DNA from: Anaerolineales bacterium
GTDB taxonomy: Bacteria; Chloroflexota; Anaerolineae; Anaerolineales; UBA11579
Reading direction: 5' to 3'
Assembly (NCBI GenBank): GCA_035291465.1
Contig: DATDRZ010000001.1
Span: 7,616-71,615 of the forward strand
Length of the DNA stretch: 64,000 nucleotides
The notes under the pieces are model-generated. The model did not search any database, had not been told where the DNA came from, and was given only the letters and a program-made list of their open reading frames with translations. The position numbers and the translations under genes were made by a program. Positions 1 through 64,000 of this stretch are shown here, in pieces. Each line of letters opens with the position of its first letter. Within the stretch, counting starts at the first letter, position 1.

Positions 1-123
1 GGGTAAATTGGTGGAGTGTTTTTCGTATCACAACATGCCCCACACCTTTTATGGATCGTTGGACACATTGCTGATCGAACGATCGATCGAATTCTTTCAA
101 CGGTTTACGCCGGCGCAATAATT

Positions 124-699
124 ATGTTATTTCGGGAAGATTTCCTGGCAGGCTTACGCAAAGGCGAGCTACGCACTGCCTTCCGGCGCTGGACGCAGCC
201 GCGGGTGAAACCGGGGACTCGCATGCGCACTCCCGTTGGCGTGGTGGAAGTGGTTTCCGTCGAACCCATCATGGATATTGAGATCACTGGCACGGATGTC
301 GCCAATGCCGGTTATCGTTCCAAATCTGAATTGATGAAGGACCTTGGCTCGATAACCCACGGGCAGCTTTTTCGCATTCGACTGAAATACGGCGGCGAAG
401 ACCCTCGTATTCAACTGCGCGAAGATGCCGATCTTACAGACGAGGATTTCGAAGCGATCAGGAAAAAACTGAAAGGCTATGAGCGCGGAGGCGCCTGGAC
501 CAGAAAAGTATTGAATCTAATCGCCAGTAACGAAGCGGTGCGTGCTAGCAAATTGGCTGACAAAATGGGAATGGAAAAATACGCTTTTAAGCACAGAGTA
601 CGCCAACTCAAAGAGCTTGGCCTTACTGAAAGCTTGGAAGTCGGTTATCGCATCTCGCCCCGCGGACGAGGTTACCTCGATCGCCTGAAAGAAGCGTAA
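124..699 (+). CDS. hypothetical protein, ASCH/PUA-like N-terminal segment plus C-terminal HTH-like segment
   Basis: ORF 16..699. The first ATG is at 124 (MLFREDFLAGLRKGELRTAFRRW...). The C-terminal KLADKMGMEKYAFKHRVRQLKELGL looks like a winged-helix recognition region. Family assignment is by eye only. Confidence 0.45.
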   Translation: MLFREDFLAGLRKGELRTAFRRWTQPRVKPGTRMRTPVGVVEVVSVEPIMDIEITGTDVANAGYRSKSELMKDLGSITHGQLFRIRLKYGGEDPRIQLREDADLTDEDFEAIRKKLKGYERGGAWTRKVLNLIASNEAVRASKLADKMGMEKYAFKHRVRQLKELGLTESLEVGYRISPRGRGYLDRLKEA

Positions 700-709
700 A
701 TAGAAAGCG

Positions 710-1702
710 TCAACGATTGGGACCCGTTTTGGATTTCTTCTTGCCGGGTTTGCGAAAATCGCGGATCACGTATATCGGCCGACCCTTGATTTCTTGAAAA
801 ATGAAGCCTATGTATGTGGCGGCAATTCCCAGGCTGACCATCGTCGTTCCGCCCACAAACAGGATCACAAACATCAAAGAAGACCAGCCAGGTGCCAGCA
901 AGTGCCCAAGACCCCGCAACCAAAAGGAGGACACATAGACCAGCTCAGCAAAAGCAAACAGGATAAAGCAGCCCCCAATGCCTATCATTAGATACAGGGG
1001 TCGAAGCGTGAATGAAAAGATGGCGTCAATGGCCAGGCGCAGCATTCTTTTGAAGGAGTATTTGCTACGCCCGCCCAAGCGCGGACCGATCTTGTAAGGC
1101 AGCGTTATAGAGGAAAACCCTAGCCAGGCTGTCATCCCGCGGAGAAAGCGATGATATTCTGGCATTTGACGCAGGGCGTTTGCCGCCGGGCGAGTCAGTA
1201 GCCGGAAATCGGCCACTCCGGGAGCAATAGGTGTACCACTGATCAAGTTAATGAACCAATAAAACAACCTGGATGTGAGTTCTTTCAATCCACCCTGACC
1301 CGAAGGTCCTTCACGTTTGGTCTGCACAATATCGTAGCCAGCTTCGGCCCGTTTGATCATTTCCGGAATCAGATTGGGTGGATTTTGTCCATCGCCATCC
1401 ATGGAAATGATGGCATCGGCATCGGCCAGTGACAATCCCGCGGTCAATGCCGCCTGGTGACCGAAATTACGACTTAAGCTTACTATGCCCACTTTGGGAT
1501 CACGGGCGGCTATCGCCTCCAATACTGTCGGGGTCTTATCCTCAGAGCCGTCGTCGATATAGATGACGGCGGTCTGTTGCCGCAGGTCGCCGATTACATC
1601 ATTCAACTGACGGTGAAACTCTCGAACCACCTCACCCTCATTGTAGACAGGGATGACGATAGTAAGTGATTTGAGGCGGCGAGGATTTGTCGGGCTAGCC
1701 AT
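710..1702 (-). CDS. GT2-family polyprenyl-phosphate glycosyltransferase (GtrB/ArnC/Dpm1-like) with C-terminal TM helices
   Basis: LTIVIPVYNEGEVV, IYIDDGSEDKT and ISMDGDGQNPP are GT-A/GT2 signatures. Two hydrophobic helices lie at the C-terminus. ATG at 1702 (MASPTNPRR) is preferred over the ORF maximum at 1726. Confidence 0.8.
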   Translation of the reverse strand: MASPTNPRRLKSLTIVIPVYNEGEVVREFHRQLNDVIGDLRQQTAVIYIDDGSEDKTPTVLEAIAARDPKVGIVSLSRNFGHQAALTAGLSLADADAIISMDGDGQNPPNLIPEMIKRAEAGYDIVQTKREGPSGQGGLKELTSRLFYWFINLISGTPIAPGVADFRLLTRPAANALRQMPEYHRFLRGMTAWLGFSSITLPYKIGPRLGGRSKYSFKRMLRLAIDAIFSFTLRPLYLMIGIGGCFILFAFAELVYVSSFWLRGLGHLLAPGWSSLMFVILFVGGTTMVSLGIAATYIGFIFQEIKGRPIYVIRDFRKPGKKKSKTGPNR

Positions 1703-1777
1703 AATTAAAGGATAATCCAATAACAAGAGTAAAGGGAGGGAATTGTTTGTTCAAAAAACCCGGTTCTTGGTTCGGGT

Positions 1778-3799
1778 CTAATTACATACCAGCGCCAACA
1801 TAGCTTCTGCCGTATTCATATCCGGTGAAGGAGCGTTTGCCTGGACGCGTTGCCACAGCGAACAAAGCATTGTTTCGGTAAAGCGATTGGTATCCAACGT
1901 CTGCCGGGTAAGTTTTTCGGCGAGGGTCCAGCGGCCGGTCATCGCATAACCTTCAATAAATGGAAGAAGCTCTGTGGCATGGTTAGGATTATCCTCTAGG
2001 GCAAATGCTTCGTCCCCCAATTCGGCTACTCTGGCCCAATTCCCCTGCTGGCGGGCAAGGTCGGCCAGTTGAAAAAAGTAGCACCAACTTTCGTGGGATG
2101 GTTCGGAACCAAAAATGGCCGCGGGCTCTATGGTTGCACCGGCGATAATAAGACCGGCTGGGTTAGATAGTGGCACCGCTTCCTTTAATCCATCGGGCAG
2201 TTGTGGATAGCCGAAATCATAGACAGGGTCAAGAACTCGCAGGCAACCCGGCGGCCTGAATAAGATCGTAAGCATCCGGTCCGTTGATCCATGAAAATCC
2301 GCCACAAGATTATTTGTGTTAATTGGGCGTCCCGCTTCCAGCGGATAAAGAAAACTTCCGGGCCGCGTTCTGAGTAGGATATCAGCCGCGTAATAATCCA
2401 GTTCATCATCTTTGTTTCCCGGAGCGTAAAGCCAATTCAGCGGCGCCACCAGGGAATTGTCGGTTAGGTGCATTACTTCGAGTTCATGCAAAACGAAAGT
2501 GGTCCCAGGCTGGACGCGCGGCGCCCTCCAGGTCAATTGCCAGAAAAAGGAGAGCTGGTATCTCCAATCGTCTCGATAATCGACGCCGACCAGCAATTGG
2601 AACGCCAGCGCGCAACCTGCCAGAATAGCCAGAAGGCCTCGGCGAACGGTGGGCCAGCGGAGCAAAGCAACGAGCCCTACTAACAGAATTGATGCCCCCG
2701 CCATCATCGGCAAGGTGAGCCTGTCATTGGGAAAGGCGAACCGCATCGGCAGGCCGATTGCCCAAACAGGCAGACCCGATACAACCAGTGTAATGAAACC
2801 GAGGGCGATGGCCGAGCGGGCAAAATTCGCTTGCCCATCCGGCCGATCACGGAGAGCGAAAAAGAACCAAATCGCCGCGAGGGGAAGAATAGCTGCGGCA
2901 AGCAGGGTGAAACGCGAAGCCCAATCTGACTGCAGAAGCCTGGCAATTGGAACACCCCATGCGACTATCCCGCTTAAGAGAATCTCGCTTATTACCTTTA
3001 GCCCAAGTGAGAAAATTGTTTGGGAAGGAGCCGCTTCTGTTGCGATGCCCAGGTCGTAAGTATGGAAACCGAGAATGAAGATGCGCCAATAGGCATAGAG
3101 CAGGATCATTACTGCATAGGGCCACCATAGACGGCAAACCTGCTTGAAACGTCTGTCGATCGTCCCCCCAGGTAGGACGAGAAAAAGGAGCACAGGCCGC
3201 AACAGCTCCAGGCCAAAGAAGTACTCGTTGGCAAACAGTGCGTAGGTGGCCATGCCCAGCGCCGCGATGCTGGGAAGAGTTTTCCGGTGCACAAAATCGC
3301 TTCGATGGCCTTTTTCCGTCTCGACCGAGCCCTGAGCAATCCCGATATGCAGCCACAGTGAAACCAGAGCCAGCGCGAGCACCACATAAAAATGCCCGTA
3401 CATGTTGGCGATGGGCGACTGGCTGAATCCCGGATAAAGGACGAAAAGCAAGGCTGCCCAGTTTACGGCTTCAGGCTGTTTTGGCCAGAGGCGTTTGAGC
3501 AACGCCCAAAATGCGATCCCGCTGAACCACCGCGTGATCACTCCAAATAGTTGCCACAGGATTATGGACGATCCGATCAAAGGTGTGGTTAGCTGATAAA
3601 GCCAGCCCCAGAACGGCCGGTTGGTGGAAAAATATCGGGTTAACCCCTCAGATCCGTATGTTTCGCTAATCCAGACAAAGGGCCAGCCGTCCCAATAAAA
3701 ACCCAGACTGGGCGCAAACAGCGCGTAAGCTGCCACACAAGCGGCGAACAATACTAATGGGACTCGATAGCGGGTCAAAAGGGATCCCCATTTGCTCAT
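1778..3799 (-). CDS. polytopic membrane protein, probable GT-C fold glycosyltransferase (ArnT/PMT-like) with a C-terminal soluble domain
   Basis: 673-aa ORF. The first ~430 residues hold many hydrophobic helices, followed by a ~240-aa soluble tail. It sits directly upstream of, and co-directional with, the GT2 polyprenyl-phosphate sugar synthase. The family call is inferred from architecture and context. Confidence 0.5.
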   Translation of the reverse strand: MSKWGSLLTRYRVPLVLFAACVAAYALFAPSLGFYWDGWPFVWISETYGSEGLTRYFSTNRPFWGWLYQLTTPLIGSSIILWQLFGVITRWFSGIAFWALLKRLWPKQPEAVNWAALLFVLYPGFSQSPIANMYGHFYVVLALALVSLWLHIGIAQGSVETEKGHRSDFVHRKTLPSIAALGMATYALFANEYFFGLELLRPVLLFLVLPGGTIDRRFKQVCRLWWPYAVMILLYAYWRIFILGFHTYDLGIATEAAPSQTIFSLGLKVISEILLSGIVAWGVPIARLLQSDWASRFTLLAAAILPLAAIWFFFALRDRPDGQANFARSAIALGFITLVVSGLPVWAIGLPMRFAFPNDRLTLPMMAGASILLVGLVALLRWPTVRRGLLAILAGCALAFQLLVGVDYRDDWRYQLSFFWQLTWRAPRVQPGTTFVLHELEVMHLTDNSLVAPLNWLYAPGNKDDELDYYAADILLRTRPGSFLYPLEAGRPINTNNLVADFHGSTDRMLTILFRPPGCLRVLDPVYDFGYPQLPDGLKEAVPLSNPAGLIIAGATIEPAAIFGSEPSHESWCYFFQLADLARQQGNWARVAELGDEAFALEDNPNHATELLPFIEGYAMTGRWTLAEKLTRQTLDTNRFTETMLCSLWQRVQANAPSPDMNTAEAMLALVCN

Positions 3800-4034
3800 G
3801 GAAGGGGATTATAAGGGAGAGGAAGTACGGAAACTGTTAACTTTTGAATTCGTAACGGACTATTAAGCCCAAACCGCACCCGGCTGGCTGCACGAGTGCG
3901 GTTTAGTAGTGAGGAGGAGATCTCAACTGTTGCTTTTATCCTAGTCCCTTAACCTAAAATCTCGCTAAGATTCGGGTTAGATGAGCATTAAAAGCAATAA
4001 TAAACGCCAGGTGTAGCGGGGGAATTACCCGGTC

Positions 4035-4670
4035 TCAGCCGGTAATCGCAGAAATAATTTCGGCCTCCGTTATGGGACCGGCTCGAAGCAGCCTGGGGTC
4101 TTCGCCTGACAGATCCACCACCGTAGAAGGCCTGTCGCCAGGAGTCTGCCCGCCATCGATTAATAGTTCGATGCGGCCATCCAGCTGCTCCATCACCGAG
4201 TCAGCGTTCAGAGTGTTTTTGCTGCCTGACAAGTTGGCCGAAGTGACCGCCATGGGACCAGCGGCCGACAGCAGTTTCCTGGCTACTGCATGGTTCGGCA
4301 CTCGAACGCCAACTGTGGGTCCCTGAGCCAGCGACTCCGGCACCTCAGGTTGGCGCCGAAGAACCAAAGTTAGAGCTCCAGGCCAAAAACGTTCGGCCAA
4401 CTTTATGGCCGCTTTGTTTGCCTGGGCGATAATTGATAGCTGGCCTGTGTTGGCGATCAACACGGCGATGGCCTTGGTTCGCTCGCGCTCTTTGATCGCA
4501 TACAGGCGCTCAATGCCGACCAAGTCGAACACACGCACGCCGACACCATATACGGTGTCGGTGGGGAAGGCGACCGTCCCTCCTGCATCTAGAGTTTTAA
4601 GCGCCTTATCGATCCAAATTTTTTTTGCGGCGGAGATTCGCAGGGTTTGCATTGATGTAATTGAAATCAT
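4035..4670 (-). CDS. tsaC: L-threonylcarbamoyladenylate synthase (Sua5/YwlC/TsaC family)
   Basis: Contains GGTVAFPTDTVYGVGV, the RLYAIKERERTKAIAVLI region and SANLSG, which are typical of TsaC/YrdC. Confidence 0.85.
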   Translation of the reverse strand: MISITSMQTLRISAAKKIWIDKALKTLDAGGTVAFPTDTVYGVGVRVFDLVGIERLYAIKERERTKAIAVLIANTGQLSIIAQANKAAIKLAERFWPGALTLVLRRQPEVPESLAQGPTVGVRVPNHAVARKLLSAAGPMAVTSANLSGSKNTLNADSVMEQLDGRIELLIDGGQTPGDRPSTVVDLSGEDPRLLRAGPITEAEIISAITG

Positions 4671-4722
4671 AGCATGTGCCCAGCTTTTTGCATTTGGTTA
4701 CAAAGATGATTGTTGCATCAGT

Positions 4723-5574
4723 TCACGGATCATTATCAACCACTAAGAGTCGGGGCAAGCCGGCGAGATCTTTGCGAACAGCTATATGCGCCCCCGGCCA
4801 GTGTGACCCGGCGAGTTTTTGCACCGGGTCTTCCAATGGTGCGTCGATCTCGGCCAGCACTACACCTCTCGGGCTTAGCCTGGTCGCTGCTTGCTCCAGA
4901 AACGGCTGGATGAAGCGCAACCCGTCAGGCCCGCCGCCCAGCGCAACGCCCGGCTCCCACCTGGATACTTCAAGATAGGGTAATCGCTCGTCTGGAATGT
5001 ATGGGAGGTTGGAAGAAATCAGGTCGAATGGTTCTTGAATGCCATCCATTAGATTCGTTTCAACCAGATTCACCCGCTGGGAAAGCTGGTAACGCTCGAT
5101 GTTTGCCCTTGCCACTTCGAGCGCTTCATGCGAAATTTCCGTGGCTGTTAGCCGAAGGTCAGGAACATTGGCTGCCAGTGCAACAGCAATGCATCCGGAT
5201 CCGGTGCCCACATCCAAGGCTCGCCGGCGACCGGGATGCGCCCCCAGCCAGCGCAGTCCGCTTTCCACCAGCAGTTCGGTTTCCGGCCGCGGAATCAACA
5301 CGGCGGGCGTTACTTTTAGCTTGAGGCCGTAAAACTCCCACTCGCCGATTACATAGGGCAGCGGGACGCCCATTGCGTAAGTGTCCAATGCTGCTTGCCA
5401 GCGCTCCTGTTCGTTTTCGTTTAGCTTCTGGTCACGGTGTGCGAAGAGCCACGTTTTCTCTTTTCCCAGTGCGTGTGCAAGCAGAACCAGCGTGTCCGAG
5501 GTCGTCGATTCGCTAACCACGGCCATTCGTTTGAGGCCCTCTTCCAATGCGCACTCAATTGTCAATGGAACCAT
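4723..5574 (-). CDS. prmC: release-factor glutamine N5-methyltransferase
   Basis: VLIPRPETE, SAM motif ALDVGTGSGCIAVALA, and NLPYIP (an NPPY-type motif). ATG at 5574 (MVPLTIECAL) gives a normal PrmC length; the ORF maximum is 5628. Confidence 0.85.
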   Translation of the reverse strand: MVPLTIECALEEGLKRMAVVSESTTSDTLVLLAHALGKEKTWLFAHRDQKLNENEQERWQAALDTYAMGVPLPYVIGEWEFYGLKLKVTPAVLIPRPETELLVESGLRWLGAHPGRRRALDVGTGSGCIAVALAANVPDLRLTATEISHEALEVARANIERYQLSQRVNLVETNLMDGIQEPFDLISSNLPYIPDERLPYLEVSRWEPGVALGGGPDGLRFIQPFLEQAATRLSPRGVVLAEIDAPLEDPVQKLAGSHWPGAHIAVRKDLAGLPRLLVVDNDP

Positions 5575-5702
5575 TCGCGGGATTGTAGCAGACGAGCATT
5601 TAGACCTTACTACTAAATCGGTGAACAAGAAAACCTTCGCAGGTTGGACTTATAAAAAGCTGTGTTTTAATATGCCGGATTTTCGCAATCAAGGAGTGCA
5701 AA

Positions 5703-6203
5703 TTGCTTACATCATTAGCCGTTTGGATAAAGTACATTCATGTCTTAGCTGGCTTCATGTTCCTATTAGGACACGGCGCGTCGGTGTTCGTTGCTTACCA
5801 ACTCAAGCAAACCAAGGACCTTGAACGCATGAAAGTCCTCATGGATATCTCAGCCGCGGGCTGGCCGACCATGATGCTCTCACTAATTGTCTTGTTGGTC
5901 GCAGGGATCGTCTCGGGCTTTCTGGGCGGCTGGTGGGGGACGCTGTGGATCTGGACCTCACTAGTGCTCCTCATTGGCATCGCTGGCTGGATGTTCAGCC
6001 TAGGCGGAACGATTTATCACCCACTGCGCAAGATGCTTGGTATGGAATATATGATCCGGGGTAAACCACAGCCCGTGGAAAAACAACGTCCTCAGAAAGA
6101 AATCCTCGATTTTGTCGCCGCCACCCGTCCGCGAACGATGATGATCGTTGGCCTTGGCGGCTATGCATTGATTATCTGGTTGATGATCTTCAAACCTTTT
6201 TAG
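5703..6203 (+). CDS. integral membrane protein, function unknown
   Basis: 166-aa ORF with about four hydrophobic helices. It is followed by a strong terminator. Confidence 0.5.
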   Translation: MLTSLAVWIKYIHVLAGFMFLLGHGASVFVAYQLKQTKDLERMKVLMDISAAGWPTMMLSLIVLLVAGIVSGFLGGWWGTLWIWTSLVLLIGIAGWMFSLGGTIYHPLRKMLGMEYMIRGKPQPVEKQRPQKEILDFVAATRPRTMMIVGLGGYALIIWLMIFKPF

Positions 6204-6227
6204 GCGTTATCCAATTTGAATAGGAGG

Positions 6228-6260
6228 AAAAAGGGCGACGTACAAGCGTCGCCCTTTTTC
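6228..6260. terminator. bidirectional rho-independent terminator
   Basis: Stem GGGCGACG (6233-6240) / CGTCGCCC (6247-6254), with an A-run upstream and TTTTT downstream. It lies between convergent genes. Confidence 0.7.
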
Positions 6261-6276
6261 CTCTCAACTCAAGGCA

Positions 6277-6301
6277 CCCTCTCCCACTATATGGGAGAGG
6301 G
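6277..6301. repeat. GC-rich hairpin of the CCCTCTCCC...GGGAGAGGG type
   Basis: CCCTCTCCCA (6277-6286), loop CTATA, TGGGAGAGGG (6292-6301), followed by GACGGGGGTGAGGGG. It looks like a short intergenic repeat-family hairpin. Confidence 0.45.
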
Positions 6302-6318
6302 GACGGGGGTGAGGGGCC

Positions 6319-6825
6319 TCAAGGCACGTACACCCGGCTGCCGTGCACCAGGAATTCGTCGTCCACTTTCTCCACAATGTACTCGAACTGCGATACAGGT
6401 GGCATCTCCGTCTCGTCGGCCCCACAGCACGGACCTAGCACGAACAAGGTGCCGTCTGGGTTGGCAAACTCGGCCACGAAAACGAATTCTGTTTCCGATA
6501 CCTGCTCGCCACTGACCACCTGCAAAATCTCCATGCATCTTAGCTGGAAAGTGCACGCAGCTTCCATCAACGCGGCCAGATCGTTGTGGTCAACTTCTGG
6601 GTTGTTTTGCTGTGCGGTTTCGAAGAATTGCGTATCGGCGTCATCCGCAAAACGTTCCACCGCTTCGGCGTATTCGCCATTGCTCAGCAGCGAAAAGAAA
6701 TCGATCAACGTCTGCTGTGCGTGCTCAAGGTCTGAGATACCTTCGACCACCGGAGTCGGGGCTGCGCAGGCAGCAAGCAAGAGTGCGGTAAGAGCAAGGC
6801 CGATAAACAACGCGGTTCGCTCCAC
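6319..6825 (-). CDS. putative lipoprotein, function unknown
   Basis: An in-frame GTG at 6825 gives (M)ERTALFIGLALTALLLAAC, a signal peptide with a lipobox, starting 8 nt after the prfA stop. The longer ORF (to 6909) would overlap prfA. Confidence 0.5.
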   Translation of the reverse strand: MERTALFIGLALTALLLAACAAPTPVVEGISDLEHAQQTLIDFFSLLSNGEYAEAVERFADDADTQFFETAQQNNPEVDHNDLAALMEAACTFQLRCMEILQVVSGEQVSETEFVFVAEFANPDGTLFVLGPCCGADETEMPPVSQFEYIVEKVDDEFLVHGSRVYVP

Positions 6826-6832
6826 TTCTCTC

Positions 6833-7894
6833 TTATGCTCCCGCAGCTGCCAGGCGCTCGGCTTCATCCGCGGTGGCCAACTCGTCGAGCAGTTCGTCCA
6901 GATCGCCATCTAGCAGTGCAGGCAAATTATGCGAGGTAAACCCGAAGCGGTGGTCGCTGAGCCGCGATTGAGGAAAATTATATGTTCGAATCTTCTCGGA
7001 GCGTTCACCGGTGCCCACCTGCGAGCGGCGCGTTTTCTCGATCTCGGCGCGTCGCTTTTCTTCTTCGATTTCATAAAGACGGGCGCGCAAAATGGCCATG
7101 GCTCGCTGCCGGTTTTGCAGCTGTGAGCGCTCATCTTGGCATTGCACCACGATGCCGGTGGGTAGATGGGTGAGCCGTACGGCGGTGGCATTCTTCTGCA
7201 CGTTCTGGCCGCCTGCGCCCGCTGACCGGTATACGTCCATCTTGATATCGCTGTCGGGGATTTTGATTTCCACTTCGTCAACTTCGGCCAGCACAGCCAC
7301 CGTGGCCGTGGAGGTATGAATGCGGCCTTGCGCCTCGGTGGTTGGAACCCGCTGGACGCGATGGACCCCGGATTCATGTTTCAACCGAGAAAACGCCCCC
7401 TTCCCCTTGATCAGGAAGGTGACCTCTTTGAAACCGCCCACACCGGTCGGATTCGAGCTGAGTAACTCGGTCTTCCAGCTATGCCGCTCGGCGTAGCGCG
7501 TGTACATGCGGTAGAGATCGGCGGCGAAGATGCCGGCTTCGTCGCCCCCGGCGCCGGCGCGGATTTCCACGATCACGTTACGCTTATCGCGGGGGTCTTT
7601 TGGCAGCAGCAGGCTCTTGATCTCGCTTTCCAGTTTTTCGATCTTGGGCGCCAGTTCTTCGAGTTCTAGGTAGGCAAGATGGGCCAGTTCCGTGTCATCG
7701 GCGCCCACCAGTTCTTTGGCTTCCCGGTAGCTCTTCAAGGCCTGGCGGTATTCAGCGCCCCTGGCAACGATGTCTTCGATTTCAGCGCGTTCCTTGGAGA
7801 GCTCGACGACGCGTTGGTAGTTTCCCGACGCATTGGTCAGTTCCCTTTCGATTTCATGGAAACGCGCTTCGATACCCGCAATTTTGTTTAGCAT
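6833..7894 (-). CDS. prfA: peptide chain release factor 1
   Basis: 353 aa. GGQ motif (SAGAGGQNVQKNATAVRLTHLPTG) and a P-x-T type tripeptide (RVPTTE). Confidence 0.95.
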   Translation of the reverse strand: MLNKIAGIEARFHEIERELTNASGNYQRVVELSKERAEIEDIVARGAEYRQALKSYREAKELVGADDTELAHLAYLELEELAPKIEKLESEIKSLLLPKDPRDKRNVIVEIRAGAGGDEAGIFAADLYRMYTRYAERHSWKTELLSSNPTGVGGFKEVTFLIKGKGAFSRLKHESGVHRVQRVPTTEAQGRIHTSTATVAVLAEVDEVEIKIPDSDIKMDVYRSAGAGGQNVQKNATAVRLTHLPTGIVVQCQDERSQLQNRQRAMAILRARLYEIEEEKRRAEIEKTRRSQVGTGERSEKIRTYNFPQSRLSDHRFGFTSHNLPALLDGDLDELLDELATADEAERLAAAGA

Positions 7895-7945
7895 GATAAA
7901 ACCAGTTTTGTAGGGGGCTAACGAAAATTATAACTGAAGGGAAGT

Positions 7946-8404
7946 CTAATTTTTTCCATATTTTTCACGAAAGGCTTCGTGCGAAGGTACCTTTTCACCC
8001 ACAATATACAAAAAGTAATACGTGCCAAATGGTCCCAGGAATTTGAATTCTGATTGAAGGGCCTTAATCGTGTTTTCAAAGTTGCCGTGCGACCGGATGT
8101 ACTTTTGGAATGAACCATGCTCCTCGTTCAGCTCCAGGATTTTCCTGGCATTGTGCGCGATGGCGACCAACTTCCGGTAATTGCGGATCACGCGTCTGTC
8201 TTGGCTCAAGCGTTGGAAATCGCGTTCGTCATAATCAGCCACCTGTTGAACATCAAAATTGTCAAACGCCTCCCGAATCCCCGGCCATTTGTTTTCGACT
8301 ACTTTCCATGATATGCCGCTTTGGAAAACTGCTTTGCTCATGATTTCCAGGTAATCGTTTAACGATGTCGCCTTGATTTGTGCTGGAGCGCGCTTACCTG
8401 GCAT
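7946..8404 (-). CDS. DNA-3-methyladenine glycosylase I (Tag)-like protein lacking the zinc-site segments
   Basis: FQSGISWKVVENKWPGIREAFDNFDVQQVA...VIRNYRKLVAIAHNARKI aligns with the E. coli Tag core. ATG at 8404 is preceded by AGGAG with a 6-nt spacer. No N-terminal Cys/His or C-terminal His/Cys zinc ligands are seen. Confidence 0.65.
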   Translation of the reverse strand: MPGKRAPAQIKATSLNDYLEIMSKAVFQSGISWKVVENKWPGIREAFDNFDVQQVADYDERDFQRLSQDRRVIRNYRKLVAIAHNARKILELNEEHGSFQKYIRSHGNFENTIKALQSEFKFLGPFGTYYFLYIVGEKVPSHEAFREKYGKN

Positions 8405-8448
8405 GTTGATCTCCTGGAGAAATTGCGAATGAATAGTCCGCATGGCAA

Positions 8449-11016
8449 TTAGATAACCCGCACCGTTGAGCCCCTGGCGCCTTTCTCCACCTCGATTTTT
8501 GTGGGGAAAGCGTCCTTTAGCGCTTCGACGTGAGTGATAACCAGGATTTTGGCGAAATCCTGTCTCACCATATTGATAGCTTCGATCAAGCGCTGGCGTC
8601 CGGCTTCGTCCTGGCTGCCGAAGCCTTCATCGACCACCAGCGTCTGCAGCCGGGCCCCGGCGCGCTGCGCCAGCACCTCGGAGAGGGCCAGCCGGATGGC
8701 GAAGTTGATGCGAAAAGCTTCGCCGCCTGAGAACATTTCGTATTCCCGGGTCCCGGCGCCATCGCTAATCTGGATGTCCAGCGTTTCACGCAAGTCCTTG
8801 CGTTTGGAGTCTTTGTATTGCTCTTGAGTGACGAAACGAATGTTCATTCCACCCGCGCTAAGTCGATCCAGGATCTGGTTTGCCTTGGTCTCAATCTGGG
8901 GGAGAGCCTGCTCGATGAGCATAGCCTGCACGCCGTCTTTACCAAAGGCGCGCTCAAGCGCCTGAAACTGGCTCACCTGGGCTCCCAGTTCTTCTCGCTG
9001 AGCTTCATAGTCCTTACGGCGGGCGCGCAGAGTATCCAGCACCTCGACCTCCTGCTGGGCAGCCCCTAATGACGCTCGCGTTTTGTTTTCTTGCTCCTGC
9101 ATTTCCAGCATGGCGCGCTCGGCGCTTTGCAAGTCCGGCAACCCCGTCTGGACGGAGGCGAGCGCCTCCGCGGCTTGCCGGTGCGATTCCTCTTGGGCAG
9201 CCAGTTCCTTTTCCTGAGTAGTTATTTGTTTCTGTAAATCCTTGATTTCGCGCTCCAACGGTTTGGAGGCTGCCCGCGCTTGCTCCAAGGCGCGCTGATC
9301 CTCCTCGGCAGCCCGGGTCCCTTGTTCGCGTTTGCGCGCCGCGTCGTGCTCGGTGGCATCGTAACCGGTGGCTTTCAGCTCGGCGTCGAAAGCGGCCAGT
9401 TCTTTGTGCGCCTGAAGAGCGTAATCTTCTTTTTCCAGCCTCGCCAGGATTTCTTCGAGGCGCGGGCCGCGTTTTTTCTTCCACTCCTTCGCGACCGCTT
9501 CCATTTCTTCCAATCGACTCTGCAACTGCCCTTCATTTAGTTTTTTGGCGCGCAGATCTTCTTCTTTTTGGCTGAGCCCCGCTAAAGATTGTTCTAGTTG
9601 TTCGACGCGTTTCGCCGTATCGACCACCGCTTTTTCATTTGCGCGATACTTGGCGGCTACGGATTTGCCCTCTTTGGTCAACTCGGCGATCACCGAGGCG
9701 CGGTGCGCTTCGGTCAGCGGCTGCCCGCAGGTGGGGCAGTCGGCCGACCCTTTGGCCTCTTCCATCAGATCAATCTTGGCCCGCAATGTCTTCATCTCAG
9801 CCATCATGATTGGGTTGGCTGTCTTTACCCGAGTTTCTTCTTCACGCTCTTTCTTGAGGTTTTCTTCCAATTTTGAACGGTTGGCGATTTCTTTTTCTGT
9901 TTTGGCAAGTTCTTCCTGTAAAGATTTGTGTTCTTCTTGCAGAGCAGACTGGCTGGCTTGCAACGATTCCAGATTTGCCCTTTCCCCTTCCAACGCCTCC
10001 AATTCCGTCTCGAGACGCGCACGTTCGGCCTCAATTTGACCCAGCGGCCCGCTGCGTTTGAGTTCCTGTTCCCGGAAGCGGCTGGCAATCGCGTCCCATT
10101 GGGTCAACTCGTCGCGGGCGGTTTGCCAGGCTTTGTAAGCCTGTTCGATTTCCTTGGAACGCCCCAGTAGATCGGCGAAGCCTGCCTGTTCTGCCTGCCG
10201 CTCACTTAGCCGGGTTGTCAAATCAACCAACAGCGCCTGGCCGCGTTCCACGCTTGCCGCCAAGGTGGCCACGAGGGTGGATTGCTGTTCAATTGCGGCG
10301 GCGCGCGCCCGCAGTTCTTCCAGTGCACGTTCCTGGGTTGCACGTGCTTTGCTCAGGCTATCGAGTTGCGCCTGCAGCTCTTTGAGCCGCTGTTTGCGCT
10401 GCGCCTCCTCTCCAAGCTCGGCGACTATCTCCTGGAGACGACCCTGCAGCACAGCGATCTGGTCTTCGAGCGCCTTACGGCGCTCGGCAGCTTTCAGCCG
10501 GTACTGATCCCAGATCTCTAAGCCCAGTACGCTGCTGAGGATGCGCTTGCGGTCTGACGGGTTCTGCTGAGTGAATTGATCCGCTTTACCTTGTAGAAAA
10601 AAAGACGCGTTGACGAATGTTTCATAATCCAGGCGCAATGTCTTGCGGATCAGCGTTTCAGTTTCACGCAGGGTATGTTCCGTCAAGGCTTTCCATTTGC
10701 CCTCTTTATTCCGGATGTGGAACTCCAGCAAGCTGCGTTCGTCACGCGGCGTGGTACGCTGAACGCGATAGGTGTTGCCTTCGTAGCTGAAGGTAAAGGT
10801 TACTTGAGCCGCGTTTACATCTTTGTGTGAGTTGATCAGCGCGTCGCCGCGGGCGCGCGCCTGTCCGAACAGGGCAAAGGTGATCGCATCGAGCAACGAA
10901 GACTTGCCCGCTCCGTTGGGCCCTGAGATGCAGGCCAGCTCGAATTTGCTGAAATCCAGTTCGGCCGGATCGCGATATGACAGAAACCCTGAAATCTGTA
11001 GCTTAATTGGAATCAC
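8449..11016 (-). CDS. sbcC: SbcC/Rad50-family ATPase with coiled coil and zinc hook
   Basis: N-terminal IKLQISGFLSYRD...ISGPNGAGKSSLLDAITFALFG (Walker A). Long Glu/Ala/Leu-rich coiled coil with a central CPTCGQP hook. C-terminal FSGGEAFRINFAIRLAL and LQTLVVDEGFG (signature, Walker B). Start is uncertain: GTG at 11016 or TTG at 11061. Confidence 0.85.
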   Translation of the reverse strand: MIPIKLQISGFLSYRDPAELDFSKFELACISGPNGAGKSSLLDAITFALFGQARARGDALINSHKDVNAAQVTFTFSYEGNTYRVQRTTPRDERSLLEFHIRNKEGKWKALTEHTLRETETLIRKTLRLDYETFVNASFFLQGKADQFTQQNPSDRKRILSSVLGLEIWDQYRLKAAERRKALEDQIAVLQGRLQEIVAELGEEAQRKQRLKELQAQLDSLSKARATQERALEELRARAAAIEQQSTLVATLAASVERGQALLVDLTTRLSERQAEQAGFADLLGRSKEIEQAYKAWQTARDELTQWDAIASRFREQELKRSGPLGQIEAERARLETELEALEGERANLESLQASQSALQEEHKSLQEELAKTEKEIANRSKLEENLKKEREEETRVKTANPIMMAEMKTLRAKIDLMEEAKGSADCPTCGQPLTEAHRASVIAELTKEGKSVAAKYRANEKAVVDTAKRVEQLEQSLAGLSQKEEDLRAKKLNEGQLQSRLEEMEAVAKEWKKKRGPRLEEILARLEKEDYALQAHKELAAFDAELKATGYDATEHDAARKREQGTRAAEEDQRALEQARAASKPLEREIKDLQKQITTQEKELAAQEESHRQAAEALASVQTGLPDLQSAERAMLEMQEQENKTRASLGAAQQEVEVLDTLRARRKDYEAQREELGAQVSQFQALERAFGKDGVQAMLIEQALPQIETKANQILDRLSAGGMNIRFVTQEQYKDSKRKDLRETLDIQISDGAGTREYEMFSGGEAFRINFAIRLALSEVLAQRAGARLQTLVVDEGFGSQDEAGRQRLIEAINMVRQDFAKILVITHVEALKDAFPTKIEVEKGARGSTVRVI

Positions 11017-11125
11017 GTGGGAAATCCCGAGGCATTTTAACGGAGATTTGCGAAAAACCAATCAGGTAAGTAAGAAAGGATGGCTGCCGCCAATCTATAA
11101 TAGTGAAACATGGAGGTTACCTAAC

Positions 11126-11542
11126 ATGCAAGTTTCCCTTGATTGGAAACAGGGTTTGAGTTTCAAGGGCACGGCGCCCAGTGGGCATTCAGTCGATCTG
11201 TGCGCATACAGGGACGTGGGTGGCGGAGGCGATGGTTTCGCGCCAGAGGAGTTGGTGGCTATAGGGTTGGGCGGATGCACGGGCATGGATGTTGTCTCCA
11301 TCCTGCGAAAGAAACAACAAGATGTTCAGAAATTACAGGTGCGCGTGACCACTCAGAAAAAAGATGAGCACCCCAAAGTATGGACCCGTGCCCTGATTGA
11401 ATATTTGGTTACCGGAGCAAACATCGACCCCAGCGCGGTTGAGCGCGCCATCCAACTTTCCTCTGAGAAATATTGTCTTGTGCAGAACATGCTGAAAGCC
11501 AGCGTAGAGATCGAGACGCGCTATGAAATCATGGCCCCTTAG
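11126..11542 (+). CDS. OsmC/Ohr-family peroxiredoxin-like protein
   Basis: ATG at 11126 follows GGAGG (11112-11116). APEELVAIGLGGCTGMDVVSIL and EKYCLVQNML carry the two conserved Cys. The 5' part of ORF 10823..11542 overlaps sbcC antisense and is rejected. Confidence 0.85.
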   Translation: MQVSLDWKQGLSFKGTAPSGHSVDLCAYRDVGGGGDGFAPEELVAIGLGGCTGMDVVSILRKKQQDVQKLQVRVTTQKKDEHPKVWTRALIEYLVTGANIDPSAVERAIQLSSEKYCLVQNMLKASVEIETRYEIMAP

Positions 11543-11557
11543 TCGCTGCCTCACCTT

Positions 11558-13099
11558 CTAATGATTTGATGTAATTTCAGTTGACTGAATTTCGGGGGTG
11601 GGAAGCGGTACCGCCGCCGCCGCCGAGGTGATTGCGCTGGCCGCATCCGAACAGGTGCAGGCCCGCACCTGATAGCCAAGCCTTGTGAGTGTGCCACCGT
11701 ACGGGGCGCCGGCTTCCTGGGGAACCCAGCCCTCCATCACAAAGGGAATGGACCCCGCGGCTTCGATCCATTCGCCATTGTATTTGCGGGCAATGTGTAC
11801 ATGGGTGCCTGTAGATTCGCCGCCTTCGCATGAAGGGTGGCCTATCGGTTGCCCGGCCAATAAGTGGTCTCCCACGCGAGCCTTATCTATTTTCCCAAGG
11901 TGCAGATAAAAGATTGCCCATCCGGTACGCTCGTCGTTATCACCATCCAAATCCAGAACAACTACACCTGTTTCTGTGCGCACTACGGTTCCATCCGCAA
12001 TTGCCGTTGCCCACAACTTGCTGCCGAAGCAGCCCTTGCCTTCGCCCGGAGCGAAATCCAATGCAGCCCAGGGCTCACCATGTCCCCAACCTGTGTGTGG
12101 CCCGCCAGTTAATGCCCAAACGTCACCGGAGGAAAATGGCAGCTGGAATTCGGGCTGCGCAAGGCTGCCCGGGAGATGGGCCGTATCGCCTTGCCATGCG
12201 TCTCCAAAGAGAGACGCATAAGTGTAGGCCAGCCCTTCGGGTGAAATGGCAAACTCGAATTCATCGGATGGCAACGCTTCGTTGAAATACATCTGCAGCG
12301 CCACTGAGGCTGCGGTCTGCCATGGGTCAGGGCGGTAAATAGTTCCATCGCTCAGGTCGAATTCAATCAGCTTGCCATTGCGCCATGCATAGTAGCCATT
12401 GTTCAATTGGTTGGCCGCCCATACCAGCTGTAAATACACCGATCCATATCCTCGGCGCTCATACCCAAGGGGATAAGTGAGATCGGGATCTTTGACTGGC
12501 TGGCTGAGCGCCCCTGCCTGGAATTCCAGTAGCGCCAACAAAAGCTTCGGGCTTACGCTGAAATTGGTAGCGACCACATCCACCAGTCCTGCTCCTGTCC
12601 GCTGCAACCCGTACGCGTACTCGCGGTAATTTTTCAGCCAGCCGGGTTGCACATCGACGAAAGCCCGAGTGTCGAAATCGATCACCGCGCGCCCGTTTAC
12701 AAAATGCGAATCCGGAATAATTTGATACGCCGAGCCCCAATAGGCGCGGTAATAGATCGGGATCTGCATAGGCATGCCGGCAGGCAGCGTGGTTGCGCTA
12801 TCCGGGATGATCGGATTTGCCGCGCGGATTTCTTCAATGGTTGTGTTGAAACGAGCCGCTAATGCGATGAGGTTGTCCCCGTTTTGCGCGATGTATTCCA
12901 CTAGCGTGCCCGGCTCATAGGCTGGGCGCGTGGGCAATGGTGTTGAGGGAACCAGGGTCTCAGTGGGAACAAGGCTTGGTGTCAGCGAAGGCGTCGAATT
13001 CGCCGGGGTTGGCAGTTCTGCTGTTTGCGGGCCGCAGGCAGACAACAGCAGGCTGTATCCAAGAAAACCCAACCAAATGGCCCTTCTTGCAGTAAACAT
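11558..13099 (-). CDS. secreted LysM-domain M23 metallopeptidase, paralog 1 (lipoprotein)
   Basis: Signal/lipobox MFTARRAIWLGFLGYSLLLSAC. LysM segment YIAQNGDNLIALAARFNTTIEEIRAANP. M23 core DGDNDERTGWAIFYLHL...HPSCEGGESTGTHVHIARKYNGEW. Confidence 0.85.
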   Translation of the reverse strand: MFTARRAIWLGFLGYSLLLSACGPQTAELPTPANSTPSLTPSLVPTETLVPSTPLPTRPAYEPGTLVEYIAQNGDNLIALAARFNTTIEEIRAANPIIPDSATTLPAGMPMQIPIYYRAYWGSAYQIIPDSHFVNGRAVIDFDTRAFVDVQPGWLKNYREYAYGLQRTGAGLVDVVATNFSVSPKLLLALLEFQAGALSQPVKDPDLTYPLGYERRGYGSVYLQLVWAANQLNNGYYAWRNGKLIEFDLSDGTIYRPDPWQTAASVALQMYFNEALPSDEFEFAISPEGLAYTYASLFGDAWQGDTAHLPGSLAQPEFQLPFSSGDVWALTGGPHTGWGHGEPWAALDFAPGEGKGCFGSKLWATAIADGTVVRTETGVVVLDLDGDNDERTGWAIFYLHLGKIDKARVGDHLLAGQPIGHPSCEGGESTGTHVHIARKYNGEWIEAAGSIPFVMEGWVPQEAGAPYGGTLTRLGYQVRACTCSDAASAITSAAAAVPLPTPEIQSTEITSNH

Positions 13100-13150
13100 C
13101 TGGAAGATTATATAGTTTGGTTGTGAAAACTGTCGCAAGGTATGTTTTTC

Positions 13151-14647
13151 TTAGCTGGCACTCAACCCGGTCAGGAAATCACCAAAGATCAGGACCGCAG
13201 AGGCAAGTGTGTTTCCCAGACTTTCGTAAGTTGCCTGTCCTCTGCCCAGTCCATGCAGAGTGAAAGTATAGGCTGAATCTGGTAGTTCAATAATGGCAGA
13301 GTCAGCCACCACCCGCGGCCATTCAACCAACGAGCCGCGCTTGTTGTAGATCACGCTTCCTTGTGGCAACCTTGGTCGCAGCAGGCCGATCCGCGTAGCA
13401 TCGTTCGCGGTGTAGGTGGATATATATTTCATGATGGCTTCATTGCCGGCCGCGGTCAGGCGCTTGCCGTTGTAGAGATCCTCGAACAAGTTGAGGAGTT
13501 CACTGGCCGAGCTGCGCCTGGGCTCGATGTGCGTCGCCTTCAATCCCCAGCTTGCCCAGGTTTCTTCCAGCCAGGCAACTCCCAGGTCCTCAACTAAGGT
13601 CTCGGTGGCTTCCTCTTCTGAATCCACCAGCATGGCCCTAAGCAGGCTCGCATAGCTGCGACCGCCGGCCCCATGCTCGAGGAGATAATCCTCCCAATCG
13701 TCAATGTCTTGCTCTTCCAGCCACCGATAAAACGCCATGGCGATGGGGACCTTGATGGTAGATGCAGGATGGAAAGATGCATATGGGTTGAACTGATAAA
13801 GCGAAGGGCCACCGATTTGTTTGATGGCAGCATACCAGTCCCCGTCCGCGGCAAGCAAAAGCGAATCCAGCCGCGCGTGCAGCCGAGCGCTGCTTTCATC
13901 GGCAGGGAATTCAAGGCTGCGGCCATCCTTGACTCGCCAGATGCGGAAACCGCCCTTGCCCGTGTTGCCGAATCGATTCTTCAGCTGCCGGTTTCCCCAA
14001 TCCGCGAATTGTCCAACTCCCGGCTGCCGCGGGTCATAAAGCATGCGCTCCTCGATAACCGTTCCGGTAGTGACGAAGAAATTCGTCACCGAGTAGGCGC
14101 GCCCGGCATCGTCCACGCGGTTGACCACCAGGACGTGCTCGAACGTGTCACCTGGTGCGGCATGCAGATACATCAGGTCGCCCGCTTGCAGGGGAGCCTT
14201 GAAAAAATCGAAATCTTTTGTCGGTGTTTCGAACCACTGCCAGGTGTATAGCGATTCGGGAAAAGTGTCTTGAAGCGGCTGAAGGCTGTAGTCTGGATCC
14301 ACCAGCCAGAAATCGTGAGGCACCACCCAGGCACCTAGCAGTCCCGCGGCTTGCAGAATGGCGACCGCCAGCGGCCCGCACATCGTTGAAGCGTCTTCGT
14401 AAGGGCCTTCAATGAAGTCGACCTTGAGCGCCATCTCGCGGGCTGCCTCAATCTCGGGAGCTATGAAAATATGCGATGCCTCGATGAGGCGCTGCCGTTG
14501 TGCCGCACTCAGCACCGAAGGAGAAAGTGGTGGAGGAGGGCAGTAGGGGAGCGGCCGGCGCAGCGTTGGCGCGGCCGCAATGCTGAATGCGCTCAGTGAT
14601 GCCAGCTTTAGAAACTCGCGCCGCGATAAGTTGCCTGGCGATGCCAT
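13151..14647 (-). CDS. Tat-signal exported serine hydrolase, beta-lactamase/transpeptidase-like C-terminal domain
   Basis: ATG at 14647 gives MASPGNLSRREFLKLASLSAFSIAAAP, a twin-arginine signal. It contains an S-x-x-K motif (ASTIKVPIAMAF). The N-terminal ~200-aa domain is unassigned. The ORF maximum (14929) overlaps the upstream gene. Confidence 0.65.
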   Translation of the reverse strand: MASPGNLSRREFLKLASLSAFSIAAAPTLRRPLPYCPPPPLSPSVLSAAQRQRLIEASHIFIAPEIEAAREMALKVDFIEGPYEDASTMCGPLAVAILQAAGLLGAWVVPHDFWLVDPDYSLQPLQDTFPESLYTWQWFETPTKDFDFFKAPLQAGDLMYLHAAPGDTFEHVLVVNRVDDAGRAYSVTNFFVTTGTVIEERMLYDPRQPGVGQFADWGNRQLKNRFGNTGKGGFRIWRVKDGRSLEFPADESSARLHARLDSLLLAADGDWYAAIKQIGGPSLYQFNPYASFHPASTIKVPIAMAFYRWLEEQDIDDWEDYLLEHGAGGRSYASLLRAMLVDSEEEATETLVEDLGVAWLEETWASWGLKATHIEPRRSSASELLNLFEDLYNGKRLTAAGNEAIMKYISTYTANDATRIGLLRPRLPQGSVIYNKRGSLVEWPRVVADSAIIELPDSAYTFTLHGLGRGQATYESLGNTLASAVLIFGDFLTGLSAS

Positions 14648-14760
14648 GGAATCGAGCAGATTATGCCGCAAATGCGCGCCAAAGGTTAACCACCGCAGGC
14701 TGATCCTCCGCCCTATTTTCAAATCCCAAAAGGAAACCACGCCATTGGATCGTACGCCTT

Positions 14761-16401
14761 TTAGTATGGGTCGTTGCTGCTGCGCGCGATGCGCGTACCG
14801 GCATTGCTGCAGGTGCAGGCAGTGATCACGCTGCCTTCGCGCACCAGGCTGCCCAGGTAGGGTGCGCCGCCGTCCTGCGACACCCAGCCGCTCAGGTTGA
14901 ACGCCACGGGACCCGCCGCGCTGATCCATTCGCCATTGTATTTGCGCGCAATGTGCAGGTGAGTGCCTGTGGCATGGCCGCCTTCACAAGAGGGATTCCC
15001 GAGTTTGTCCCCTCGGTCCACCCAATCGCCGACGCGCAAATGGTCCGTATTGCTTACGTGCAAATAAAGGATGTCCCAGCCGGTCTGCTCATTTCCATCC
15101 CCATCCATATCGATGACCAGTACTCCTCTGCCAGCCCGTACCACCAAACCCGGCCCCGCCGCGGTGATCCACAAAGTGGATTCGGTACATCCTGGCAGAT
15201 CGCTGCCGGGTGCGAAATCCAGCGCCGCCATCGCTCCCTCGCGATCCCACGCGCCGTGGGGCCCGGCGGTGAAGTACCAGGTCTGGTTTTCGTGAAATGG
15301 CAATCCCAGATTTGGCTGGTCGAATTCCGGCGGGAACAACGGCTCGACCAGACTGGCCCTGTCCCAGGGATCGGGGAACATGGCTTTGCCGTGGGGGAGC
15401 GCAAAGCCGGTGTCCGGGTCGATGACCTCCGCCCAGTCTTCATAATCATAGAGTTTTGAGAACAAGTATTGCAGCGCCACTGTGCCGGCGTTCAGATCCG
15501 GAGCGATACGCAATCGGGTGCCGTCGCGGAAGATCAATTCCGTAAGGGTTCCCTCGCGCCAGCCGTAATAGCCGACAGATAACTGATCGGCCGCCCAGCC
15601 GAGTTGGTGGTAGAGCCGGCGCTCTTTGGGATCCTTGATTCCAATTGGATACTCCAGGTCTGAACCTGTCAGAGGTTCGCCCAGCACCCAATTGCTTTGA
15701 TATTGCAGGATGGACAGCAGGAGGCGAGGGTTGATGGATTGCTCCAATGCGACGCGCTCGACAATGGCAGGCCCGGTGTGCCAGCCGGAAGGCAGATACT
15801 CGCGCACATTGTCACTCATCAGATATCCGGCGAACGGCCCGGCGTAGCCGGCGACGCTGAAGCCGATGGCTGACGGCGAGTAGACGATCTCGCTGTCAGG
15901 CAGCAGGCGCTCATGCGGCGAGGTTTCGCCGAGAACATTGGGGATGGCGAAGATTTGACCGGCGTTGATCAGCCCGGTAGGAATATCTTGGGCCGAAACG
16001 ATCTGCTCCGGCGAAACGCCGAATCGAACGGCAAGCGCGGCCAGGGTGTCCCCCGATTGAGCGGTGTAAATGTACGGCGCGGCCGGCGACGGCGACTCCG
16101 CCGGCGTCGGGCTGGTTTGCACGGTCGGCGACGGGCTGGGGCGAGCGGGTTGTGGCGTTTCAGTGGGCGACAGCAATTTCGCCAGTGCTGTGGCCGAGGC
16201 CATGATGTCTTGCATAGCTTGCTCGGTCTGCTGGAGGCTGCCGGGGGTGATGTATCCGCCGCTGCACACCGCGGTGGCGAATGCTATCGCCAAAACGATC
16301 AGGCTGAATCGCAGCGAACGCGAACCGCTCAAAGAGGTAAAGATTACTCCGTGTCCCCGGGTCTGAGCCTGCCCTGAGCGAAGTGAATGGGTGGTTTTCA
16401 T
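14761..16401 (-). CDS. secreted LysM-domain M23 metallopeptidase, paralog 2
   Basis: LysM segment YTAQSGDTLAALAVRFGVSPEQIVSAQ. M23 core DGDGNEQTGWDILYLHV...NPSCEGGHATGTHLHIARKYNGEW. Hydrophobic leader LIVLAIAFATAVCSGG. The first ~15 codons overlap a short repeat motif, so the start is uncertain. Confidence 0.85.
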   Translation of the reverse strand: MKTTHSLRSGQAQTRGHGVIFTSLSGSRSLRFSLIVLAIAFATAVCSGGYITPGSLQQTEQAMQDIMASATALAKLLSPTETPQPARPSPSPTVQTSPTPAESPSPAAPYIYTAQSGDTLAALAVRFGVSPEQIVSAQDIPTGLINAGQIFAIPNVLGETSPHERLLPDSEIVYSPSAIGFSVAGYAGPFAGYLMSDNVREYLPSGWHTGPAIVERVALEQSINPRLLLSILQYQSNWVLGEPLTGSDLEYPIGIKDPKERRLYHQLGWAADQLSVGYYGWREGTLTELIFRDGTRLRIAPDLNAGTVALQYLFSKLYDYEDWAEVIDPDTGFALPHGKAMFPDPWDRASLVEPLFPPEFDQPNLGLPFHENQTWYFTAGPHGAWDREGAMAALDFAPGSDLPGCTESTLWITAAGPGLVVRAGRGVLVIDMDGDGNEQTGWDILYLHVSNTDHLRVGDWVDRGDKLGNPSCEGGHATGTHLHIARKYNGEWISAAGPVAFNLSGWVSQDGGAPYLGSLVREGSVITACTCSNAGTRIARSSNDPY

Positions 16402-16405
16402 TTTT

Positions 16406-17923
16406 CTATCGTTGCAGCATGTGATCGGGGTCGCGGCATTCGCAGGCTTCTACTGAGACTCCATCTTTTTGCAAGATGCCGTCATAGAGGATTCCCGAGC
16501 TGGTGGACAACCACCCGTCCATAATAAAAGGCATGCTGCCGTAGGCAGCAACCCATTCCCCATTATAACGGCGCGCGATGTGCAGATGGCTGGCAGTTGC
16601 GTAGCCCCCCTCGCACGATGGGTGCCCAATGCGGTCGCCAGCCTTCACCCTGGTTCCTACTTGCACCCGTCCGTTGCTCGCTATGTGCATGTAGAGGATG
16701 GTCCAACCGGTTTGCTCGTAGCCATCGCCGTCCAGGTCCTGGACCACGGCGCCGTTTTCCGACCTCACGATCAGCCCATCAGCTGCGGCCGCCACCCAAT
16801 CGGTGCTCTCGTTGCAGCCGAGCATTTCGCCGCGCGGCGCAAAGTCCAGCGCTGCCCAGGCGGAGTTGCCCCATCCGCCGTGCGGCCCGCCGCTGTACAC
16901 CCAGGGCACACCGACCTCAAAGGGCAACTGCAGCGAAGGTTGCGAGATGGTGCTCGGTACCAGCGGCTCTATCGCCAGATCAAATGGATAGCCAAAGTAT
17001 TGCTGATAGGTCTTATTGATGCCGCCGTCGGAAACGACAGTTCTCCACTGGTTTTCCGGATAGAGCAGTGAAAACAGATATTGGACGCCTGCGGTTCCGG
17101 GATTAATCGTGTTCGCCGCGGGGATGAAGGTCCCTTCGTTCGTGTGCCACCCAGCCACCAGACCGCTCTTCCAATCGTAATAACCTTTGTTGAGATTATC
17201 CGCCGCCCAGGACAGTTGGTTGTAGAGACCTGCGCGCCAAGCCTCCAACACACCCATGGGGAATTGCATCGTGCTGGTACGTGGTTTGTCCTCGCTGACC
17301 CAGCCACTCTGATATTCCAACACGGCCAGCAGTAATTTCGGATTCACCGAGAACTCGGTTGCCACACGGCGAACGATCTCAGCGCCGGTCAGAGAGCGGC
17401 CGTCAACATCCTCGCGATGATTCTTCAGGTAGCCGGGCTGCGAACCCACGAACGCGGCCACGTCGAAGAAAAGGGCGAACGGGGCATTCACCAGTTCGGA
17501 ATCGGGGATGATCTTGAAATCCGGTCCCAAGCTGACCGGAGTTTGCGGTGGAATAAGCAGGATCTGGCCGACTTCCAATGTGTTGGGGTCAAAGATATTG
17601 TTGGCGGCGATCAATGCTTCGAGCGTGACACCGAATCGGTCGGCGATGGTGGTCAAAATGTCATAGGGTTGCACAACATATTCGATGTGATCGCTGCGTA
17701 GTGTAGGTAGTCCATGCGGAGCATCGGGCGTTGGCGTGTAGATTGGCAGGTTTGGATCGCGAGTCGGCGGCAGGGTAGGCGGAGGCACTTCAGCGCCAAC
17801 CGGAGTGTTTTCCACTACGAGTGGAATCTCAACGATCGCGGTGGGCTCGCCAATCGTGGTCGTCGGATAATTGCAGGCCAGAATCGAAATGGCAATGGTA
17901 AGCGGAGCGAGAATCTTGTGCAT
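16406..17923 (-). CDS. secreted LysM-domain M23 metallopeptidase, paralog 3 (lipoprotein)
   Basis: MHKILAPLTIAISILAC lipobox from ATG 17923 (ORF maximum is TTG at 17980). LysM segment YVVQPYDILTTIADRFGVTLEALIAANN. M23 core DGDGYEQTGWTILYMHI...HPSCEGGYATASHLHIARRYNGEW. Confidence 0.8.
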   Translation of the reverse strand: MHKILAPLTIAISILACNYPTTTIGEPTAIVEIPLVVENTPVGAEVPPPTLPPTRDPNLPIYTPTPDAPHGLPTLRSDHIEYVVQPYDILTTIADRFGVTLEALIAANNIFDPNTLEVGQILLIPPQTPVSLGPDFKIIPDSELVNAPFALFFDVAAFVGSQPGYLKNHREDVDGRSLTGAEIVRRVATEFSVNPKLLLAVLEYQSGWVSEDKPRTSTMQFPMGVLEAWRAGLYNQLSWAADNLNKGYYDWKSGLVAGWHTNEGTFIPAANTINPGTAGVQYLFSLLYPENQWRTVVSDGGINKTYQQYFGYPFDLAIEPLVPSTISQPSLQLPFEVGVPWVYSGGPHGGWGNSAWAALDFAPRGEMLGCNESTDWVAAAADGLIVRSENGAVVQDLDGDGYEQTGWTILYMHIASNGRVQVGTRVKAGDRIGHPSCEGGYATASHLHIARRYNGEWVAAYGSMPFIMDGWLSTSSGILYDGILQKDGVSVEACECRDPDHMLQR

Positions 17924-18035
17924 GGAGGAGGTCAAAATAACGGGCCTTAGGCCGGCTCGTTTGTTATACAAAGGTTGCAAGGAATAAGCCAGCCGAAAAC
18001 CATTAGAATAAGGAAGGCTCAGCGTTCCGCAGATT

Positions 18036-18107
18036 CACCACAAAGGCACAGAGGCCACTAAGATTTTTAGAATTAGGTTTCTTTGTATTCTCTGTGGCTT
18101 TGTGGTT
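18036..18107. repeat. imperfect inverted repeat in a divergent intergenic region
   Basis: CACCACAAAGGCACAGAG (18036-18053) versus the reverse complement of CTCTGTGGCTTTGTGGTT (18090-18107). 16 of 18 positions match. Confidence 0.45.
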
Positions 18108-18142
18108 AACATCTCGACTCACCATGAGGCAGGAGGTCTCCT

Positions 18143-19324
18143 ATGAAGCATTACACATACGTGATCGTCGGCGGCGGCATGGCCGCCGATTCCGCCATCA
18201 TAGGCATCCGTGAAGTCGACGAATCCGGCAGCATCGCGCTGATCGGCGCCGAAAACTTTCCTCCCTACGACCGGCCGCCGCTCACCAAAGCCCTGTGGAC
18301 CGGCAAGAAAACCCTCGACAAAGTCTGGCGCCAGACCGCCAGCCGCGGCGCCGACCTCTGCTTGAACCAGCGTGTGGTCTCCATCGATCCCGAGGCCAAG
18401 GTGGTGGGCGATGACCAGGGCGTGGAATACGAATACGACAAACTTCTTTTGGCAACCGGCGGCAGGCCGCGCGAACTGCCTTTCGGCGAAGGGCTGATCC
18501 GCTACTTCCGCACGATGGAAGATTACCAGGCGGTTCGCGAACAAGCCGCCGCAGGCGGCGCACGTTTCGCAGTCATCGGCGGCGGCTTCATCGGCTCCGA
18601 GTTGGCCGCTGCGTTGGCGATGCACAAGCAAAAAGTGCACATCATCTTTCCCGGTCCCGGCATCGGCGCCAATATTTTTCCCGCGGGATTGGTGGAGCAC
18701 ATCAACCAGTATTTCCGCGAGAAGGGCGTGGATGTGCTTAACGGCGAAGAGGTGGTTGATGTGCAAGCCGCCGGGAACGCGCGCCGCGTGGTGCTGAAGA
18801 GCGGCAAGACGCTGGAGGTGGATCACGTAGTGGCCGGCATCGGCATCCAGCCCAACGTCGAACTGGCCGGGATGGCCGGACTGCATATCGATAACGGCAT
18901 CTTGGTGGGCGAAGACCTGCAAACCAGCCACGCGGATATCTACGCCGCCGGCGACGTGGCGGCCTTTCCCAACCTGTACCTGGGCGGGCACCTGCGCTTC
19001 GAGCACGAGGACAATACCAACACCATGGGCAAAGCCGCCGGCCGCAGCATGGCGGGCAAACCCGAACCCTACGACTACGTTCCCTATTTCTATTCGGATC
19101 TCTTCGAGCTCGGTTACGAGGCGGTGGGCCGCCTGGATTCCCGCTACCAGATGGTGGAAGACTGGAAGGAGGGGGACCACAAGAAGGGCGTGGTTTATTA
19201 CCTGGACGACGGCCACCTGCGCGGCGTTTTGTTGTGGAATCTGTGGGACAAGGTCGACGCAGCGCGCGATCTGATTCGCGCAGTGGGACCGAAGGTTGCT
19301 AGCCAAATGCCGGGGAAGATTTAG
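18143..19324 (+). CDS. FAD-dependent pyridine nucleotide-disulfide oxidoreductase (ferredoxin reductase/AIF-like)
   Basis: AGGAGG RBS. YVIVGGGMAADSA (FAD GxGxxG), FAVIGGGFIGSELAAAL (NAD(P) GxGxxG), and IYAAGDVA. Confidence 0.85.
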   Translation: MKHYTYVIVGGGMAADSAIIGIREVDESGSIALIGAENFPPYDRPPLTKALWTGKKTLDKVWRQTASRGADLCLNQRVVSIDPEAKVVGDDQGVEYEYDKLLLATGGRPRELPFGEGLIRYFRTMEDYQAVREQAAAGGARFAVIGGGFIGSELAAALAMHKQKVHIIFPGPGIGANIFPAGLVEHINQYFREKGVDVLNGEEVVDVQAAGNARRVVLKSGKTLEVDHVVAGIGIQPNVELAGMAGLHIDNGILVGEDLQTSHADIYAAGDVAAFPNLYLGGHLRFEHEDNTNTMGKAAGRSMAGKPEPYDYVPYFYSDLFELGYEAVGRLDSRYQMVEDWKEGDHKKGVVYYLDDGHLRGVLLWNLWDKVDAARDLIRAVGPKVASQMPGKI

Positions 19325-19380
19325 ATTTTTGTAGTTTCCATCACTGACATTTTCTCAGCCTAAACATTTTCCGATAATTG

Positions 19381-19405
19381 GGCGCATTGCAATGCGCCCT
19401 TTTCG
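19381..19405 (+). terminator. rho-independent terminator
   Basis: Perfect palindrome GGCGCATTGCAATGCGCC followed by CTTTTCG, 57 nt after the oxidoreductase stop. Confidence 0.7.
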
Positions 19406-19600
19406 TCATTGCGAGGAGCACGCTCATGCGGAGTATGAGCAGCGGACGAAGCAATCTCGAATCAAGATCACATCGATCCCTGAAAGCCGTTTGCAAAATC
19501 ATTTACGCCGCTCTGCACCCTGCAAGCCAGTGACTCTTCGAGACTGCCACGTTGGCTTTGGCCGCTGCAGCGGCTCCAAAACGCCTCCTCGCGATGACGA
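19403..19600. repeat. MITE-like inverted-repeat element, copy A
   Basis: Termini are TCGTCATTGCGAGGAG (19403-19418) and CTCCTCGCGATGACGA (19585-19600), matching at 15 of 16 as an inverted repeat. The internal 22-mer GCGGACGAAGCAATCTCGAATC (19442-19463) recurs in copy B with one mismatch. Confidence 0.55.
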
Positions 19601-19648
19601 AAACGAACACACCCCCTTGTGCGCTATTACGGTGTTTGCGTCGAGGCG

Positions 19649-19654
19649 TATAAT
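19649..19654 (+). promoter_or_regulatory. candidate -10 box (TATAAT) for the ftcD leader
   Basis: A perfect TATAAT lies 16 nt upstream of the ATG at 19670. The -35 is weak (TTACGG-like, about 16-17 nt upstream). Confidence 0.35.
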
Positions 19655-19669
19655 CACCGCGGTTTCCGT

Positions 19670-19777
19670 ATGACCCAGCAAATCGTTGAGTGCATCCCAA
19701 ATCAAGGAAAGCTATGCTTTCCGCAGTTGCGAGTGAGCCTTTTAGGCGAGCGTGGCAATCCCCTGGATAGATCATGA
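19670..19777 (+). CDS. 35-codon upstream ORF duplicating the first 11 codons of ftcD
   Basis: Encodes MTQQIVECIPNQGKLCFPQLRVSLLGERGNPLDRS. Its TGA (19775-19777) overlaps the ftcD ATG (19774-19776) as ATGA. Expression is untested. Confidence 0.35.
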   Translation: MTQQIVECIPNQGKLCFPQLRVSLLGERGNPLDRS

Positions 19778-21333
19778 CTCAACAAATAGTTGAATGCATC
19801 CCTAATTTCTCCGAGGGTCGCCGCCCGGAAATACTCCAGGCCATCGTGTCTGCCATCCAATCTATTGACAGCGTGACCCTCCTCGACCAAAGTTCCGATG
19901 CGGATCACAACCGCTCGGTGATCACCTTCGTCGGTTCGCCTGAGTCTGTGGAAGCGGCAGCCTTTGCGGGAATCGCCAAAGCCGCCGAATTGATCGACAT
20001 GACCAAACATTCCGGCGAGCATCCGCGCATGGGGGCGACGGATGTGGTTCCTTTCGTTCCCATCTCCGGCGTTGACATGCAGGACTGCGTGAATATTGCC
20101 CACCGCCTGGGAAAGCGCGTGAGCGAGGAACTGGGCATTCCGGTGTACTTGTACGAAGAAGCTGCCACGCGTGAAGAGCGCCGCAATCTCGAAAACGTAC
20201 GCCGTGGCGAATACGAGGGTATTCGAGATTCGATCGCTACCGATCCAGCACGGCAACCCGACTTCGGACCCGCCAAACTTGGCAAGGCCGGCGCCGTGGC
20301 CATCGGGGCGCGCCAGCCTCTGATCGCCTACAACGTCTACCTGAATACCGGCGACGTAAAGATCGCCAAAGCCATTGCCAAAAAAGTGCGCACTTCTTCC
20401 GGCGGGCTGCCCTTTGTGAAGGGCGCGGGTTTCCTGGTGGATGGCAAAGCACAGGTATCCATGAACCTGACCAATTTCCGCGGCACCCCGGTAGCCCAGG
20501 TTGTCGATTTGATCCGGCAGGAAGCCGAGCAGCTGGGGACCTCGATTGAAAAAAGTGAACTCATTGGTTTGATACCTCAAGAAGCATTGGAAGATGCCGC
20601 GGTTTGGTATCTGCAGCTCAAAGATTTCAAGCGCGAGCAAGTGCTGGAACGCCGCATGCAGAGCGCTCAAAAGGAAGGTTCCCCGGAGCGTGGGAACCAG
20701 GGTGAGGGGGAGAGTGGTGATTTCCTGGAAGCGCTGGCATCTGCGAAGCCGACGCCGGGCGGAGGCTCCGCCGCGGGGCATGCCGGGGCGCTGGCCGCCG
20801 CGCTGGTGGCCATGGTGGCGCGCCTGACGTTGGGCAAGAAAAAATATGCGAACGTCGAAGCGCTGATGGACGAGTTGGTCAGCAAGGCAGACGCGTTGCG
20901 AGCTGATTTCGTCGAAGCGGTCCAAACGGACGCGGCCGCTTTCGATGCGGTGATGGCTGCCATGAAGCTGCCCAAAGAAACTGAAGAGCAAAAATCTGCC
21001 CGCGCCAACGCTATTGAGACCGCAACGCTGGAAGCAGCCCGCCAGCCGCTGGTGGTGTCGCGCATGGCAGTCGATTGTCTGGGCCTGGCGCGGGAAGCCG
21101 CGCGTCTTGGCAACGTCAACGCCATCAGCGACGCGGGTTCCGCCGCCGCCCTGGCACGGGCCTGCCTGGCTGGGTCGGGGCTGAACGTGCGCATCAACGT
21201 GCATTCGCTGCAAGACAAGGAGGAGGGGGAAGATCTGCTCAAGGAGCTACGCCGCCTGGAGAAGCAAGCCGATGAACTGGAATCCGAGATCCGCATGCAG
21301 GTGCAGGCGCGAGGGCGTTTCGAGCTCGAATGA
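19774..21333 (+). CDS. ftcD: bifunctional glutamate formimidoyltransferase / formimidoyltetrahydrofolate cyclodeaminase
   Basis: The N-terminal ECIPNFSEGRRPEI formiminotransferase domain covers ~300 aa. The C-terminal LASAKPTPGGGSAAGHAGALAAALVAMVARLT is a cyclodeaminase domain. Confidence 0.9.
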   Translation: MTQQIVECIPNFSEGRRPEILQAIVSAIQSIDSVTLLDQSSDADHNRSVITFVGSPESVEAAAFAGIAKAAELIDMTKHSGEHPRMGATDVVPFVPISGVDMQDCVNIAHRLGKRVSEELGIPVYLYEEAATREERRNLENVRRGEYEGIRDSIATDPARQPDFGPAKLGKAGAVAIGARQPLIAYNVYLNTGDVKIAKAIAKKVRTSSGGLPFVKGAGFLVDGKAQVSMNLTNFRGTPVAQVVDLIRQEAEQLGTSIEKSELIGLIPQEALEDAAVWYLQLKDFKREQVLERRMQSAQKEGSPERGNQGEGESGDFLEALASAKPTPGGGSAAGHAGALAAALVAMVARLTLGKKKYANVEALMDELVSKADALRADFVEAVQTDAAAFDAVMAAMKLPKETEEQKSARANAIETATLEAARQPLVVSRMAVDCLGLAREAARLGNVNAISDAGSAAALARACLAGSGLNVRINVHSLQDKEEGEDLLKELRRLEKQADELESEIRMQVQARGRFELE

Positions 21334-21345
21334 AGCCCGTTCCAC

Positions 21346-21572
21346 TCGTCATTGCGAGGAGGGCGAGGCGTAGCCATCCGCCCAGAGCCTGCCCCGAGCG
21401 AGCTGCTTTGCGGCGACGAGGGAAAGCAAGTCTCGAAGCGATTCGATTGCTCACAAATAATGCTTGTCGTAATGATTCATTACGACGAGGGAAATCGGGA
21501 ACCTGCGGACCTGATTCGAGGTTGCTTCGTCCGCTTACGCCGCTGCGCGTCGCAATGCTCCTCGCAATGACG
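21346..21572. repeat. MITE-like inverted-repeat element, copy B
   Basis: The left terminus TCGTCATTGCGAGGAG (21346-21361) is identical to copy A. The right terminus is CTCCTCGCAATGACG (21558-21572). The internal GATTCGAGGTTGCTTCGTCCGC (21513-21534) is the reverse complement of the copy A 22-mer with one mismatch. Confidence 0.55.
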
Positions 21573-21626
21573 GATATATAAGGGGCGTTGCTCCTAGCAT
21601 ATTAAGTGTGTGATCATAAAAACAGA

Positions 21627-23303
21627 ATGAAACCCTTTTGCTTCTTCCCGTTGATTTGCATCGCCGCGCTTCTGGCAAGCTGCAACCTGCCGGCCGGCGC
21701 CGCGGTCGCTAACACCGCATCCTCGGCAAGCGCCACTCCCTACCAGCCCACCATCGGCTCACAGAATACTGTTGGGTTGGAAGGCGAAAATGGCGAAATC
21801 GCAAGCTGGTGGCTGTCGCCGGACCTGCCGCTAGGGTTCCGCGATTCGCTGGCGCTGCCCGCCGGCGCCAACCTCGTGGAAGACCAGTCGCAGGCCCATC
21901 TGCGGTTGGCTGTGAATGAAGGTGAGATAGTCAGCCACTGGATCTATGCGGTGGTGGCGCCTTTCCCGACCATCGTTGATGAAGTGAGCTTCGAAGATGT
22001 TCAAGGCGCCTGGAACGGCGACAGTTCCGCCCCCTTCGCCGATCTGCCGCTGATGATGAGCCCTGAAACCAAGGCGGCCTTCACCGCCTGGTGGGGCGAA
22101 CCGGCAGCGGGTGCCGTGCGCGTCGAACCAGCGGACGAATTACTCAACGCCGCCTGGGCGGCCAAACCGGCCTGGGTGCTGGTTCCCTTCGAGGACTTGG
22201 CGCCGAAATGGAAGGTGCTCGCCGTCGATGGCCAATCCCCTATTAGGAAAGATTTCGACGCAGAGGATTATCCGCTTTCGGTGCCGATCGGCTTGAGCGG
22301 TGACGAGATCCTGGTTGCAGAAGCCCTTCCTCGATTTAGCTCAGAGAACAAAGCGCCGATTGCACCCGCGAGCAACCGCGATGCGGACAAACTGACCACT
22401 GTCATATTAACCGGGGTGACCGCCCTGGTGCGTTCCACCGCGTGGGAGATGAACCGCAAGGGGATCACCTATCCCGCGGAGGACATTGGGGACTTGCTGC
22501 GCGAAGCCGATATCACCCACATCAGCAATGAAGTTCCGTTTGCCGAGGACTGCCCGCCACCGAATCCCGTGCAGCGAGACCTGATTTTCTGCACAGACCC
22601 GGCGCACATCGAGCTGCTGGACGCTGTGGGCACAGATGTCGTCGAGCTCACCGGCGACCATTTCAACGATTGGGGGGCCGACGCCATGCTCTATACGCTG
22701 GAACTCTACAAGGAGCGCGGTTGGCCATATTATGGCGGCGGCGCCAATGCGGAGGAAGCGCGCCAGCCGCTCAAGCTGGAGGATCACGGCAACCTGATCG
22801 CATTCCTCGGCTGCAACGCGAAGGGAGGATCTTATGCGTCGGCAAAGGAAGATTATCCCGGCACAGTTCCCTGCGATTACGACTTGATGGAGCAGCAAGT
22901 GAGAGATCTGGCTGCCGAAGGTTATATCGTGATAGCCACTTTCCAACATAGCGAATACTTAACCTTCGTCCCGCAGCCCGACCTGGTGCGCGATTTCGGA
23001 CGCATCTCGGCGGCGGGCGCCAGCATCGTAAGCGGCAGCCAGGCGCACCAATCGCACGGGGTCGAGTTTCCCCGTCCGGACGCCATCATCACTTATGGGC
23101 TGGGCAACCTCTTCTTCGACCAGCGTGGAGTGGTTGAATTTGGCGACCGCGCCCTCATCGCCCGCCATGTGATTTATGATGGGCGCTACATCAGCACCGA
23201 ATTGTTTACGATTCAATTCGTCGATTATGCGAAGCCCAGATTTATGACCCCGGAGGAACGCGCCGAATACCTGCCGCTCATTTTCAACGCCAGCCGCTGG
23301 TGA
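21627..23303 (+). CDS. CapA/PGA_cap-family metallophosphoesterase-like lipoprotein
   Basis: MKPFCFFPLICIAALLASC lipobox from ATG 21627. The C-terminal half (TGDHFNDWGADAM...GGGANAEEARQP...FLGCN...SGSQAHQSHG) resembles CapA-type proteins. Confidence 0.75.
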   Translation: MKPFCFFPLICIAALLASCNLPAGAAVANTASSASATPYQPTIGSQNTVGLEGENGEIASWWLSPDLPLGFRDSLALPAGANLVEDQSQAHLRLAVNEGEIVSHWIYAVVAPFPTIVDEVSFEDVQGAWNGDSSAPFADLPLMMSPETKAAFTAWWGEPAAGAVRVEPADELLNAAWAAKPAWVLVPFEDLAPKWKVLAVDGQSPIRKDFDAEDYPLSVPIGLSGDEILVAEALPRFSSENKAPIAPASNRDADKLTTVILTGVTALVRSTAWEMNRKGITYPAEDIGDLLREADITHISNEVPFAEDCPPPNPVQRDLIFCTDPAHIELLDAVGTDVVELTGDHFNDWGADAMLYTLELYKERGWPYYGGGANAEEARQPLKLEDHGNLIAFLGCNAKGGSYASAKEDYPGTVPCDYDLMEQQVRDLAAEGYIVIATFQHSEYLTFVPQPDLVRDFGRISAAGASIVSGSQAHQSHGVEFPRPDAIITYGLGNLFFDQRGVVEFGDRALIARHVIYDGRYISTELFTIQFVDYAKPRFMTPEERAEYLPLIFNASRW

Positions 23304-23346
23304 TCACATGTACCCTGCTATTCGTCATAGCCCCCTATTCGATAAA

Positions 23347-23383
23347 GATAAACAAAAGCGCTTCTTTTGCGCTTTTGTTTATC
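23347..23383 (+). terminator. terminator-like hairpin
   Basis: GATAAACAAAAGCGC (23347-23361), 7-nt loop, GCGCTTTTGTTTATC (23369-23383). This is a 15-bp perfect stem. No separate T-run follows it. Confidence 0.5.
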
Positions 23384-23537
23384 TGCCCTCTCTGTCATTC
23401 CGAACGGGTTTCGCAAATGCACACCCACAAGCGGAATCAAGACCAGTGAGGAATCCCTATAACCATATCTTCCATATAATCTCGTTCTGCTACTCAAGTT
23501 TACCTTGGCCAACTGAAGATATAGATTGAGAGGTACC

Positions 23538-24092
23538 ATGGGACTAAAACCTGATCATTGGATTGAGAAGATGGCCCGCGAACACAAAATGATCGAACCC
23601 TTTGAATCAAGCCAGGTACGCGATGGTGTGATCTCGTTTGGCGTTTCGTCTTACGGCTACGACATCCGAGTGGCCGACGAATTCAAAATCTTCACCAACG
23701 TGTATTCCGCAGTGGTGGACCCCAAGCATTTCGACCAGAAATCCATGGTGGATTTCAAGGGTGAGGTCTGCATCATCCCACCGAATTCCTTCGCCCTGGC
23801 GCGCACCGTAGAATATTTCCGCATCCCGCGCAAGGTGCTCACCGTCTGCCTGGGCAAGAGCACCTACGCGCGCTGCGGCATCATTGTCAATGTGACGCCC
23901 TTTGAGCCGGAATGGGAAGGTTTCGTCACTCTGGAAATCTCAAACACCACTCCACTGCCGGCGAAGATTTACGCCAACGAGGGTATTGCCCAAGTCTTGT
24001 TCTTCGAAGCCGATGAAGAATGCCGGATTTCGTATGCCGATAAAAAGGGGAAATATCAGAAGCAGCAATCGATCGAATTGCCGAAACTTTAA
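23538..24092 (+). CDS. dcd: dCTP deaminase
   Basis: [22 protein letters not shown]...SYGYDIRV...[37 protein letters not shown] precedes ATG 23538. Confidence 0.9.
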
Positions 24093-24134
24093 CGCGGATA
24101 AACGCCGATAAGCGCGGATTATTTTTATCTGTGT

Positions 24135-25055
24135 TTATTCGCGTCCATCCGCGTTAATTTCCGCACCTTTTGAGGTGGTATTTAGTACATATATTTGCGT
24201 CTTCACCCCTTTTTCGGCAAACGGCGCTCGCAGCGCCTCAGAGATCGCTTTTTCCCTGCCTTCTTCCACGAAAGCGATCAGGCTGGGGCCGGCGCCGGAT
24301 AGCGCCGCAGCCGCTCCCGCCTGCTGCGCTGCCGCCAGAGCTTCCGCCGCGCCAGGGATCAGGGGCAGGCGATACTGTTGATGCATTCTGTCCTGAAATG
24401 CGCTGGCCAGGGCGGAAATATCGCCATTGCGCAGGGCCTCGACCACTTGGATGCTGTGCGCGATGTTGAACACGGCATCGGCTAACGGTATTTGCTTGGG
24501 CAGTGCGTTGCGAGAATCTTTCGTGGTGAACCGCTGGTCGGGCCGGATAACTACCGCGTTAAAGGACGCGCAATCCAGTTTTTGAGCGGCCGGGCCGCCT
24601 GCTTCCTGGGTAACCAGCACCAGGCCGCCAAATAAAGAAGCGGCCAGATTATCGGAATGGCCTTCGAGTTCGGTACCCAATTTCAGCAGGTAAGGCAGCT
24701 TTTGTGGCTGCCCAAGCAGCGTGTTGGCCGTCAACAGCCCGGCAGCGGTTGCGGCCGCGCTGGACCCGATGCCGCCGCCCGGCGGAATGCGTTGTATGCA
24801 ACTGATGCGCAGCCCGCGAGGGAGCTTCTCGCTGACTTCGTCATAAACGCGAGCCATGGCTTGGACAATGCGGTTGGTCTGGTCGTGGGGCAACGTTTCG
24901 GCGCCTTCGCCGCTGATCTCCAGGATAAGACGGTCGCCCGTCACCTCAACGCGGGTTTCATTCCACAGGTCGAGGGCCAGGCCGAGGCAATCGAAGGCCG
25001 GGCCCAGGTTGGCAGTGCTGGCGGGGACGCGAACGGTGACGCTCACTGTGATCAA
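24135..25055 (-). CDS. thrB: homoserine kinase
   Basis: VPASTANLGPAFDCLGLAL and the GHMP motif IPPGGGIGSSAAATAAG. Confidence 0.9.
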   Translation of the reverse strand: MITVSVTVRVPASTANLGPAFDCLGLALDLWNETRVEVTGDRLILEISGEGAETLPHDQTNRIVQAMARVYDEVSEKLPRGLRISCIQRIPPGGGIGSSAAATAAGLLTANTLLGQPQKLPYLLKLGTELEGHSDNLAASLFGGLVLVTQEAGGPAAQKLDCASFNAVVIRPDQRFTTKDSRNALPKQIPLADAVFNIAHSIQVVEALRNGDISALASAFQDRMHQQYRLPLIPGAAEALAAAQQAGAAAALSGAGPSLIAFVEEGREKAISEALRAPFAEKGVKTQIYVLNTTSKGAEINADGRE

Positions 25056-25471
25056 TCCCAGGGCAGGCTTTGTCTTTCTTCTCCGGGTTTGTACGTGCGC
25101 AGATTGAAGGCGGACCAGGCTTCGTTCACCGCGATCAGGTTCACGAATTTGAGGTCGACGCCTTTCAAACTGTCCCAGCCTTTATCGCGGGTTAGGTCAG
25201 TCTGCATCTTTGAAGACCCTTTCGGGAAGCTGATCCAGATGCGCGATTCCGGCCCTATGGCTTTGAGCACCTTGGGCAGCAGTTTGTCGAACTCGGCTTT
25301 GTTTTTGACGAAAAGCTGGATCCAGTCAAATTTTCCGCTCAATTCATGGAGGAGTTCCACTTCTTTGGGGAAAGGTTTCAGCGAATTCAAATAGCCGTCG
25401 GGTGGGTTGATAATTGCCGCCCTTTTGGCGGTATCGAATTTCATTTTCTTGGCTAATGGGCTGGCAGCCAT
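25052..25471 (-). CDS. DUF3052-like protein
   Basis: MAASPLAKKMKF...IINPPDGY...IWISFPKGSS resembles the DUF3052 family (by eye). Its stop overlaps the thrB start by 4 nt. Confidence 0.55.
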   Translation of the reverse strand: MAASPLAKKMKFDTAKRAAIINPPDGYLNSLKPFPKEVELLHELSGKFDWIQLFVKNKAEFDKLLPKVLKAIGPESRIWISFPKGSSKMQTDLTRDKGWDSLKGVDLKFVNLIAVNEAWSAFNLRTYKPGEERQSLPWD

Positions 25472-25527
25472 AGAGCCTCCTGCGGGAAAAGAGTAATATA
25501 CACTGAAAGGAGGAGTAAATTCGCCTT

Positions 25528-25551
25528 CTTCCAGTGTATTTACACTGGAAG
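25528..25551. promoter_or_regulatory. perfect 24-bp palindrome, candidate operator
   Basis: CTTCCAGTGTA-TT-TACACTGGAAG lies in the divergent region between 25471(-) and 25607(+). A further TACACTG half-site sits at about 25498. Confidence 0.4.
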
Positions 25552-25606
25552 ATATTCACAGTTCAAAACGGATCGACATGAGAGTCTGTACCATCTGGAG
25601 CCCAAT

Positions 25607-26482
25607 ATGAAATTTGGCGTTGTCTTCCCACAAATCGAATTCGGTCACGACCCCGTTGCCCTGCGCAACTATGCGCAGGCCGCCGAGGAGTTCGGTTACT
25701 CACACTTGTTGGCTTACGACCACATCCTGGGCGCCAATCCTGAGCGCCCCGGAGGCTGGAGAGGGCCGTACACCTACAATAATCCATTCCTCGAACCCTT
25801 TGTACTGTTCAGCTACCTGGCGCCGCTGACTCAGCGCCTGGAGTTCACCACGGGCATTCTAATCCTGCCTCAGCGCCAGACGGTATTGGTTGCCAAGCAG
25901 GCGGCCACGTTGGACGCGCTAACTGGGGGCGGCCGCCTGCGCCTGGGGCTGGGGCTGGGCTGGAATGCGGTCGAATACGAAGCCCTCAATGAGAAATTCA
26001 GCAATCGCGGACGACGTATCGAAGAACAGATCGAGGTACTGAAAAAACTCTGGGCAGATCCCCTGGTCAAGTTCGAGGGGCGCTGGCATCACATTCCGGA
26101 CGCCGGTCTAAACCCTTTGCCCGTCCAGCGCAAAATTCCGTTATGGTTCGGCGGCCATCACGAAAGAGTGTTGCGGCGCGTTGCTAAATATGCCGACGGC
26201 TGGATGCCGAATTACCGCAAGGCTGCTGACATCCAACCCCATCTGGAATTACTGGACAAATTCCTCGCGGCGGAAGAGAGGGCGCGAAAAGATATCGGCT
26301 TGGAGGCGCGCATGCAATTTGGAGAAGGTGATCCTTCAGTATGGACGCAAACCTTGGAAGAGTGGAGAAAAGTTGGTGTGACTCACATCACTATTAACAC
26401 CATGGGCGTCGGATTTGATACTCCGCAAAAACATATAAAGGCGATAAAGGTATTTGCTGAGGAAATGGGATTGGGAAAATAG
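25607..26482 (+). CDS. luciferase-like (LLM class) oxidoreductase, probably F420-dependent
   Basis: MKFGVVFPQIEFGHDPVALRNYAQAAEEFGYSHLLAYDHILGANP and a TIM-barrel LLM pattern. The cofactor is inferred from family resemblance. Confidence 0.75.
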   Translation: MKFGVVFPQIEFGHDPVALRNYAQAAEEFGYSHLLAYDHILGANPERPGGWRGPYTYNNPFLEPFVLFSYLAPLTQRLEFTTGILILPQRQTVLVAKQAATLDALTGGGRLRLGLGLGWNAVEYEALNEKFSNRGRRIEEQIEVLKKLWADPLVKFEGRWHHIPDAGLNPLPVQRKIPLWFGGHHERVLRRVAKYADGWMPNYRKAADIQPHLELLDKFLAAEERARKDIGLEARMQFGEGDPSVWTQTLEEWRKVGVTHITINTMGVGFDTPQKHIKAIKVFAEEMGLGK

Positions 26483-26583
26483 GAACGGAATTCATTTCCC
26501 TGCTGCGAAAAAGGAGTCGAGGCTTTAGCCTGGTCCCCAAGTACTGGCTAAGGTCTCCACTCCACAAATTTGAATGGTCGCTG

Positions 26584-27645
26584 TTATTCCATCGTGATTA
26601 TTTCTTTTTCCAGCGCGGACAAATCCGCTTCGATCTTAATTGGAGAGGGCATTGATTTGGCAACAATGTCGGGGTCTTTCAGGCCGTGCCCCGTGCACAC
26701 CACGACGACCGTTTTGCCCTTGATGTCAATATTGCCGGCGTGTAACTCGTTCACCAGGCCAGCCAAGCCGGCTGCCGACGCTGGTTCCACCCAGACTCCC
26801 TCTGCGGCCAGGCGGCGCTGCATGGCCAGGATCTCGTTATCGGTGGCGGCAATGATACGGCCGCCGGATTCCCGGGCGGCGTCCAGTGCCTGCTCGCCGC
26901 GGGCAGGCTTGCCAATTCGGATGGCTGTGGCGACCGTTTCCGGACGCTCAACCGGATGGCCAACCACGAGCGGCGCGGCGCCGGCAGCCTGCACGCCCAG
27001 CAGCTTTGGCAAACCGGAATCGTGTAATTGATGAAATTGTCTGAAGCCCATCCAATATGAGGTGATGTTGCCAGCGTTTCCGACTGGCAGGCACAGCCAA
27101 TCGGGCGCGCGGCCCAACGCTTCGATGATCTCAAACGCGGCGGTCTTCTGACCTTCCAGGCGATAGGGATTGAGTGAGTTCACCAGAGCGATTGGATGCC
27201 GCTCGCTAATTTCAACGACCAGGGCCAGCGCCTGGTCGAACGAACCGGCAACTTGCAGCACTTGCGCGCCATAAGCAACGGCACCGGCCAGTTTGCCCGC
27301 GGCAACCTTGCCTTCGGGGATGAGCACAATGGCGCGCAATCCGGCGCGGGCGGCGTAGGCCGCCGCGCTGGCAGCCGTGTTGCCCGTGGAGGCGCAGATC
27401 AGCGCTTTGGCCCCGCGGCCCAGCGCTTCGCTTACCGCGGCGGTCATGCCGCGGTCTTTGAAGGAACCTGTCGGGTTCAAGCCCTCGAATTTCGCATAGA
27501 GCTCTAATCCGCCGCCAAGTTCCTGGGCCAGGCGCGGCAACGTGATTAGCGGCGTTGCACCTTCGTGGAGGGAAACGAGTTGTGCATGCGGAGGCAAATC
27601 TACTAAAGCGCGATAACGCTGCAGCAGCGACTGCTTGGTAGTCAC
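26584..27645 (-). CDS. thrC: threonine synthase
   Basis: PLP motif FEGLNPTGSFKDRGMT and length 353 aa. Confidence 0.95.
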   Translation of the reverse strand: MTTKQSLLQRYRALVDLPPHAQLVSLHEGATPLITLPRLAQELGGGLELYAKFEGLNPTGSFKDRGMTAAVSEALGRGAKALICASTGNTAASAAAYAARAGLRAIVLIPEGKVAAGKLAGAVAYGAQVLQVAGSFDQALALVVEISERHPIALVNSLNPYRLEGQKTAAFEIIEALGRAPDWLCLPVGNAGNITSYWMGFRQFHQLHDSGLPKLLGVQAAGAAPLVVGHPVERPETVATAIRIGKPARGEQALDAARESGGRIIAATDNEILAMQRRLAAEGVWVEPASAAGLAGLVNELHAGNIDIKGKTVVVVCTGHGLKDPDIVAKSMPSPIKIEADLSALEKEIITME

Positions 27646-28067
27646 TCTTCGCCCAGGGTGATAAACGGCTTGATGGCTTCGAATGTAATGGGGCCGATGT
27701 CCGGCACATTCTGAATCTGCTCAATCGCTGTGAATGACCCATGCACTTGGCGATAGGCCACGATGCTCTGCGCCAGGGTCGGCCCAATGCCGGGAAGTTG
27801 ATCCAGTTCTTCGGCAGTGGCGGTGTTGATATCGAGGGGGAATGCAGCAGTCGGTACCGAGGTGGCGCTGGGCGTAGGGACAATTTCGACCACTGGCTCG
27901 GTATCAGTTGCCAGGCGAGTTGGCGCGGGAAGCAGCCGGACCGGTTCTCCTCTCCTGGGCGACGCCAGCAGCAAAATAATGCCTGCGGCGCCAAGGCCAC
28001 ACAGTACACCATAGGCAATCCACCAGGCGGGGTTCAGTGATGTGGGCTTTCCCTCTCTCTTTCTCAT
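27642..28067 (-). CDS. ComEA-like helix-hairpin-helix DNA-binding membrane protein
   Basis: N-terminal TM helix (WWIAYGVLCGLGAAGIILLL). C-terminal INTATAEELDQLPGIGPTLAQSIVAYR...IQNVPDIGPITFEAIKPFI is a tandem HhH. Its stop overlaps the thrC start by 4 nt. Confidence 0.75.
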   Translation of the reverse strand: MRKREGKPTSLNPAWWIAYGVLCGLGAAGIILLLASPRRGEPVRLLPAPTRLATDTEPVVEIVPTPSATSVPTAAFPLDINTATAEELDQLPGIGPTLAQSIVAYRQVHGSFTAIEQIQNVPDIGPITFEAIKPFITLGEE

Positions 28068-28410
28068 TGCGCGGATTATATGCGGAAACTGGAGAAGGCC
28101 ATAAATCTTGGAAGGTGTCTTATTGGCGCGGAGCGCCAAAGGCTACGTGCCACGCAGAGCGTGGCACGAATAATTGAACTCGGCGATTTAGTGCTCGATG
28201 ATCTGATTTTTACCAGTGGTCATGCATATTCATTTAATATCTCGGGATATCGCCGCAAGACAGCGGCGATTTCAGGCGTTGCGTGCGACGCTCCTACGAC
28301 ACAGGAGCTTGGGAATCAGGAAATTTGGAGATTGCTGCCAGCTCTCGGCCTACAAGCGTTTGAATTGCCATCGTATAATCTCAAAGGCCTCAATTTGTTA
28401 TAGATTAAAC

Positions 28411-30375
28411 ATGGGCTTGAATCTTACGCATAAATTGATTCGCGACCACCTGGTCTCGGGATCCATGCAACCCGGCCGGGAGATCGCCATCCGCATCGAC
28501 CAGACGCTGACGCAGGACGCCACGGGCACGTTGGTGATGCTGGAACTGGAAGCCATGGGGCTACGCCAGGCGCGCACCGAGGTCAGCGTGCAATACGTCG
28601 ATCACAATATCATCCAGGCTGATACAAAGAATCCAGACGACCATTTGTTCCTCGAAAGTGCCACTGAACGATTTGGATTGTGGTTCAGCCGGCCTGGCAA
28701 CGGGGTCAGCCATCCGGTTCACATGCAGCACTTCGCCATTCCTGGGAAGACGTTGCTGGGGTCCGACAGCCATACGCCGGCAGCAGGCGGTTTGGGCATG
28801 TTAGCCATGGGCGCCGGCGGCCTGGATGTGGCCATGGCGATTGTCGGAGAACCCTTCCATTTCAAGATGCCCAAGGTTTGGGGTATCAAGCTGACCGGTA
28901 ACCTGCCCGATTGGGTCAGCGCCAAGGATGTAGTGCTGGAAATGCTGCGCCGCCATGATGTAGACGGCGCCATCGACGTGGTCATCGAATATTACGGACC
29001 CGGCCTGTCGGAATTGGGCGCCATGGATCGCCACGTGATCGCCAACATGGGCACCGAACTGGGCGCCACGTCTACCGTGTTCCCATCTGATGAAGCGGTC
29101 AGGCAATTTATGGAAGGCTATCAGCGCGAAAAAGATTGGATCGAATTATCGTCTGACACCGACGCTGAATATGACTATGCCGAGGAGATAGATCTTTCCA
29201 GGCTTGAGCCCTTGATTGCATTGCCGAGCAGCCCTGGAAAAGTCGTTCCGGTGCGTGAGGTTGCCGGGGAAAAAATCTATCAGGCTTATATTGGCTCTTC
29301 CGCGAATCCCGGATACCGCGATTTCGCCATCGTGGCTGAAATGATGAAAGGGCGCCGTGTCCCGGATGGTGTTTCACTGGACATCAATCCGACCTCTCGC
29401 GAGCTACTCGAGGAATTGATTCGCGATAGTCACCTTATGACTTTGATTCACGCCGGCGCACGATTGCATCAGGCCGGCTGCAACGGCTGCATCGGCATGG
29501 GCCAAGCTCCGGCCACCGGCCGCAACAGTCTGCGCACGGTGCCGCGCAATTTCCCCGGCCGTTCAGGGGCCAAAGAAGATCGAGTTTTCCTATGCAGCCC
29601 GGAGACAGCGACCGCATCCGCGTTGCGCGGCGTGATCACGGATCCACGCACGCTGGATGTGGAATATCCAAAAGTGAAGGGACCGGTAAAGCGAATTGTA
29701 AACAAGGAAATGTTGAAGGCGCCGATAGTAGAAAGCGAAGCCGCGCATATCGAACTGGTTAAGGGCCCCAACATTCAATCGCTACCCGAGCTAACGCCAC
29801 TGCCAAGCAGACTCGAGATTCCCATCCTGTTGAAGGTCGGCGATGACTTATCAACGGATGAGATCCTGGCCGGTACCACTAAAGTGCTACCCTTCCGCAG
29901 CAATATCCCCATGATCAGCGATTTCAGCTTCGAGGGAATCGACCCGACCTACGTGCCTCGCGCCAAAGACCAGCGCAAGATCTCGGAACACGCCATTATC
30001 GGCGGGGATAACTATGGTCAGGGTTCCAGCCGCGAGCATGCGGCCTTAGCACCACGCTATCTGGGGTTACGAGTGTTGATCGCTAAAAGTTTTGCCCGAA
30101 TCCACAGGCAGAATCTGGTGAATTACGGTATCTTGCCACTGACCTTCAAACACCCGGCCGCTTATGATCGGCTTGAACAAGGTGACTCCATCGTGCTACC
30201 CCACCTCCACCGCCGGATGACGGATGCGGAAACAACCCGCGAATTCGAAGTCGAAGTGGCCGATAAGGATTTGCGGTTCGTTGTGCAACAAGATCTTAGC
30301 GGGCGCGAGGCTGAGGTGATTATGGCTGGCGGGTTGACGAACTGGGTGCGGAAACGAAACTTGGCCAGAACCTGA
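28411..30375 (+). CDS. aconitate hydratase (about 650-aa aconitase family)
   Basis: ATG at 28411 (MGLNLTHKLIRDHL). Contains GSDSHTPAAGGLG, the Cys ligand region AGCNGCIGMG, and swivel-domain GDNYGQGSSREHAA. Confidence 0.85.
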   Translation: MGLNLTHKLIRDHLVSGSMQPGREIAIRIDQTLTQDATGTLVMLELEAMGLRQARTEVSVQYVDHNIIQADTKNPDDHLFLESATERFGLWFSRPGNGVSHPVHMQHFAIPGKTLLGSDSHTPAAGGLGMLAMGAGGLDVAMAIVGEPFHFKMPKVWGIKLTGNLPDWVSAKDVVLEMLRRHDVDGAIDVVIEYYGPGLSELGAMDRHVIANMGTELGATSTVFPSDEAVRQFMEGYQREKDWIELSSDTDAEYDYAEEIDLSRLEPLIALPSSPGKVVPVREVAGEKIYQAYIGSSANPGYRDFAIVAEMMKGRRVPDGVSLDINPTSRELLEELIRDSHLMTLIHAGARLHQAGCNGCIGMGQAPATGRNSLRTVPRNFPGRSGAKEDRVFLCSPETATASALRGVITDPRTLDVEYPKVKGPVKRIVNKEMLKAPIVESEAAHIELVKGPNIQSLPELTPLPSRLEIPILLKVGDDLSTDEILAGTTKVLPFRSNIPMISDFSFEGIDPTYVPRAKDQRKISEHAIIGGDNYGQGSSREHAALAPRYLGLRVLIAKSFARIHRQNLVNYGILPLTFKHPAAYDRLEQGDSIVLPHLHRRMTDAETTREFEVEVADKDLRFVVQQDLSGREAEVIMAGGLTNWVRKRNLART

Positions 30376-30378
30376 CCC

Positions 30379-31095
30379 ATGACTGGGACTTTGCTTAACA
30401 TCGCCACCGTATTGATCGGCGGCACACTCGGCCTGCTGTTCGGCGCCCGGCTGCCGGACCGCGTGCGCCAGACGGTGGTCGCCGGCCTCGGCCTGTTTAC
30501 GGCCGCGATTGGCATCGATTTATTTGTGGATACGCAAAGTCCGATCCTTGTGCTGGCTTCACTGCTGTTTGGTGGAGTAGTCGGCGAGTGGGCGCGGATC
30601 GAAGCCGGGCTGGCTCGGCTGGGGGAATGGCTGCAGCAGCGTTTTGCCTCTCGGTCAAAAGGCGGCAGCGCCCGTTTTGTGCGCGGCTTTCTCACTGCGT
30701 CGCTAGTCTTCTGCGTGGGGCCGATGACCATTCTTGGTTCCATTCAGGACGGGCTAAGCGGTGATTATCAGTTGTTGGCCATAAAATCTGTGCTCGATGG
30801 ATTTGCGGCCATGGTGTTTGCCTCGACCTTGGGTATCGGCGTTCTGTTTTCGACTTTGGTGATCCTGGTCTATCAAGGCGCGTTAACCTTGCTGGCCGCC
30901 CAAGCTCAGACCGTGTTCAGCGATGCCATGATCCTCGAATTGAGCGCAACCGGAGGTGTGCTACTGCTCGGGATCGCGGTAAGCAGCTTGTTGGAGATAA
31001 AACCAATTCGTGTGGGGAACTTTTTGCCTGCCCTGATCGTCGCACCGCTAATTGTGTCCTTATTGTCTTATTTCGGAATACCTTTTTCCCCCTAA
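30379..31095 (+). CDS. DUF554-family membrane protein
   Basis: MTGTLLNIATVLIGGTLGLLFG...IQDGLSGDYQLLAIKSVLDGF pattern with multiple TM helices. Confidence 0.7.
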   Translation: MTGTLLNIATVLIGGTLGLLFGARLPDRVRQTVVAGLGLFTAAIGIDLFVDTQSPILVLASLLFGGVVGEWARIEAGLARLGEWLQQRFASRSKGGSARFVRGFLTASLVFCVGPMTILGSIQDGLSGDYQLLAIKSVLDGFAAMVFASTLGIGVLFSTLVILVYQGALTLLAAQAQTVFSDAMILELSATGGVLLLGIAVSSLLEIKPIRVGNFLPALIVAPLIVSLLSYFGIPFSP

Positions 31096-31125
31096 TTCGG
31101 AAAGGGTTTCCTTCACCATGAGCGA

Positions 31126-31165
31126 ATCAGAAAAGTGACCCGCTTCCTCAGGTCACTTTTCTGAT
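31126..31165. terminator. bidirectional terminator hairpin
   Basis: ATCAGAAAAGTGACC (31126-31140) / GGTCACTTTTCTGAT (31151-31165). This is a 15-bp perfect stem between convergent genes. Confidence 0.7.
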
Positions 31166-31167
31166 GT

Positions 31168-31866
31168 TTAGTCTGCGCCAACAGCCGCAAGAGCGTCTTC
31201 AATCATGGATTGCAGCATTGAAAGCGGTTGGGCTCCAGCAACGATCTGATCGTTAATTTGGAACGTGGGGGTGCTGTCGACACCGATAGCGCGAGCATCC
31301 AACGCGGCTTGCTCGACAGCTTGTAATTTAACATCACTGGCAACACATTCGTTATAGGCATTCATATCCAGTCCCGCAGCCTGTGCAAAGTCAGCCAGAT
31401 TACTATCGGAGTATCCGCCTGAATTTTGCGACGAAAAACTGCCGAAGACCGCGTCGTGGAACTCCCAGAACTTATTCTGCTCGGCGGCACAATAGGCCGC
31501 CTCTGTGGCCTGCACGGATTCCGGACCTAAGATGGCGAGGATTACAAATTGATAATTGATCTGACCCGTGTCCACGTATTGTTTCACAATGGCTTCTTCG
31601 GTTGTCGCCCAGGATTGACGGCAAAACGAGCATTGAAAATCTGCATATTCAATCAATGTCACCGGCGCGTCCGGATCGCCAAGCAAGGCGCCGGTTTGCG
31701 CAGACGCGTATTCTCGAATAGACGCACTCCGCACCATGTTGGACAAAATGAGCAAGCCTACGACCGCCACCGCCGCTATGCTTATATATACCAACCATCT
31801 CAATTGCCCGCGCCTCTGCTGGGCGCGGTTGCGCTCTAAGCGAGCCTGCCGCCTGCTTTGATCCAT
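31168..31866 (-). CDS. membrane-anchored DsbA-family thiol:disulfide oxidoreductase
   Basis: N-terminal TM anchor and the thioredoxin-fold motif YADFQCSFCRQ. Confidence 0.8.
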   Translation of the reverse strand: MDQSRRQARLERNRAQQRRGQLRWLVYISIAAVAVVGLLILSNMVRSASIREYASAQTGALLGDPDAPVTLIEYADFQCSFCRQSWATTEEAIVKQYVDTGQINYQFVILAILGPESVQATEAAYCAAEQNKFWEFHDAVFGSFSSQNSGGYSDSNLADFAQAAGLDMNAYNECVASDVKLQAVEQAALDARAIGVDSTPTFQINDQIVAGAQPLSMLQSMIEDALAAVGAD

Positions 31867-31883
31867 TCAGACCTTCCTTCTTT

Positions 31884-32609
31884 TTAGTAGGGTTCGCCGT
31901 ACAGCGGGATGCGCGCACCGTTGATCATTCCCGCTTCCTCGCTGCACAGGTGTAGAAGTGTAGCAGATATTTCTTCAGGGGTGGTCCAGCTTTGGTTCTT
32001 TTCGCTGGGGTTGATCTGCCGCTCATGGGCGACATCAATCATGCGCACCATCAGCAGATTCGAGGTGACTCCCGTCCCCCTGAGTTCTTGGGCCAGCGAC
32101 AGCATCAAAGCCTCCATAGCCGACTTCCCTATCGCATAAGGCGCATTATTGCCCGGTGGCCTGCTTGCACTTGGGGATGTAACGGCGAGTACGCGCCCCC
32201 AATGGTTCTTTACCATGGTCGGCACAAATGATTTGATCATTGCGTAGCCGGCATACAGATGTTGATCCAGCATGGATACCAATTCTTCCCGCTTGGTTTC
32301 GAAAACACCCTTGCCGCCAATCCAGCCGCCTACAAAGTTTAACAAGATATCGATTCCCCCGAATTTTTCCAGCAGATCGTTAGCGACCCTGTCAACTTCC
32401 TGCGGCCTGCCAAGGTCGACGGCTTTCGCAAGGGTTCGGGCGGCAGGCAGGTTTAGTTCCGCAGCCAGTTCATCGAGCTTCCCCTGATCGCGGCCAAGAA
32501 GCGCAAGTTTTGCTCCAGATTTCGCAAAAGCGGCCGTGGCAACTGAACCCAAACCGCCGGCTGCTCCGGCGATGATGACAGTCCGTTCCTCAAGCGATGC
32601 ATTGTTCAT
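31884..32609 (-). CDS. short-chain dehydrogenase/reductase (SDR)
   Basis: IIAGAAGGLGSVATAAF (TGxxxGxG-like) and catalytic YAIGKSA (YxxxK). Confidence 0.85.
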   Translation of the reverse strand: MNNASLEERTVIIAGAAGGLGSVATAAFAKSGAKLALLGRDQGKLDELAAELNLPAARTLAKAVDLGRPQEVDRVANDLLEKFGGIDILLNFVGGWIGGKGVFETKREELVSMLDQHLYAGYAMIKSFVPTMVKNHWGRVLAVTSPSASRPPGNNAPYAIGKSAMEALMLSLAQELRGTGVTSNLLMVRMIDVAHERQINPSEKNQSWTTPEEISATLLHLCSEEAGMINGARIPLYGEPY

Positions 32610-32618
32610 GAATTCACT

Positions 32619-33476
32619 CTAGATGACTTGATTCTGGTATACAGGGAAGCGCTCCCCCGTGAATTTGAATCCCAATTTCTTATAAAGCGCCAGTGATGGA
32701 GTGTTGATATCCTGCGTATTGACCGTCAGTCTATCCAGATTGCGGCCGGCCTGAGCTTGCAAGTCCTTCACCAAAGCCGTTGCCAGGCCGCGTCCCTGAT
32801 GTTGGGGATTAGTGGCCAACCTGGCGAGATGCAACCCTTGTGAACTGCGCGTACTGATTTGATATGCCACGGTTTGTCCCTCGTCCTCAATTAAGGTCGC
32901 GTACCCAGCTTGTTCAAACGCCATCTCTACCGCTTCCAGCGAGTTCTGCCACAAAGGTGCAAAGGCTGCGCGATCCACTTCGTACACCCCTTCGAGATCG
33001 AATTCTTTCATGCGGCGAATGACCGGCTGAGCGTCTTTTGCCGCTTTTTCCTTACCGCGCCAATCTAAAACCACTACGTTATGTACGTGCTGAAACCGAC
33101 TCTTGGCCAGGATCTTCAGGAACCAATCCTGTAATGGGATTGCCGCTACGGATTCTGCCTCCAATTCGACCAGATGTTCGCGCGTTTGCGGCCAAAGTGA
33201 GGCCCACGCTTCCGCGGGATCCAGGCGGGTGGCCACTGCAAAGATACGCACCCAGGCAACGCCGGGTGGGTCAGGCGGGCAGGCGAGCGCAGCGTTTAGC
33301 CTGTCACCCGATTCGAGAACAAAGTAGGGGTCGCGTCCCAGCCAATCCAAAGGCTGCCGCCAATCCAGGTGGCGGTGCACGTGGGTTTCGAAATGCAGCA
33401 GGTTGGCCAACCGGCTGCGATCCTCTTCCATTGCGGGGCGAAGGCTGAGGACGGCGGGAGCGGCCATCGCGGTCAT
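32619..33476 (-). CDS. GNAT-family N-acetyltransferase (two-domain)
   Basis: The C-terminal LATNPQHQGRGLATALVKDL...LYKKLGF is a GNAT acetyl-CoA binding pattern. The N-terminal half resembles a second, degenerate GNAT fold. Confidence 0.7.
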   Translation of the reverse strand: MTAMAAPAVLSLRPAMEEDRSRLANLLHFETHVHRHLDWRQPLDWLGRDPYFVLESGDRLNAALACPPDPPGVAWVRIFAVATRLDPAEAWASLWPQTREHLVELEAESVAAIPLQDWFLKILAKSRFQHVHNVVVLDWRGKEKAAKDAQPVIRRMKEFDLEGVYEVDRAAFAPLWQNSLEAVEMAFEQAGYATLIEDEGQTVAYQISTRSSQGLHLARLATNPQHQGRGLATALVKDLQAQAGRNLDRLTVNTQDINTPSLALYKKLGFKFTGERFPVYQNQVI

Positions 33477-33558
33477 TATAACTTGTAGTCTATTCCGATT
33501 AAAAGAAGTGAACAGTGAACAATGATCAGTGGAATAGGAAGTTCCTAATCACTGATCA

Positions 33559-35967
33559 CTATTCACCCAGGATGTGTTTGAAGAACGCCTCGACGACTGC
33601 TGGGTCGAAGTGTTTTCCTGATTGTTCTCGAAGGTAATTGCGCACTTTGTCTTTCGGCCACGCGGCGCGGTACGGGCGGTCAGAGGTCAAGGCATCCCAA
33701 ACGTCAATCGCGGCAAAGATACGCGCCTCTAGCGGGATCTGTTTTCCTTTGAGCCCCTGTGGGTAGCCAGTGCCATCCCACTTTTCATGATGGCTGGTCG
33801 GAATGGCCATGGCAGGATGTAGGAATTCGATGGGCGCCAGCATTTGGCGAGCGAATTCCGGGTGCTTGCGCATGTGCACCCATTCCTGATCATCCAGGGG
33901 TCCGGTTTTGCGCAAGATGCGATCGGGGATGCTCATTTTGCCGATATCGTGCAGCAGCGCCCCCCTGCGCACATGGACCAATTGATCGTCGCTGAACCCC
34001 AGGGCGCGGGCGAGTCTTACGGTCATGTCGGTGACGCGGCGGCTATGCTCCACGGTCTCCATATCGCGTAGGGAAAGCGCGTGCGCCCAGCCTTCGATGG
34101 TGCGTTCATAGGCTTTGCGCAGGTCCTGGTTGGATCGCTGCAGGTCTTCGAATAGTTTTGCATTATCGATGGCGATTGCTGCCTGGCCCGCCAAGGTTTG
34201 CAAGAAATCCTTCCACTCTTCATTGCGCTCTACCGGGCTTCTTTGGAAAGTTTCAAGGATACCAATCACCTTGCCTTTGGCAATCAGAGGCGTTGCGTAA
34301 TAACTGGTGAATCCCTCCGGCTTCACCATATCAAGGAATTCGGGAGGTGGCGAAACTTCCGAAATGAGAGGCGCCTCCAGCATGGCTCGATCTTTGGCCG
34401 CGCGGCCCGCCAAGCCTTGACCAAGTTTGATATTCGCCGTTTTAGCTTTTTCAGTACGGAAACCTTCACCCGCGGCAAATCTGAGAATTTGTTCCTCATC
34501 GAGGAGTAGAACACAGGCGGCATCTACCCGTAGCTCGTTGATTGCTTGGGTGGCGACGACATCCAAAGTCAAATTGATGTCGAAGCTCGAGGCAATGGCT
34601 CTATCGATTTCCCGCAGGCTGCGCAAATGTCGCAGCCGCCGCTGCGTTTGCTCAAATAATTCCGCGCGATGAATGGCATTGCCGCCAATATCGCACATGG
34701 CGCTCAGTACGTCGACATCGTGATCATCGATTGGCTCCTCACGACCGACGGCCAGGGTACCAATGACCTGGTTTTCTGCCGTAATGGGCACGATGACCAG
34801 AGCTTCCGTGGGTTCGAGGTAGCCAAATTTCACAGTTTTCGGATCGGGATGGGATCGGAATTGGTTATTGACGTAGGGTTTGCCGCTGGCAACCACTTCG
34901 CTGGTTAATCCCTGACCTTTGGGAATGACCTGGCCGACGGCAGCCGCCTGTGCACCTCTGCCCACGGCGATCAGATGATCACCGTTGTGCTCCTGAACCA
35001 GTGTGATCGTGCCCTCGGTAGTTCCGGTCGAAACCAGCGCCTGATCCAGAACGATCGGCAGCATCTCTTCGAGACTGCTGGCTGAACGCAACTTGCCGCT
35101 CACTGCGGCGACTGCCTCCAGTTCCCGCTCATGTTGCTTGCGTTCCGTGATGTCGCGCAAGATTAATTGACTGGCAGGCTGATCTTCGAAGATCAAGGGA
35201 GTGCCGGTGACCTCGACCTCGATCAATTTGCCATCCAGGCGATAGAGTTTTTCCTCCATAGGCGGGAGGCTTTTTCCTTCGATCTGAGCCCTGCGAATAC
35301 GTTCGAGCACCGCTTCTCGGTAATCCTTGTGAACAAACGACATCACATCCTTGCCAACCAGATCTTCGGATTTCGTTGCCCCCATTAATTTCATGGCCGC
35401 GGGATTTACAAATTTCACAACGCCTTGGCTATGAACGATGATCGAATCCGGCATCATGTCCACCAGTGACTGATAGCGCTCCTGACTTTCCCGCAACAAC
35501 CGGTCGGCCTCCTCGCGCTCGATGGAATGCCGAATCGAGCGAAGCAGTATTTCGCCGGTGATTTGCCCTTTGACCAAATAATCCTGGGCGCCGCTGCGCA
35601 CCGCATGGACAGCCAGGTCTACATCGTTCAAACCGCTGAGCACAATGACGGTGAATGCTTCGGCTTTCTCGTGGAAACGCGTAAAGGTTTCAAAGCCCTG
35701 GCTGTCGGGTAAACCCAAATCCAGTAAGACTGCATCTAAAGGTTTTTCGGGATCGCCAACATATTTCAAACCCTCCTTGAGGCTGGAGACATGTTCAAAT
35801 CGCAAGTTGATGTTGCCTGTATCTTTCAGCATTTCCTGGATCAGGCGTGCGTCCCCAGGGTTGTCTTCGATTAACAGCACGCGAATCGGATTTTCTTTTC
35901 GCCCTGGGGGTTCGCGGCTGGGTACCAGTTCGCCGGTGCTGCTTAAAACTCCGGTGGGTTTGGTCAT
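33559..35967 (-). CDS. response regulator receiver-PAS-GAF-GAF-HD-GYP protein (probable c-di-GMP phosphodiesterase)
   Basis: REC domain: VLLIEDNPGDARL...AVLLDLGLPDSQG. A PAS segment ends in RDITERKQHE. Two GAF-like segments follow. HD-GYP domain: LLHDIGK...HHEKWDGTGYPQGL. ATG at 35967 lies 1 nt after the stop of the upstream small ORF. Confidence 0.85.
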   Translation of the reverse strand: MTKPTGVLSSTGELVPSREPPGRKENPIRVLLIEDNPGDARLIQEMLKDTGNINLRFEHVSSLKEGLKYVGDPEKPLDAVLLDLGLPDSQGFETFTRFHEKAEAFTVIVLSGLNDVDLAVHAVRSGAQDYLVKGQITGEILLRSIRHSIEREEADRLLRESQERYQSLVDMMPDSIIVHSQGVVKFVNPAAMKLMGATKSEDLVGKDVMSFVHKDYREAVLERIRRAQIEGKSLPPMEEKLYRLDGKLIEVEVTGTPLIFEDQPASQLILRDITERKQHERELEAVAAVSGKLRSASSLEEMLPIVLDQALVSTGTTEGTITLVQEHNGDHLIAVGRGAQAAAVGQVIPKGQGLTSEVVASGKPYVNNQFRSHPDPKTVKFGYLEPTEALVIVPITAENQVIGTLAVGREEPIDDHDVDVLSAMCDIGGNAIHRAELFEQTQRRLRHLRSLREIDRAIASSFDINLTLDVVATQAINELRVDAACVLLLDEEQILRFAAGEGFRTEKAKTANIKLGQGLAGRAAKDRAMLEAPLISEVSPPPEFLDMVKPEGFTSYYATPLIAKGKVIGILETFQRSPVERNEEWKDFLQTLAGQAAIAIDNAKLFEDLQRSNQDLRKAYERTIEGWAHALSLRDMETVEHSRRVTDMTVRLARALGFSDDQLVHVRRGALLHDIGKMSIPDRILRKTGPLDDQEWVHMRKHPEFARQMLAPIEFLHPAMAIPTSHHEKWDGTGYPQGLKGKQIPLEARIFAAIDVWDALTSDRPYRAAWPKDKVRNYLREQSGKHFDPAVVEAFFKHILGE

Positions 35968-35968
35968 A

Positions 35969-36142
35969 TCACTCTTTCCCGGTGTCCCCATGAGGGAGCA
36001 AAAAACGGTCATTCAGATAAACGGAGCCGCCATCGGAAACGCGCGTGATGACAATGGCACCTGGGCAGGTTTCGACGACCACGCGAAAAGTTCTTCGCCG
36101 GGTGGTTCTGAATCTACCTGTTTCAATGAACGGCTTGATCAT
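35969..36142 (-). CDS. small hypothetical protein (57 aa)
   Basis: MIKPFIETGRFRTTRRRTFRVVVETCPGAIVITRVSDGGSVYLNDRFLLPHGDTGKE. GGTGAGG lies 11 nt upstream of the ATG. The stop abuts the next gene's ATG (TGAtATG). No recognisable family. Confidence 0.3.
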   Translation of the reverse strand: MIKPFIETGRFRTTRRRTFRVVVETCPGAIVITRVSDGGSVYLNDRFLLPHGDTGKE

Positions 36143-36278
36143 GGTTTTTATAACCTCACCCCCAGATGACAACGGGTTTGTGATGCGGGCTAGGCGAAAC
36201 TCTTAGGAGTGAGGCTTAAGTATATTTGTGTTGGCTATTTGCGAACCCACAGATTTGTTAGGGCTGCCGGGCATTTGC

Positions 36279-36965
36279 CTACTTCGCGCTGGCCAGTAAA
36301 TCCTCGATGCTGTCTACCAGCGCCCGTAATTTCTCTACGGATGTTCCCTTTAAACGTTGAGCAATTTCTAGATAAGGCCTGTTCTTGGGATCACTAATAA
36401 ATTCCTTTACCGCTCGCGGCAATGCGGCAAATTTTTCTTCCGCGCGCTGCTGGTTGATCCATTCGCCTACCGGTCCACTGTTGTCTGCGAACTGATCGAT
36501 GTGATAGCCGAGGTTGCCGGCCAGTAGTTCCAATTCCGGCAGCGGCACCGGAGTTTCGCCGCTTTCGTAGCGACGGATTCGGCCGGTGGAAATCCCCGTT
36601 CTATCGGCCAAATCCTTCTGGCTTAAATTCTTTTCTGTGCGCGCCTGGCGCAGCATGGCGGCGATGGCGCGCTGGCGCAGCGCCAGCAAGTTTCCCGTTT
36701 CCAGACGCGACGTCGGGTGCGGCTCCTGTGAAACGACCTGCGCGCTCCAAAAATGGTCGATCGGCGTCCCAAGGTAGAAAGCGAGTAATTCCAATTCGGG
36801 TAATGAAGGGGAATTTGACCCTTGTTCGATGGATCTGATCGCTCCACTGGAAAGACCTATTACGTCGCCCAGTTCTTTCATGGATTTTCCGGCCGCTAAA
36901 CGCGCATCGCGCAAGTGCAAACCGATGATCTTGGCGCGCAATCGCATTGCTTTGTCTTGTGACAT
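36279..36965 (-). CDS. XRE-family transcriptional regulator with two HTH domains
   Basis: Two Cro/C1-type HTH segments: LRDARLAAGKSMKELGDVIGLSSGAIRSIEQG and LRQARTEKNLSQKDLADRTGISTGRIRRYESG. Confidence 0.75.
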   Translation of the reverse strand: MSQDKAMRLRAKIIGLHLRDARLAAGKSMKELGDVIGLSSGAIRSIEQGSNSPSLPELELLAFYLGTPIDHFWSAQVVSQEPHPTSRLETGNLLALRQRAIAAMLRQARTEKNLSQKDLADRTGISTGRIRRYESGETPVPLPELELLAGNLGYHIDQFADNSGPVGEWINQQRAEEKFAALPRAVKEFISDPKNRPYLEIAQRLKGTSVEKLRALVDSIEDLLASAK

Positions 36966-37040
36966 TGGCTTTTAAGAAGACCCTACCCAGTCAGTGGGCA
37001 TTATATAGCATCCCTACCCCCATTCCTATTTTCGGAGTGA

Positions 37041-37724
37041 TCAGGGCATCATGTATCCTTCGCCGGAGAGCGTCACAATCACCTGGGGATTCCTCGGGTC
37101 TTTCTCGAGTTTCTGACGCAAGCGCGAGATACTCACCCATAGGATTTCTTTTTCATCCCCGTACTCGGGGCCCCATACAGTTTGCAGCAATTCCTCCGAG
37201 GTCAAGGTCTTGCCTGCATTGCGTGCAAATTCCAGCAGTAGCCGGTATTCGGTGGCAGAGAGAGGAACCAGCTCGCCGCCTACGCTAACCTCTGCCCGGG
37301 CGAAGTCAATGGCTATGTTGCCGCGCGAGAATCGGCTTTCGCCGAACTGGGGCGCCATTAGCTTGGCGCGGCGCAGGACGGCTCGCACGCGGGCCAGCAA
37401 TTCATTGGCAGAAAAGGGTTTGACCACATAATCGTCGGCGCCCAGGTTAAGTCCGCGCACTTTATGTTCCTCGTCGCCTTTCGCTGTGAGCATAATGATG
37501 GGGATGGTGGAGAATTCGCGGATGCGTTCGCAAACGGCGAAGCCGTCCATTTCGGGCATCATCACATCAAGCAAAATCAGATCGGGTTTTTCGCTTACGG
37601 TCATGTCGATCGCCTGTTGTCCGTTCTTGGCCTTTAATACCTCAAAACCCTCGGTCTGCAGGTTTGCCTCGACTAATCGAACAAAGCGGGGTTCATCATC
37701 TACGACAAGGATGCGTTCTGCCAT
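37041..37724 (-). CDS. OmpR-family DNA-binding response regulator
   Basis: ILVVDDEPRFV...DLILLDVMMPEMDG receiver domain and LTSEELLQTVWGPEY...VSISRLRQKLE winged helix. Confidence 0.9.
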   Translation of the reverse strand: MAERILVVDDEPRFVRLVEANLQTEGFEVLKAKNGQQAIDMTVSEKPDLILLDVMMPEMDGFAVCERIREFSTIPIIMLTAKGDEEHKVRGLNLGADDYVVKPFSANELLARVRAVLRRAKLMAPQFGESRFSRGNIAIDFARAEVSVGGELVPLSATEYRLLLEFARNAGKTLTSEELLQTVWGPEYGDEKEILWVSISRLRQKLEKDPRNPQVIVTLSGEGYMMP

Positions 37725-37737
37725 GATTACCTCTCAG

Positions 37738-38967
37738 TCATGCGGGTTGCGGAAGACGTGTTTTGGGTAAGGTGACGATGAATTCTGCTCCGTCTCCCCT
37801 TGTTGAACGGACGCTGATCTTCCCCTGATGGGCTTGCACGATTTGCTTGCATATATACAGACCCAATCCGCTGCCGCGGACCTTTTCTTTTGCGTCTTCC
37901 GTGCGGTAAAAACGCTTGAAGATGTGTTTTTGTTCTTCGTTTGGAACGCCCGGTCCGCGGTCTCTGACCATCAACTCGACATTTTCCTCATTGTAGCCCA
38001 GGGAAATCTGCAGAGGGGAGTCGGGCGCATATTTGGCCGCATTGCTGACCAGATTTTCGAGCACCTGGCTAAGCCGTTTGGGGTCAGCCTCAATAATAAA
38101 ATCGTCCTCCCTGGGCGCCCATTGAATATTCAACCCGGGATATCGGATCCGCAGGCGTTCGACATTCTCACTAACCAGGGCGGATAAATCCACAGTCTTT
38201 AATTCGATGTCCAGGGTTCCGGCCTGTAAACGCGACGAATCCAAGAGGTTGTCCACCAATTCAGTCAACCGATCCGTTTCTTCGTTGATTATGGTGAGGA
38301 ATTCTTTTTGGGTTGCCGCATCCCAGTGCGCATCGTCTCGCAGCAAGGTGGTCGCGTAACCCTTGATAAAGCCGAGGGGCGTCTTTAATTCGTGAGAAAC
38401 CGTGGCAATGAAATCAGATTGCAGTTGGACCAGCCGCCGTTCCGCTTCCAGGCGGCCGATACGCTCCACCAGCCGCTTATGTTCAAGGACCTGCGTGACG
38501 TGAAGGGCAATGAATTGAGCCAGATTGATTTGGTCGTCGGCAAATAGGGGTCCGCCAAAGCGCACGAAGATCAGCGCGCCAGTATTTTTGCCGCCAAGCA
38601 ACAACGGCAGTCCCAAAAAGAAGCGCTGCTCCAGACGATTTTGGTTGGCCATGATCTCGGGGTGGTTCAGGAAGATCTTTCCCGTGGAGAAAGCTTCTTT
38701 GGCAGCCGCCTCTCCCCAGGCCGAATCCGCTTCCGAAGAGCGGCCGCGACCGATGGCTCTGGCGAAGGCGGGCTCCAGGTTTCCCGTCTGCTCGTTGATT
38801 AAATACAGCACCGCGTTATCGAAGATGAACACCGGGCGCGACAAGCGCACGATTTCCGCTAAGGCAGTGTCTACCTCAATAGTTTCTGCCACTGTACGGC
38901 TGATGGCATAAACGGCGACCAGCTCGTTAGGCCGCAAGCTGCCAGTGGCTCCAGTTCGCTTAGTCAT
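37738..38967 (-). CDS. soluble GAF-domain sensor histidine kinase
   Basis: N-terminal GAF-like ~170 aa. HisKA H-box [13 protein letters not shown]. HATPase_c N/G boxes ([26 protein letters not shown]). No TM helices. Confidence 0.85.
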
Positions 38968-40019
38968 AGCTTTCCTTGGTAGATAGGCAGGGCGAAGGAA
39001 AAACGACTGCCCTTGCCGGTACGTGTTTCGATTTGCAGCTTTGAACCATGAGCTTCGACGATACGCTTTGCCAGGGTGAGGCCAATTCCGGCCCCGCCTG
39101 CTTTGCGAGTCGACGAGCTGTCCAATTGGTGGAATGGCTCAAAGATCTCATTCATTCTTTCCGCGGGTATACCGATGCCTGTGTCGGCGACAGCGATTTG
39201 TATCCGCCGTCCATCCAGTTCAGCACTTAGTCGTACCTGGCCGCCTGGCTGGTTGAACTTGATTGCGTTGTCGACCAGTTGGCCGAGCACCCATTCGATT
39301 TTGTTGATGTCTGCCTGTGCGGGCGGCGCCTTGACAGGGCAGGAGGCGCTAATTTGTACCTCTGCCGAATTGGATTTATCTTTGTATCGTTGGGTAACCA
39401 GAGCGAAAAGATCCGAAATGTTGACCGGGCCAGCCTCCAAATGCAAACTTTCAGCGGTATCGAAGGCCAGGTAAAGGAGGTTTTCGATCAAGTTGCTTAA
39501 CCTCTTGTAGGATTTTTCGAGCACCTTGAGTGCGCTGCGCTGTTCGTCGCTGAGCGGACCTAAGGCCTCTGCGGACAACAAATCGATATAACCGACCATA
39601 TGGGCCAGCGGCGTTCTCAATTCGTGGGAAATATTGGAGATGAAATTGTTCTTTAAGCGGTTGAGCTCAGTAAGTTTGTCCAGGGCTTCTTGCAGCTCGG
39701 CGGTACGTTCACGCACGCGCTGCTCCAGGAAAAGGTTGCTTTCATGCAGCGCTTCCTGTAATTGAGAGATTTGCTGGGTAATGGCAGCGTCGAGTTTGCC
39801 GCGCTCGATCAACCCCAAATCGGTTAGCGCCTGCCCGAGCAGGATGCGAGTTCCCTTTTCCTCTTGTTCTTTTTGGTAGGCGAGGGCGCGCTTTAGCTCG
39901 GCGGGAGTAAGCAAACCCTGGTCTACCAGGGTGTCACCAAGGCGAGGCACCAGAACTTCCGGGGCCAAAGGCCCAGTAATTTTCGGCTTTGGCAAAGTCA
40001 CCACGTCACCGTACCGCAT
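38964..40019 (-). CDS. soluble sensor histidine kinase with N-terminal MshEN/T2SSE_N-type (c-di-GMP-binding) domain
   Basis: The N-terminus [24 protein letters not shown] matches the 24-residue MshEN motif. A second degenerate copy is [25 protein letters not shown]-box [12 protein letters not shown] and HATPase_c ([26 protein letters not shown]) follow. It overlaps the next kinase gene by 4 nt. Confidence 0.8.
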
Positions 40020-40285
40020 TGTTCGGCGCCCTTATCAATTCCCGGGGGTAACAAAAACGTATAGGCGAAGCAAATTTCCACCTCGGGTTTGCTTTTTCGA
40101 AAGTATACATGGGCGTATGGTCTAAACAAGCGGTACATAACTCCTAACTGAATTATTAGGCATCTACCGGCAAACGGCAAGACCTACGCTTAGGTATAAT
40201 CCATAAGTCTAAACAAAGCTCTGACCAAGAAAGCCCTAGTTTCCGGCCTCCTTATATATCCCAAGAACATTTCGAAAGGTAGTCT

Positions 40286-42778
40286 ATGCCAGGTGGTTCT
40301 TCAATCCAGCCAGTAGATATTGGTGAGCAGATGCGCTCGGCGTACCTCGATTACGCCATGAGCGTGATCGTTGCTCGCGCCCTGCCTGATGCTCGAGATG
40401 GGCTGAAACCAGTTCATCGCCGCATCCTTTACGCCATGCTTGATATGGGAATTCGCTCCAGCTCCACCTACAAAAAATCTGCGCGTATTGTCGGTGAAGT
40501 GTTGGGCAAATATCACCCGCATAGCGATGTGGCCGTGTACGATGCCACGGCGCGCATGGCGCAAGACTTCTCCATGCGCTATCCGCTCATCGACGGCCAG
40601 GGAAACTTTGGTTCCATTGGCGGCGATCCACCCGCGGCCATGCGCTATACGGAGGCGCGGTTACACGCCATGGCCGAGGAATTGCTGGCGGATATCGATA
40701 AGGATACTGTCGATTTCGGGGACAACTTTGATGCTTCGTTAAAGGAGCCGCTGGTGCTCCCCAGCCGGGTGCCAAACCTATTGCTGAACGGATCATCGGG
40801 TATCGCCGTCGGGATGGCGACCAACATTCCTCCGCACAACCTTGGGGAACTGGTGGGTGCACTGCGTTACATGATCGATCGCTGGGAAAAGTCCGACAAT
40901 ATCACCACTGAGAATTTGCTCAAATTCGTAAAAGGTCCAGATTTTCCAACCGGTGGCATCATCGCCGGCCTGGACGGCATTCGCGACCTGTACAGCAAGG
41001 GCAAAGGCCAGTTGCTGGTGCGCGCCAAATCGCGCATCGAAGAAGGCCGCCGCGGGCGTATGCGCATTGTGATCAGTGAGATTCCATATCAACTGAACCT
41101 CACCAACCTCATCGAACGCATCGCTGACCTGGTGCGCGAGGGTCGCCTGGAAGGTATCGCAGACCTGCGCGATGAATCCGACCGCGATGGCCTGAGCATC
41201 GTGATCGAGTTGAAAGCGGGCGCCGAGCCCAAGCTAGTTTTAAACCGTTTATACAAATACACGCCACTGCAGAGCACGTTCGCTGCGCAAATGTTGGCTC
41301 TGGTAGATGGCGAACCGCGTCTTCTGTCTCTTAAGCGGGCGCTGCAGATCTTCGTTGAACATCGCCAGGTTGTCATCACACGGCGTTCCAAGTTCGAACT
41401 GGAAAAGGCCAAGGCCCGCGGCCATATCCTGGAAGGGTTGCTGAAAGCCCTCAAAAACCTTGATGAAGTCATCGAGACCATTCGTAAGTCGCCCGACGCG
41501 GAGGTTGCCAAGGAACGCTTGATGTCCAAATTCAAGCTGTCCGACAAGCAGTCGCAAGCCATCCTCGACATGCAGCTGCGCCGCCTGGCAGCCCTGGAGC
41601 GCAAGAAGATCGAAGACGAATACAAAGAAATTACAGAACGCATCGCTTATTTGGAAGATTTGCTGAAGCATCCCAAGAAGATCCTAGCTTTGATCAGAGA
41701 AGATCTGGGCGATTTGGAAAAAGCTTACGGCGACGAACGTAAAACCACCATTGATGCAGAGGGCAAGGGGAAGGACGACCTGACCGAAGAAAGCCTCATT
41801 GCCGACGAGGCCGTGCTGGTCAGCCTCACGCAGCAGGGGTATGTGAAGCGCGTGGCGGCTAAGACTTTCAAGGCGCAGACTCGCGGCGGTTCCGGCGTAA
41901 AGGGCCATGCCACCAAAGACAAAGATGAAGTGCTTATTCTGGTGCCTGCCCGTACGCTGGATACGATCTTGTTCTTCTCCGATCGCGGCAAAGTCTATTC
42001 CGAAAGGGTCTATCGCATCCCAGACGCCGACCGCACGGCGCGCGGTACGCCCATTATCAATATCCTCAACGTCAGTTCGGGCGAGACAATTACCGCCGCG
42101 GTTCCTGTTCCCGATTTCAAAGCGGCGGAATTCTGCATGATGGCCACTCGCAAAGGCAAGATCAAGCGTATGGCACTCAGTGAGTTCGAAGCCGTTCGCC
42201 CGTCCGGGTTGATTGCCATGGGCCTGGACAAAGGCGATGCACTATCTTGGGTTCACCTGGCTGGCAGCAGAGATCAGATCATCCTGGCTACACAACGCGG
42301 CAAAGCATTGCGCTTCGCTATTTCCGCGGTGCGTCCGATGGGGCGTCAGGCTGCCGGGGTGAGGGCAATCAGTATAAAAGCCAAGGACCAGGTGGCAGGC
42401 ATGGAAGTGGTTGAGTCCGGTGGGGACTTGCTTATTGTCACCACCAAGGGATATGGCAAGCGCACCCCTTTAAAGGAGTACCGTGCGAAGGGTCGTGGGA
42501 CCAGCGGCATGCTCACCATCGATGCGAAGGCGTTGCCAGCCGTTGGCACCATTGCTGCGGTACGTGTGGTTCAAGACGCCGATGAGGTCACCATTATCTC
42601 GTCGGCCGGCGTGGTGCTGCGCACGAAAGTCAAAGACATCAAGCGGGCTGGCCGCGCAACTCGCGGCGTTCGCTTGATGAACGTTGCGGGGGGCGATAGC
42701 GTGGCTACTGTGGCACGTATCGCTGCGGCCGATCTCAAACTTGCAGGAGCGCAGGAAAACGGCAAAGAGGCAAAGTAA
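40286..42778 (+). CDS. gyrA: DNA gyrase subunit A
   Basis: [42 protein letters not shown] (catalytic Tyr), and C-terminal beta-pinwheel repeats. Confidence 0.97.
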
Positions 42779-42910
42779 ACTCTGCTTACTACAGTTGCGA
42801 GAAGGAGCTTAAGGCTTAGAGCCTGTCCCGAGTGAGCCGCGGAGTTACCCCTGAGCGAATTGAATGGGCGGCAACGAGGGAACGCAAACGAACCCCTTTT
42901 GAAAGCAATA

Positions 42911-42939
42911 AAAATAGGCGACCACCGGTCGCCTATTTT
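42911..42939. terminator. bidirectional rho-independent terminator
   Basis: AAAATAGGCGACC (42911-42923) / GGTCGCCTATTTT (42927-42939) with a 3-nt loop. The A/T runs are symmetric. Confidence 0.7.
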
Positions 42940-42954
42940 TGTTTGCCAAACGCA

Positions 42955-43179
42955 TCAGCTAATCGGAATCGCGATCACCCCTGTAATCAGCAAGAAGAAT
43001 GCGCCGATGATAAGCACCATCAGAAAGAACATGAATGAAATAATGAAGCGTTGGAAAGGCGTCATTCCCAGGAAGCCGGTCTCGGGTTCCGGACTCAGTT
43101 CGATCTTTGAGCTTTCCTCGAGTTCATCAAGGAAACTGCTGGTGTCGTCGCCTTCTTCTCTGAGAAAATCGTCGAGCAT
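42955..43179 (-). CDS. small membrane protein (acidic N-terminus, one C-terminal TM helix)
   Basis: 74-aa ORF ending in FIISFMFFLMVLIIGAFFLLITGVIAIPIS. It sits downstream of birA on the same strand. Confidence 0.4.
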   Translation of the reverse strand: MLDDFLREEGDDTSSFLDELEESSKIELSPEPETGFLGMTPFQRFIISFMFFLMVLIIGAFFLLITGVIAIPIS

Positions 43180-43205
43180 TGCTCTCCAGGCTGGTTTAGT
43201 TTAGC

Positions 43206-44006
43206 TTATTTCGAAGACGTGTCAACCAAAGGACGGATTTGAATTTCGCCCATATAAAATCCCTTAACGTCACCCGACGCCAAGCGCATCTGCAAGCTGC
43301 CATCAGCGGCCAAACCCAGAATTTCACCTTTCACTGTCGGATCTCCCCCGCCTTCGAGGCGAACATGATGTCCTTTGTAAGCCAGCCGTTGGTCCCAAGC
43401 CTGCACAAATTCCGGGTCTCCTAATTTATCCTTCCAGTTGATCAGACTCTCAAGGGCGGCTCTCAACATTAGAGCCGCATCGGGCTCCCTTCCAAGCGCA
43501 TCCTGAACACAGGTGGCCGGGAAATTTAGCTCTTTTTTTGGAGGCAGTGAACTGGGTGCAATATTGATGCCAATCCCCAGAATTGGCGCTGTCAGGCGCT
43601 CCCCGGACCACTGCATTTCCACCAACACCCCGCAGACTTTTTTGCCGTCCAATAGAACGTCATTCGGCCATTTGATCTGAGGGATCAGTTCATAGAGATC
43701 CTCGAGCGCCTGGCAAACCGCCAGGGCGCCTAATCCTGAAACCAAACCCGGCAGGACAGGCCCCAACTTAGGGGCTGTATCCAGAAGCAGGCTGAAGGCT
43801 AAAGCCGAGCCAGGCGGGGTGAACCAGGTCCGTCCTGCGCGGCCACGCCCATGGATTTGCTCATCGGCATAGGCCAGGCACAAACCTGTGGCGCCCTCCC
43901 GCGCCCAATCGGCGACCACATCATTCGTTGACCCGACGCTTGAGAAATACTCGTATCTGGCTAGAGGCAGGCCCAAACTGGCCTTATTGAATTCGGATTC
44001 TTGCAT
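43206..44006 (-). CDS. birA: biotin-[acetyl-CoA-carboxylase] ligase, class I (no N-terminal HTH)
   Basis: ATG at 44006 (MQESEF...). Contains [20 protein letters not shown] and [19 protein letters not shown]. The longer ORF to 44501 overlaps rpsB antisense and is rejected. Confidence 0.85.
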
Positions 44007-44054
44007 TACCGCATTGTAATCTTTCAAGAAATTCTGGACTCTGCTTTGTCCACA

Positions 44055-44063
44055 TGGTATACT
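44055..44063 (+). promoter_or_regulatory. candidate extended -10 promoter (TGgTATACT) for rpsB-tsf
   Basis: TGGTATACT at 44055-44063. TGGACT lies 17 nt upstream as a weak -35. Confidence 0.35.
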
Positions 44064-44067
44064 TTTT

Positions 44068-44091
44068 ACGCGCTCGCATTCGCGAGCGCGT
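44068..44091. promoter_or_regulatory. 24-bp GC-rich palindrome/hairpin in the birA-rpsB divergent region
   Basis: ACGCGCTCGC-ATTC-GCGAGCGCGT, a 10-bp perfect stem immediately downstream of the candidate -10. Confidence 0.35.
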
Positions 44092-44246
44092 TGTCTGAAA
44101 GCGCAAGGTGCGCGCGTATGTGGGCGCAACGCAGCCTGGCACAGGCGACATCTCACACGCTTCCCGACCCGGCAGGGCGTGCCAGCATAAAAGCTGGTGC
44201 CTATCGGGGAGGACGGAAGCGGAGGAAAAACGCAAGGAGTTACCCT

Positions 44247-45254
44247 ATGGCCGCAGTAGATATGAAGGCCTTGCTCGAAGCGGGGGTACATTTTGGTCAT
44301 CGCACCCAGAAATGGGACCCGCGCATGAAGCCTTACATCTTCACCGAGCGCAACGGCATCCACATCATTGATTTGCAGCAGACGGTGAAAGCCCTCGAAG
44401 AGGCTTACACCATAGTCCGTGACCTCGTTGCCGGCGGCGGCACACTGCTTTTTGTCGGCACCAAACGCCAGGCGGTGGAGACCATCGAAGCTGAGGCGCA
44501 ACGCTGTGAGATGCCCTACGTGACTGTCCGCTGGTTGGGCGGCATGCTCACCAACTGGCAGACTATGCGCCAGCGCCTCAACGAGCTAGAAAGTCTGGAG
44601 CGCGTCAGTGAGGCGCCCACAACCTCAGGCCTCACCAAGCGCGAGTTGCTTTCCAACACGCGCAAAGTCGAAAAGCTTCAAGATCGCTTTGGCGGCGTGC
44701 GCGAGCTGACCCGCGTGCCCGATATGCTTTTCGTGGTCGACGTAAATCGCGAGACCACGGCGGTGCGCGAAGCGAACATCCTCAAGATCCCTGTTCTCGG
44801 TCTTGTGGATACAAATTGTGATCCCTCGGTAATTGACTATGTGATTCCGTCCAACGATGATGCGATCCGCGCGATTAAGTTAATGGTTTCCTACATCGCG
44901 GATGCGGCACTCGAAGGCAGCGCACTGCGCCAGGATAAGCAAGCGCAAGAAGAGCCGAAGAAAGCTGTCAAGGCCGCGGCCCGCCGGCGACGGGGCGAAG
45001 CCGCAGTTGAGGAATTGACGGACGAAGAATTACTGGGCAGCGCCACATTGGCAAAAGTAGCTGAGGAGCAAGCGAAGGTAGAAGCAGAAGCCGTTGCTAA
45101 AGCCGCCAAGGTGGCGGCCGCGCCCGCGGAAGCCAAGCCAAAGAAGCCAGCAGCCAAGAAACCCGCAAAGAGGGCCGCGGCTCCAAAGGCTCGAAAGCCT
45201 AAAACCAAGATCAGGAAATCCGATCTCGAAGGTGAGGGCGGAGACAAAGCTTAA
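44247..45254 (+). CDS. rpsB: 30S ribosomal protein S2 with a Lys/Ala-rich C-terminal extension
   Basis: [41 protein letters not shown]. The last ~90 aa are [51 protein letters not shown]. Confidence 0.95.
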
Positions 45255-45256
45255 TT

Positions 45257-45865
45257 ATGACCATCACGACTGAGCAAATCAAAGAACTGCGCGAGGCCAC
45301 CGGCGCCGGCGTTTTGGAATGCCGCGCCGCTCTGGAGAATTCCGGCGGAGATTTCGATAAGGCCGTCGCCTATTTGCGCGAAAAAGGTCTGGCCAAAGCC
45401 GCCAAGCGCGCCGATAAGGAAGCCTCTGACGGCGTTGTGGAACTGTACTCCCATGGCGGCGGACGCGTGGGCGTAATGGTCGAAGTGAACTGCGAGACGG
45501 ATTTCGTAGCTCGCTCCGAAGCATTCCGCAAGCTGGCGCATGAAATTGCCCTGCAAATCGCCGCTGCCGCGCCGGAATGGGTGAGGATCGAAGATGTTCC
45601 TGAAGCCGTTGCCAATCAAGAACGCGAGATTGCTAAGGTGCGTGCCAAGGAAGATGGAAAGCCTGAGGCAGCTTGGACCAAGATTGTTGAAGGACGGATG
45701 GAGAAATTCTTGGAGGAAAAAGTCTTGCTTCGCCAGCCTTACGTTAGGGATGAAGCCAAGACGGTGCAGGATCTCATCAGCGAGGCTATCGGCTCAATCG
45801 GCGAAAACATCGTGGTACGGCGTTTCGCCCGCTGGGAACTTGGTGAGCATGTCGAAAAGCAATGA
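45257..45865 (+). CDS. tsf: elongation factor Ts (short form)
   Basis: TTEQIKELREATGAGVLECRAALENSGGDFDKAVAYLREKG (UBA-like N-terminus). 202 aa. Confidence 0.95.
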   Translation: MTITTEQIKELREATGAGVLECRAALENSGGDFDKAVAYLREKGLAKAAKRADKEASDGVVELYSHGGGRVGVMVEVNCETDFVARSEAFRKLAHEIALQIAAAAPEWVRIEDVPEAVANQEREIAKVRAKEDGKPEAAWTKIVEGRMEKFLEEKVLLRQPYVRDEAKTVQDLISEAIGSIGENIVVRRFARWELGEHVEKQ

Positions 45866-45871
45866 AGTTAA

Positions 45872-46642
<771 letters not shown>

Positions 46643-46748
46643 GTTCACCTTGTAGGACCTTCGGGTGGGGCCAGTGGTAAAATCAAAAAAGTTCCATCTT
46701 TCTATACAATAAGTTCAACAGATCTCTATCCTTTGCTTGGAGGTTGCA

Positions 46749-47306
46749 GTGATATCCGACGTCCTCAAGGAGACCCGAGAACGCATGAATCATTCGGTGC
46801 TGTCGCTCAAAGATGACTTGGCCGTCATCCGCACTGGGCGCGCTTCGCCCGCGCTGGTTGAAAAGTTATCTGTGGAATACTACGGCCAGCCGACCCCGCT
46901 CATCCAGCTGGCTTCGATCAGCGTTCCTGAACCTCGCCAATTGCTGATCAAACCCTTTGACCCCGGCAGTCTCAAGGAGATCGAGAGAGCCATACAGTCA
47001 TCTGACCTGGGACTTACGCCGAACAATGACGGCAAAATGATCCGTCTAACCCTGCCTCAATTAACTGAGGAAAGGCGCAAAGAATTGGTGAAGGTCGTTC
47101 ATGCTCGCGTCGAGGAAGCTCATGTCGCTGTTCGCAATATCCGGCGCGATGCATTAAAGGACATTCGCGAGTTCAAAGATGAAAAACTTATTGGTGAAGA
47201 TGATGAGAAGCGAGGCGAAGACGAATTGCAGAAACTGACTGATGAGTTTATCAAGCAACTGGACGGGATCGGCGCAGCTAAAGAAAAAGATGTCATGGAA
47301 GTCTAG
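46749..47306 (+). CDS. frr: ribosome recycling factor
   Basis: GTG at 46749 lies 5 nt after GGAGG (46739-46743). Contains [15 protein letters not shown]...YYGQPTPL and [14 protein letters not shown]. Confidence 0.9.
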
Positions 47307-47334
47307 CAAGACGCCAAAAAACAGCGACTTGAGA

Positions 47335-48057
47335 ATGGTCAAGGAGAAACCCAAGTTACCCGAGCAGGTGCCTCAGCATATAGCCATTATTATGGATGGC
47401 AACGGTCGCTGGGCAAAGCAGCGCGGCTTGCCCCGTCTGGCCGGCCATCGCGCCGGTACAGATAACCTGCGGCGCATCATCGAAGCTTGCGTCGAATTTG
47501 GCGTGAAAGTTCTCACCATCTACGCCTTCTCCACCGAAAACTGGGGCCGGCCCGAAGAAGAAGTCAGCGGCCTGATGAGCATCTTCGATGAGGTCTTTGA
47601 GCGCGAACTGGCCGAGCTGCACCGCCAGGGCGCGCAACTACGCCATATCGGACGCCTGGATGGGGTTCGCCAATCCCTGCGCGAGAAGGTGCGCCGGGGC
47701 ATGGAGTTGACCAAGAACAATGACCGCTTGATCCTCAATGTGGCTTTCAACTACGGCGGTCGTGACGAGATCGTTCAAGCCATCAAAGCCATGCTTAAGG
47801 ATGGCGTCGATCCTAACGATGTTACCGAAGCGCTTGTATCGAGATATCTGTATACCTCCGACTGCCCAGACCCCGATCTCGTCATCCGTACTTCCGGCGA
47901 GCAACGCATAAGCAATTTCCTGATCTGGCAAGCCGCCTATGCGGAGTGGGTCTTCCCTGAAACGCTGTGGCCTGATTTCGGCCGCGAGCAACTCCTGGCC
48001 GCCATCCAGGAATTCGGGCGGCGCGAACGGCGCTACGGATTGGTTCTCGAACGTTAG
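47335..48057 (+). CDS. uppS: isoprenyl transferase (undecaprenyl-diphosphate synthase)
   Basis: [22 protein letters not shown]...[14 protein letters not shown]...[21 protein letters not shown]. An alternative ATG at 47290 is possible. Confidence 0.9.
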
Positions 48058-48059
48058 CC

Positions 48060-48893
48060 ATGTTGCAGCAGCGGGTTCTATTCACCGTAGTGGCGCTGCC
48101 TTTAGGCATAGCCGCCGTCATGGCTGGGGGGTGGATCTTTGCGCTCGTGGTGGCGGCCATCCTGGCCCGCGCCGCATGGGAATACGCCGCTCTTTTTCGC
48201 TCCGGCGGTGGACAACCCTCCGCGCTGATGCTGCTGGGCGCAGTACTGGCTATTTTTGTGGCTCGCCTTTATTCGGGATTCGTACATGATAGTTGGCTGC
48301 TTTCGGTGATCGTCGCGATTACCTTGACCATTCACCTGCTGCAATTCGAACGCGGCCGCGATGGCGCCGCATCAGACTTTGCCGCAACTCTCAGCGGCAT
48401 TTTTTATATCGGCTTGCTGGGCAGTTATCTTTTGCTGGTGCGCCTCATTCCTCAACATGGTGAATGGTGGTTTATGCTCACACTTTTCGCCGTCATGCTG
48501 GCCGATACATCGGCGTATTTCATCGGCAGCGCGTTCGGCAAGCATCGCATGACGCCGCGCCTCAGTCCCAAGAAGAGTTGGGAGGGCTACATCGGCGGGG
48601 TCATCCTCACCACCTTGGGTATGCCGTTGTTTCTTTTGCTGTTTCGTTTTTTCGGTCTGCCGGACATGCCCGCGTTCTCCGTGGTAAATGCGGGCATATT
48701 GGGTCTCGTAATTGGCGTCGTACCAACGTTAGGCGACCTGGGTATCAGTATGATCAAGCGCGAGATGCAACAAAAAGATACCAGTGATATTCTGCCGGGG
48801 CACGGCGGCGTTCTGGACCGCATCGATTCGTGGCTCTGGGCTATGCCGATTGGTTACTACCTAATTCTTTTAGTATTCCTCAATTCCAAATAA
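48060..48893 (+). CDS. cdsA: phosphatidate cytidylyltransferase
   Basis: Polytopic membrane protein. [12 protein letters not shown] and the C-terminal [11 protein letters not shown] signature. Confidence 0.85.
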
Positions 48894-48905
48894 GGAGCGA
48901 ACACA

Positions 48906-49892
48906 ATGTTGGATCGTACCCCTTCTCGCAATCTTGCCATGGAGTTGGTACGGGTCACCGAAGCCGCCGCGCTTTCCGCGGCGCGCTTCATGGGACGTGG
49001 GGATAAAAAAGCCGGCGACCAGGCCGCGGTAGATGGAATGCGCCTGGTTCTGAACACAGTCGAAATGGACGGCATTATTGTCATCGGGGAAGGCGAAAAA
49101 GATGACGCGCCAATGCTCTACAATGGCGAAACGCTGGGGACTGGCGACCCTCCACAAGTCGACATCGCTGTAGATCCTATCGACGGCACGCGTCCGCTTG
49201 CTGAGGGTCGCGTGAACTCGATCTCGACTGTAGCTCTGGCTCCCCGCGGCACCATGTTCGACCCGGGCCCATTCGTGTATATGAATAAGATCGCGGTAGG
49301 TCCCGCGGCTAAGGGCGCCATCAACATAGAAGCTTCGGTCGAAGAAAATCTTCGCGAAATTGCCAAAGCATCCGGCAAACGGATACAAGATTTAGCGGTT
49401 GTCATGCTAGAGCGTCCCCGCCATGAGGAATTAAAAGCTGAAGTTCGCCGCTGCGGTGCGCGCCTGCGCATGATCGATGACGGCGACGTGGCCGGCGCGT
49501 TGATGAGCGCCTGGCCCGATTCGGGCATCGATGTGCTTATGGGCATCGGCGGTACGCCGGAAGGAGTCATTGCCGCCTGCGCCCTGCGTGCCATGGGCGG
49601 CGAGATCCAGGGCAAACTGTTTGCGCGCAATGACGATGAGTTGGCGCGCGGCAAGGTCATGGGCTACGACTTCGAAAAAGTCCTCACCATGGACGACCTT
49701 GTGGCTTCGGAAGACGTATTCTTTGCTGCCACAGGCATCACCGACGGTGAACTGCTGGATGGTGTCAAGTATTTTCCAAAAGGAGCACGCACCCACAGCC
49801 TAGTGGTGCGCGGTGTAACAGGCACCGTGCGCGAGGTGATCGCCACGCACACATTTGGAAAACTCGAGGAAATCAGCCTTCTCGAATATTGA
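48906..49892 (+). CDS. glpX: class II fructose-1,6-bisphosphatase
   Basis: [42 protein letters not shown]...VAVDPIDGT...GIGGTPEGV. Confidence 0.9.
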
Positions 49893-50029
49893 CTACCAGC
49901 TACCTGACTACCTGAACATTGAACTAAAGTATGGTATAGTTTCGCCACAATTAAATAAGACCCGATGGAGTTTGACTTACTGTTTCCGTTGGAAATAGTA
50001 AACAAACTCCCGCGTTCCCGAAGGGAACG

Positions 50030-50130
50030 CATTCATCCAGAGAGGCGGAGGGACCGGCCCTGTGAAGCCTCGGCAACCGCCGCGAAAGCGGAAGGTGCCA
50101 ATTCCGGCAGCTAAGTCTGGAAGATGAAAG
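50030..50130 (+). promoter_or_regulatory. SAM-I (S-box) riboswitch
   Basis: TTCATCCAGAGAGGCGGAGGGACCGGCCCTGTGAAGCCTCGGCAACC...GAAGGTGCCAATTCCGGCAG...GGAAGATGAA matches the S-box core. P1 pairs TTCATC (50032-50037) with GATGAA (50123-50128). Confidence 0.85.
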
Positions 50131-50148
50131 GGTGGTTGAGAAATATCG

Positions 50149-50179
50149 AGACCCTTTCATTCCGCGAAAGGGTCTTTTT
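50149..50179 (+). terminator. riboswitch expression-platform terminator
   Basis: GACCCTTTC (50150-50158) / GAAAGGGTC (50166-50174) followed by TTTTT. ATGAAAGGGT (50124-50133) can instead pair with ACCCTTTCAT (50151-50160) as an antiterminator. Confidence 0.75.
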
Positions 50180-50204
50180 GTTCAATCCTGGAGGTTTGTT
50201 TTCG

Positions 50205-51416
<1,212 letters not shown>

Positions 51417-51420
51417 GAGC

Positions 51421-51450
51421 AACGCCCCGCAATTTTTGCGGGGCGTTTTG
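51421..51450. terminator. rho-independent terminator between metK and trxA
   Basis: AACGCCCCGC (51421-51430) / GCGGGGCGTT (51438-51447) followed by TTG. Confidence 0.75.
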
Positions 51451-51483
51451 TTACGGCTTCTAACTGTCTACTATCATCTGTTT

Positions 51484-51816
51484 TTACGCTGTCTGCACAT
51501 GAGGCATCACCTTACCACTGATGCGGTCCTTGGGCTGATAACCGACCATCCGCTCCAAAACCTCGCCGTTCTTGAAGAGCATCGTCGTAGGCACACTGAG
51601 CACTTGGTAATTCATAGTCAACTGAGTCGCCTCGTCAACATCTAATTTCGCCACCTTCACGCTATCTCCCCATTCTTTGGCCAGTTCCTCGAGTACCGGC
51701 TCCAGGATGCGGCATGGCTGGCACCACACCGCGCCGAACTCCACCAGCACCGGCTTCTCCGATTTCAATACTTCTTTATCAAAGCTCTCGCTATTCACTT
51801 CATGCAGATTACTCAT
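51484..51816 (-). CDS. trxA: thioredoxin
   Basis: 110 aa. VLVEFGAVWCQPCRIL (a WCxPC active site). Confidence 0.9.
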   Translation of the reverse strand: MSNLHEVNSESFDKEVLKSEKPVLVEFGAVWCQPCRILEPVLEELAKEWGDSVKVAKLDVDEATQLTMNYQVLSVPTTMLFKNGEVLERMVGYQPKDRISGKVMPHVQTA

Positions 51817-52007
51817 CAGGCGACTCCGTTCATTGGCGGGAAACTCATCCTAGCAAGAGCGACCCGTCGTGTCAAGCTTGCTAACGAGCCGATTATTATC
51901 TCGTTATCAGATGCTATAATCGGCGTTCGCTGGAGTTTCGTGGGCGGCGAAGCCGACTAGAAACTCCATTAGCTGCCGATTGCGCGAAGCGCAATCGAAG
52001 CAGCGTC

Positions 52008-52079
52008 GGGCGCGTAGCTCAACGGCAGAGCAGTGGCCTTTTAAGCCATTGGTTGGAGGTTCGAATCCTCCCGCGCTCA
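52008..52079 (+). tRNA. tRNA-Lys (anticodon UUU)
   Basis: The manual cloverleaf is as follows. Acceptor GGGCGCG/CGCGCTC with one G-U pair. D stem GCTC/GAGC. Anticodon stem GTGGC/GCCAT with loop CTTTTAA (TTT at 52040-52042). T arm GGAGG-TTCGAAT-CCTCC. Discriminator A. CCA is not encoded. Confidence 0.9.
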
Positions 52080-52138
52080 TTCATTTTTCCCGTAAATTTG
52101 GTCTTTTCCCTGGTATTTATGGAATTGAATTAAGTGGT

Positions 52139-52409
52139 GGGTGCAATTGGGTGCAATTAAGAGATCCTCGTAAGGGCAGGGGCTTTTTACGCCAAAGGTA
52201 GACGACTGGTCTGAAATTTTTCTAGAACTTTTTGCCCGTAAGATCGGATTATTCCGAGCAATTCCACTGACTGTGGGGTGCAATTATGGTGCAACGGGCG
52301 GGTGCAAGTGCCAATGTAATGAACACCTTTTACAAATGGTTGTTAAGCTGCAGGTTCGAGACTTGACGGGCCAAATGTATGGCGGGTTGGCGAAGGTGCT
52401 AGTGCCAAT
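52139..52409. repeat. array of GGGTGCAATT / GGTGCAA-core direct repeats
   Basis: GGGTGCAATT occurs at 52139-52148, 52149-52158 (tandem) and 52276-52285. GGTGCAA occurs at 52288-52294. GGTGCAAGTGCCAAT (52301-52315) and GGTGCTAGTGCCAAT (52395-52409) are a near-identical pair. Confidence 0.6.
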
Positions 52410-52544
52410 TCTGGTGGGGCTCGACTTTGCGGAAAATGGGTTTTTCTAATAAACCCCAATTTGGGCTGGAAAGAGATTCGCAGTGAGTCTTTGAAGTTGA
52501 TGACTTGTTTAGTCTAGATAATGATGTGGCAGCATGGGGATTTT

Positions 52545-53207
52545 TTACTTCTTACTTTCGAAGGAATGATAGGTTTCCAAGAGTGAAACGAGTACCTGAT
52601 TGGTGAAAGCCTCTATCTTTTTGCCCATTTCTTTCCACGCGGGCGCCGAATGAATAGCTGCTGTTTCGTAAGCAGTAAATAGGGCGTCTTGCAGAGCGGC
52701 GCGAAAAAACAAATAAGCTTGCGTGGCCTCTATCAAGCTCAATCCATGCCGGCGTCCCAAAACCGCGTAGTCGTGGCCTGCTGCATGGGCTTCCGCTTGC
52801 TTCTTCTCATCGTTCGCCACTAGAAAATTCAAGAGGCTGTGAACCAGTTTGCGGCCGCTGCGCCGAAATTCCTCCCGCGCATTTTGATCTATTTTGGCAT
52901 ACCAATTTTCGGTTTCAAGACCCCCCTCGCTAATCTGCAGCCGTGTATGCGCCAAGGCGCTACGTAACAACGAAGAGGAGACTTTTTTAGGGATTCTCTG
53001 CCTCGATTTCGCCCACAGCTCCAATTCTTGTTTGCGAAAGCGCCGATGGCCGCCTCTGGTTCGATGGGAGGGCAGATGGCCCTTATCCGCCCATATGCGA
53101 ATTGTGCTGGGGTGCATTCCCAGCGCTTTTGCCACCTGACTGAGGGTAAGCCATTCGCCCTCTCTCCCTTTGGGCGCGATCAAGAAGCACACTCCTGCCC
53201 CCTGCAA
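52545..53207 (-). CDS. excisionase/MerR-type HTH DNA-binding protein with an unassigned C-terminal domain
   Basis: LTLSQVAKALGMHPSTIRIWADKGHLPSHRTRGGHRRF is an HTH_17-like motif. The ~150-aa helical C-terminal domain is of unknown family. The start is uncertain. Confidence 0.6.
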   Translation of the reverse strand: MQGAGVCFLIAPKGREGEWLTLSQVAKALGMHPSTIRIWADKGHLPSHRTRGGHRRFRKQELELWAKSRQRIPKKVSSSLLRSALAHTRLQISEGGLETENWYAKIDQNAREEFRRSGRKLVHSLLNFLVANDEKKQAEAHAAGHDYAVLGRRHGLSLIEATQAYLFFRAALQDALFTAYETAAIHSAPAWKEMGKKIEAFTNQVLVSLLETYHSFESKK

Positions 53208-53463
53208 TTCAGAAGCATCAGAACAATTCGCGGTTCTTCGATGCCGCTGGATAAGGCGAATTCAGGTTCCAAGTAATCAGGCATCGAGAGTGGTTTAGTT
53301 TCCGAACGCGGGACTTTAGCCAAGTTATTCATGATTCGCAATGTAGGATTGCTTAGGTTTGCCGGGTAAAAGCGGAAATTACATAAAGTTAAGTTTACTC
53401 AAAACGAATCTATTCTTATTATCCGGGCTTGATTACCCTTCTGGAAATGGTTGGTCGCTATTC

Positions 53464-54177
53464 ATGCCCGGACAAACACCTCGTACATTAAATCACTTCG
53501 CCTTTTTTCGATTCCGTCAAACTTACCATCGGCTTGATAATCACCAACGTAAAGAGCTGCATCGCCAGCTGCTCGTGCACTTAGGCCATGCGGCAGGTCA
53601 TCTGGATATTTATCAAATCTATCCGACCTCAGAAGCGGCAGACATTCTGGTATGGACAGCGGTAGAGGCCAGCGACCCTCAATCCCCCCACGATTTTTTT
53701 GCGCGCTTTAGCCAGGCAGTTGCTCCTTTCTTCGATCTGATTGAACCCGTGCATACACTTTGGGGCTTGACTAAGCCCTCCCAATACACCAAGAGTCGTT
53801 CCACCCAGGAAATCGATCCTTTCGCCAAATCTCGCAAGATCTATTTGACAATTTATCCCTTTACCAAAACCAGCGATTGGTACCTAATGAGCCGCGAAGC
53901 CCGTCAGGGCATGATGAACGAGCACATCCGTATAGGAAAAGAATATCCGGAGATTAAGCAGTTGCTCCTTTATTCATTTGGTTTGCAGGACCAGGAATTT
54001 GTGGTGGTTTATGAGACCGATGACCTTGCCCAATTCTCGGACCTGGTCTATGTTCTTCGCGATACGGAAGCACGTCGCTTCACCAAAAGTGATGCTCCAC
54101 TTTTCACTGCTCTTTACCACAAACCGGAAGAAACCCTGGCTTTGTGGGAGCGGCGGGCGGACATCGAGACGGTTTGA
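53464..54177 (+). CDS. chdC: chlorite dismutase-family protein, probable coproheme decarboxylase
   Basis: ATG at 53464 (MPGQTPRTLNHFAFFRF...). KIYLTIYPFTKTSDWYLMSREARQGMMNEHIRIG is typical of HemQ/ChdC. The stop overlaps the ferrochelatase ATG (TGATG). Confidence 0.8.
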   Translation: MPGQTPRTLNHFAFFRFRQTYHRLDNHQRKELHRQLLVHLGHAAGHLDIYQIYPTSEAADILVWTAVEASDPQSPHDFFARFSQAVAPFFDLIEPVHTLWGLTKPSQYTKSRSTQEIDPFAKSRKIYLTIYPFTKTSDWYLMSREARQGMMNEHIRIGKEYPEIKQLLLYSFGLQDQEFVVVYETDDLAQFSDLVYVLRDTEARRFTKSDAPLFTALYHKPEETLALWERRADIETV

Positions 54178-55127
54178 TGATTCCCGGCAAACCAGAAACC
54201 ATCGGCTTGCTACTTATGGCCTATGGTAGCCCGGAAGACCTCAGCCAAATGGAAGCTTATCTTCTGGATGTGCGTGGAGGCCGCGCGCCATCATCGGGGC
54301 TGATAGAAGAAATTGGCAGACGCTATAAGATGATTGGAGGTAAATCTCCTCTTTTGGAGAGAACCAGCCAGCAGGCAAAGGCGCTGGAAAATGAATTGAA
54401 CAAACGTTTCGCCAACAGCAAGGGCAAAACCTTCAAAGCATTTGTAGGGATGCGCCACTGGCAGCCTCGTATCCACAGTGCAATAAATCAAATGGCTGCG
54501 GCCGATATTCACAAGGCAGTGGCAGTGGTAATGGCTCCGCATAATTCTCGTATGAGCACTGGAAAGTATTATCAAATGCTGGACGAAGCAATGGATGGAC
54601 AAAAAATAGATTTTATACGTATCCAAAGCTGGCATAAGCATCCAACTCTACTTGACGCCATTGCTGAAAAAATGGAGATTAGCTTGGCCAAGTTCGGCGA
54701 CACAGTTCCTTTTGTCGTCTTTACCGCCCACAGCCTGCCCATCCAAATCCTGGAAATGGGCGATCCCTACAACGACCAACTCAATGAAACCGCCCGATTG
54801 CTGGCCGAGCGACTGAAACTGCGGGCTGATCAATGGCAGTTTTGCTACCAGAGTGCGGGTGAAAACACCATTCCGTGGCTCGGACCGCAAATTGAAGAAG
54901 TGGTTGTCGAACTTGCCAAGAAAGGTGAAAAGAACCTACTAGTGGTACCAATTGGATTTGTTTGTGATCATGTGGAAGTGCTTTACGACATTGACATCAG
55001 AGCTCGTCAGATCGCTGAACAACATGGCGCCCGCCTTGAGCGAACCCCATCACTGAACGATTCCCCAACTTTTGTTGCCGCATTGGCTGATGTGGTCCAA
55101 GAGAAATTGTGGCGGGATAAACCATAA
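54177..55127 (+). CDS. hemH: ferrochelatase (coproporphyrin ferrochelatase type by context)
   Basis: IGLLLMAYGSPEDL...YKMIGGKSPL...FTAHSLP...VVPIGFVCDHVEVLYDID. Confidence 0.9.
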   Translation: MIPGKPETIGLLLMAYGSPEDLSQMEAYLLDVRGGRAPSSGLIEEIGRRYKMIGGKSPLLERTSQQAKALENELNKRFANSKGKTFKAFVGMRHWQPRIHSAINQMAAADIHKAVAVVMAPHNSRMSTGKYYQMLDEAMDGQKIDFIRIQSWHKHPTLLDAIAEKMEISLAKFGDTVPFVVFTAHSLPIQILEMGDPYNDQLNETARLLAERLKLRADQWQFCYQSAGENTIPWLGPQIEEVVVELAKKGEKNLLVVPIGFVCDHVEVLYDIDIRARQIAEQHGARLERTPSLNDSPTFVAALADVVQEKLWRDKP

Positions 55128-55132
55128 ATAGC

Positions 55133-56398
55133 ATGAACCTGCTTTGTCTTGGCCTTAGCCATCACACCGCGCCGCTGGCGTTGCGCGAAAAGCTTGCCAT
55201 GGGGGAAACGGCGCTTCAAGTCTTTCTAAACGAACAGCTATCCACAGGCAAGGTAGGCGAGATCGCCGTGCTTTCTACGTGCAACCGGGTGGAAATCTAC
55301 TTTACTTCTTCGCAAAGTGGCTTTGACCAAATGATTGAGGATTTAGCTGCAGCGAACGGTGTAAAGCCGCAAGAGTTAAAAGTCCACAGTTATGGCTTGA
55401 AAAACGATGAAGGGGTGAGACATTTGTTCCGTGTGGCTGCTGGCCTAGACTCGCTGGTGGTAGGAGAAGCGCAAATCCTAGGGCAGGTCGCACAGGCCTA
55501 CGAATTTGCCCGTGCCCACCAAACTGTCGGGCTGCGCCTATCCAAGCTTTTTCAGGCAGCCATCTTCAGCGCCAAACGGGTGCAAAGTGAAACCGCATTA
55601 AGCCGATTGTCTACCTCGGTTCCTTCTCTCGCCGTTAAGTTAGCCAGCCGTCAGGGCAAGCGTTTGGATCAAGCACACATACTGTTGGTCGGGGCCGGGG
55701 AAATGGCCGAGTTGGCGGTGGAAGCCTTTCGCAAACACGGCGTAAAGCGATTTAGCGTAGCAAGCCGCACGCTGCACAGCGCAGAAAAGTTGGCTCGGCG
55801 CTGGAACGGGCGCGCCGGCACACTTGATCAGTTATCCCAATACCTTGCAGATGTCGACGTACTGCTGTGTTCATCTTCATCTCAAGATTTTTTGATTGAT
55901 AAAGAGATGGTTGATCAAGTCATGTCAATCCGCCCGCAAAGGCCGCTGGTGATTCTGGATATTGCGGTCCCCCGCGATGTGCATCCGGATGTAAAGCAGG
56001 TGAAAAACGTCTTTCTCTATGATATGGACGATCTACAACAAGGGGTGGAAGTATTGCAATCCGCGCGCAGCAGAGAGCTTCCTCGGGCGCGGCAAATTGT
56101 GGATGAAGAAGTCCGGGATTTCATTGCTTATTCAATCGACCTGGATGTCATGGTCCCAGTGATTCGCGGTCTGCGTCAGCAAGCCGAAAATATTCGCCAC
56201 GAAGAGTTACAAAAAACTCTGCGGCGCCTTCCCAACCTCACTCCGGAACAACAGGAGCAAATTGGCGCTCTTACGCGTTCCATAGTGAGAAAACTGCTGC
56301 ACAACCCTACCGCACACTTGCGCCAGCGAACCACAGACGAAAATAACGATCGTTATGCGGCTGTCGCTCGCCAGCTTTTTGGATTGGATCAGGAATAA
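55133..56398 (+). CDS. hemA: glutamyl-tRNA reductase
   Basis: LGLSHHTAPLALREKLA...LSTCNRVEIY...GLDSLVVGEAQILGQV...LLVGAGEMAEL. Confidence 0.93.
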   Translation: MNLLCLGLSHHTAPLALREKLAMGETALQVFLNEQLSTGKVGEIAVLSTCNRVEIYFTSSQSGFDQMIEDLAAANGVKPQELKVHSYGLKNDEGVRHLFRVAAGLDSLVVGEAQILGQVAQAYEFARAHQTVGLRLSKLFQAAIFSAKRVQSETALSRLSTSVPSLAVKLASRQGKRLDQAHILLVGAGEMAELAVEAFRKHGVKRFSVASRTLHSAEKLARRWNGRAGTLDQLSQYLADVDVLLCSSSSQDFLIDKEMVDQVMSIRPQRPLVILDIAVPRDVHPDVKQVKNVFLYDMDDLQQGVEVLQSARSRELPRARQIVDEEVRDFIAYSIDLDVMVPVIRGLRQQAENIRHEELQKTLRRLPNLTPEQQEQIGALTRSIVRKLLHNPTAHLRQRTTDENNDRYAAVARQLFGLDQE

Positions 56399-56407
56399 GC
56401 GCCCGGG

Positions 56408-57316
56408 ATGAGAATAAAACTGCGCTTTGCTACCCGCCCCTCAAAATTAGCCCGTTGGCAGACCTCAACGGTTATCCAGACCTTGCGATCCCATTGGCCC
56501 AATTTGCAGTGCGAACAGATTGTTATGAAAACGCGCGGTGATGTTTTGCTCGATCAACCTTTGCCGGAGATCGGTGGGAAAGGTCTGTTTACAGCCGAGT
56601 TGGACAACGCTCTGCGTGCGGGTGAATTTGATGCCGTAGTGCATTCGTTAAAAGATCTTCCAATAGAAGAAAGTCCTGGATTGAAGATTGGGGCCATTCC
56701 TCGCCGCGGCCCGGCCTCCGATGTGCTGCTCAACTCCAAAAGTCTAACCCTTGCTGAATTACCTGATGGGTCCCGGGTGGGCACCTCAAGCTTGCGCCGC
56801 CAGGCGCAGTTGCTTGCCTACCGCTCTGATCTGCAGGTAAAACCGCTGCGCGGCAACGTAGATACTCGCATTCGCAAATTGCTCGCCGGGGAATACGATG
56901 CCATTGTATTGGCTACGGCTGGTGTGACGCGGCTGGAGATGGAGGAGCACGTCGCTGAGGAACTGCCATTTGAAATTATGCTTCCCGCGCCGGGGCAAGG
57001 CGCCTTGGCAGTGCAGTGCCGTAGCGACGATGAGGACGTATTGAACTATTTAGCAGTAATTGACCATGTTGAGACTCGCCGCGCGGTGAGCGCGGAACGT
57101 GCTTTTCTGGATGCGTTGGGCGGCGGCTGTTCTCTGCCAGTGGGAGCTTATGCTTCTGCAGTGGAGGAGCAGATTGAGATGCAAGGCGCCGTAATTTCAC
57201 TCGATGGGCGGCGACAGATTCGAGTCTCTGGGAGGAGTTCTCACCCCATAAATCTGGTGGCAAAGTTGGCAACCGAAGCCCTAGCCCAAGGTGCTGAGGA
57301 AGTGCTCAATGCCTGA
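56408..57316 (+). CDS. hemC: hydroxymethylbilane synthase (porphobilinogen deaminase)
   Basis: RFATRPSKLARWQT...TRGD...GGKGLFTAELDNAL...VHSLKDLP...LRGNVDTRIRKL. Confidence 0.93.
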   Translation: MRIKLRFATRPSKLARWQTSTVIQTLRSHWPNLQCEQIVMKTRGDVLLDQPLPEIGGKGLFTAELDNALRAGEFDAVVHSLKDLPIEESPGLKIGAIPRRGPASDVLLNSKSLTLAELPDGSRVGTSSLRRQAQLLAYRSDLQVKPLRGNVDTRIRKLLAGEYDAIVLATAGVTRLEMEEHVAEELPFEIMLPAPGQGALAVQCRSDDEDVLNYLAVIDHVETRRAVSAERAFLDALGGGCSLPVGAYASAVEEQIEMQGAVISLDGRRQIRVSGRSSHPINLVAKLATEALAQGAEEVLNA

Positions 57317-58085
57317 ACTGAATGGCAAAATGGTGGTTGTGACCAGACCACGCGAAAACTTTCCTGCTTTTGCCAGCTTGCTTGAAGCTCAAGGAGCCAG
57401 CCCGATCCCTTTTCCCACCATTGAAATTAGACCAACCAAGGAAACACAGTTCCTCCAATCCAGTCTAAAGAAACTCCCCAGTTTCGATTGGCTTATTTTG
57501 ACGAGCGCAAATGCGGTTAAGGTACTCAGTAACCATATTACAAGCGATTCGATGGCGCCTTCGCTCAAACTGGCCGCTGTGGGGTCTAAGACGGCCGATG
57601 CCATGCTGCAGCTTGCCTGGAGAGTTGATTTCATCCCCGAGAAATATGCAGCCAAGGCGATCTTGCCTGGATTGGGAACTTTAGCTGGCCAGCGTGTGCT
57701 TTTGGCTCGCGGGGATCTGGCCAGCCCGGACCTGCCCGCTGGCATTCGCGCTTCCGGCGGTCAGGTGACCGACTTGGAAGTTTACCGCACTGTGCCCGCC
57801 TATCCGGCCGTGGAGGGTTTGCGGCAAATTCGTCTCGGGGTGGACACGCTTACTTTTACCAGTTCCTCCACCGTGCACAATTTTGTATCCATGATGCACA
57901 AGGCGAATTTGGACCCGGGCAATCTTCCCGGCTCACCCGTTTACGCCTACATTGGCCCGGTGACGGCCGGCACAGCACGAGACTGCGAATTGCCGATCGA
58001 TATAGTGGCTGACATTCATACCTTGGAAGGTATGGTTGATTCGCTTTGCCGCTTTTACGCTGAAAAGAAGGCCGGAACTAAATGA
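57309..58085 (+). CDS. hemD: uroporphyrinogen-III synthase
   Basis: MPELNGKMVVVTRPREN...DWLILTSANAV...LTFTSSSTV (HEM4 pattern). It overlaps the hemC stop. Confidence 0.85.
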   Translation: MPELNGKMVVVTRPRENFPAFASLLEAQGASPIPFPTIEIRPTKETQFLQSSLKKLPSFDWLILTSANAVKVLSNHITSDSMAPSLKLAAVGSKTADAMLQLAWRVDFIPEKYAAKAILPGLGTLAGQRVLLARGDLASPDLPAGIRASGGQVTDLEVYRTVPAYPAVEGLRQIRLGVDTLTFTSSSTVHNFVSMMHKANLDPGNLPGSPVYAYIGPVTAGTARDCELPIDIVADIHTLEGMVDSLCRFYAEKKAGTK

Positions 58086-59107
58086 CTCCAACCTCTCAAA
58101 TTACTTACCCCCTTGCACGGCCACGACGGTTGCGTCTTACTCCGACCTTGCGCCGCATATTGCGCGAGACGCCCCTTTCCACCGACGATTTTATTTGCCC
58201 CGTCTTTGTTCGGCATGGCAAAAATGTGCAGCAGGAAATTACGTCTATGCCAGGGATATACCAGTGGTCTGCGGATAAGGCCGCAAAAGAGTGCCAGGAG
58301 CTTTTTTCCCTGGGTATTCCAGCAGTGCTCCTGTTCGGCATTCCAAACGAAAAAGACCCAATTGGCTTGGAAAACTTTGCTGACGATGGTGTTGTTCAGC
58401 AAGCCATTAAAACCATAAAAGATTTGGTGCCAGATCTGGTTGTGGTGACCGATGTGTGTCTGTGCGAATACACGGATCACGGCCATTGCGGCATCTTAAA
58501 TCGAACCGAACATAACCATCCTCACTTACCTACCGATTACGTTTTAAATGAACCTACCTTAGAAATTATTTGCAAAGTAGCGCTTTCCCATGCCCGCGCT
58601 GGCGCCGATATTGTGGCCCCGAGTGGCATGATCGACGGTATGGTTGCCGCAATCCGCGCGGCTCTGGACGCAGAGCAATTCGAGCATATTCCGATCCTGT
58701 CTTATGCTGTCAAGTATGCCTCCTCTTTTTACGGCCCGTTTCGAAAGGCGGCCGAATCCCCTCCCAGCTTCGGTGATCGCAAATCCCATCAAATGGACCC
58801 CGCGAACAGACGCGAAGCCCTGCGCGAGGCCGCAATAGACGTAGCCGAGGGGGCAGATATTCTAATGGTCAAACCAGCCCTGCCTTATTTGGATGTGATC
58901 CACGAAGTGCGCCAAGCTTTTCCCGAGCTACCTCTGGCCGCGTACAACGTGAGCGGTGAATACGCCATGCTCAAGGCCGCGGCAGCTAACGGTTGGCTGG
59001 ATGAAGAGCGCGTCATTTTGGAAGCGCTCACCAGCATTAAGCGCGCCGGAGCGGATTTGATAATCAGCTACCACGCAAAAGAAGCGGCTCAGTGGTTGCA
59101 ACAATGA
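58082..59107 (+). CDS. hemB: porphobilinogen synthase (zinc-type)
   Basis: RPRRLR...DVCLCEYTDHGHCG (Cys-rich Zn site)...YAVKYASSFYGPFR...MVKPALPYLD. Confidence 0.95.
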   Translation: MTPTSQITYPLARPRRLRLTPTLRRILRETPLSTDDFICPVFVRHGKNVQQEITSMPGIYQWSADKAAKECQELFSLGIPAVLLFGIPNEKDPIGLENFADDGVVQQAIKTIKDLVPDLVVVTDVCLCEYTDHGHCGILNRTEHNHPHLPTDYVLNEPTLEIICKVALSHARAGADIVAPSGMIDGMVAAIRAALDAEQFEHIPILSYAVKYASSFYGPFRKAAESPPSFGDRKSHQMDPANRREALREAAIDVAEGADILMVKPALPYLDVIHEVRQAFPELPLAAYNVSGEYAMLKAAAANGWLDEERVILEALTSIKRAGADLIISYHAKEAAQWLQQ

Positions 59108-60168
59108 GCCAGGCCTCTCGTTCTGTGGAGGAAGACGACGCGCGCTTTTTGCGCGCCTGCAAACGTTTACCTGTTGACGCCACACCGGTATGGTTCATGC
59201 GCCAGGCCGGTCGTTACATGCCCGAATATCGCGCCGTTCGCGAGAAATTTAGCCTGCTCGAGATTGTCCAGCGTCCTGAGCTAGCCGCAGAAGTTACTGT
59301 GCAGCCGGTGTACGCGCACGGGGTGGACGCAGCCATCCTCTTTGCCGATATTTTGCTCCCCCTGATTCCCATGGGGTTGAAGCTCGAATTTGCCAAAGGT
59401 GAGGGTCCGCAAATTAACAATCCAATTCGCTCCCCTCAAGATGTCCAGGCCCTGCGACGGCCGGACGCCAGCACGGATTTGGGGTATGTCATGCAGGCCA
59501 TCCAGATTTTGCGCCGAGAACTCCCCCGAAAAGTTCCCTTGATAGGCTTTGCGGGCGCTCCCTTCACAGTAGCCAGTTATATGGTGGAGGGCGGCCCCTC
59601 CAAGGATCACCGAAAAACCAAGAGCATGATGTATGGGCGGCCCATGGCTTGGCATGCTTTGATGGAGAAATTAGCCGGCGTGCTCAGTGATTATTTGCTG
59701 GCTCAGATTGATGCGGGCGCCCAGGCCGTGCAGCTCTTTGATTCCTGGGCAGGAGTGCTTGGGCCGCAGGATTATCGGCGCTTTGCGCTCCCCTATTCAC
59801 AACGTGTGCTTGCGGCCGCCGCCAAATCTGGTGTGCCCGTCATCCATTTTGGAACAAACACCGCCACATTACTTCCCGATATGAAGACCGCCGGGGGCAC
59901 AGTGATCGGCTTGGATTGGCGCGTGCCTCTGGATCAAGGGTGGGCGTTGCCTGGCCCTCATGTTGCTGTGCAAGGTAATTTGGATCCGGCCGTTCTTTTA
60001 GCCCCGCTGGCTGAACTAAAAAAACAAGTGCGCGATGTACTTGATCGAGCCAAAGGGCGCCCCGGCCACATCTTTAATCTTGGGCATGGCATTCTCACGG
60101 ACACCCCGGCTGAGAATGTGCGAGCAGTTGTAAAAATGGTCCACGAATGGACGAGCCGCGAGCATTAA
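59104..60168 (+). CDS. hemE: uroporphyrinogen decarboxylase
   Basis: [16 protein letters not shown]...[10 protein letters not shown]...[21 protein letters not shown] overlap with hemB. Confidence 0.93.
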
Positions 60169-60190
60169 CCGAAATAACGTGCCTGATTTT

Positions 60191-61480
60191 ATGAAAACTG
60201 ACCGATCGACCGCCCTGTTTGCCCGTGCCCTGGAATTGTTCCCCGGGGGAGTAAACTCTCCGGTACGCGCTTTCCGTGCTGTGGGAGGAAAGCCTCATTT
60301 TATTGAGCGTGGCGAGGGGGCCTATTTAGTGGACGTGGATGGCAACCGCTTTATCGATTACGTACTTTCGTGGGGTCCTCTTATCTTGGGTCACGCACAC
60401 CCGTTGGTGGTGGCCGCTCTCGAAAAAAGTATTCAGGAGGGGACCAGTTTTGGAGCGCCCAGCCCCCTAGAAGTCGAATTAGCCGAGCTTATCCAACAAG
60501 CCATGCCGGGCATGGAAATGATGCGCTTCGTCAACTCAGGTACTGAGGCCACCATGAGCGCGCTTCGCCTGGCGCGTGCCTACACCGGCCGAAACAAGAT
60601 CATCAAGTTTGAAGGTTGCTATCACGGCCACGCCGATTTGCTCCTGGTGCAGGCTGGGTCTGGCGTGGCCACCTTGGGTCTCCCTGATTCCCCCGGCGTG
60701 CCCCCATCCACCACCCGCGACACCCTTGTGGCACGATATAACGATCTGGATTCGGTAGCAGCTTTGTTCGGCCATTACGCCACGGAGATCGCTGCCGTGA
60801 TTGTCGAGCCAGTGGCGGGAAACATGGGCGTTGTGCCGCCTCAATATGGGTTTCTGGCAGACTTGCGCCAGCTTACCGAGCGGCATGATGCCCTCTTGAT
60901 TTTTGATGAGGTAATGACTGGCTTCCGTGTTCATCCAGGCGGGGCGCAATCCCTTTACAAAATCAACCCAGACATTACTACACTGGGAAAGGTAATTGGA
61001 GGTGGGTTGCCCGTTGGTGCCTATGGCGGACGCCGAGATATCATGAAATTGGTCGCGCCCTCTGGAACTGTCTACCAGGCAGGAACACTTTCAGGAAATC
61101 CATTGGCCATGTCTGCAGGTATCGCCACGCTCAAAGTCTTGCAGACAGTAGGGATTTGGGAGAAGGTGGATGCCGGGGCCAATAGGATAGTCAATGGAAT
61201 CGAAAAGGCAGCCAGGCAGGCTCAGATTAATGTAAGGACAACCCGAGTTGGCACGATGTTTTCAGTGTTTTTCACCGATCAGGATATTGCCGATTGGAAC
61301 TCTGTGGCGAGTTGCGACACAAATCTTTTTTCAACATATTTTTTAACAATGTTGGAAAATGGTGTTTACATGCCTCCCTCACAGTTTGAGGCGAATTTTG
61401 TATCGCTTGCCCACTCGAGCGAAATTATCGAGAAAACACTAAAAGCCGCAGAACGAGCATTTTATCGCATTGCCAGATAA
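60191..61480 (+). CDS. hemL: glutamate-1-semialdehyde 2,1-aminomutase
   Basis: [12 protein letters not shown]...[20 protein letters not shown]...[11 protein letters not shown]...[17 protein letters not shown]. Confidence 0.93.
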
Positions 61481-61513
61481 AAACATATATGTGCTTTTTA
61501 TGAAGGAGGTCGC

Positions 61514-61852
61514 ATGGAACAAATCAAAGTAGCCAACGATGGAACCAGTTCACCCCCGGTTTTAGCTTTTGGCACTACGGTTCTTGGAGTACCCCTGCTA
61601 TTAACTGCGGTGCGGTGCACTCTTCAATATATTGTGGCGCCATTCGTGCTCCCGCTCTTCAGTGTTAGTGGATCGTTTTCGCCCACGGTTAACATTTTGG
61701 CCGGGGTTTTCAGCCTCGGCGTGATCTTTTACAACCTAATGCGCCTTTGGCGCACCAACTGGCGTAACCGCTATTTGCTGCTGAGCTTGTTTGTGATTCC
61801 GGTTGTTCTGGGCTCAATTTACCTTGATTATTTGACCTATTTATCCTTCTAG
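61514..61852 (+). CDS. small integral membrane protein (about 3 TM), function unknown
   Basis: GAAGGAGG RBS. 112 aa with three hydrophobic helices. It lies between hemL and the radical SAM gene. Confidence 0.5.
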   Translation: MEQIKVANDGTSSPPVLAFGTTVLGVPLLLTAVRCTLQYIVAPFVLPLFSVSGSFSPTVNILAGVFSLGVIFYNLMRLWRTNWRNRYLLLSLFVIPVVLGSIYLDYLTYLSF

Positions 61853-61899
61853 GTACAGCGACGTGGTTGATGTAATTCAAGCCATAGAGGAAAAAAGAG

Positions 61900-63060
61900 A
61901 TGGTACTAAATCCTAACTTGACGGGACGCGCTGGCACTGAACGCACATACCATGATGAACGTATGATGCACGCCGACTTTGACCAGGCCCCCTTTAGCAT
62001 TGCCTGGGAGGTAACCCGGGCGTGTGCATATGCGTGTGTACATTGCCGCGCAGACGCACAACCCCGCCGTGACCCGCGTGAACTATCCACCTATGAGGCT
62101 AAGGCCTTGATTGAACGCTTTGCCGCGTTCGGCAATAGTCCGATCCTGATTTTCACGGGCGGCGATCCGCTAATGCGCCCGGATCTTTTTGAGTTGATCG
62201 CTTACGCAACTGAGCGTGGCCTGCGTTGCTCCCTCACACCAACGGCGACCGCTTTGCCCACACGGGAACGACTTGAGAAAGCGCTCCACGCAGGGATCCG
62301 CCGCGTTGCGCTTTCGCTGGACGCGCCGCGTGCGAGAATCCACGACGACTTTCGTAAAGTGAGAGGCTCATGGCAGCGCACTATGGACACCCTCCATCGC
62401 GCCCATGATGTTGGACTGAGCGTGCAAGTTAACACTACCGTGGCCAAACACAACATCGACATTTTGCACGAAATGGTGCCGTTCATTCAGGAGGTTGGAG
62501 CCGTGCAATGGTCGGTCTTCTTTCTTGTTCCTACCGGACGCGCTATGGTGGAACAGATGGTTTCGGCTGAACAGCACGAGCAGGTATTCAATTGGCTCTA
62601 CGACCTTGCCCAGATTGCGTCTTTCGATATTAAAGCTACTGCCGCACCCATGTACCGCCGCGTAGCTATTGAACGGAAACGCACACAGAGTACAGGCAAA
62701 CCTGTCACGTTCCAAGGCGCGGGTTTCCAATTTGCAGACGGGCTCCACCGCCCTACCAAAGGTGTGAATGATGGCAACGGCTTCCTGTTCGTCTCGCATA
62801 TCGGAGAAATTCAACCCTCTGGATTTCTGCCGGTCACGGCGGTGATGGTGCGCGAGCATGACATTGTGGATGTCTACCGCACATTCCAAATTTTTAGAGA
62901 TCTGCGAAATCCCGATAAATATAAGGGAGTCTGTGGTACGTGTGAATTCCGTGAGGTGTGTGGTGGTCAGCGTGGACGCGCCTATAGCATCACAGGCGAT
63001 TATCTAGAAAGCGACCCTGCCTGCGTGCTGGTGAGCAGGAAACAAAATCATAATTCCTAG
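61900..63060 (+). CDS. radical SAM/SPASM-domain enzyme, AhbD/NirJ-like
   Basis: CxxxCxxC cluster motif TRACAYACVHC. GGDPLMRPD (SAM-binding GGE-like). C-terminal SPASM-type CGTCEFREVCGGQRGRAYSITGDYLESDPAC. Confidence 0.8.
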   Translation: MVLNPNLTGRAGTERTYHDERMMHADFDQAPFSIAWEVTRACAYACVHCRADAQPRRDPRELSTYEAKALIERFAAFGNSPILIFTGGDPLMRPDLFELIAYATERGLRCSLTPTATALPTRERLEKALHAGIRRVALSLDAPRARIHDDFRKVRGSWQRTMDTLHRAHDVGLSVQVNTTVAKHNIDILHEMVPFIQEVGAVQWSVFFLVPTGRAMVEQMVSAEQHEQVFNWLYDLAQIASFDIKATAAPMYRRVAIERKRTQSTGKPVTFQGAGFQFADGLHRPTKGVNDGNGFLFVSHIGEIQPSGFLPVTAVMVREHDIVDVYRTFQIFRDLRNPDKYKGVCGTCEFREVCGGQRGRAYSITGDYLESDPACVLVSRKQNHNS

Positions 63061-63071
63061 AGGCGTACATC

Positions 63072-63170
63072 ATGAATATCACAACTCATCTTTTGACTCT
63101 TGCCTTGCCGTCCCCAAAACCAGGCTTCCCTTGTTGTGGGCCTGCTGTCGCGAAGCCCGCAAGATTATGA
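63072..63170 (+). CDS. candidate 32-aa peptide ORF (MNITTHLLTLALPSPKPGFPCCGPAVAKPARL)
   Basis: ATG at 63072 lies 9 nt after GAGG and 12 nt after the radical SAM stop. It is below the ORF-track length cutoff. No other support. Confidence 0.2.
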   Translation: MNITTHLLTLALPSPKPGFPCCGPAVAKPARL

Positions 63171-63188
63171 AAACCTGGTCACAGAAAT

Positions 63189-63605
63189 ATGGAAATTAAT
63201 CCCCTTGGCTTGATCTCGGCCGCGATCGCTTTCTTAAGCATATGGATTGGGCACGTCTCCGTCCGTAAGATTGAAGCGATAACAGTGGCACTGTGGAAAC
63301 CAATGACGATCTTGATAACTTTTGGGCTTGCCCTGGAATATGCCGCTCTCTCTGTTTCCAACCAGTCGTTGGCCGCGGTTTTTGGGATCCTCGGTGTCAC
63401 CCTGCTCTGGGACGCTTTTGAGATCAAACGCCAGGCCCATCGCGTCCGTAAAGGACATGCACCAGCCAATCCAAATAACACGCGCCATGCGGCCATGCTG
63501 GCCGAACCTAACTCGCGCGCCACAACCCTCAACATCCTCAATCGATATCCGATTGGCCGGGCGGTTGACCCCGAAGAAGCCGTTAGGCTGATAACAAGTC
63601 ACTGA
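63189..63605 (+). CDS. small membrane protein, paralog A
   Basis: 138 aa, about 3 TM. GILGVTLLWDAFEIKRQAHRVRKGHAP aligns with paralog B. No obvious SD. Confidence 0.55.
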   Translation: MEINPLGLISAAIAFLSIWIGHVSVRKIEAITVALWKPMTILITFGLALEYAALSVSNQSLAAVFGILGVTLLWDAFEIKRQAHRVRKGHAPANPNNTRHAAMLAEPNSRATTLNILNRYPIGRAVDPEEAVRLITSH

Positions 63606-63619
63606 TTCTTGAAAACTCT

Positions 63620-63952
63620 ATGAATGCATTCGGGTTGATCGTCGGCGTTGCAACCTTGCTCATTATTGGGCTTGGTTTCCCCCTTGTCATTCAAGGTGAG
63701 CGTCGCTTTGGGTATTTGTGGTGGCCTTATATGCTGGGCATTGGCATCCTAATCATTGGTATCTCGCTTTTCGTTCCTGTTGATTGGCTATCAGTCGTGA
63801 TCGGGGCCTTAGGTGCCACCTTCGTCTGGGGTTCGACTGAACTCAAAGAACAAGCCATCCGGGCCGAGGTCGGCTGGTTTCCATTCAATGCCAATAAAAT
63901 CAAACCACCCTTCGAGGCGATCATCCAAAGGTGGAAAGCCCCGCATTTGTAA
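63620..63952 (+). CDS. small membrane protein, paralog B
   Basis: 110 aa, about 3 TM. GALGATFVWGSTELKEQAIRAEVGWFP aligns with paralog A. Confidence 0.55.
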   Translation: MNAFGLIVGVATLLIIGLGFPLVIQGERRFGYLWWPYMLGIGILIIGISLFVPVDWLSVVIGALGATFVWGSTELKEQAIRAEVGWFPFNANKIKPPFEAIIQRWKAPHL

Positions 63953-63968
63953 CTATGATGATTCACAG

Positions 63969-64000
63969 ATGAAGGCAAAACATATCCTCGTCGTTGGCGG
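63969..64000 (+). CDS. 5' end of an ORF with a Rossmann-type start (MKAKHILVVGG...), truncated by the window
   Basis: ATG at 63969. Only about 10 codons are visible. It is compatible with an FAD oxidase such as coproporphyrinogen oxidase, but this cannot be decided. Confidence 0.25.
   Translation, partial: MKAKHILVVG

Follow-up and report, generated by a model that had tools for sequence, protein, structure and literature searches.

Adjacent cistrons of bacterial operons can be translationally coupled through stop–start overlaps of the form ATGA or TGATG, and short upstream ORFs such as trpL and ermCL serve as leader-peptide attenuators or regulatory upstream ORFs. The 5′ end of a gene is duplicated in insertion-duplication, in which a circle carrying that 5′ end integrates in the Campbell manner. 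Insertion sequences with long and variable direct repeats are also known, those of IS1634 measuring 17-478 bp. Rickettsia palindromic elements (RPEs) insert in frame into protein-coding genes. REP elements comprise GTAG- and CGTC-tagged palindromic repeats, REPINs, and RAYT transposases, and the Chloroflexi are among their listed hosts (Di Nocera et al. 2013, PMC3733652). The same paper also cites RPEs, whereas gene-start duplication and upstream-ORF coupling are not mentioned in it and the word "duplication" occurs 0 times (PMC3733652). Our literature search, by sequence strings and by concept, returned no description of the split-start anatomy reported here.

The window, that is, the whole 64,000-nt stretch of the genome of an Anaerolineales bacterium that was analyzed, contains ftcD with a second, partial copy of its start. 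In the reading that we consider probable from its sequence, a REP-like element has inserted after codon 11 of ftcD, a second start has been provided behind it, and the resulting upstream ORF would act as a translational bridge for the split gene. The features concerned are as follows.

19649..19654, + strand: TATAAT, the original −10 box of ftcD, also present in the nearest orthologs.
19670..19702, + strand: copy A, the original 11 opening codons of ftcD (MTQQIVECIPN), with which a 35-codon upstream ORF now begins; TATAAT spacing as for the real start in orthologs.
19670..19777, + strand: upstream ORF from the ORF reading, 35 codons plus a TGA overlapping the ftcD ATG.
19703..19763, + strand: REP-like repeat element, 61 nt (66 bits, E = 7e-18 with covariance model R1, whose source alignment contained this copy).
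19764..19773, + strand: 10-nt spacer TGGATAGATC that separates the restored start from the element; 10 to 69 nt and of variable sequence at other loci.
19774..19806, + strand: copy A′, functional first 11 codons of ftcD, with 5 synonymous differences from copy A by sequence comparison.
19774..21333, + strand: ftcD, glutamate formimidoyltransferase/cyclodeaminase, 519 aa (Pfam FTCD_N, E = 8e-73; FTCD, E = 3e-22; FTCD_C, E = 6e-59).
19400..19603, no strand assigned: REPIN/MITE-like element (the copy A repeat of the earlier note), with 19-nt terminal inverted repeats TTTTCGTCATTGCGAGGAG; context.
21346..21572, no strand assigned: second copy of the same MITE-like family by repeat comparison, inverted and just 3′ of the ftcD stop; context.

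The 61-nt element resembles REPs in that it is a short stem-loop repeat with a candidate tetranucleotide tag by its palindrome (GCAG; GTAG in L088) and many copies; most of these are extragenic, and some fall within ORFs or at N-termini as annotated. The MITE-like elements on either side have CGTC. It differs from REPs in that the 61-nt element has two hairpins, asymmetric ends, and, among the copies retrieved with a GYAG pattern, GCAG in all but one. A RAYT gene or other cognate transposase was also not found, as tblastn with an approximate IS200 TnpA sequence as the query gave no match in the window or in about 140 loci. The element shares with RPEs a consensus that is open in every frame and a copy translated in frame, in a PriA-like helicase gene, but at ftcD and about nine other genes it sits in an upstream ORF beside a duplicated start and not in the protein.

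An ATGA or nearby stop and a downstream start whose Shine-Dalgarno sequence is weak or missing are as in coupled operons; here, however, the upstream cistron is no gene but a fusion of a mobile element with the first codons cut off from the gene itself. The order of a truncated 5′ copy, an insert, and a complete copy with its own start, and the variable duplications of tens of bases, are reminiscent of insertion-duplication and IS1634. In contrast to those systems, the insert measures only 61-130 nt, the copies are non-identical, and intergenic members of the family lack long repeats. As in attenuators, a short ORF lies upstream of a gene and overlaps its start; unlike an attenuator, it is not conserved in orthologs and has neither a conserved peptide or regulatory codons nor a terminator/antiterminator pair.

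Copy A (ATGACCCAGCAAATCGTTGAGTGCATCCCAAAT) and copy A′ (ATGACTCAACAAATAGTTGAATGCATCCCTAAT), as read from the window, both translate to MTQQIVECIPN and are identical at 28 of 33 bases. The five differences (offsets 6, 9, 15, 21, and 30; C>T, G>A, C>A, G>A, and A>T when copy A is taken as the starting state) are all synonymous and all at third positions, for which P = (1/3)^5 = 0.004. Chance does not explain the match, which is far beyond random. No similarity is found 5′ of either ATG or 3′ of codon 11. The peptide of copy A is the consensus N-terminus of the nearest homologs (P0002, P0005, P0008, and P0010-P0012), and copy A′ runs on into FSEGR..., the start of FTCD_N. The upstream ORF crosses the element in the frame of the equivalent ORFs at L105 and L111 (QGKLCFPQLR...) and ends with a TGA at 19775-19777, which overlaps the ftcD ATG at 19774 as ATGA. 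All of this agrees with the earlier note, which had described the two copies, their five third-position differences, and the 35-codon ORF with its overlapping stop codon from the sequence alone. In total, 104 nt were added after codon 11, 71 of which are element and spacer.

A tandem duplication of a 104-nt unit is ruled out, as the 60-nt stretches that precede the two ATGs bear no relation to each other. A diversity-generating retroelement is ruled out by the substitution spectrum: the changes in the window are not limited to the adenines of one copy, and those at other loci are of all types. Translational bypass and an RNA-level intron were set aside, since either leaves one copy without coding constraint and hopping needs no full duplicate.

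Orthologs identify the older of the two starts. In L086-L089 (P0002, P0004, P0009, and P0010; 81-83% amino acid identity), ftcD is intact, with neither a duplicate nor a spacer, and its ATG lies 12-15 nt after the same cgTATAATcaccgcgg. Among about 50 more distant ftcD orthologs, no second start is present in the 30 nt displayed upstream. Because the four nearest relatives examined have ftcD directly behind the TATAAT promoter, the upstream copy A is the ancestral start, behind whose codon 11 the 104 nt were added. The earlier note had entertained the upstream copy as a relic of a 5′ duplication and had proposed aligning orthologs for a conserved duplicate and reading frame; the relic thus turns out to be the original, and the four nearest relatives have no duplicate. 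The synonymous sites are too saturated for the orthologs to polarize the five differences.

The block gtcgaggcgTATAATcaccgcg is kept in L086-L089, 12-15 nt 5′ of their ftcD ATG, and GGTATAAT is found at the corresponding place in L001, L003-L005, and L010. The distance from TATAAT to the ATG is 12-22 nt in orthologs and 15 nt to the first ATG in the window. The upstream ATG was rightly placed in a genuine promoter and start context by the earlier note, the TATAAT block being shared with orthologs. No Shine-Dalgarno sequence follows TATAAT at 19649-19654; from this and the short distance in orthologs, we infer that the ftcD mRNA is probably a short-leader transcript. A strict two-hexamer scan returned no canonical −35/−10 pair for the conserved TATAAT and none inside the insert. 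The identity of FtcD to its syntenic ortholog in L087 (83%) is in line with that of its neighbors Pyr_redox (87%) and PGA_cap (78%), which gives no support to the idea that the whole gene is foreign.

In the window copy of the element, hairpin 1 (19706-19722) is followed by the GCAG tag (19723-19726), and TTGC (19727-19730) pairs with GCAA (19755-19758) around hairpin 2 (GCC at 19737-19739, GGC at 19745-19747). The ends are asymmetric, CAAGGAAAGC marking the left one and GCAATCCCC(AA) the right one, and in the window copy both hairpin 2 and the conserved motif on the right have degenerated. By blastn, it matches a reverse-oriented copy upstream of ftcD in L088. Fixed short target duplications and terminal inverted repeats, the hallmarks of MITEs (non-autonomous DDE-type transposons), are absent from the element. 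The MITE-like neighbors at 19400 and 21346 are 205-227 nt long with 19-nt terminal inverted repeats and CGTC at their ends; the one at 19400-19603 has a TTGCGAGGAG core in common with the 61-nt element but differs from it as a member of a CGTC-tagged family. The earlier note had suspected a 5′ duplication created next to this neighbor. That element did not give rise to the duplication; the relevant repeat lies in the 71 nt between the two starts, which had been treated as an anonymous spacer. Exact and 3-mismatch searches found no other copy of this spacer in the window, and the covariance model gave only weak relatives there.

A metagenome scan with a hairpin-plus-tag pattern that admitted only GYAG as the tag returned 34 loci, and about 30 distinct copies of the element are present in related Anaerolineales (one metagenome series and related MAGs). 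Hairpin 1 is invariant; the stems of hairpin 2 vary in sequence in most copies and always pair, that is, they covary. Within the limits of the GYAG-only pattern, the tag directly 5′ of the TTGC...GCAA palindrome is GCAG in every copy but that of L088 (GTAG). All six frames of the family consensus are free of stop codons. Most copies are intergenic, and about one third occupy genes whose start is duplicated, within the first 3-35 codons. Copies are also found just upstream of gene starts at L102, L116, L114, and L108, and one lies in frame within the PriA-like helicase gene of L118.

The anatomy seen at ftcD recurs in related Anaerolineales, where copies of the start region flank the element on either side at L090, L091, L097, L101 (twice), L105, L110, L111, L117, and L136. 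About nine other genes are split in this way, including atpD, hypC, sbcD-like, mutS2-like, PPDK-like, and sulfotransferase genes. The left copy stops short of GGAAAGC by 2-5 nt, the right copy starts at the ATG or at the Shine-Dalgarno sequence, and the element is in the sense orientation in every case. Inserts measure 61-130 nt, and the spacers between element and restored start are 10 to 69 nt long and variable in sequence. For the PPDK-like gene, two species have an insertion at one and the same site, as is also the case for the mutS2-like and the sulfotransferase gene; the layout therefore persists over evolutionary time.

Codon differences between the two start copies number 38 synonymous versus 10 nonsynonymous at eight loci in seven genes (P = 3e-15), and the 10 nonsynonymous ones sit in short N-terminal segments. 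They include multi-base synonymous switches (TCT/AGC, AGG/CGA, and TTA/CTT). The argument that synonymous divergence is a sign of translation, which the earlier note had made for ftcD, hence extends to the family. Near-consensus elements are adjoined by 16-76 identical nt, with species-level divergence further 5′; such blocks abut the element at L090, L101, L105, L111, and L136. The four species around the L101/L136 insertion are approximately equidistant, which leaves a test of phylogenetic discordance without power.

The upstream ORFs tend to end at the downstream start. Their end is at +4 (ATGA) in the window, L090, L101, L111, and L136, at 0 in L097, −4 in L105, +1 in L110b, +8 in L117, and +20 in L101b. 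Counted by independent genes, the stop lies at most 4 nt from the downstream start in 6 of 9, versus 1.6 expected (P = 5e-4). The window taken alone carries little weight in this respect: when the spacer was shuffled and the frame drawn at random, 41% of null draws also had a stop within 4 nt of the ATG. Two features account for this, namely the lack of stops in the element in the frame read and the ATGA with which ftcD opens.

The differences between the two copies of each start resemble those between two functional alleles, and their accumulation in an idle relic appears unlikely; it is more likely, judging from the sequences, that they were brought in by recombination between diverged alleles, at or after insertion. 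A tentative model of this kind is that the second start, the spacer, and the element came from a diverged allele in which the element sat harmlessly upstream of the gene, and were joined to the resident start by recombination that was either anchored on the element or guided by one-sided homology; two functional alleles would then be represented by their starts at the one locus. It would account for divergence that is synonymous in conserved N-termini, limited to conservative replacements in short N-terminal segments, and rich in multi-base synonymous switches, as well as for similarity that weakens or vanishes 5′ of the ATG or Shine-Dalgarno sequence, as between orthologs. The copies just 5′ of gene starts at other loci speak for it, as does the in-frame copy of L118. 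On the other hand, the model does not predict the identical block beside the element, and alleles as diverged as these (15-30%) should seldom recombine. For ftcD, no donor-type allele turned up, and within-species alleles without the element were found neither for ftcD nor for the sulfotransferase gene. The identity to L087 is similar for the body of ftcD and for its neighbors, so the imported piece would have to be tiny.

The alternative that transposition made an unusually long target-site duplication in place, with the gene surviving wherever the start codon was spanned and the copies drifting thereafter, is unlikely in our estimation. It is the simplest route to a copy–element–copy layout, IS1634 offers a precedent for long variable repeats, and the 16-76 identical nt that abut the element at five loci are in its favor. 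Intergenic copies, consensus-like ones included, have no long flanking repeats, however, which rules out long target duplication as a general property of the element. Furthermore, a fully identical duplication exists at no locus; divergence of the 5′ parts next to those identical blocks already amounts to 15-33%, and the breakpoints are sharp. Drift of an idle copy would also give mostly nonsynonymous changes rather than the 38:10 ratio observed. No single simple model predicts both the identical block by the element and the divergence further 5′.

If the split gene is expressed as we propose, transcription from the ancestral TATAAT promoter would give a short-leader mRNA without a Shine-Dalgarno sequence, on which ribosomes would initiate at the ancestral ATG at 19670, translate through the element while unwinding its hairpins, and terminate at the TGA that overlaps the second ATG. 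Reinitiation at 19774 would then yield normal FtcD. We infer this last step because of the ATGA overlap, the cccctggatagatcATG without Shine-Dalgarno sequence or promoter, and the known behavior of overlapping stop–start pairs. The ATGA at 19774-19777 is preceded by cccctggatagatc, so that, as coupling would have it, the stop abuts the start and no strong Shine-Dalgarno sequence is present. This is the most likely route of expression, and on it downstream translation would depend on upstream translation; a non-canonical promoter may be present inside the element or spacer. The earlier note had suggested a translationally coupled leader peptide that regulates ftcD; the coupling fits the ATGA in the window and the close stops in 6 of 9 genes with the same anatomy, whereas the regulatory part fares poorly, as discussed below.

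A rather improbable alternative to the translational bridge is that the insertion left an inert scar, with no role for the upstream ORF, ftcD being either transcribed from a new promoter that lies within the element or spacer or translated by initiating directly at 19774. Some other loci do have a Shine-Dalgarno or −10-like motif in the spacer (GTGAGG in L091, AAGGAG in L097, TATAGA in L111, and TAACACT in L101b), and at L091 the downstream start has its own Shine-Dalgarno sequence and coupling is not needed. The ATGA overlap in the window is, moreover, unremarkable by itself. The spacer in the window, however, is only 10 nt long (19764-19773) and contains no clear Shine-Dalgarno sequence or −10 box or other promoter. 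An idle copy should gather nonsynonymous changes, but copy A keeps the exact consensus peptide, the synonymous excess holds across loci, and upstream ORFs stop near the downstream start more often than chance would have it.

It is very unlikely that the upstream ORF is a regulatory leader peptide or attenuator that senses a metabolite or charged tRNA and controls ftcD in the manner of trpL. A short ORF on a short 5′ UTR, its overlap with the start of ftcD, and hairpins would all be expected of such a device. Yet the ORF is missing from the four nearest orthologs examined, L086-L089, which have neither the duplicate nor the spacer, and the roughly 50 further orthologs show no second start in the upstream 30 nt displayed. 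The middle of the ORF consists of a mobile repeat that different genes read in any of three frames, which is why there is no conserved upstream-ORF peptide. No terminator-like T-run is present on the sense strand, and the fold of the leader is unexceptional (z = −1.1). When 19200-21800 was scanned against Rfam with E up to 5, only two chance-level matches appeared, with no RNA family or riboswitch.

Fifteen independent assemblies (13 MEGAHIT k141 contigs from ENA and 2 JGI assemblies) cover the locus; 14 of them are identical base for base from −450 to +60, and the fifteenth has one mismatch at −352. A metagenome assembly chimera, in which two strains or species were joined via a shared repeat, would neatly account for two allele-like copies flanking a repeat, and Logan contigs (k = 31) do break at the element, but it is hardly conceivable given that the insert is only 71 nt, that MEGAHIT k141 contigs cross the promoter, copy A, insert, and copy A′ (one 141-mer spans all four), that two pipelines agree apart from that single mismatch, and that the L111 arrangement is likewise present in both a JGI assembly and a k141 ENA assembly. 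The end of a Logan contig at 19704, which could pass for a polymorphism, is instead a k = 31 break at the repeat; L139 and L141 break likewise.

The apparent leader peptide of ftcD would thus be the scar of a mobile-element insertion, which alters how the regulation of ftcD and its annotated start are to be read. Gene callers extend ORFs or pick wrong starts at such split sites, as in the 600-aa FtcD call in L088. A duplicated start, a consensus open in six frames, and a putative stop–start coupling come together here in what would be a recurrent way for short-leader bacterial genes to tolerate a structured repeat in their 5′ coding end. The allele-like, almost purely synonymous divergence of the starts at the eight loci measured lies outside what standard transposition models explain; it may stem from recombination that uses the portable repeat as an anchor or from gene conversion begun at the end of the element. 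It is possible, though we put it forward with reserve, that a stop-free REP-like family colonizes the first 3-35 codons of housekeeping genes without killing them, that each insertion comes with a second, differently spelled start from another functional allele by a homology-guided "homing" of element and gene start between lineages, and that the host reads through and reinitiates. If true, this would be a previously undescribed, gene-preserving mode of mobile-element insertion, combined with fine-scale exchange of gene 5′ ends between lineages.

In the window, from an Anaerolineales bacterium, two copies of the ftcD start lie 71 nt apart, separated by a REP-like element and a short spacer, and two larger repeats bracket the gene:

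19400-19603: REPIN/MITE-like element, ~205 nt, opposite in orientation to the 21346-21572 copy; 19-nt terminal inverted repeats TTTTCGTCATTGCGAGGAG, CGTC-tagged
19649-19654: TATAAT upstream of copy A
19670-19702: copy A, ATGACCCAGCAAATCGTTGAGTGCATCCCAAAT, encoding MTQQIVECIPN
19703-19763: REP-like element, 61 nt, followed by the 10-nt spacer
19774-19806: copy A', ATGACTCAACAAATAGTTGAATGCATCCCTAAT, encoding MTQQIVECIPN, the start of the complete ftcD
21346-21572: REPIN/MITE-like element, 227 nt, opposite in orientation to the 19400-19603 copy; 19-nt terminal inverted repeats TTTTCGTCATTGCGAGGAG, CGTC-tagged

The five differences between copies A and A' are all synonymous and all at third codon positions (P = 0.004 for position alone). 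The ORF opened by copy A comprises 35 codons, encodes the peptide MTQQIVECIPNQGKLCFPQLRVSLLGERGNPLDRS, and ends in a TGA that overlaps the ftcD ATG as ATGA; the downstream ORF encodes a complete FtcD with FTCD_N, FTCD, and FTCD_C domains. The earlier note had described the eleven repeated codons, their synonymous-only changes, the ATGA overlap, and the TATAAT, and the sequence bears this out exactly. When the window was compared 5' of both ATGs and 3' of codon 11, no similarity was detected.

In each of four of the nearest FtcD homologs (P0002, P0004, P0009, and P0010; 81-83% amino-acid identity), an intact ftcD ATG lies 12-15 nt downstream of cgTATAATcaccgcgg, which also stands before copy A in the window, and none of the four has the duplicate start or the 71-nt spacer. 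Judged from this comparison, copy A is the ancestral start within its ancestral promoter context, and 104 nt were gained after codon 11 in the window's lineage. A conserved leader peptide is thereby refuted, and the regulatory leader peptide that had been proposed for ftcD finds no support. The more distant orthologs L001, L003-L005, and L010 carry GGTATAAT at this position and lack a Shine-Dalgarno sequence. Across the loci of close orthologs (L001-L013 and L086-L089), (G)GTATAAT or GGTAGTATGAT is found 12-22 nt before the ATG, likewise with no Shine-Dalgarno sequence, a layout that points to frequent use of short-leader or leaderless mRNAs in the clade; GGAGG-type sites are present in more distant FtcD orthologs. 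The first 31 nt of the insert match, in reverse orientation, a sequence ~85 nt upstream of ftcD in L088, the locus of P0009. The deposited 600-residue P0009 (L088:1747-3549) is an over-extended gene call that reads through the promoter and this reverse-oriented element copy; its true start is the methionine of MTNKIVEC.

Fifteen independent assemblies, which represent several strain variants, show the split-start layout of ftcD (13 MEGAHIT k141 contigs from ENA and two JGI assemblies). Between -450 and +60, 14 of these are base-for-base identical, and the fifteenth differs by one mismatch at -352. A chimera formed via the repeat is excluded, given an insert of 71 nt and contigs assembled at k = 141. 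Assemblies are fragmented by the repeat at L085 (from window position 19704), L139, and L141, where Logan contigs (k = 31) and those of some MEGAHIT assemblies start exactly within the element.

The element is 56-94 nt long across copies and consists of (Y)CAA, a hairpin GGAAAGC-nnn-GCTTTCC, a tag, TTGCGAGGA, a second hairpin, and GACGAAGCAATCCCC(AA). Hairpin 1 is invariant; the stem sequence of hairpin 2 varies in most copies, with pairing always kept. The tag is GCAG, and GTAG in L088, under a scan pattern that allowed GYAG only (GGAAAGC-N2-3-GCTTTCC-GYAG-TTGCGAG). Scanning metagenomes with this pattern yielded 34 loci; a single JGI sample series accounts for nearly all of them, and one belongs to the window's own organism. 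The consensus contains stop codons in none of the six frames, and Rfam holds no matching family; GTAG- and CGTC-tagged REP repeats are the closest described class (PMC3733652). A covariance model, R1, was built from 22 copies. The window's copy, itself part of the training set, scores 66 bits and is degenerate in hairpin 2 and the right-hand motif; it is the only full copy that R1 detected in the 64 kb. Between an M23 peptidase gene and a Pyr_redox gene lies a remnant of hairpin 1 and GCAG (18008-18041, 21 bits), and a related but distinct multi-hairpin repeat (42770-42890, 24 bits) lies at the 3' end of a gene.

The two bracketing elements, the sole copies of their kind in the 64 kb, have a TTGCGAGGAG core in common with the 61-nt element; being CGTC-tagged doublets with terminal inverted repeats, however, they belong to a different family. 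The earlier suggestion of a 5' duplication relic beside the 19400-19603 element was right in spirit but named the wrong repeat, the relevant one being the 61-nt element. A subfamily represented by L098, L118, and L120 is flanked by additional palindromic arms, AACCTTGCGAAGGT to the left and the reverse complement of this to the right, and therefore has terminal inverted repeats, unlike the 61-nt type. One L118 copy (3501-3598, minus strand) is inserted into a PriA-like helicase ORF with the reading frame kept, between 482 and 368 codons, and adds 33 residues (SRKASLSAVARARPERAARSDEGKPKADEAIPF), resembling the behavior of Rickettsia palindromic elements. Functionally, the element behaves as REP or RPE-type repeats do.

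We aligned the left against the right flank of each distinct element copy. At many loci, the sequence ending 2-5 nt before the element recurs to its right, from the gene's ATG or Shine-Dalgarno sequence.

Duplicated starts: gene, flanking repeat, and end of the upstream stop codon relative to the downstream ATG
Window: ftcD; stop end +4 (ATGA)
L090: gene not identified; 71 nt, 5' UTR included; +4 (ATGA)
L091: hypC-like, MCLGVPGK; 36 nt; -52 (this locus only), with its own GTGAGG Shine-Dalgarno sequence
L097: atpD; 23 nt; 0 (TAAATG)
L101 and L136: PPDK_N-family gene in two species; 106 nt; +4 (ATGA) in both
L105: sbcD-like; at least 45 nt; -4
L111: sulfotransferase; 55 nt; +4 (ATGA)
L101b and L110b: mutS2-like in two species; 12-14 nt; +20 and +1 (TGATG), respectively
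L117: gene not identified; Shine-Dalgarno sequence and ATG; +8

In a second species (L141), the element and a homologous spacer lie upstream of the sulfotransferase gene; this contig starts within the element, so the left flank is not visible. L110 has two same-orientation copies 230 nt apart (447-517 and 679-749), the second of which splits the mutS2-like gene start at the same site as L101:7978-8039. The flanking-repeat pattern also occurs at non-coding gene ends in L106 and L092; in L106, the terminator stem is kept in both copies and the loop differs. The element is in sense orientation in every coding case, and the other, plainly intergenic copies showed no flanking repeat in these alignments. 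By this sequence evidence, start duplication is a property of the element class, not of the ftcD locus alone.

Across eight loci (seven genes), the codon differences between copies comprise 38 synonymous and 10 nonsynonymous changes, compared with 24.6% synonymous expected from random single-base changes in these codons (P = 3e-15); nucleotide differences at codon positions 1, 2, and 3 number 11, 4, and 44. Multi-base synonymous switches occur (TCT/AGC, AGG/CGA, TTA/CTT, and CTG/TTA), and the nonsynonymous differences are confined to short N-terminal segments at L090, L097, L101, L105, and L136. With a dN/dS of ~0.1, the differences look as if already filtered by selection, so the upstream copy cannot have lain idle as they accumulated. 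Mostly nonsynonymous standing differences, contrary to the 38:10 ratio, would be expected from simple drift or from conversion between a functional copy and an idle one.

Copy similarity ends at the ATG or Shine-Dalgarno sequence, or runs weakly into the spacer, as between orthologs. Where the element is near consensus (78-89 bits), 16-76 identical nt abut it, followed toward 5' by a sharp switch to 15-33% divergence; no identical block occurs at loci with a degenerate or variant element, namely the window (66 bits), L097 (73), and L091 (47). A recent duplication, or nick-initiated conversion at the element's left end, might account for this block. Three genes carry the element at one and the same site in each of two species. 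Within L101 and within L136, one copy resembles the other more closely than it does its counterpart in the other genome, and the relatives L135 and L137 have no element. Intergenic copies lack long flanking repeats. We favor, with modest confidence, recombination between diverged functional alleles as the source of the differences: element, upstream region, and start may have been captured together from a lineage with the element upstream of the gene, or the flank may later have been replaced up to a point within the repeat. The main alternative is a long target duplication made in place. A search for element-free within-species alleles of ftcD or the sulfotransferase gene that could polarize the changes found none, and the ftcD relatives are too distant for this.

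The upstream stop lies within 4 nt of the downstream start in six of nine independent genes, compared with 1.6 expected when the spacer is shuffled and the frame randomized (P = 5e-4), which supports the translational coupling proposed in the earlier note as a mechanism. For the window alone, the null gives a near-start stop with probability 0.41; it is the class, not the single case, that lends the support. The window's element has no stop in the frame used, the upstream ORF's stop overlapping the restored start, and its 10-nt spacer contains neither a Shine-Dalgarno sequence nor promoter-like hexamers. As genes of this class are probably translated from short-leader mRNAs, a start that now lies 113 nt into the transcript and beyond two hairpins would be used inefficiently. 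Ribosomes would instead initiate at the ancestral ATG, translate across the element, terminate on ATGA, and could then reinitiate at the real ftcD start.

A limited literature search by sequence strings and concept, which is no proof of novelty, returned nothing relevant except a REP survey, which counts Chloroflexi among the hosts, places some REPs within genes or at annotated N-termini, and does not mention duplications (PMC3733652). We did not find described the combination of an insertion into a gene's opening codons, a second start that differs synonymously from the first, and an upstream ORF that crosses the stop-free element and reaches this second start. The expression logic would be ordinary stop-start coupling. 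The upstream ORF would serve as a bridge, not a sensor; its peptide is unlikely to matter, since the frame in which the element is read varies from gene to gene, all three being used.

Follow-up and report, generated by a model that had tools for sequence, protein, structure and literature searches.

Control of histidine kinases by c-di-GMP is represented by several described proteins: CckA binds the messenger at its catalytic domain, PdtaS via a GAF domain, and SgmT via the I-site of a GGDEF domain. ShkA binds c-di-GMP via a pseudo-receiver domain, and in all four kinases the messenger directly sets kinase activity, tying it to two-component output (PMC10519070). None of them is known to use an MshEN_N domain. 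This domain is part of the receptor domains (MshEN, or GSPII) of MshE of V. cholerae (5HTL) and PilF of T. thermophilus (8PDK/8PFA), in which tandem 24-residue motifs RLGxx..LxxxLxxQ, with a spacer of 5 residues, form a four-helix bundle joined to a T2SS/T4P ATPase. Fusions of MshEN_N to REC, HD-GYP, CheA, CheX, cyclases, Ser/Thr kinase and glycosyltransferase have been listed, and a HisKA-type kinase is absent from that list (Wang et al. 2016, PMC5013675). In PilF, GSPII-C is a c-di-GMP binder, and a serine at the motif-II arginine position of GSPII-A abolishes binding (PMC12002112). Receiver-controlled HD-GYP phosphodiesterases with PAS/GAF modulators are represented by RpfG and ‘RpfX’ (REC-HD-GYP and REC-PAS-HD-GYP).

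Six ORFs were found on the minus strand of the window, i.e., the whole 64,000-nucleotide stretch of Anaerolineales DNA that was analysed: HK1 (38964-40019, 351 aa), a soluble histidine kinase with an MshEN_N-like four-helix bundle, HisKA and HATPase_c; HK2 (37738-38967, 409 aa), a soluble GAF-HisKA-HATPase_c histidine kinase; RR (37041-37724, 227 aa), an OmpR-family response regulator; XRE (36279-36965, 228 aa), a tandem-HTH XRE-family regulator; an ORF of 57 aa (35969-36142); and the HD-GYP protein (33559-35967, 802 aa), of REC-PAS-GAF-GAF-HD-GYP architecture. The stop of HK1 and the start of HK2 share a 4-nt ATGA overlap, HK2 and RR are 13 nt apart, and gaps of 75, 136 and 82 nt separate, respectively, RR from XRE, XRE from the 57-aa ORF, and the HD-GYP gene from the gene of a GNAT acetyltransferase. 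ORF calls and Pfam agree with the preliminary description in the six ORFs, their spacing and domain content, except for the MshEN domain, on which Pfam is silent. The solubility of both kinases was confirmed by Kyte-Doolittle (19) maxima of 1.07 and 1.45, the hydrophobic segments being too short for a membrane helix. The array does not end at 33559, as had been proposed: the co-directional run goes on through the genes of the GNAT acetyltransferase (32619-33476, minus strand, 285 aa, with an N-terminal extension of ~150 aa by Pfam), SDR (31884-32609, minus strand, after a 9-nt gap) and a DsbA-like protein (31168-31866, minus strand, after a 17-nt gap). An 817-aa HD-GYP ORF extending to 36012 is over-extended, and gene callers take the 802-aa start. 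Since an identical arrangement was seen in six independent metagenome assemblies, an assembly artefact is ruled out.

HK1 has Pfam matches to HisKA (4e-17) and HATPase_c (1e-27), contains the motifs His132, N251, G1 (279-283) and G2 (308-313), and has homologues at 50-99% identity that number over 100, those with a name belonging to Anaerolineales/Chloroflexi. [quoted passage not shown] The earlier assignment of this domain to MshEN is not reproduced by Pfam (T2SSE_N) or NCBIfam, the only match being DUF4388 (E 0.005), and is supported by the HK1 family profile run against PDB sequences (PilF 6f8l, 9.4e-13; MshE 5htl, 2.6e-8) and by modelling. For the AlphaFold2 model (pLDDT 81 for this region), the best seven Foldseek matches are c-di-GMP-bound MshE/PilF GSPII-B domains (rmsd 2.0-2.3 Å, 33-38% identity), and the top matches include 5htl, 8pfa and 8pdk, all c-di-GMP complexes. 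In the model of HK1, residues 73-149 form one continuous helix that joins bundle helix 4 to the helix of His132 (pLDDT of the block 70-88).

Motif I matches the MshE/PilF motif perfectly, whereas motif II opens with LLG instead of RLG and is preceded by a spacer of 10 instead of 5 residues; the position of the motif-II Arg is Leu in 74 of 78 family members. Both features speak against c-di-GMP binding by HK1. Unlike MshE and PilF, HK1 contains the MshEN_N subdomain only, joined to a HisKA/HATPase_c kinase, and the HK1 family has its own invariant PEVLVP lead-in. The contact positions R26, L27, G28, L42, L46, Q49, L61, G62, L/I76, V/I80 and Q83 are kept, of which L42, L46, Q49 and G62 are invariant in all 78 members and Q83 in 77. 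Of the eight changes given for the non-binder XpsE (Wang et al. 2016, PMC5013675), HK1 differs solely at the R38 position. PilF GSPII-C aligns with the HK1 domain; its motif II reads ‘PLG’, and its spacer is longer. Profile and model comparisons make it likely that HK1 carries a c-di-GMP-binding domain of MshEN_N type, by which the messenger may directly set kinase activity as in CckA, ShkA, PdtaS and SgmT.

HK2 is represented by HisKA, HATPase_c and GAF (27.9 bits at a cut-off of 22.4) in Pfam, with a catalytic motif at His192. RR matches Response_reg (3e-34) and Trans_reg_C (2e-22) and contains the receiver residues D9, D10, D53, T80 and K102; its best NCBIfam matches, RpaB/MtrA/YycF/PhoB, are all below cut-off. 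RR, the sole adjacent DNA-binding receiver, is probably the partner that HK1 and HK2 have in common; its identity is 61-91% in relatives whose HK1 identity is 47-80%. The XRE protein contains two HTH_3 stretches (Pfam), and its matches in PDB are all weak and of single-HTH type (HigA, E 0.0012).

Conservation of the gene neighbourhood in Chloroflexota was borne out in Anaerolineae/Anaerolineales for the block HK1-HK2-RR-XRE(-GNAT), of which GNAT is the conserved downstream end. HK2 directly follows HK1 homologues in 54 of 57 related loci, and RR (46/49), XRE (33/34), GNAT (29/31), TPR (22/31), TadZ-like (19/34), DUF6812 (14/34), TadA-like (11/34), HD-GYP (6/31) and PAS-HK (4/31) genes are found downstream. 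The order of the block persists, yet gyrA is the upstream neighbour in just 13 of 46 loci. In three loci (L008, L147 and L154), HK1 is present but HK2 and RR are missing; in the last two XRE is retained beside HK1, and in L147 a TadA-like ATPase gene directly follows HK1. In relatives, genes of a REC-ParA/MinD-like ATPase and a TadA-family secretion ATPase, similar to CpaE/TadZ (‘Ssd’, TIGR03815) and TadA/CpaF (TIGR03819) and both below NCBIfam cut-offs, are located between RR and XRE; genes of the Tad/Flp pilus for pilin, TadB/C and prepilin peptidase are absent from the block. TadZ-like, TadA-like, DUF6812 and TPR genes, found in many relatives’ blocks, are absent from the window, the lineage of which has lost the CpaE/TadZ-like REC-ATPase, DUF6812, TadA/CpaF-like ATPase and TPR genes. 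For the DsbA-like gene, DUF554, gyrA and, in closer relatives, ribosomal genes, a signalling role is not obvious. Since many block genes are of this kind, the conserved order is partly genome inertia. A single six-gene circuit, as envisaged in the preliminary description, does not agree with this distribution, the HD-GYP gene being accessory and the core being kept without it in 25 of 31 loci. Somewhat better than even chances are given here to the array being a composite of two signalling modules in a conserved Anaerolineae chromosomal block.

Upstream of HK1, the element CATGTATACTTTC (40099..40111, minus strand), located 80-92 nt from the start and conserved in six of eight aligned lineages, is a candidate for the -10 region of the promoter that serves the HK1 operon. 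Another element, ATTATACC (40193-40200), shows no variation among the eight. Matches of a generic sigma-70 scan were not above chance, and terminator and promoter scans of the array were uninformative.

The HD-GYP protein is represented in Pfam by Response_reg, PAS, two GAF and HD_5/HD domains, an architecture longer than that of RpfG and ‘RpfX’. The REC residues E34, D35, D83, S111 and K133 are present, and the catalytic motifs are complete (H641, H673-D674, H702, HHEKWDGTGYP 726-736 and D755), including all metal and substrate motifs; the best PDB match is the GAF-HD-GYP structure 4mcw of the PmGH enzyme family (E 1.3e-49, residues 446-799). The protein, whose orthologue group comprises 44 clusters at 63-100% identity, is predicted to be active in degrading c-di-GMP, its receiver being orphaned.

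The 57-aa ORF, for which no Pfam or NCBIfam matches were obtained, is not a gene, as had been supposed, but a pseudogene, the frameshifted remnant of a 373-aa histidine kinase of PAS-HisKA-HATPase architecture (PAS-HK), of which residues ~15-54 are left. In L087, L090 and L091 (HK1 identity 73-80%), an intact gene of 373-374 aa occupies this position and shares 4 nt with the start of the HD-GYP gene. Tblastn of the L087 protein against the window matched residues 15-54 (55% identity, E 3e-11), and residues 47-53 (FCALMGV / FCSLMGT) resume in another frame; judging by the intact gene, about 950 nt of it is deleted in the lineage of the window. The relic is also present in six assemblies. In L176 and L177 the PAS-HK is likewise missing and the receiver kept, which is compatible with takeover by another kinase. 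Related HD-GYP proteins elsewhere are also located behind their own kinase; in the relatives of the window this is a small cytoplasmic PAS-HK, in contrast to the RpfC-type hybrid kinase. The slot between XRE/TPR and GNAT holds HD-GYP proteins in at least two deep branches, namely the clade of the window and L109 with L173; the protein of L173 has no receiver, and that of L109 (REC-...-HD-GYP) has no dedicated kinase adjoining.

It was proposed earlier that the HD-GYP receiver could be fed by HK1 or HK2. A branched phosphorelay of this kind, in which one or both kinases phosphorylate RR and the HD-GYP receiver, c-di-GMP controls its own degradation, and rewiring followed the loss of PAS-HK, is quite unlikely. 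It would explain why the receiver keeps all phospho-acceptor residues despite kinase loss in the window, L177 and L176, and agrees with HK1 and HK2 being the nearest kinases and with the arrangement in L109. However, among relatives in which the locus is intact, the closest ones encode a PAS-HK that is dedicated to the receiver and translationally coupled to it; the H-box of this kinase is HDLQEPLR vs. HELRTPL / HELKTPL in HK1 and HK2. The H-box/DHp positions that differ between PAS-HK and HK1/HK2 set partner choice in EnvZ-type kinases; at H+7/H+11/H+12, 77 HK1s have T or A/G/Y and 53 HK2s have G/G/Y, which favours one partner for both, against R/S/Y in PAS-HKs. The HD-GYP receiver also has an EDNPGD loop, not the OmpR-type DDEP loop. 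Phosphotransfer to it from HK1 or HK2 is unsupported because of its own PAS-HK, the relic of the latter, the 25 of 31 loci without HD-GYP, and the receiver-free protein of L173.

Rather improbable is also a functional unit of HK1, HK2 and RR alone, which XRE, HD-GYP and GNAT adjoin owing to slow rearrangement, the HD-GYP pair having landed by chance. The gaps of 75, 136 and 82 nt leave room for separate promoters, the uninformative scans fit this explanation, and relatives whose HK1 identity is 53-80% are collinear over the entire stretch that begins with rpsB-tsf-pyrH-frr, takes in gyrA and reaches the DsbA-like gene and DUF554; the phylum is rich in HD-GYP genes (10.1101/2021.11.05.467447). 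Yet the order from HK1 to GNAT is kept in 33 loci with a different upstream flank, XRE stays by HK1 after the loss of HK2 and RR, and use of the exact slot by two separate HD-GYP clades is unlikely for random landing. A doubtful but appreciable possibility is that the HK1 bundle is a degenerate, non-binding MshEN_N acting in protein interaction or dimerisation, e.g., towards the TadA/TadZ-like ATPases of relatives. The Leu of motif II, the longer spacer, the silence of T2SSE_N, the TadA-like gene next to HK1 in L147 and the existence of non-binding homologues, XpsE (PMC5013675) and PilF GSPII-A (PMC12002112), agree with this, whereas all other contact positions are conserved far beyond the needs of the fold, the nearest structures are ligand-bound forms, and the binder PilF GSPII-C also has a non-Arg residue at motif II.

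In the preferred composite of two modules, the first, ancestral and near-universal in the family, would consist of the coupled HK1 and HK2 and the OmpR-type RR, followed by XRE and GNAT. HK1 would sense via its N-terminal bundle, with the c-di-GMP-binding fold of MshE and PilF, ligand binding shifting its kinase/phosphatase balance; the GAF domain of HK2 would supply a second cytoplasmic input, and both kinases would act on the adjacent RR. The second, accessory module would be formed by PAS-HK and the phosphodiesterase, placed between XRE and GNAT, the receiver being orphaned in this genome because the PAS kinase is deleted. The messenger is the most likely link between the modules, direct phosphotransfer being less likely: the HD-GYP enzyme would lower c-di-GMP and HK1 would read it, giving a feedback. 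Such a link is plausible because HD-GYP occupies the same slot in at least two deep branches, which could point to a coupling tighter and older than ‘accessory’ implies.

The minus-strand array 33559-40019 contains all six open reading frames named in the preliminary description, and their domain content was confirmed by Pfam. The first gene encodes the kinase HK1 (38964-40019, 351 aa) with HisKA and HATPase_c domains; its stop is overlapped by 4 nt by the ATG of HK2 (37738-38967, 409 aa), a GAF-HisKA-HATPase_c kinase. After a 13-nt gap comes the gene of a response regulator, RR (37041-37724, 227 aa; Response_reg and Trans_reg_C), tightly coupled with the two kinase genes. An XRE-type protein with two HTH_3 repeats (36279-36965, 228 aa) is encoded 75 nt further on, followed after 136 nt by a 57-codon ORF (35969-36142) and by the gene of the HD-GYP signalling protein (33559-35967, 802 aa by the gene callers), with the domains Response_reg-PAS-GAF-GAF-HD_5/HD. 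The start of the latter at 35967, one base past the stop of the small ORF, was used by the gene callers in six independent metagenome assemblies of the same organism; an 817-aa version of this ORF, which extends to 36012, is too long at its N-terminus.

Catalytic and phospho-acceptor residues are complete across the array proteins. The H-box histidine and the N, G1 and G2 boxes are represented by H132, N251, DTGIGI 279 and GGAGIGL 308 in HK1 and by H192, N309, DRGPGV 336 and GSGLGL 365 in HK2. Neither kinase contains a membrane-spanning hydrophobic stretch, and both are soluble, as had been described. RR belongs to the OmpR family (D9, D10, D53, T80 and K102; Response_reg 3e-34, Trans_reg_C 2e-22 by Pfam); no NCBIfam equivalog cut-off was reached, RpaB giving 223 bits against a cut-off of 330 bits.

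The same-strand run extends beyond 33559 with GNAT, SDR and DsbA-like genes, and gyrA is the divergent neighbour upstream of HK1. Promoter and terminator consensus scans gave match counts at the level of shuffled sequence and were therefore not used to place operon boundaries. Between gyrA and HK1, ATTATACC (40193-40200, minus strand) is present in 8/8 lineages and CATGTATACTTTC (40099-40111, minus strand) in 6/8, although the flanking sequence has diverged. Each may represent a promoter -10 region or an operator.

The N-terminal region of HK1 had been labelled MshEN. Three independent lines support this label (profile comparison with the PDB, fold search and contact residues), but Pfam and NCBIfam do not: full-length HK1 gave no MshEN match in either, the isolated N-terminus yielded only DUF4388 (E 0.005), and PF05157 (T2SSE_N) did not match it even at E 10. 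A profile of the 79 N-terminal residues built from 15 family members detected Thermus thermophilus PilF (E 9.4e-13), the N-domain of Vibrio cholerae MshE (5htl, 2.6e-8) and several PilB chains. The AlphaFold2 fragment (pLDDT 81) forms a compact four-helix bundle with helices at 27-33, 39-54, 61-67 and from 73 onward, superposed on 5htl with an rmsd of 2.2 Å over 60 columns. When the fragment was compared with the PDB by Foldseek, each of the top seven matches was MshE or PilF GSPII-B in complex with c-di-GMP (rmsd 2.0-2.3 Å, 33-38% identity). Since the profile and fold searches agreed, the label was accepted, with the specification that only the MshEN_N subdomain is present.

Ligand contacts were compared with those published for c-di-GMP (Wang et al. 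2016, PMC5013675). Motif I, RLGxx(L/V/I)(L/V/I)xxG(L/V/I)(L/V/I)xxxxLxxxLxxQ, is matched by R26-Q49 of HK1 at every position. Among distinct family sequences, the contact positions L42, L46, Q49 and G62 are conserved in 78/78 and Q83 in 77/78; R26-L27-G28 is also invariant, which is partly a product of how the sequences were collected. Motif II retains L61, L/I76 and V/I80, with threonine at the second hydrophobic position in the window. The motif-II arginine position is occupied by leucine in 74/78 sequences, outside the published relaxed set [RKPN] (PMC5013675), and the inter-motif spacer is 10 residues long (K50-I59) instead of 5. Out of eight loss-of-binding substitutions of XpsE (PMC5013675), a single one, that of the motif-II arginine, recurs in HK1. 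Serine at this position abolishes binding in PilF GSPII-A, while PilF GSPII-C is a c-di-GMP binder (PMC12002112); aligned with the HK1 profile, GSPII-C has 'PLG' at the arginine position and, as in HK1, a longer spacer. The leucine, the spacer length and the GSPII-A case speak against c-di-GMP binding by the HK1 bundle, and GSPII-C speaks for it; on balance, binding is probable. Helix 4 of the bundle, in the model of full-length HK1, runs unbroken to residue 149, through His132, and would thus offer an obvious route from ligand to kinase.

More than 100 homologues share 50-99% identity with HK1, the named ones originating from MAGs of Anaerolineales and Chloroflexi. The best 150 matches form at least 27 clusters at 50% identity, and homologues occur in hundreds of metagenome contigs. 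The N-terminal profile recovered 486 representatives at E ≤ 1e-10 from a library clustered at 50%; HisKA was found in 27 of 30 single-hit representatives of 320-410 aa. An N-terminal zinc-ribbon is present in 7 of the 31 family sequences scanned (30 library representatives and HK1 of the window). It is seen in the distant relatives P0102, P0108, P0111, P0115 and P0116 as CxxC...CxxC (Zn_ribbon_3) before the MshEN_N bundle (columns 1-45 of the family alignment A1). A sister family of 500-820 aa (P0263, P0281, P0292, P0309, P0311, P0313, P0325, P0352, P0278 and P0297) carries the same N-terminal domain, which matches the N-terminal profile over its full length; two GAF regions come after it, and the kinase core is absent.

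For gene order, 80 family loci obtained from metagenomes by the N-terminal profile and further loci obtained by exact look-up were tabulated by tblastn. The usable sample came from searching metagenome contigs with the N-terminal alignment A2; a scan with the full-length alignment recovered just three true family loci (L007-L009), its back-translated H-box pattern having picked up kinases from every phylum. Counts are loci with the gene among loci long enough to contain it. Downstream of HK1, HK2 is found in 54/57 loci, RR in 46/49, the tandem-HTH XRE gene in 33/34 and GNAT in 29/31. Genes for a 179-aa TPR protein (22/31), a REC-ParA/MinD-like ATPase (TadZ-like, 19/34), DUF6812 (14/34) and a T2SSE-family ATPase (TadA-like, 11/34) are less frequent. 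Rarest are the genes of the HD-GYP protein (6/31) and of PAS-HK, a PAS-HisKA-HATPase kinase (4/31). Accordingly, the preliminary proposal of one six-gene branched circuit holds only in part: the order HK1-HK2-RR-XRE-GNAT is kept, each of the four partners occurring in at least 93% of loci, whereas the HD-GYP gene is rare and has its own kinase in relatives, so that the six genes are not a co-inherited unit. The block is not merely a slow-moving neighbourhood, since gyrA lies upstream in only 13/46 loci while the downstream order is kept.

The fullest order, HK1-HK2-RR-TadZ-like-DUF6812-TadA-like-XRE-TPR-GNAT, was found in six loci, and the commonest, without DUF6812 and TadA, in eight. The TadZ-like protein is nearest to an actinobacterial CpaE/'Ssd' model, and the T2SSE-family ATPase to TadA model TIGR03819 (2e-102). 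Searches by tblastn with the proteins of locus L092 revealed no TadZ/CpaE-like or TadA/CpaF-like genes in the 64-kb window; its lineage has lost the TadZ-like, DUF6812, TadA-like and TPR genes. In the fuller loci (L092/L173 11124-13956; L106, L113, L118, L145, L158, L164 and L170), the RR-XRE interval is occupied by genes of the CpaE/Ssd-like ATPase, DUF6812 and the TadA/CpaF-like ATPase; only fragments of these three genes are left in L171 and L117. No pilin or TadB/C genes were found within the block of the fuller loci. HK1 occurs without HK2 and RR in three loci (L147 9863-12332, L154 and L008); in L147 the TadA-like ATPase gene directly follows HK1 with a 17-nt overlap and is succeeded by XRE-TPR-GNAT.

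The HD-GYP protein has all the residues of the metal and substrate motifs (H...HD...H...HHExxDGxGYP...D), namely H641, H673-D674, H702, HHEKWDGTGYP 726-736 and D755 (HD_5 2.8e-36); among solved structures, the GAF-HD-GYP protein 4mcw is the closest to it (E 1.3e-49). In three related loci, L087, L091 and L090 (80, 77 and 73% HK1 identity), and in L097, a gene of the 373-374-aa PAS-HK lies between XRE and HD-GYP, its stop overlapping the HD-GYP start by 4 nt in the first three. The 57-aa ORF of the window, previously counted as a gene of the array, aligns with residues 15-54 of this kinase at 55% identity (E 3e-11). The counterpart of residues 47-53 lies in another frame, where it forms the spurious extra N-terminus of the 817-aa version of the HD-GYP ORF, and the next ~950 nt are missing. 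On this alignment, the 57-aa ORF is a pseudogene relic of the phosphodiesterase's own kinase and is to be annotated as a pseudogene fragment. PAS-HK is also absent from L177 (an 86-88% relative, with a weaker stump, E 0.004) and from L176 (67%); thus, the kinase was lost more than once. The HD-GYP receiver retains its phospho-acceptor residues despite these losses.

HD-GYP proteins occupy the TPR-GNAT slot in two further loci: L109 (1350 aa, REC-PAS×4-GAF×3-HD-GYP, no adjacent extra kinase) and L173 (997 aa, PAS×2-GAF×3-HD-GYP, no receiver), which share 46-47% identity with the window protein in the GAF-HD-GYP part. An origin of the gene ancestral to the locus was considered from this shared position. 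However, P0169 and P0166, encoded in unrelated loci behind their own kinases, are equally similar (48-50% identity), and in a rough NJ tree the window clade is monophyletic, with L109 and L173 paired elsewhere. These data fit descent with many losses as well as repeated recruitment. A predicted c-di-GMP phosphodiesterase in the same slot in two deep branches is more than a random insertion site would lead one to expect, and fits a link with HK1 at the messenger level. In other Anaerolineae loci, L178 (6283-13114) and L179 (4609-10108), a REC-PAS-GAF-HD-GYP protein ends its own kinase-receiver(-GGDEF) run; from this arrangement, it would seem usual in this group for each HD-GYP regulator to have a kinase of its own.

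The preliminary description proposed that either kinase could phosphorylate the HD-GYP receiver, by which c-di-GMP would control its own degradation. Partner-choice positions in EnvZ-type kinases are known from specificity studies. Read in this light, the H-box classes, HELRTPL / HELKTPL in HK1 and HK2 and HDLQEPLR in PAS-HK, fit a common partner for the former and a separate one for the latter; positions H+7/H+11/H+12 are small/G/Y in both HK1 (77 sequences) and HK2 (53 sequences). The orphaned receiver would be silent or would depend on a kinase encoded at a distance; phosphorylation by HK1 or HK2 is the least supported option. Some REC-PAS-HD-GYP proteins become active only once their receiver has been phosphorylated or removed (HD-GYP survey, 10.1101/2021.11.05.467447).

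In the proposed mechanism, c-di-GMP on the HK1 bundle would shift the kinase/phosphatase balance of HK1, HK2 would integrate a second cytoplasmic ligand through GAF, and the OmpR-type regulator would be the target of both. The HD-GYP enzyme, a predicted phosphodiesterase, would lower c-di-GMP and so feed back on HK1. As to the possible output of RR and the tandem-HTH protein, the ancestral neighbours point to a Tad-like ATPase module. It is unlikely that all parts of the fullest reading hold together, namely that HK1 represents an undescribed c-di-GMP-gated HisKA class with MshEN_N wired into the DHp helix, that with HK2 it controls one OmpR-type regulator, ancestrally over a Tad-like ATPase module in Anaerolineae, that the recruited HD-GYP enzyme provides negative feedback, and that its receiver was taken over by HK1 or HK2 after repeated PAS-kinase loss.

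An Rfam scan detected no c-di-GMP riboswitch anywhere in the window. Outside the array, a SAM riboswitch (RF00162, 88.7 bits; 50030-50130, plus strand) lies directly upstream of the S-adenosylmethionine synthetase gene (50124-51416, plus strand), slightly overlapping its listed start. The stretch 52008-54000 contains a tRNA gene (52008-52079, plus strand), then the lowest GC content of the window (0.486), and a 220-aa MerR/HTH_17-type ORF (52545-53207) on the strand opposite to the tRNA gene; it may be a small integrated remnant. Heme biosynthesis is represented by a run at 53359-56398 (plus strand) encoding a chlorite-dismutase-like (HemQ-type) protein, ferrochelatase and glutamyl-tRNA reductase. 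A 673-aa ORF (1778-3799, minus strand) has no Pfam match at E 1e-5.

All parts of the array belong to known superfamilies. What is new is the MshEN_N-HisKA-HATPase fusion, together with its conserved association with a GAF kinase, a single OmpR regulator and a tandem-HTH protein, to which Tad-like ATPases were added ancestrally. Among the MshEN_N fusions listed by Wang et al. 2016 (PMC5013675), there is CheA but no HisKA-type kinase, and the c-di-GMP-sensing kinases CckA, ShkA, PdtaS and SgmT are not described as MshEN users in PMC10519070. HD-GYP enzymes are abundant in the phylum of the Anaerolineae (HD-GYP survey, 10.1101/2021.11.05.467447). A literature search found no paper describing an MshEN_N-HisKA kinase, and searches on c-di-GMP kinases in Anaerolineae and on DUF6812 gave nothing relevant. 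To our knowledge, no c-di-GMP output has been characterised in this phylum. The loci differ in their Tad-like content (full or reduced) and in the presence of the HD-GYP gene and of the PAS kinase, and form a natural variant set for probing the interdependence of the parts. The HK1 family is large and strongly conserved in Anaerolineae, and if HK1 binds c-di-GMP, it would couple the messenger directly, at the domain level, to a classical two-component phosphorelay. The coupling would be made by the MshEN_N fold, whose known occurrence has been in ATPases of secretion and pilus systems and in a handful of other predicted fusions.
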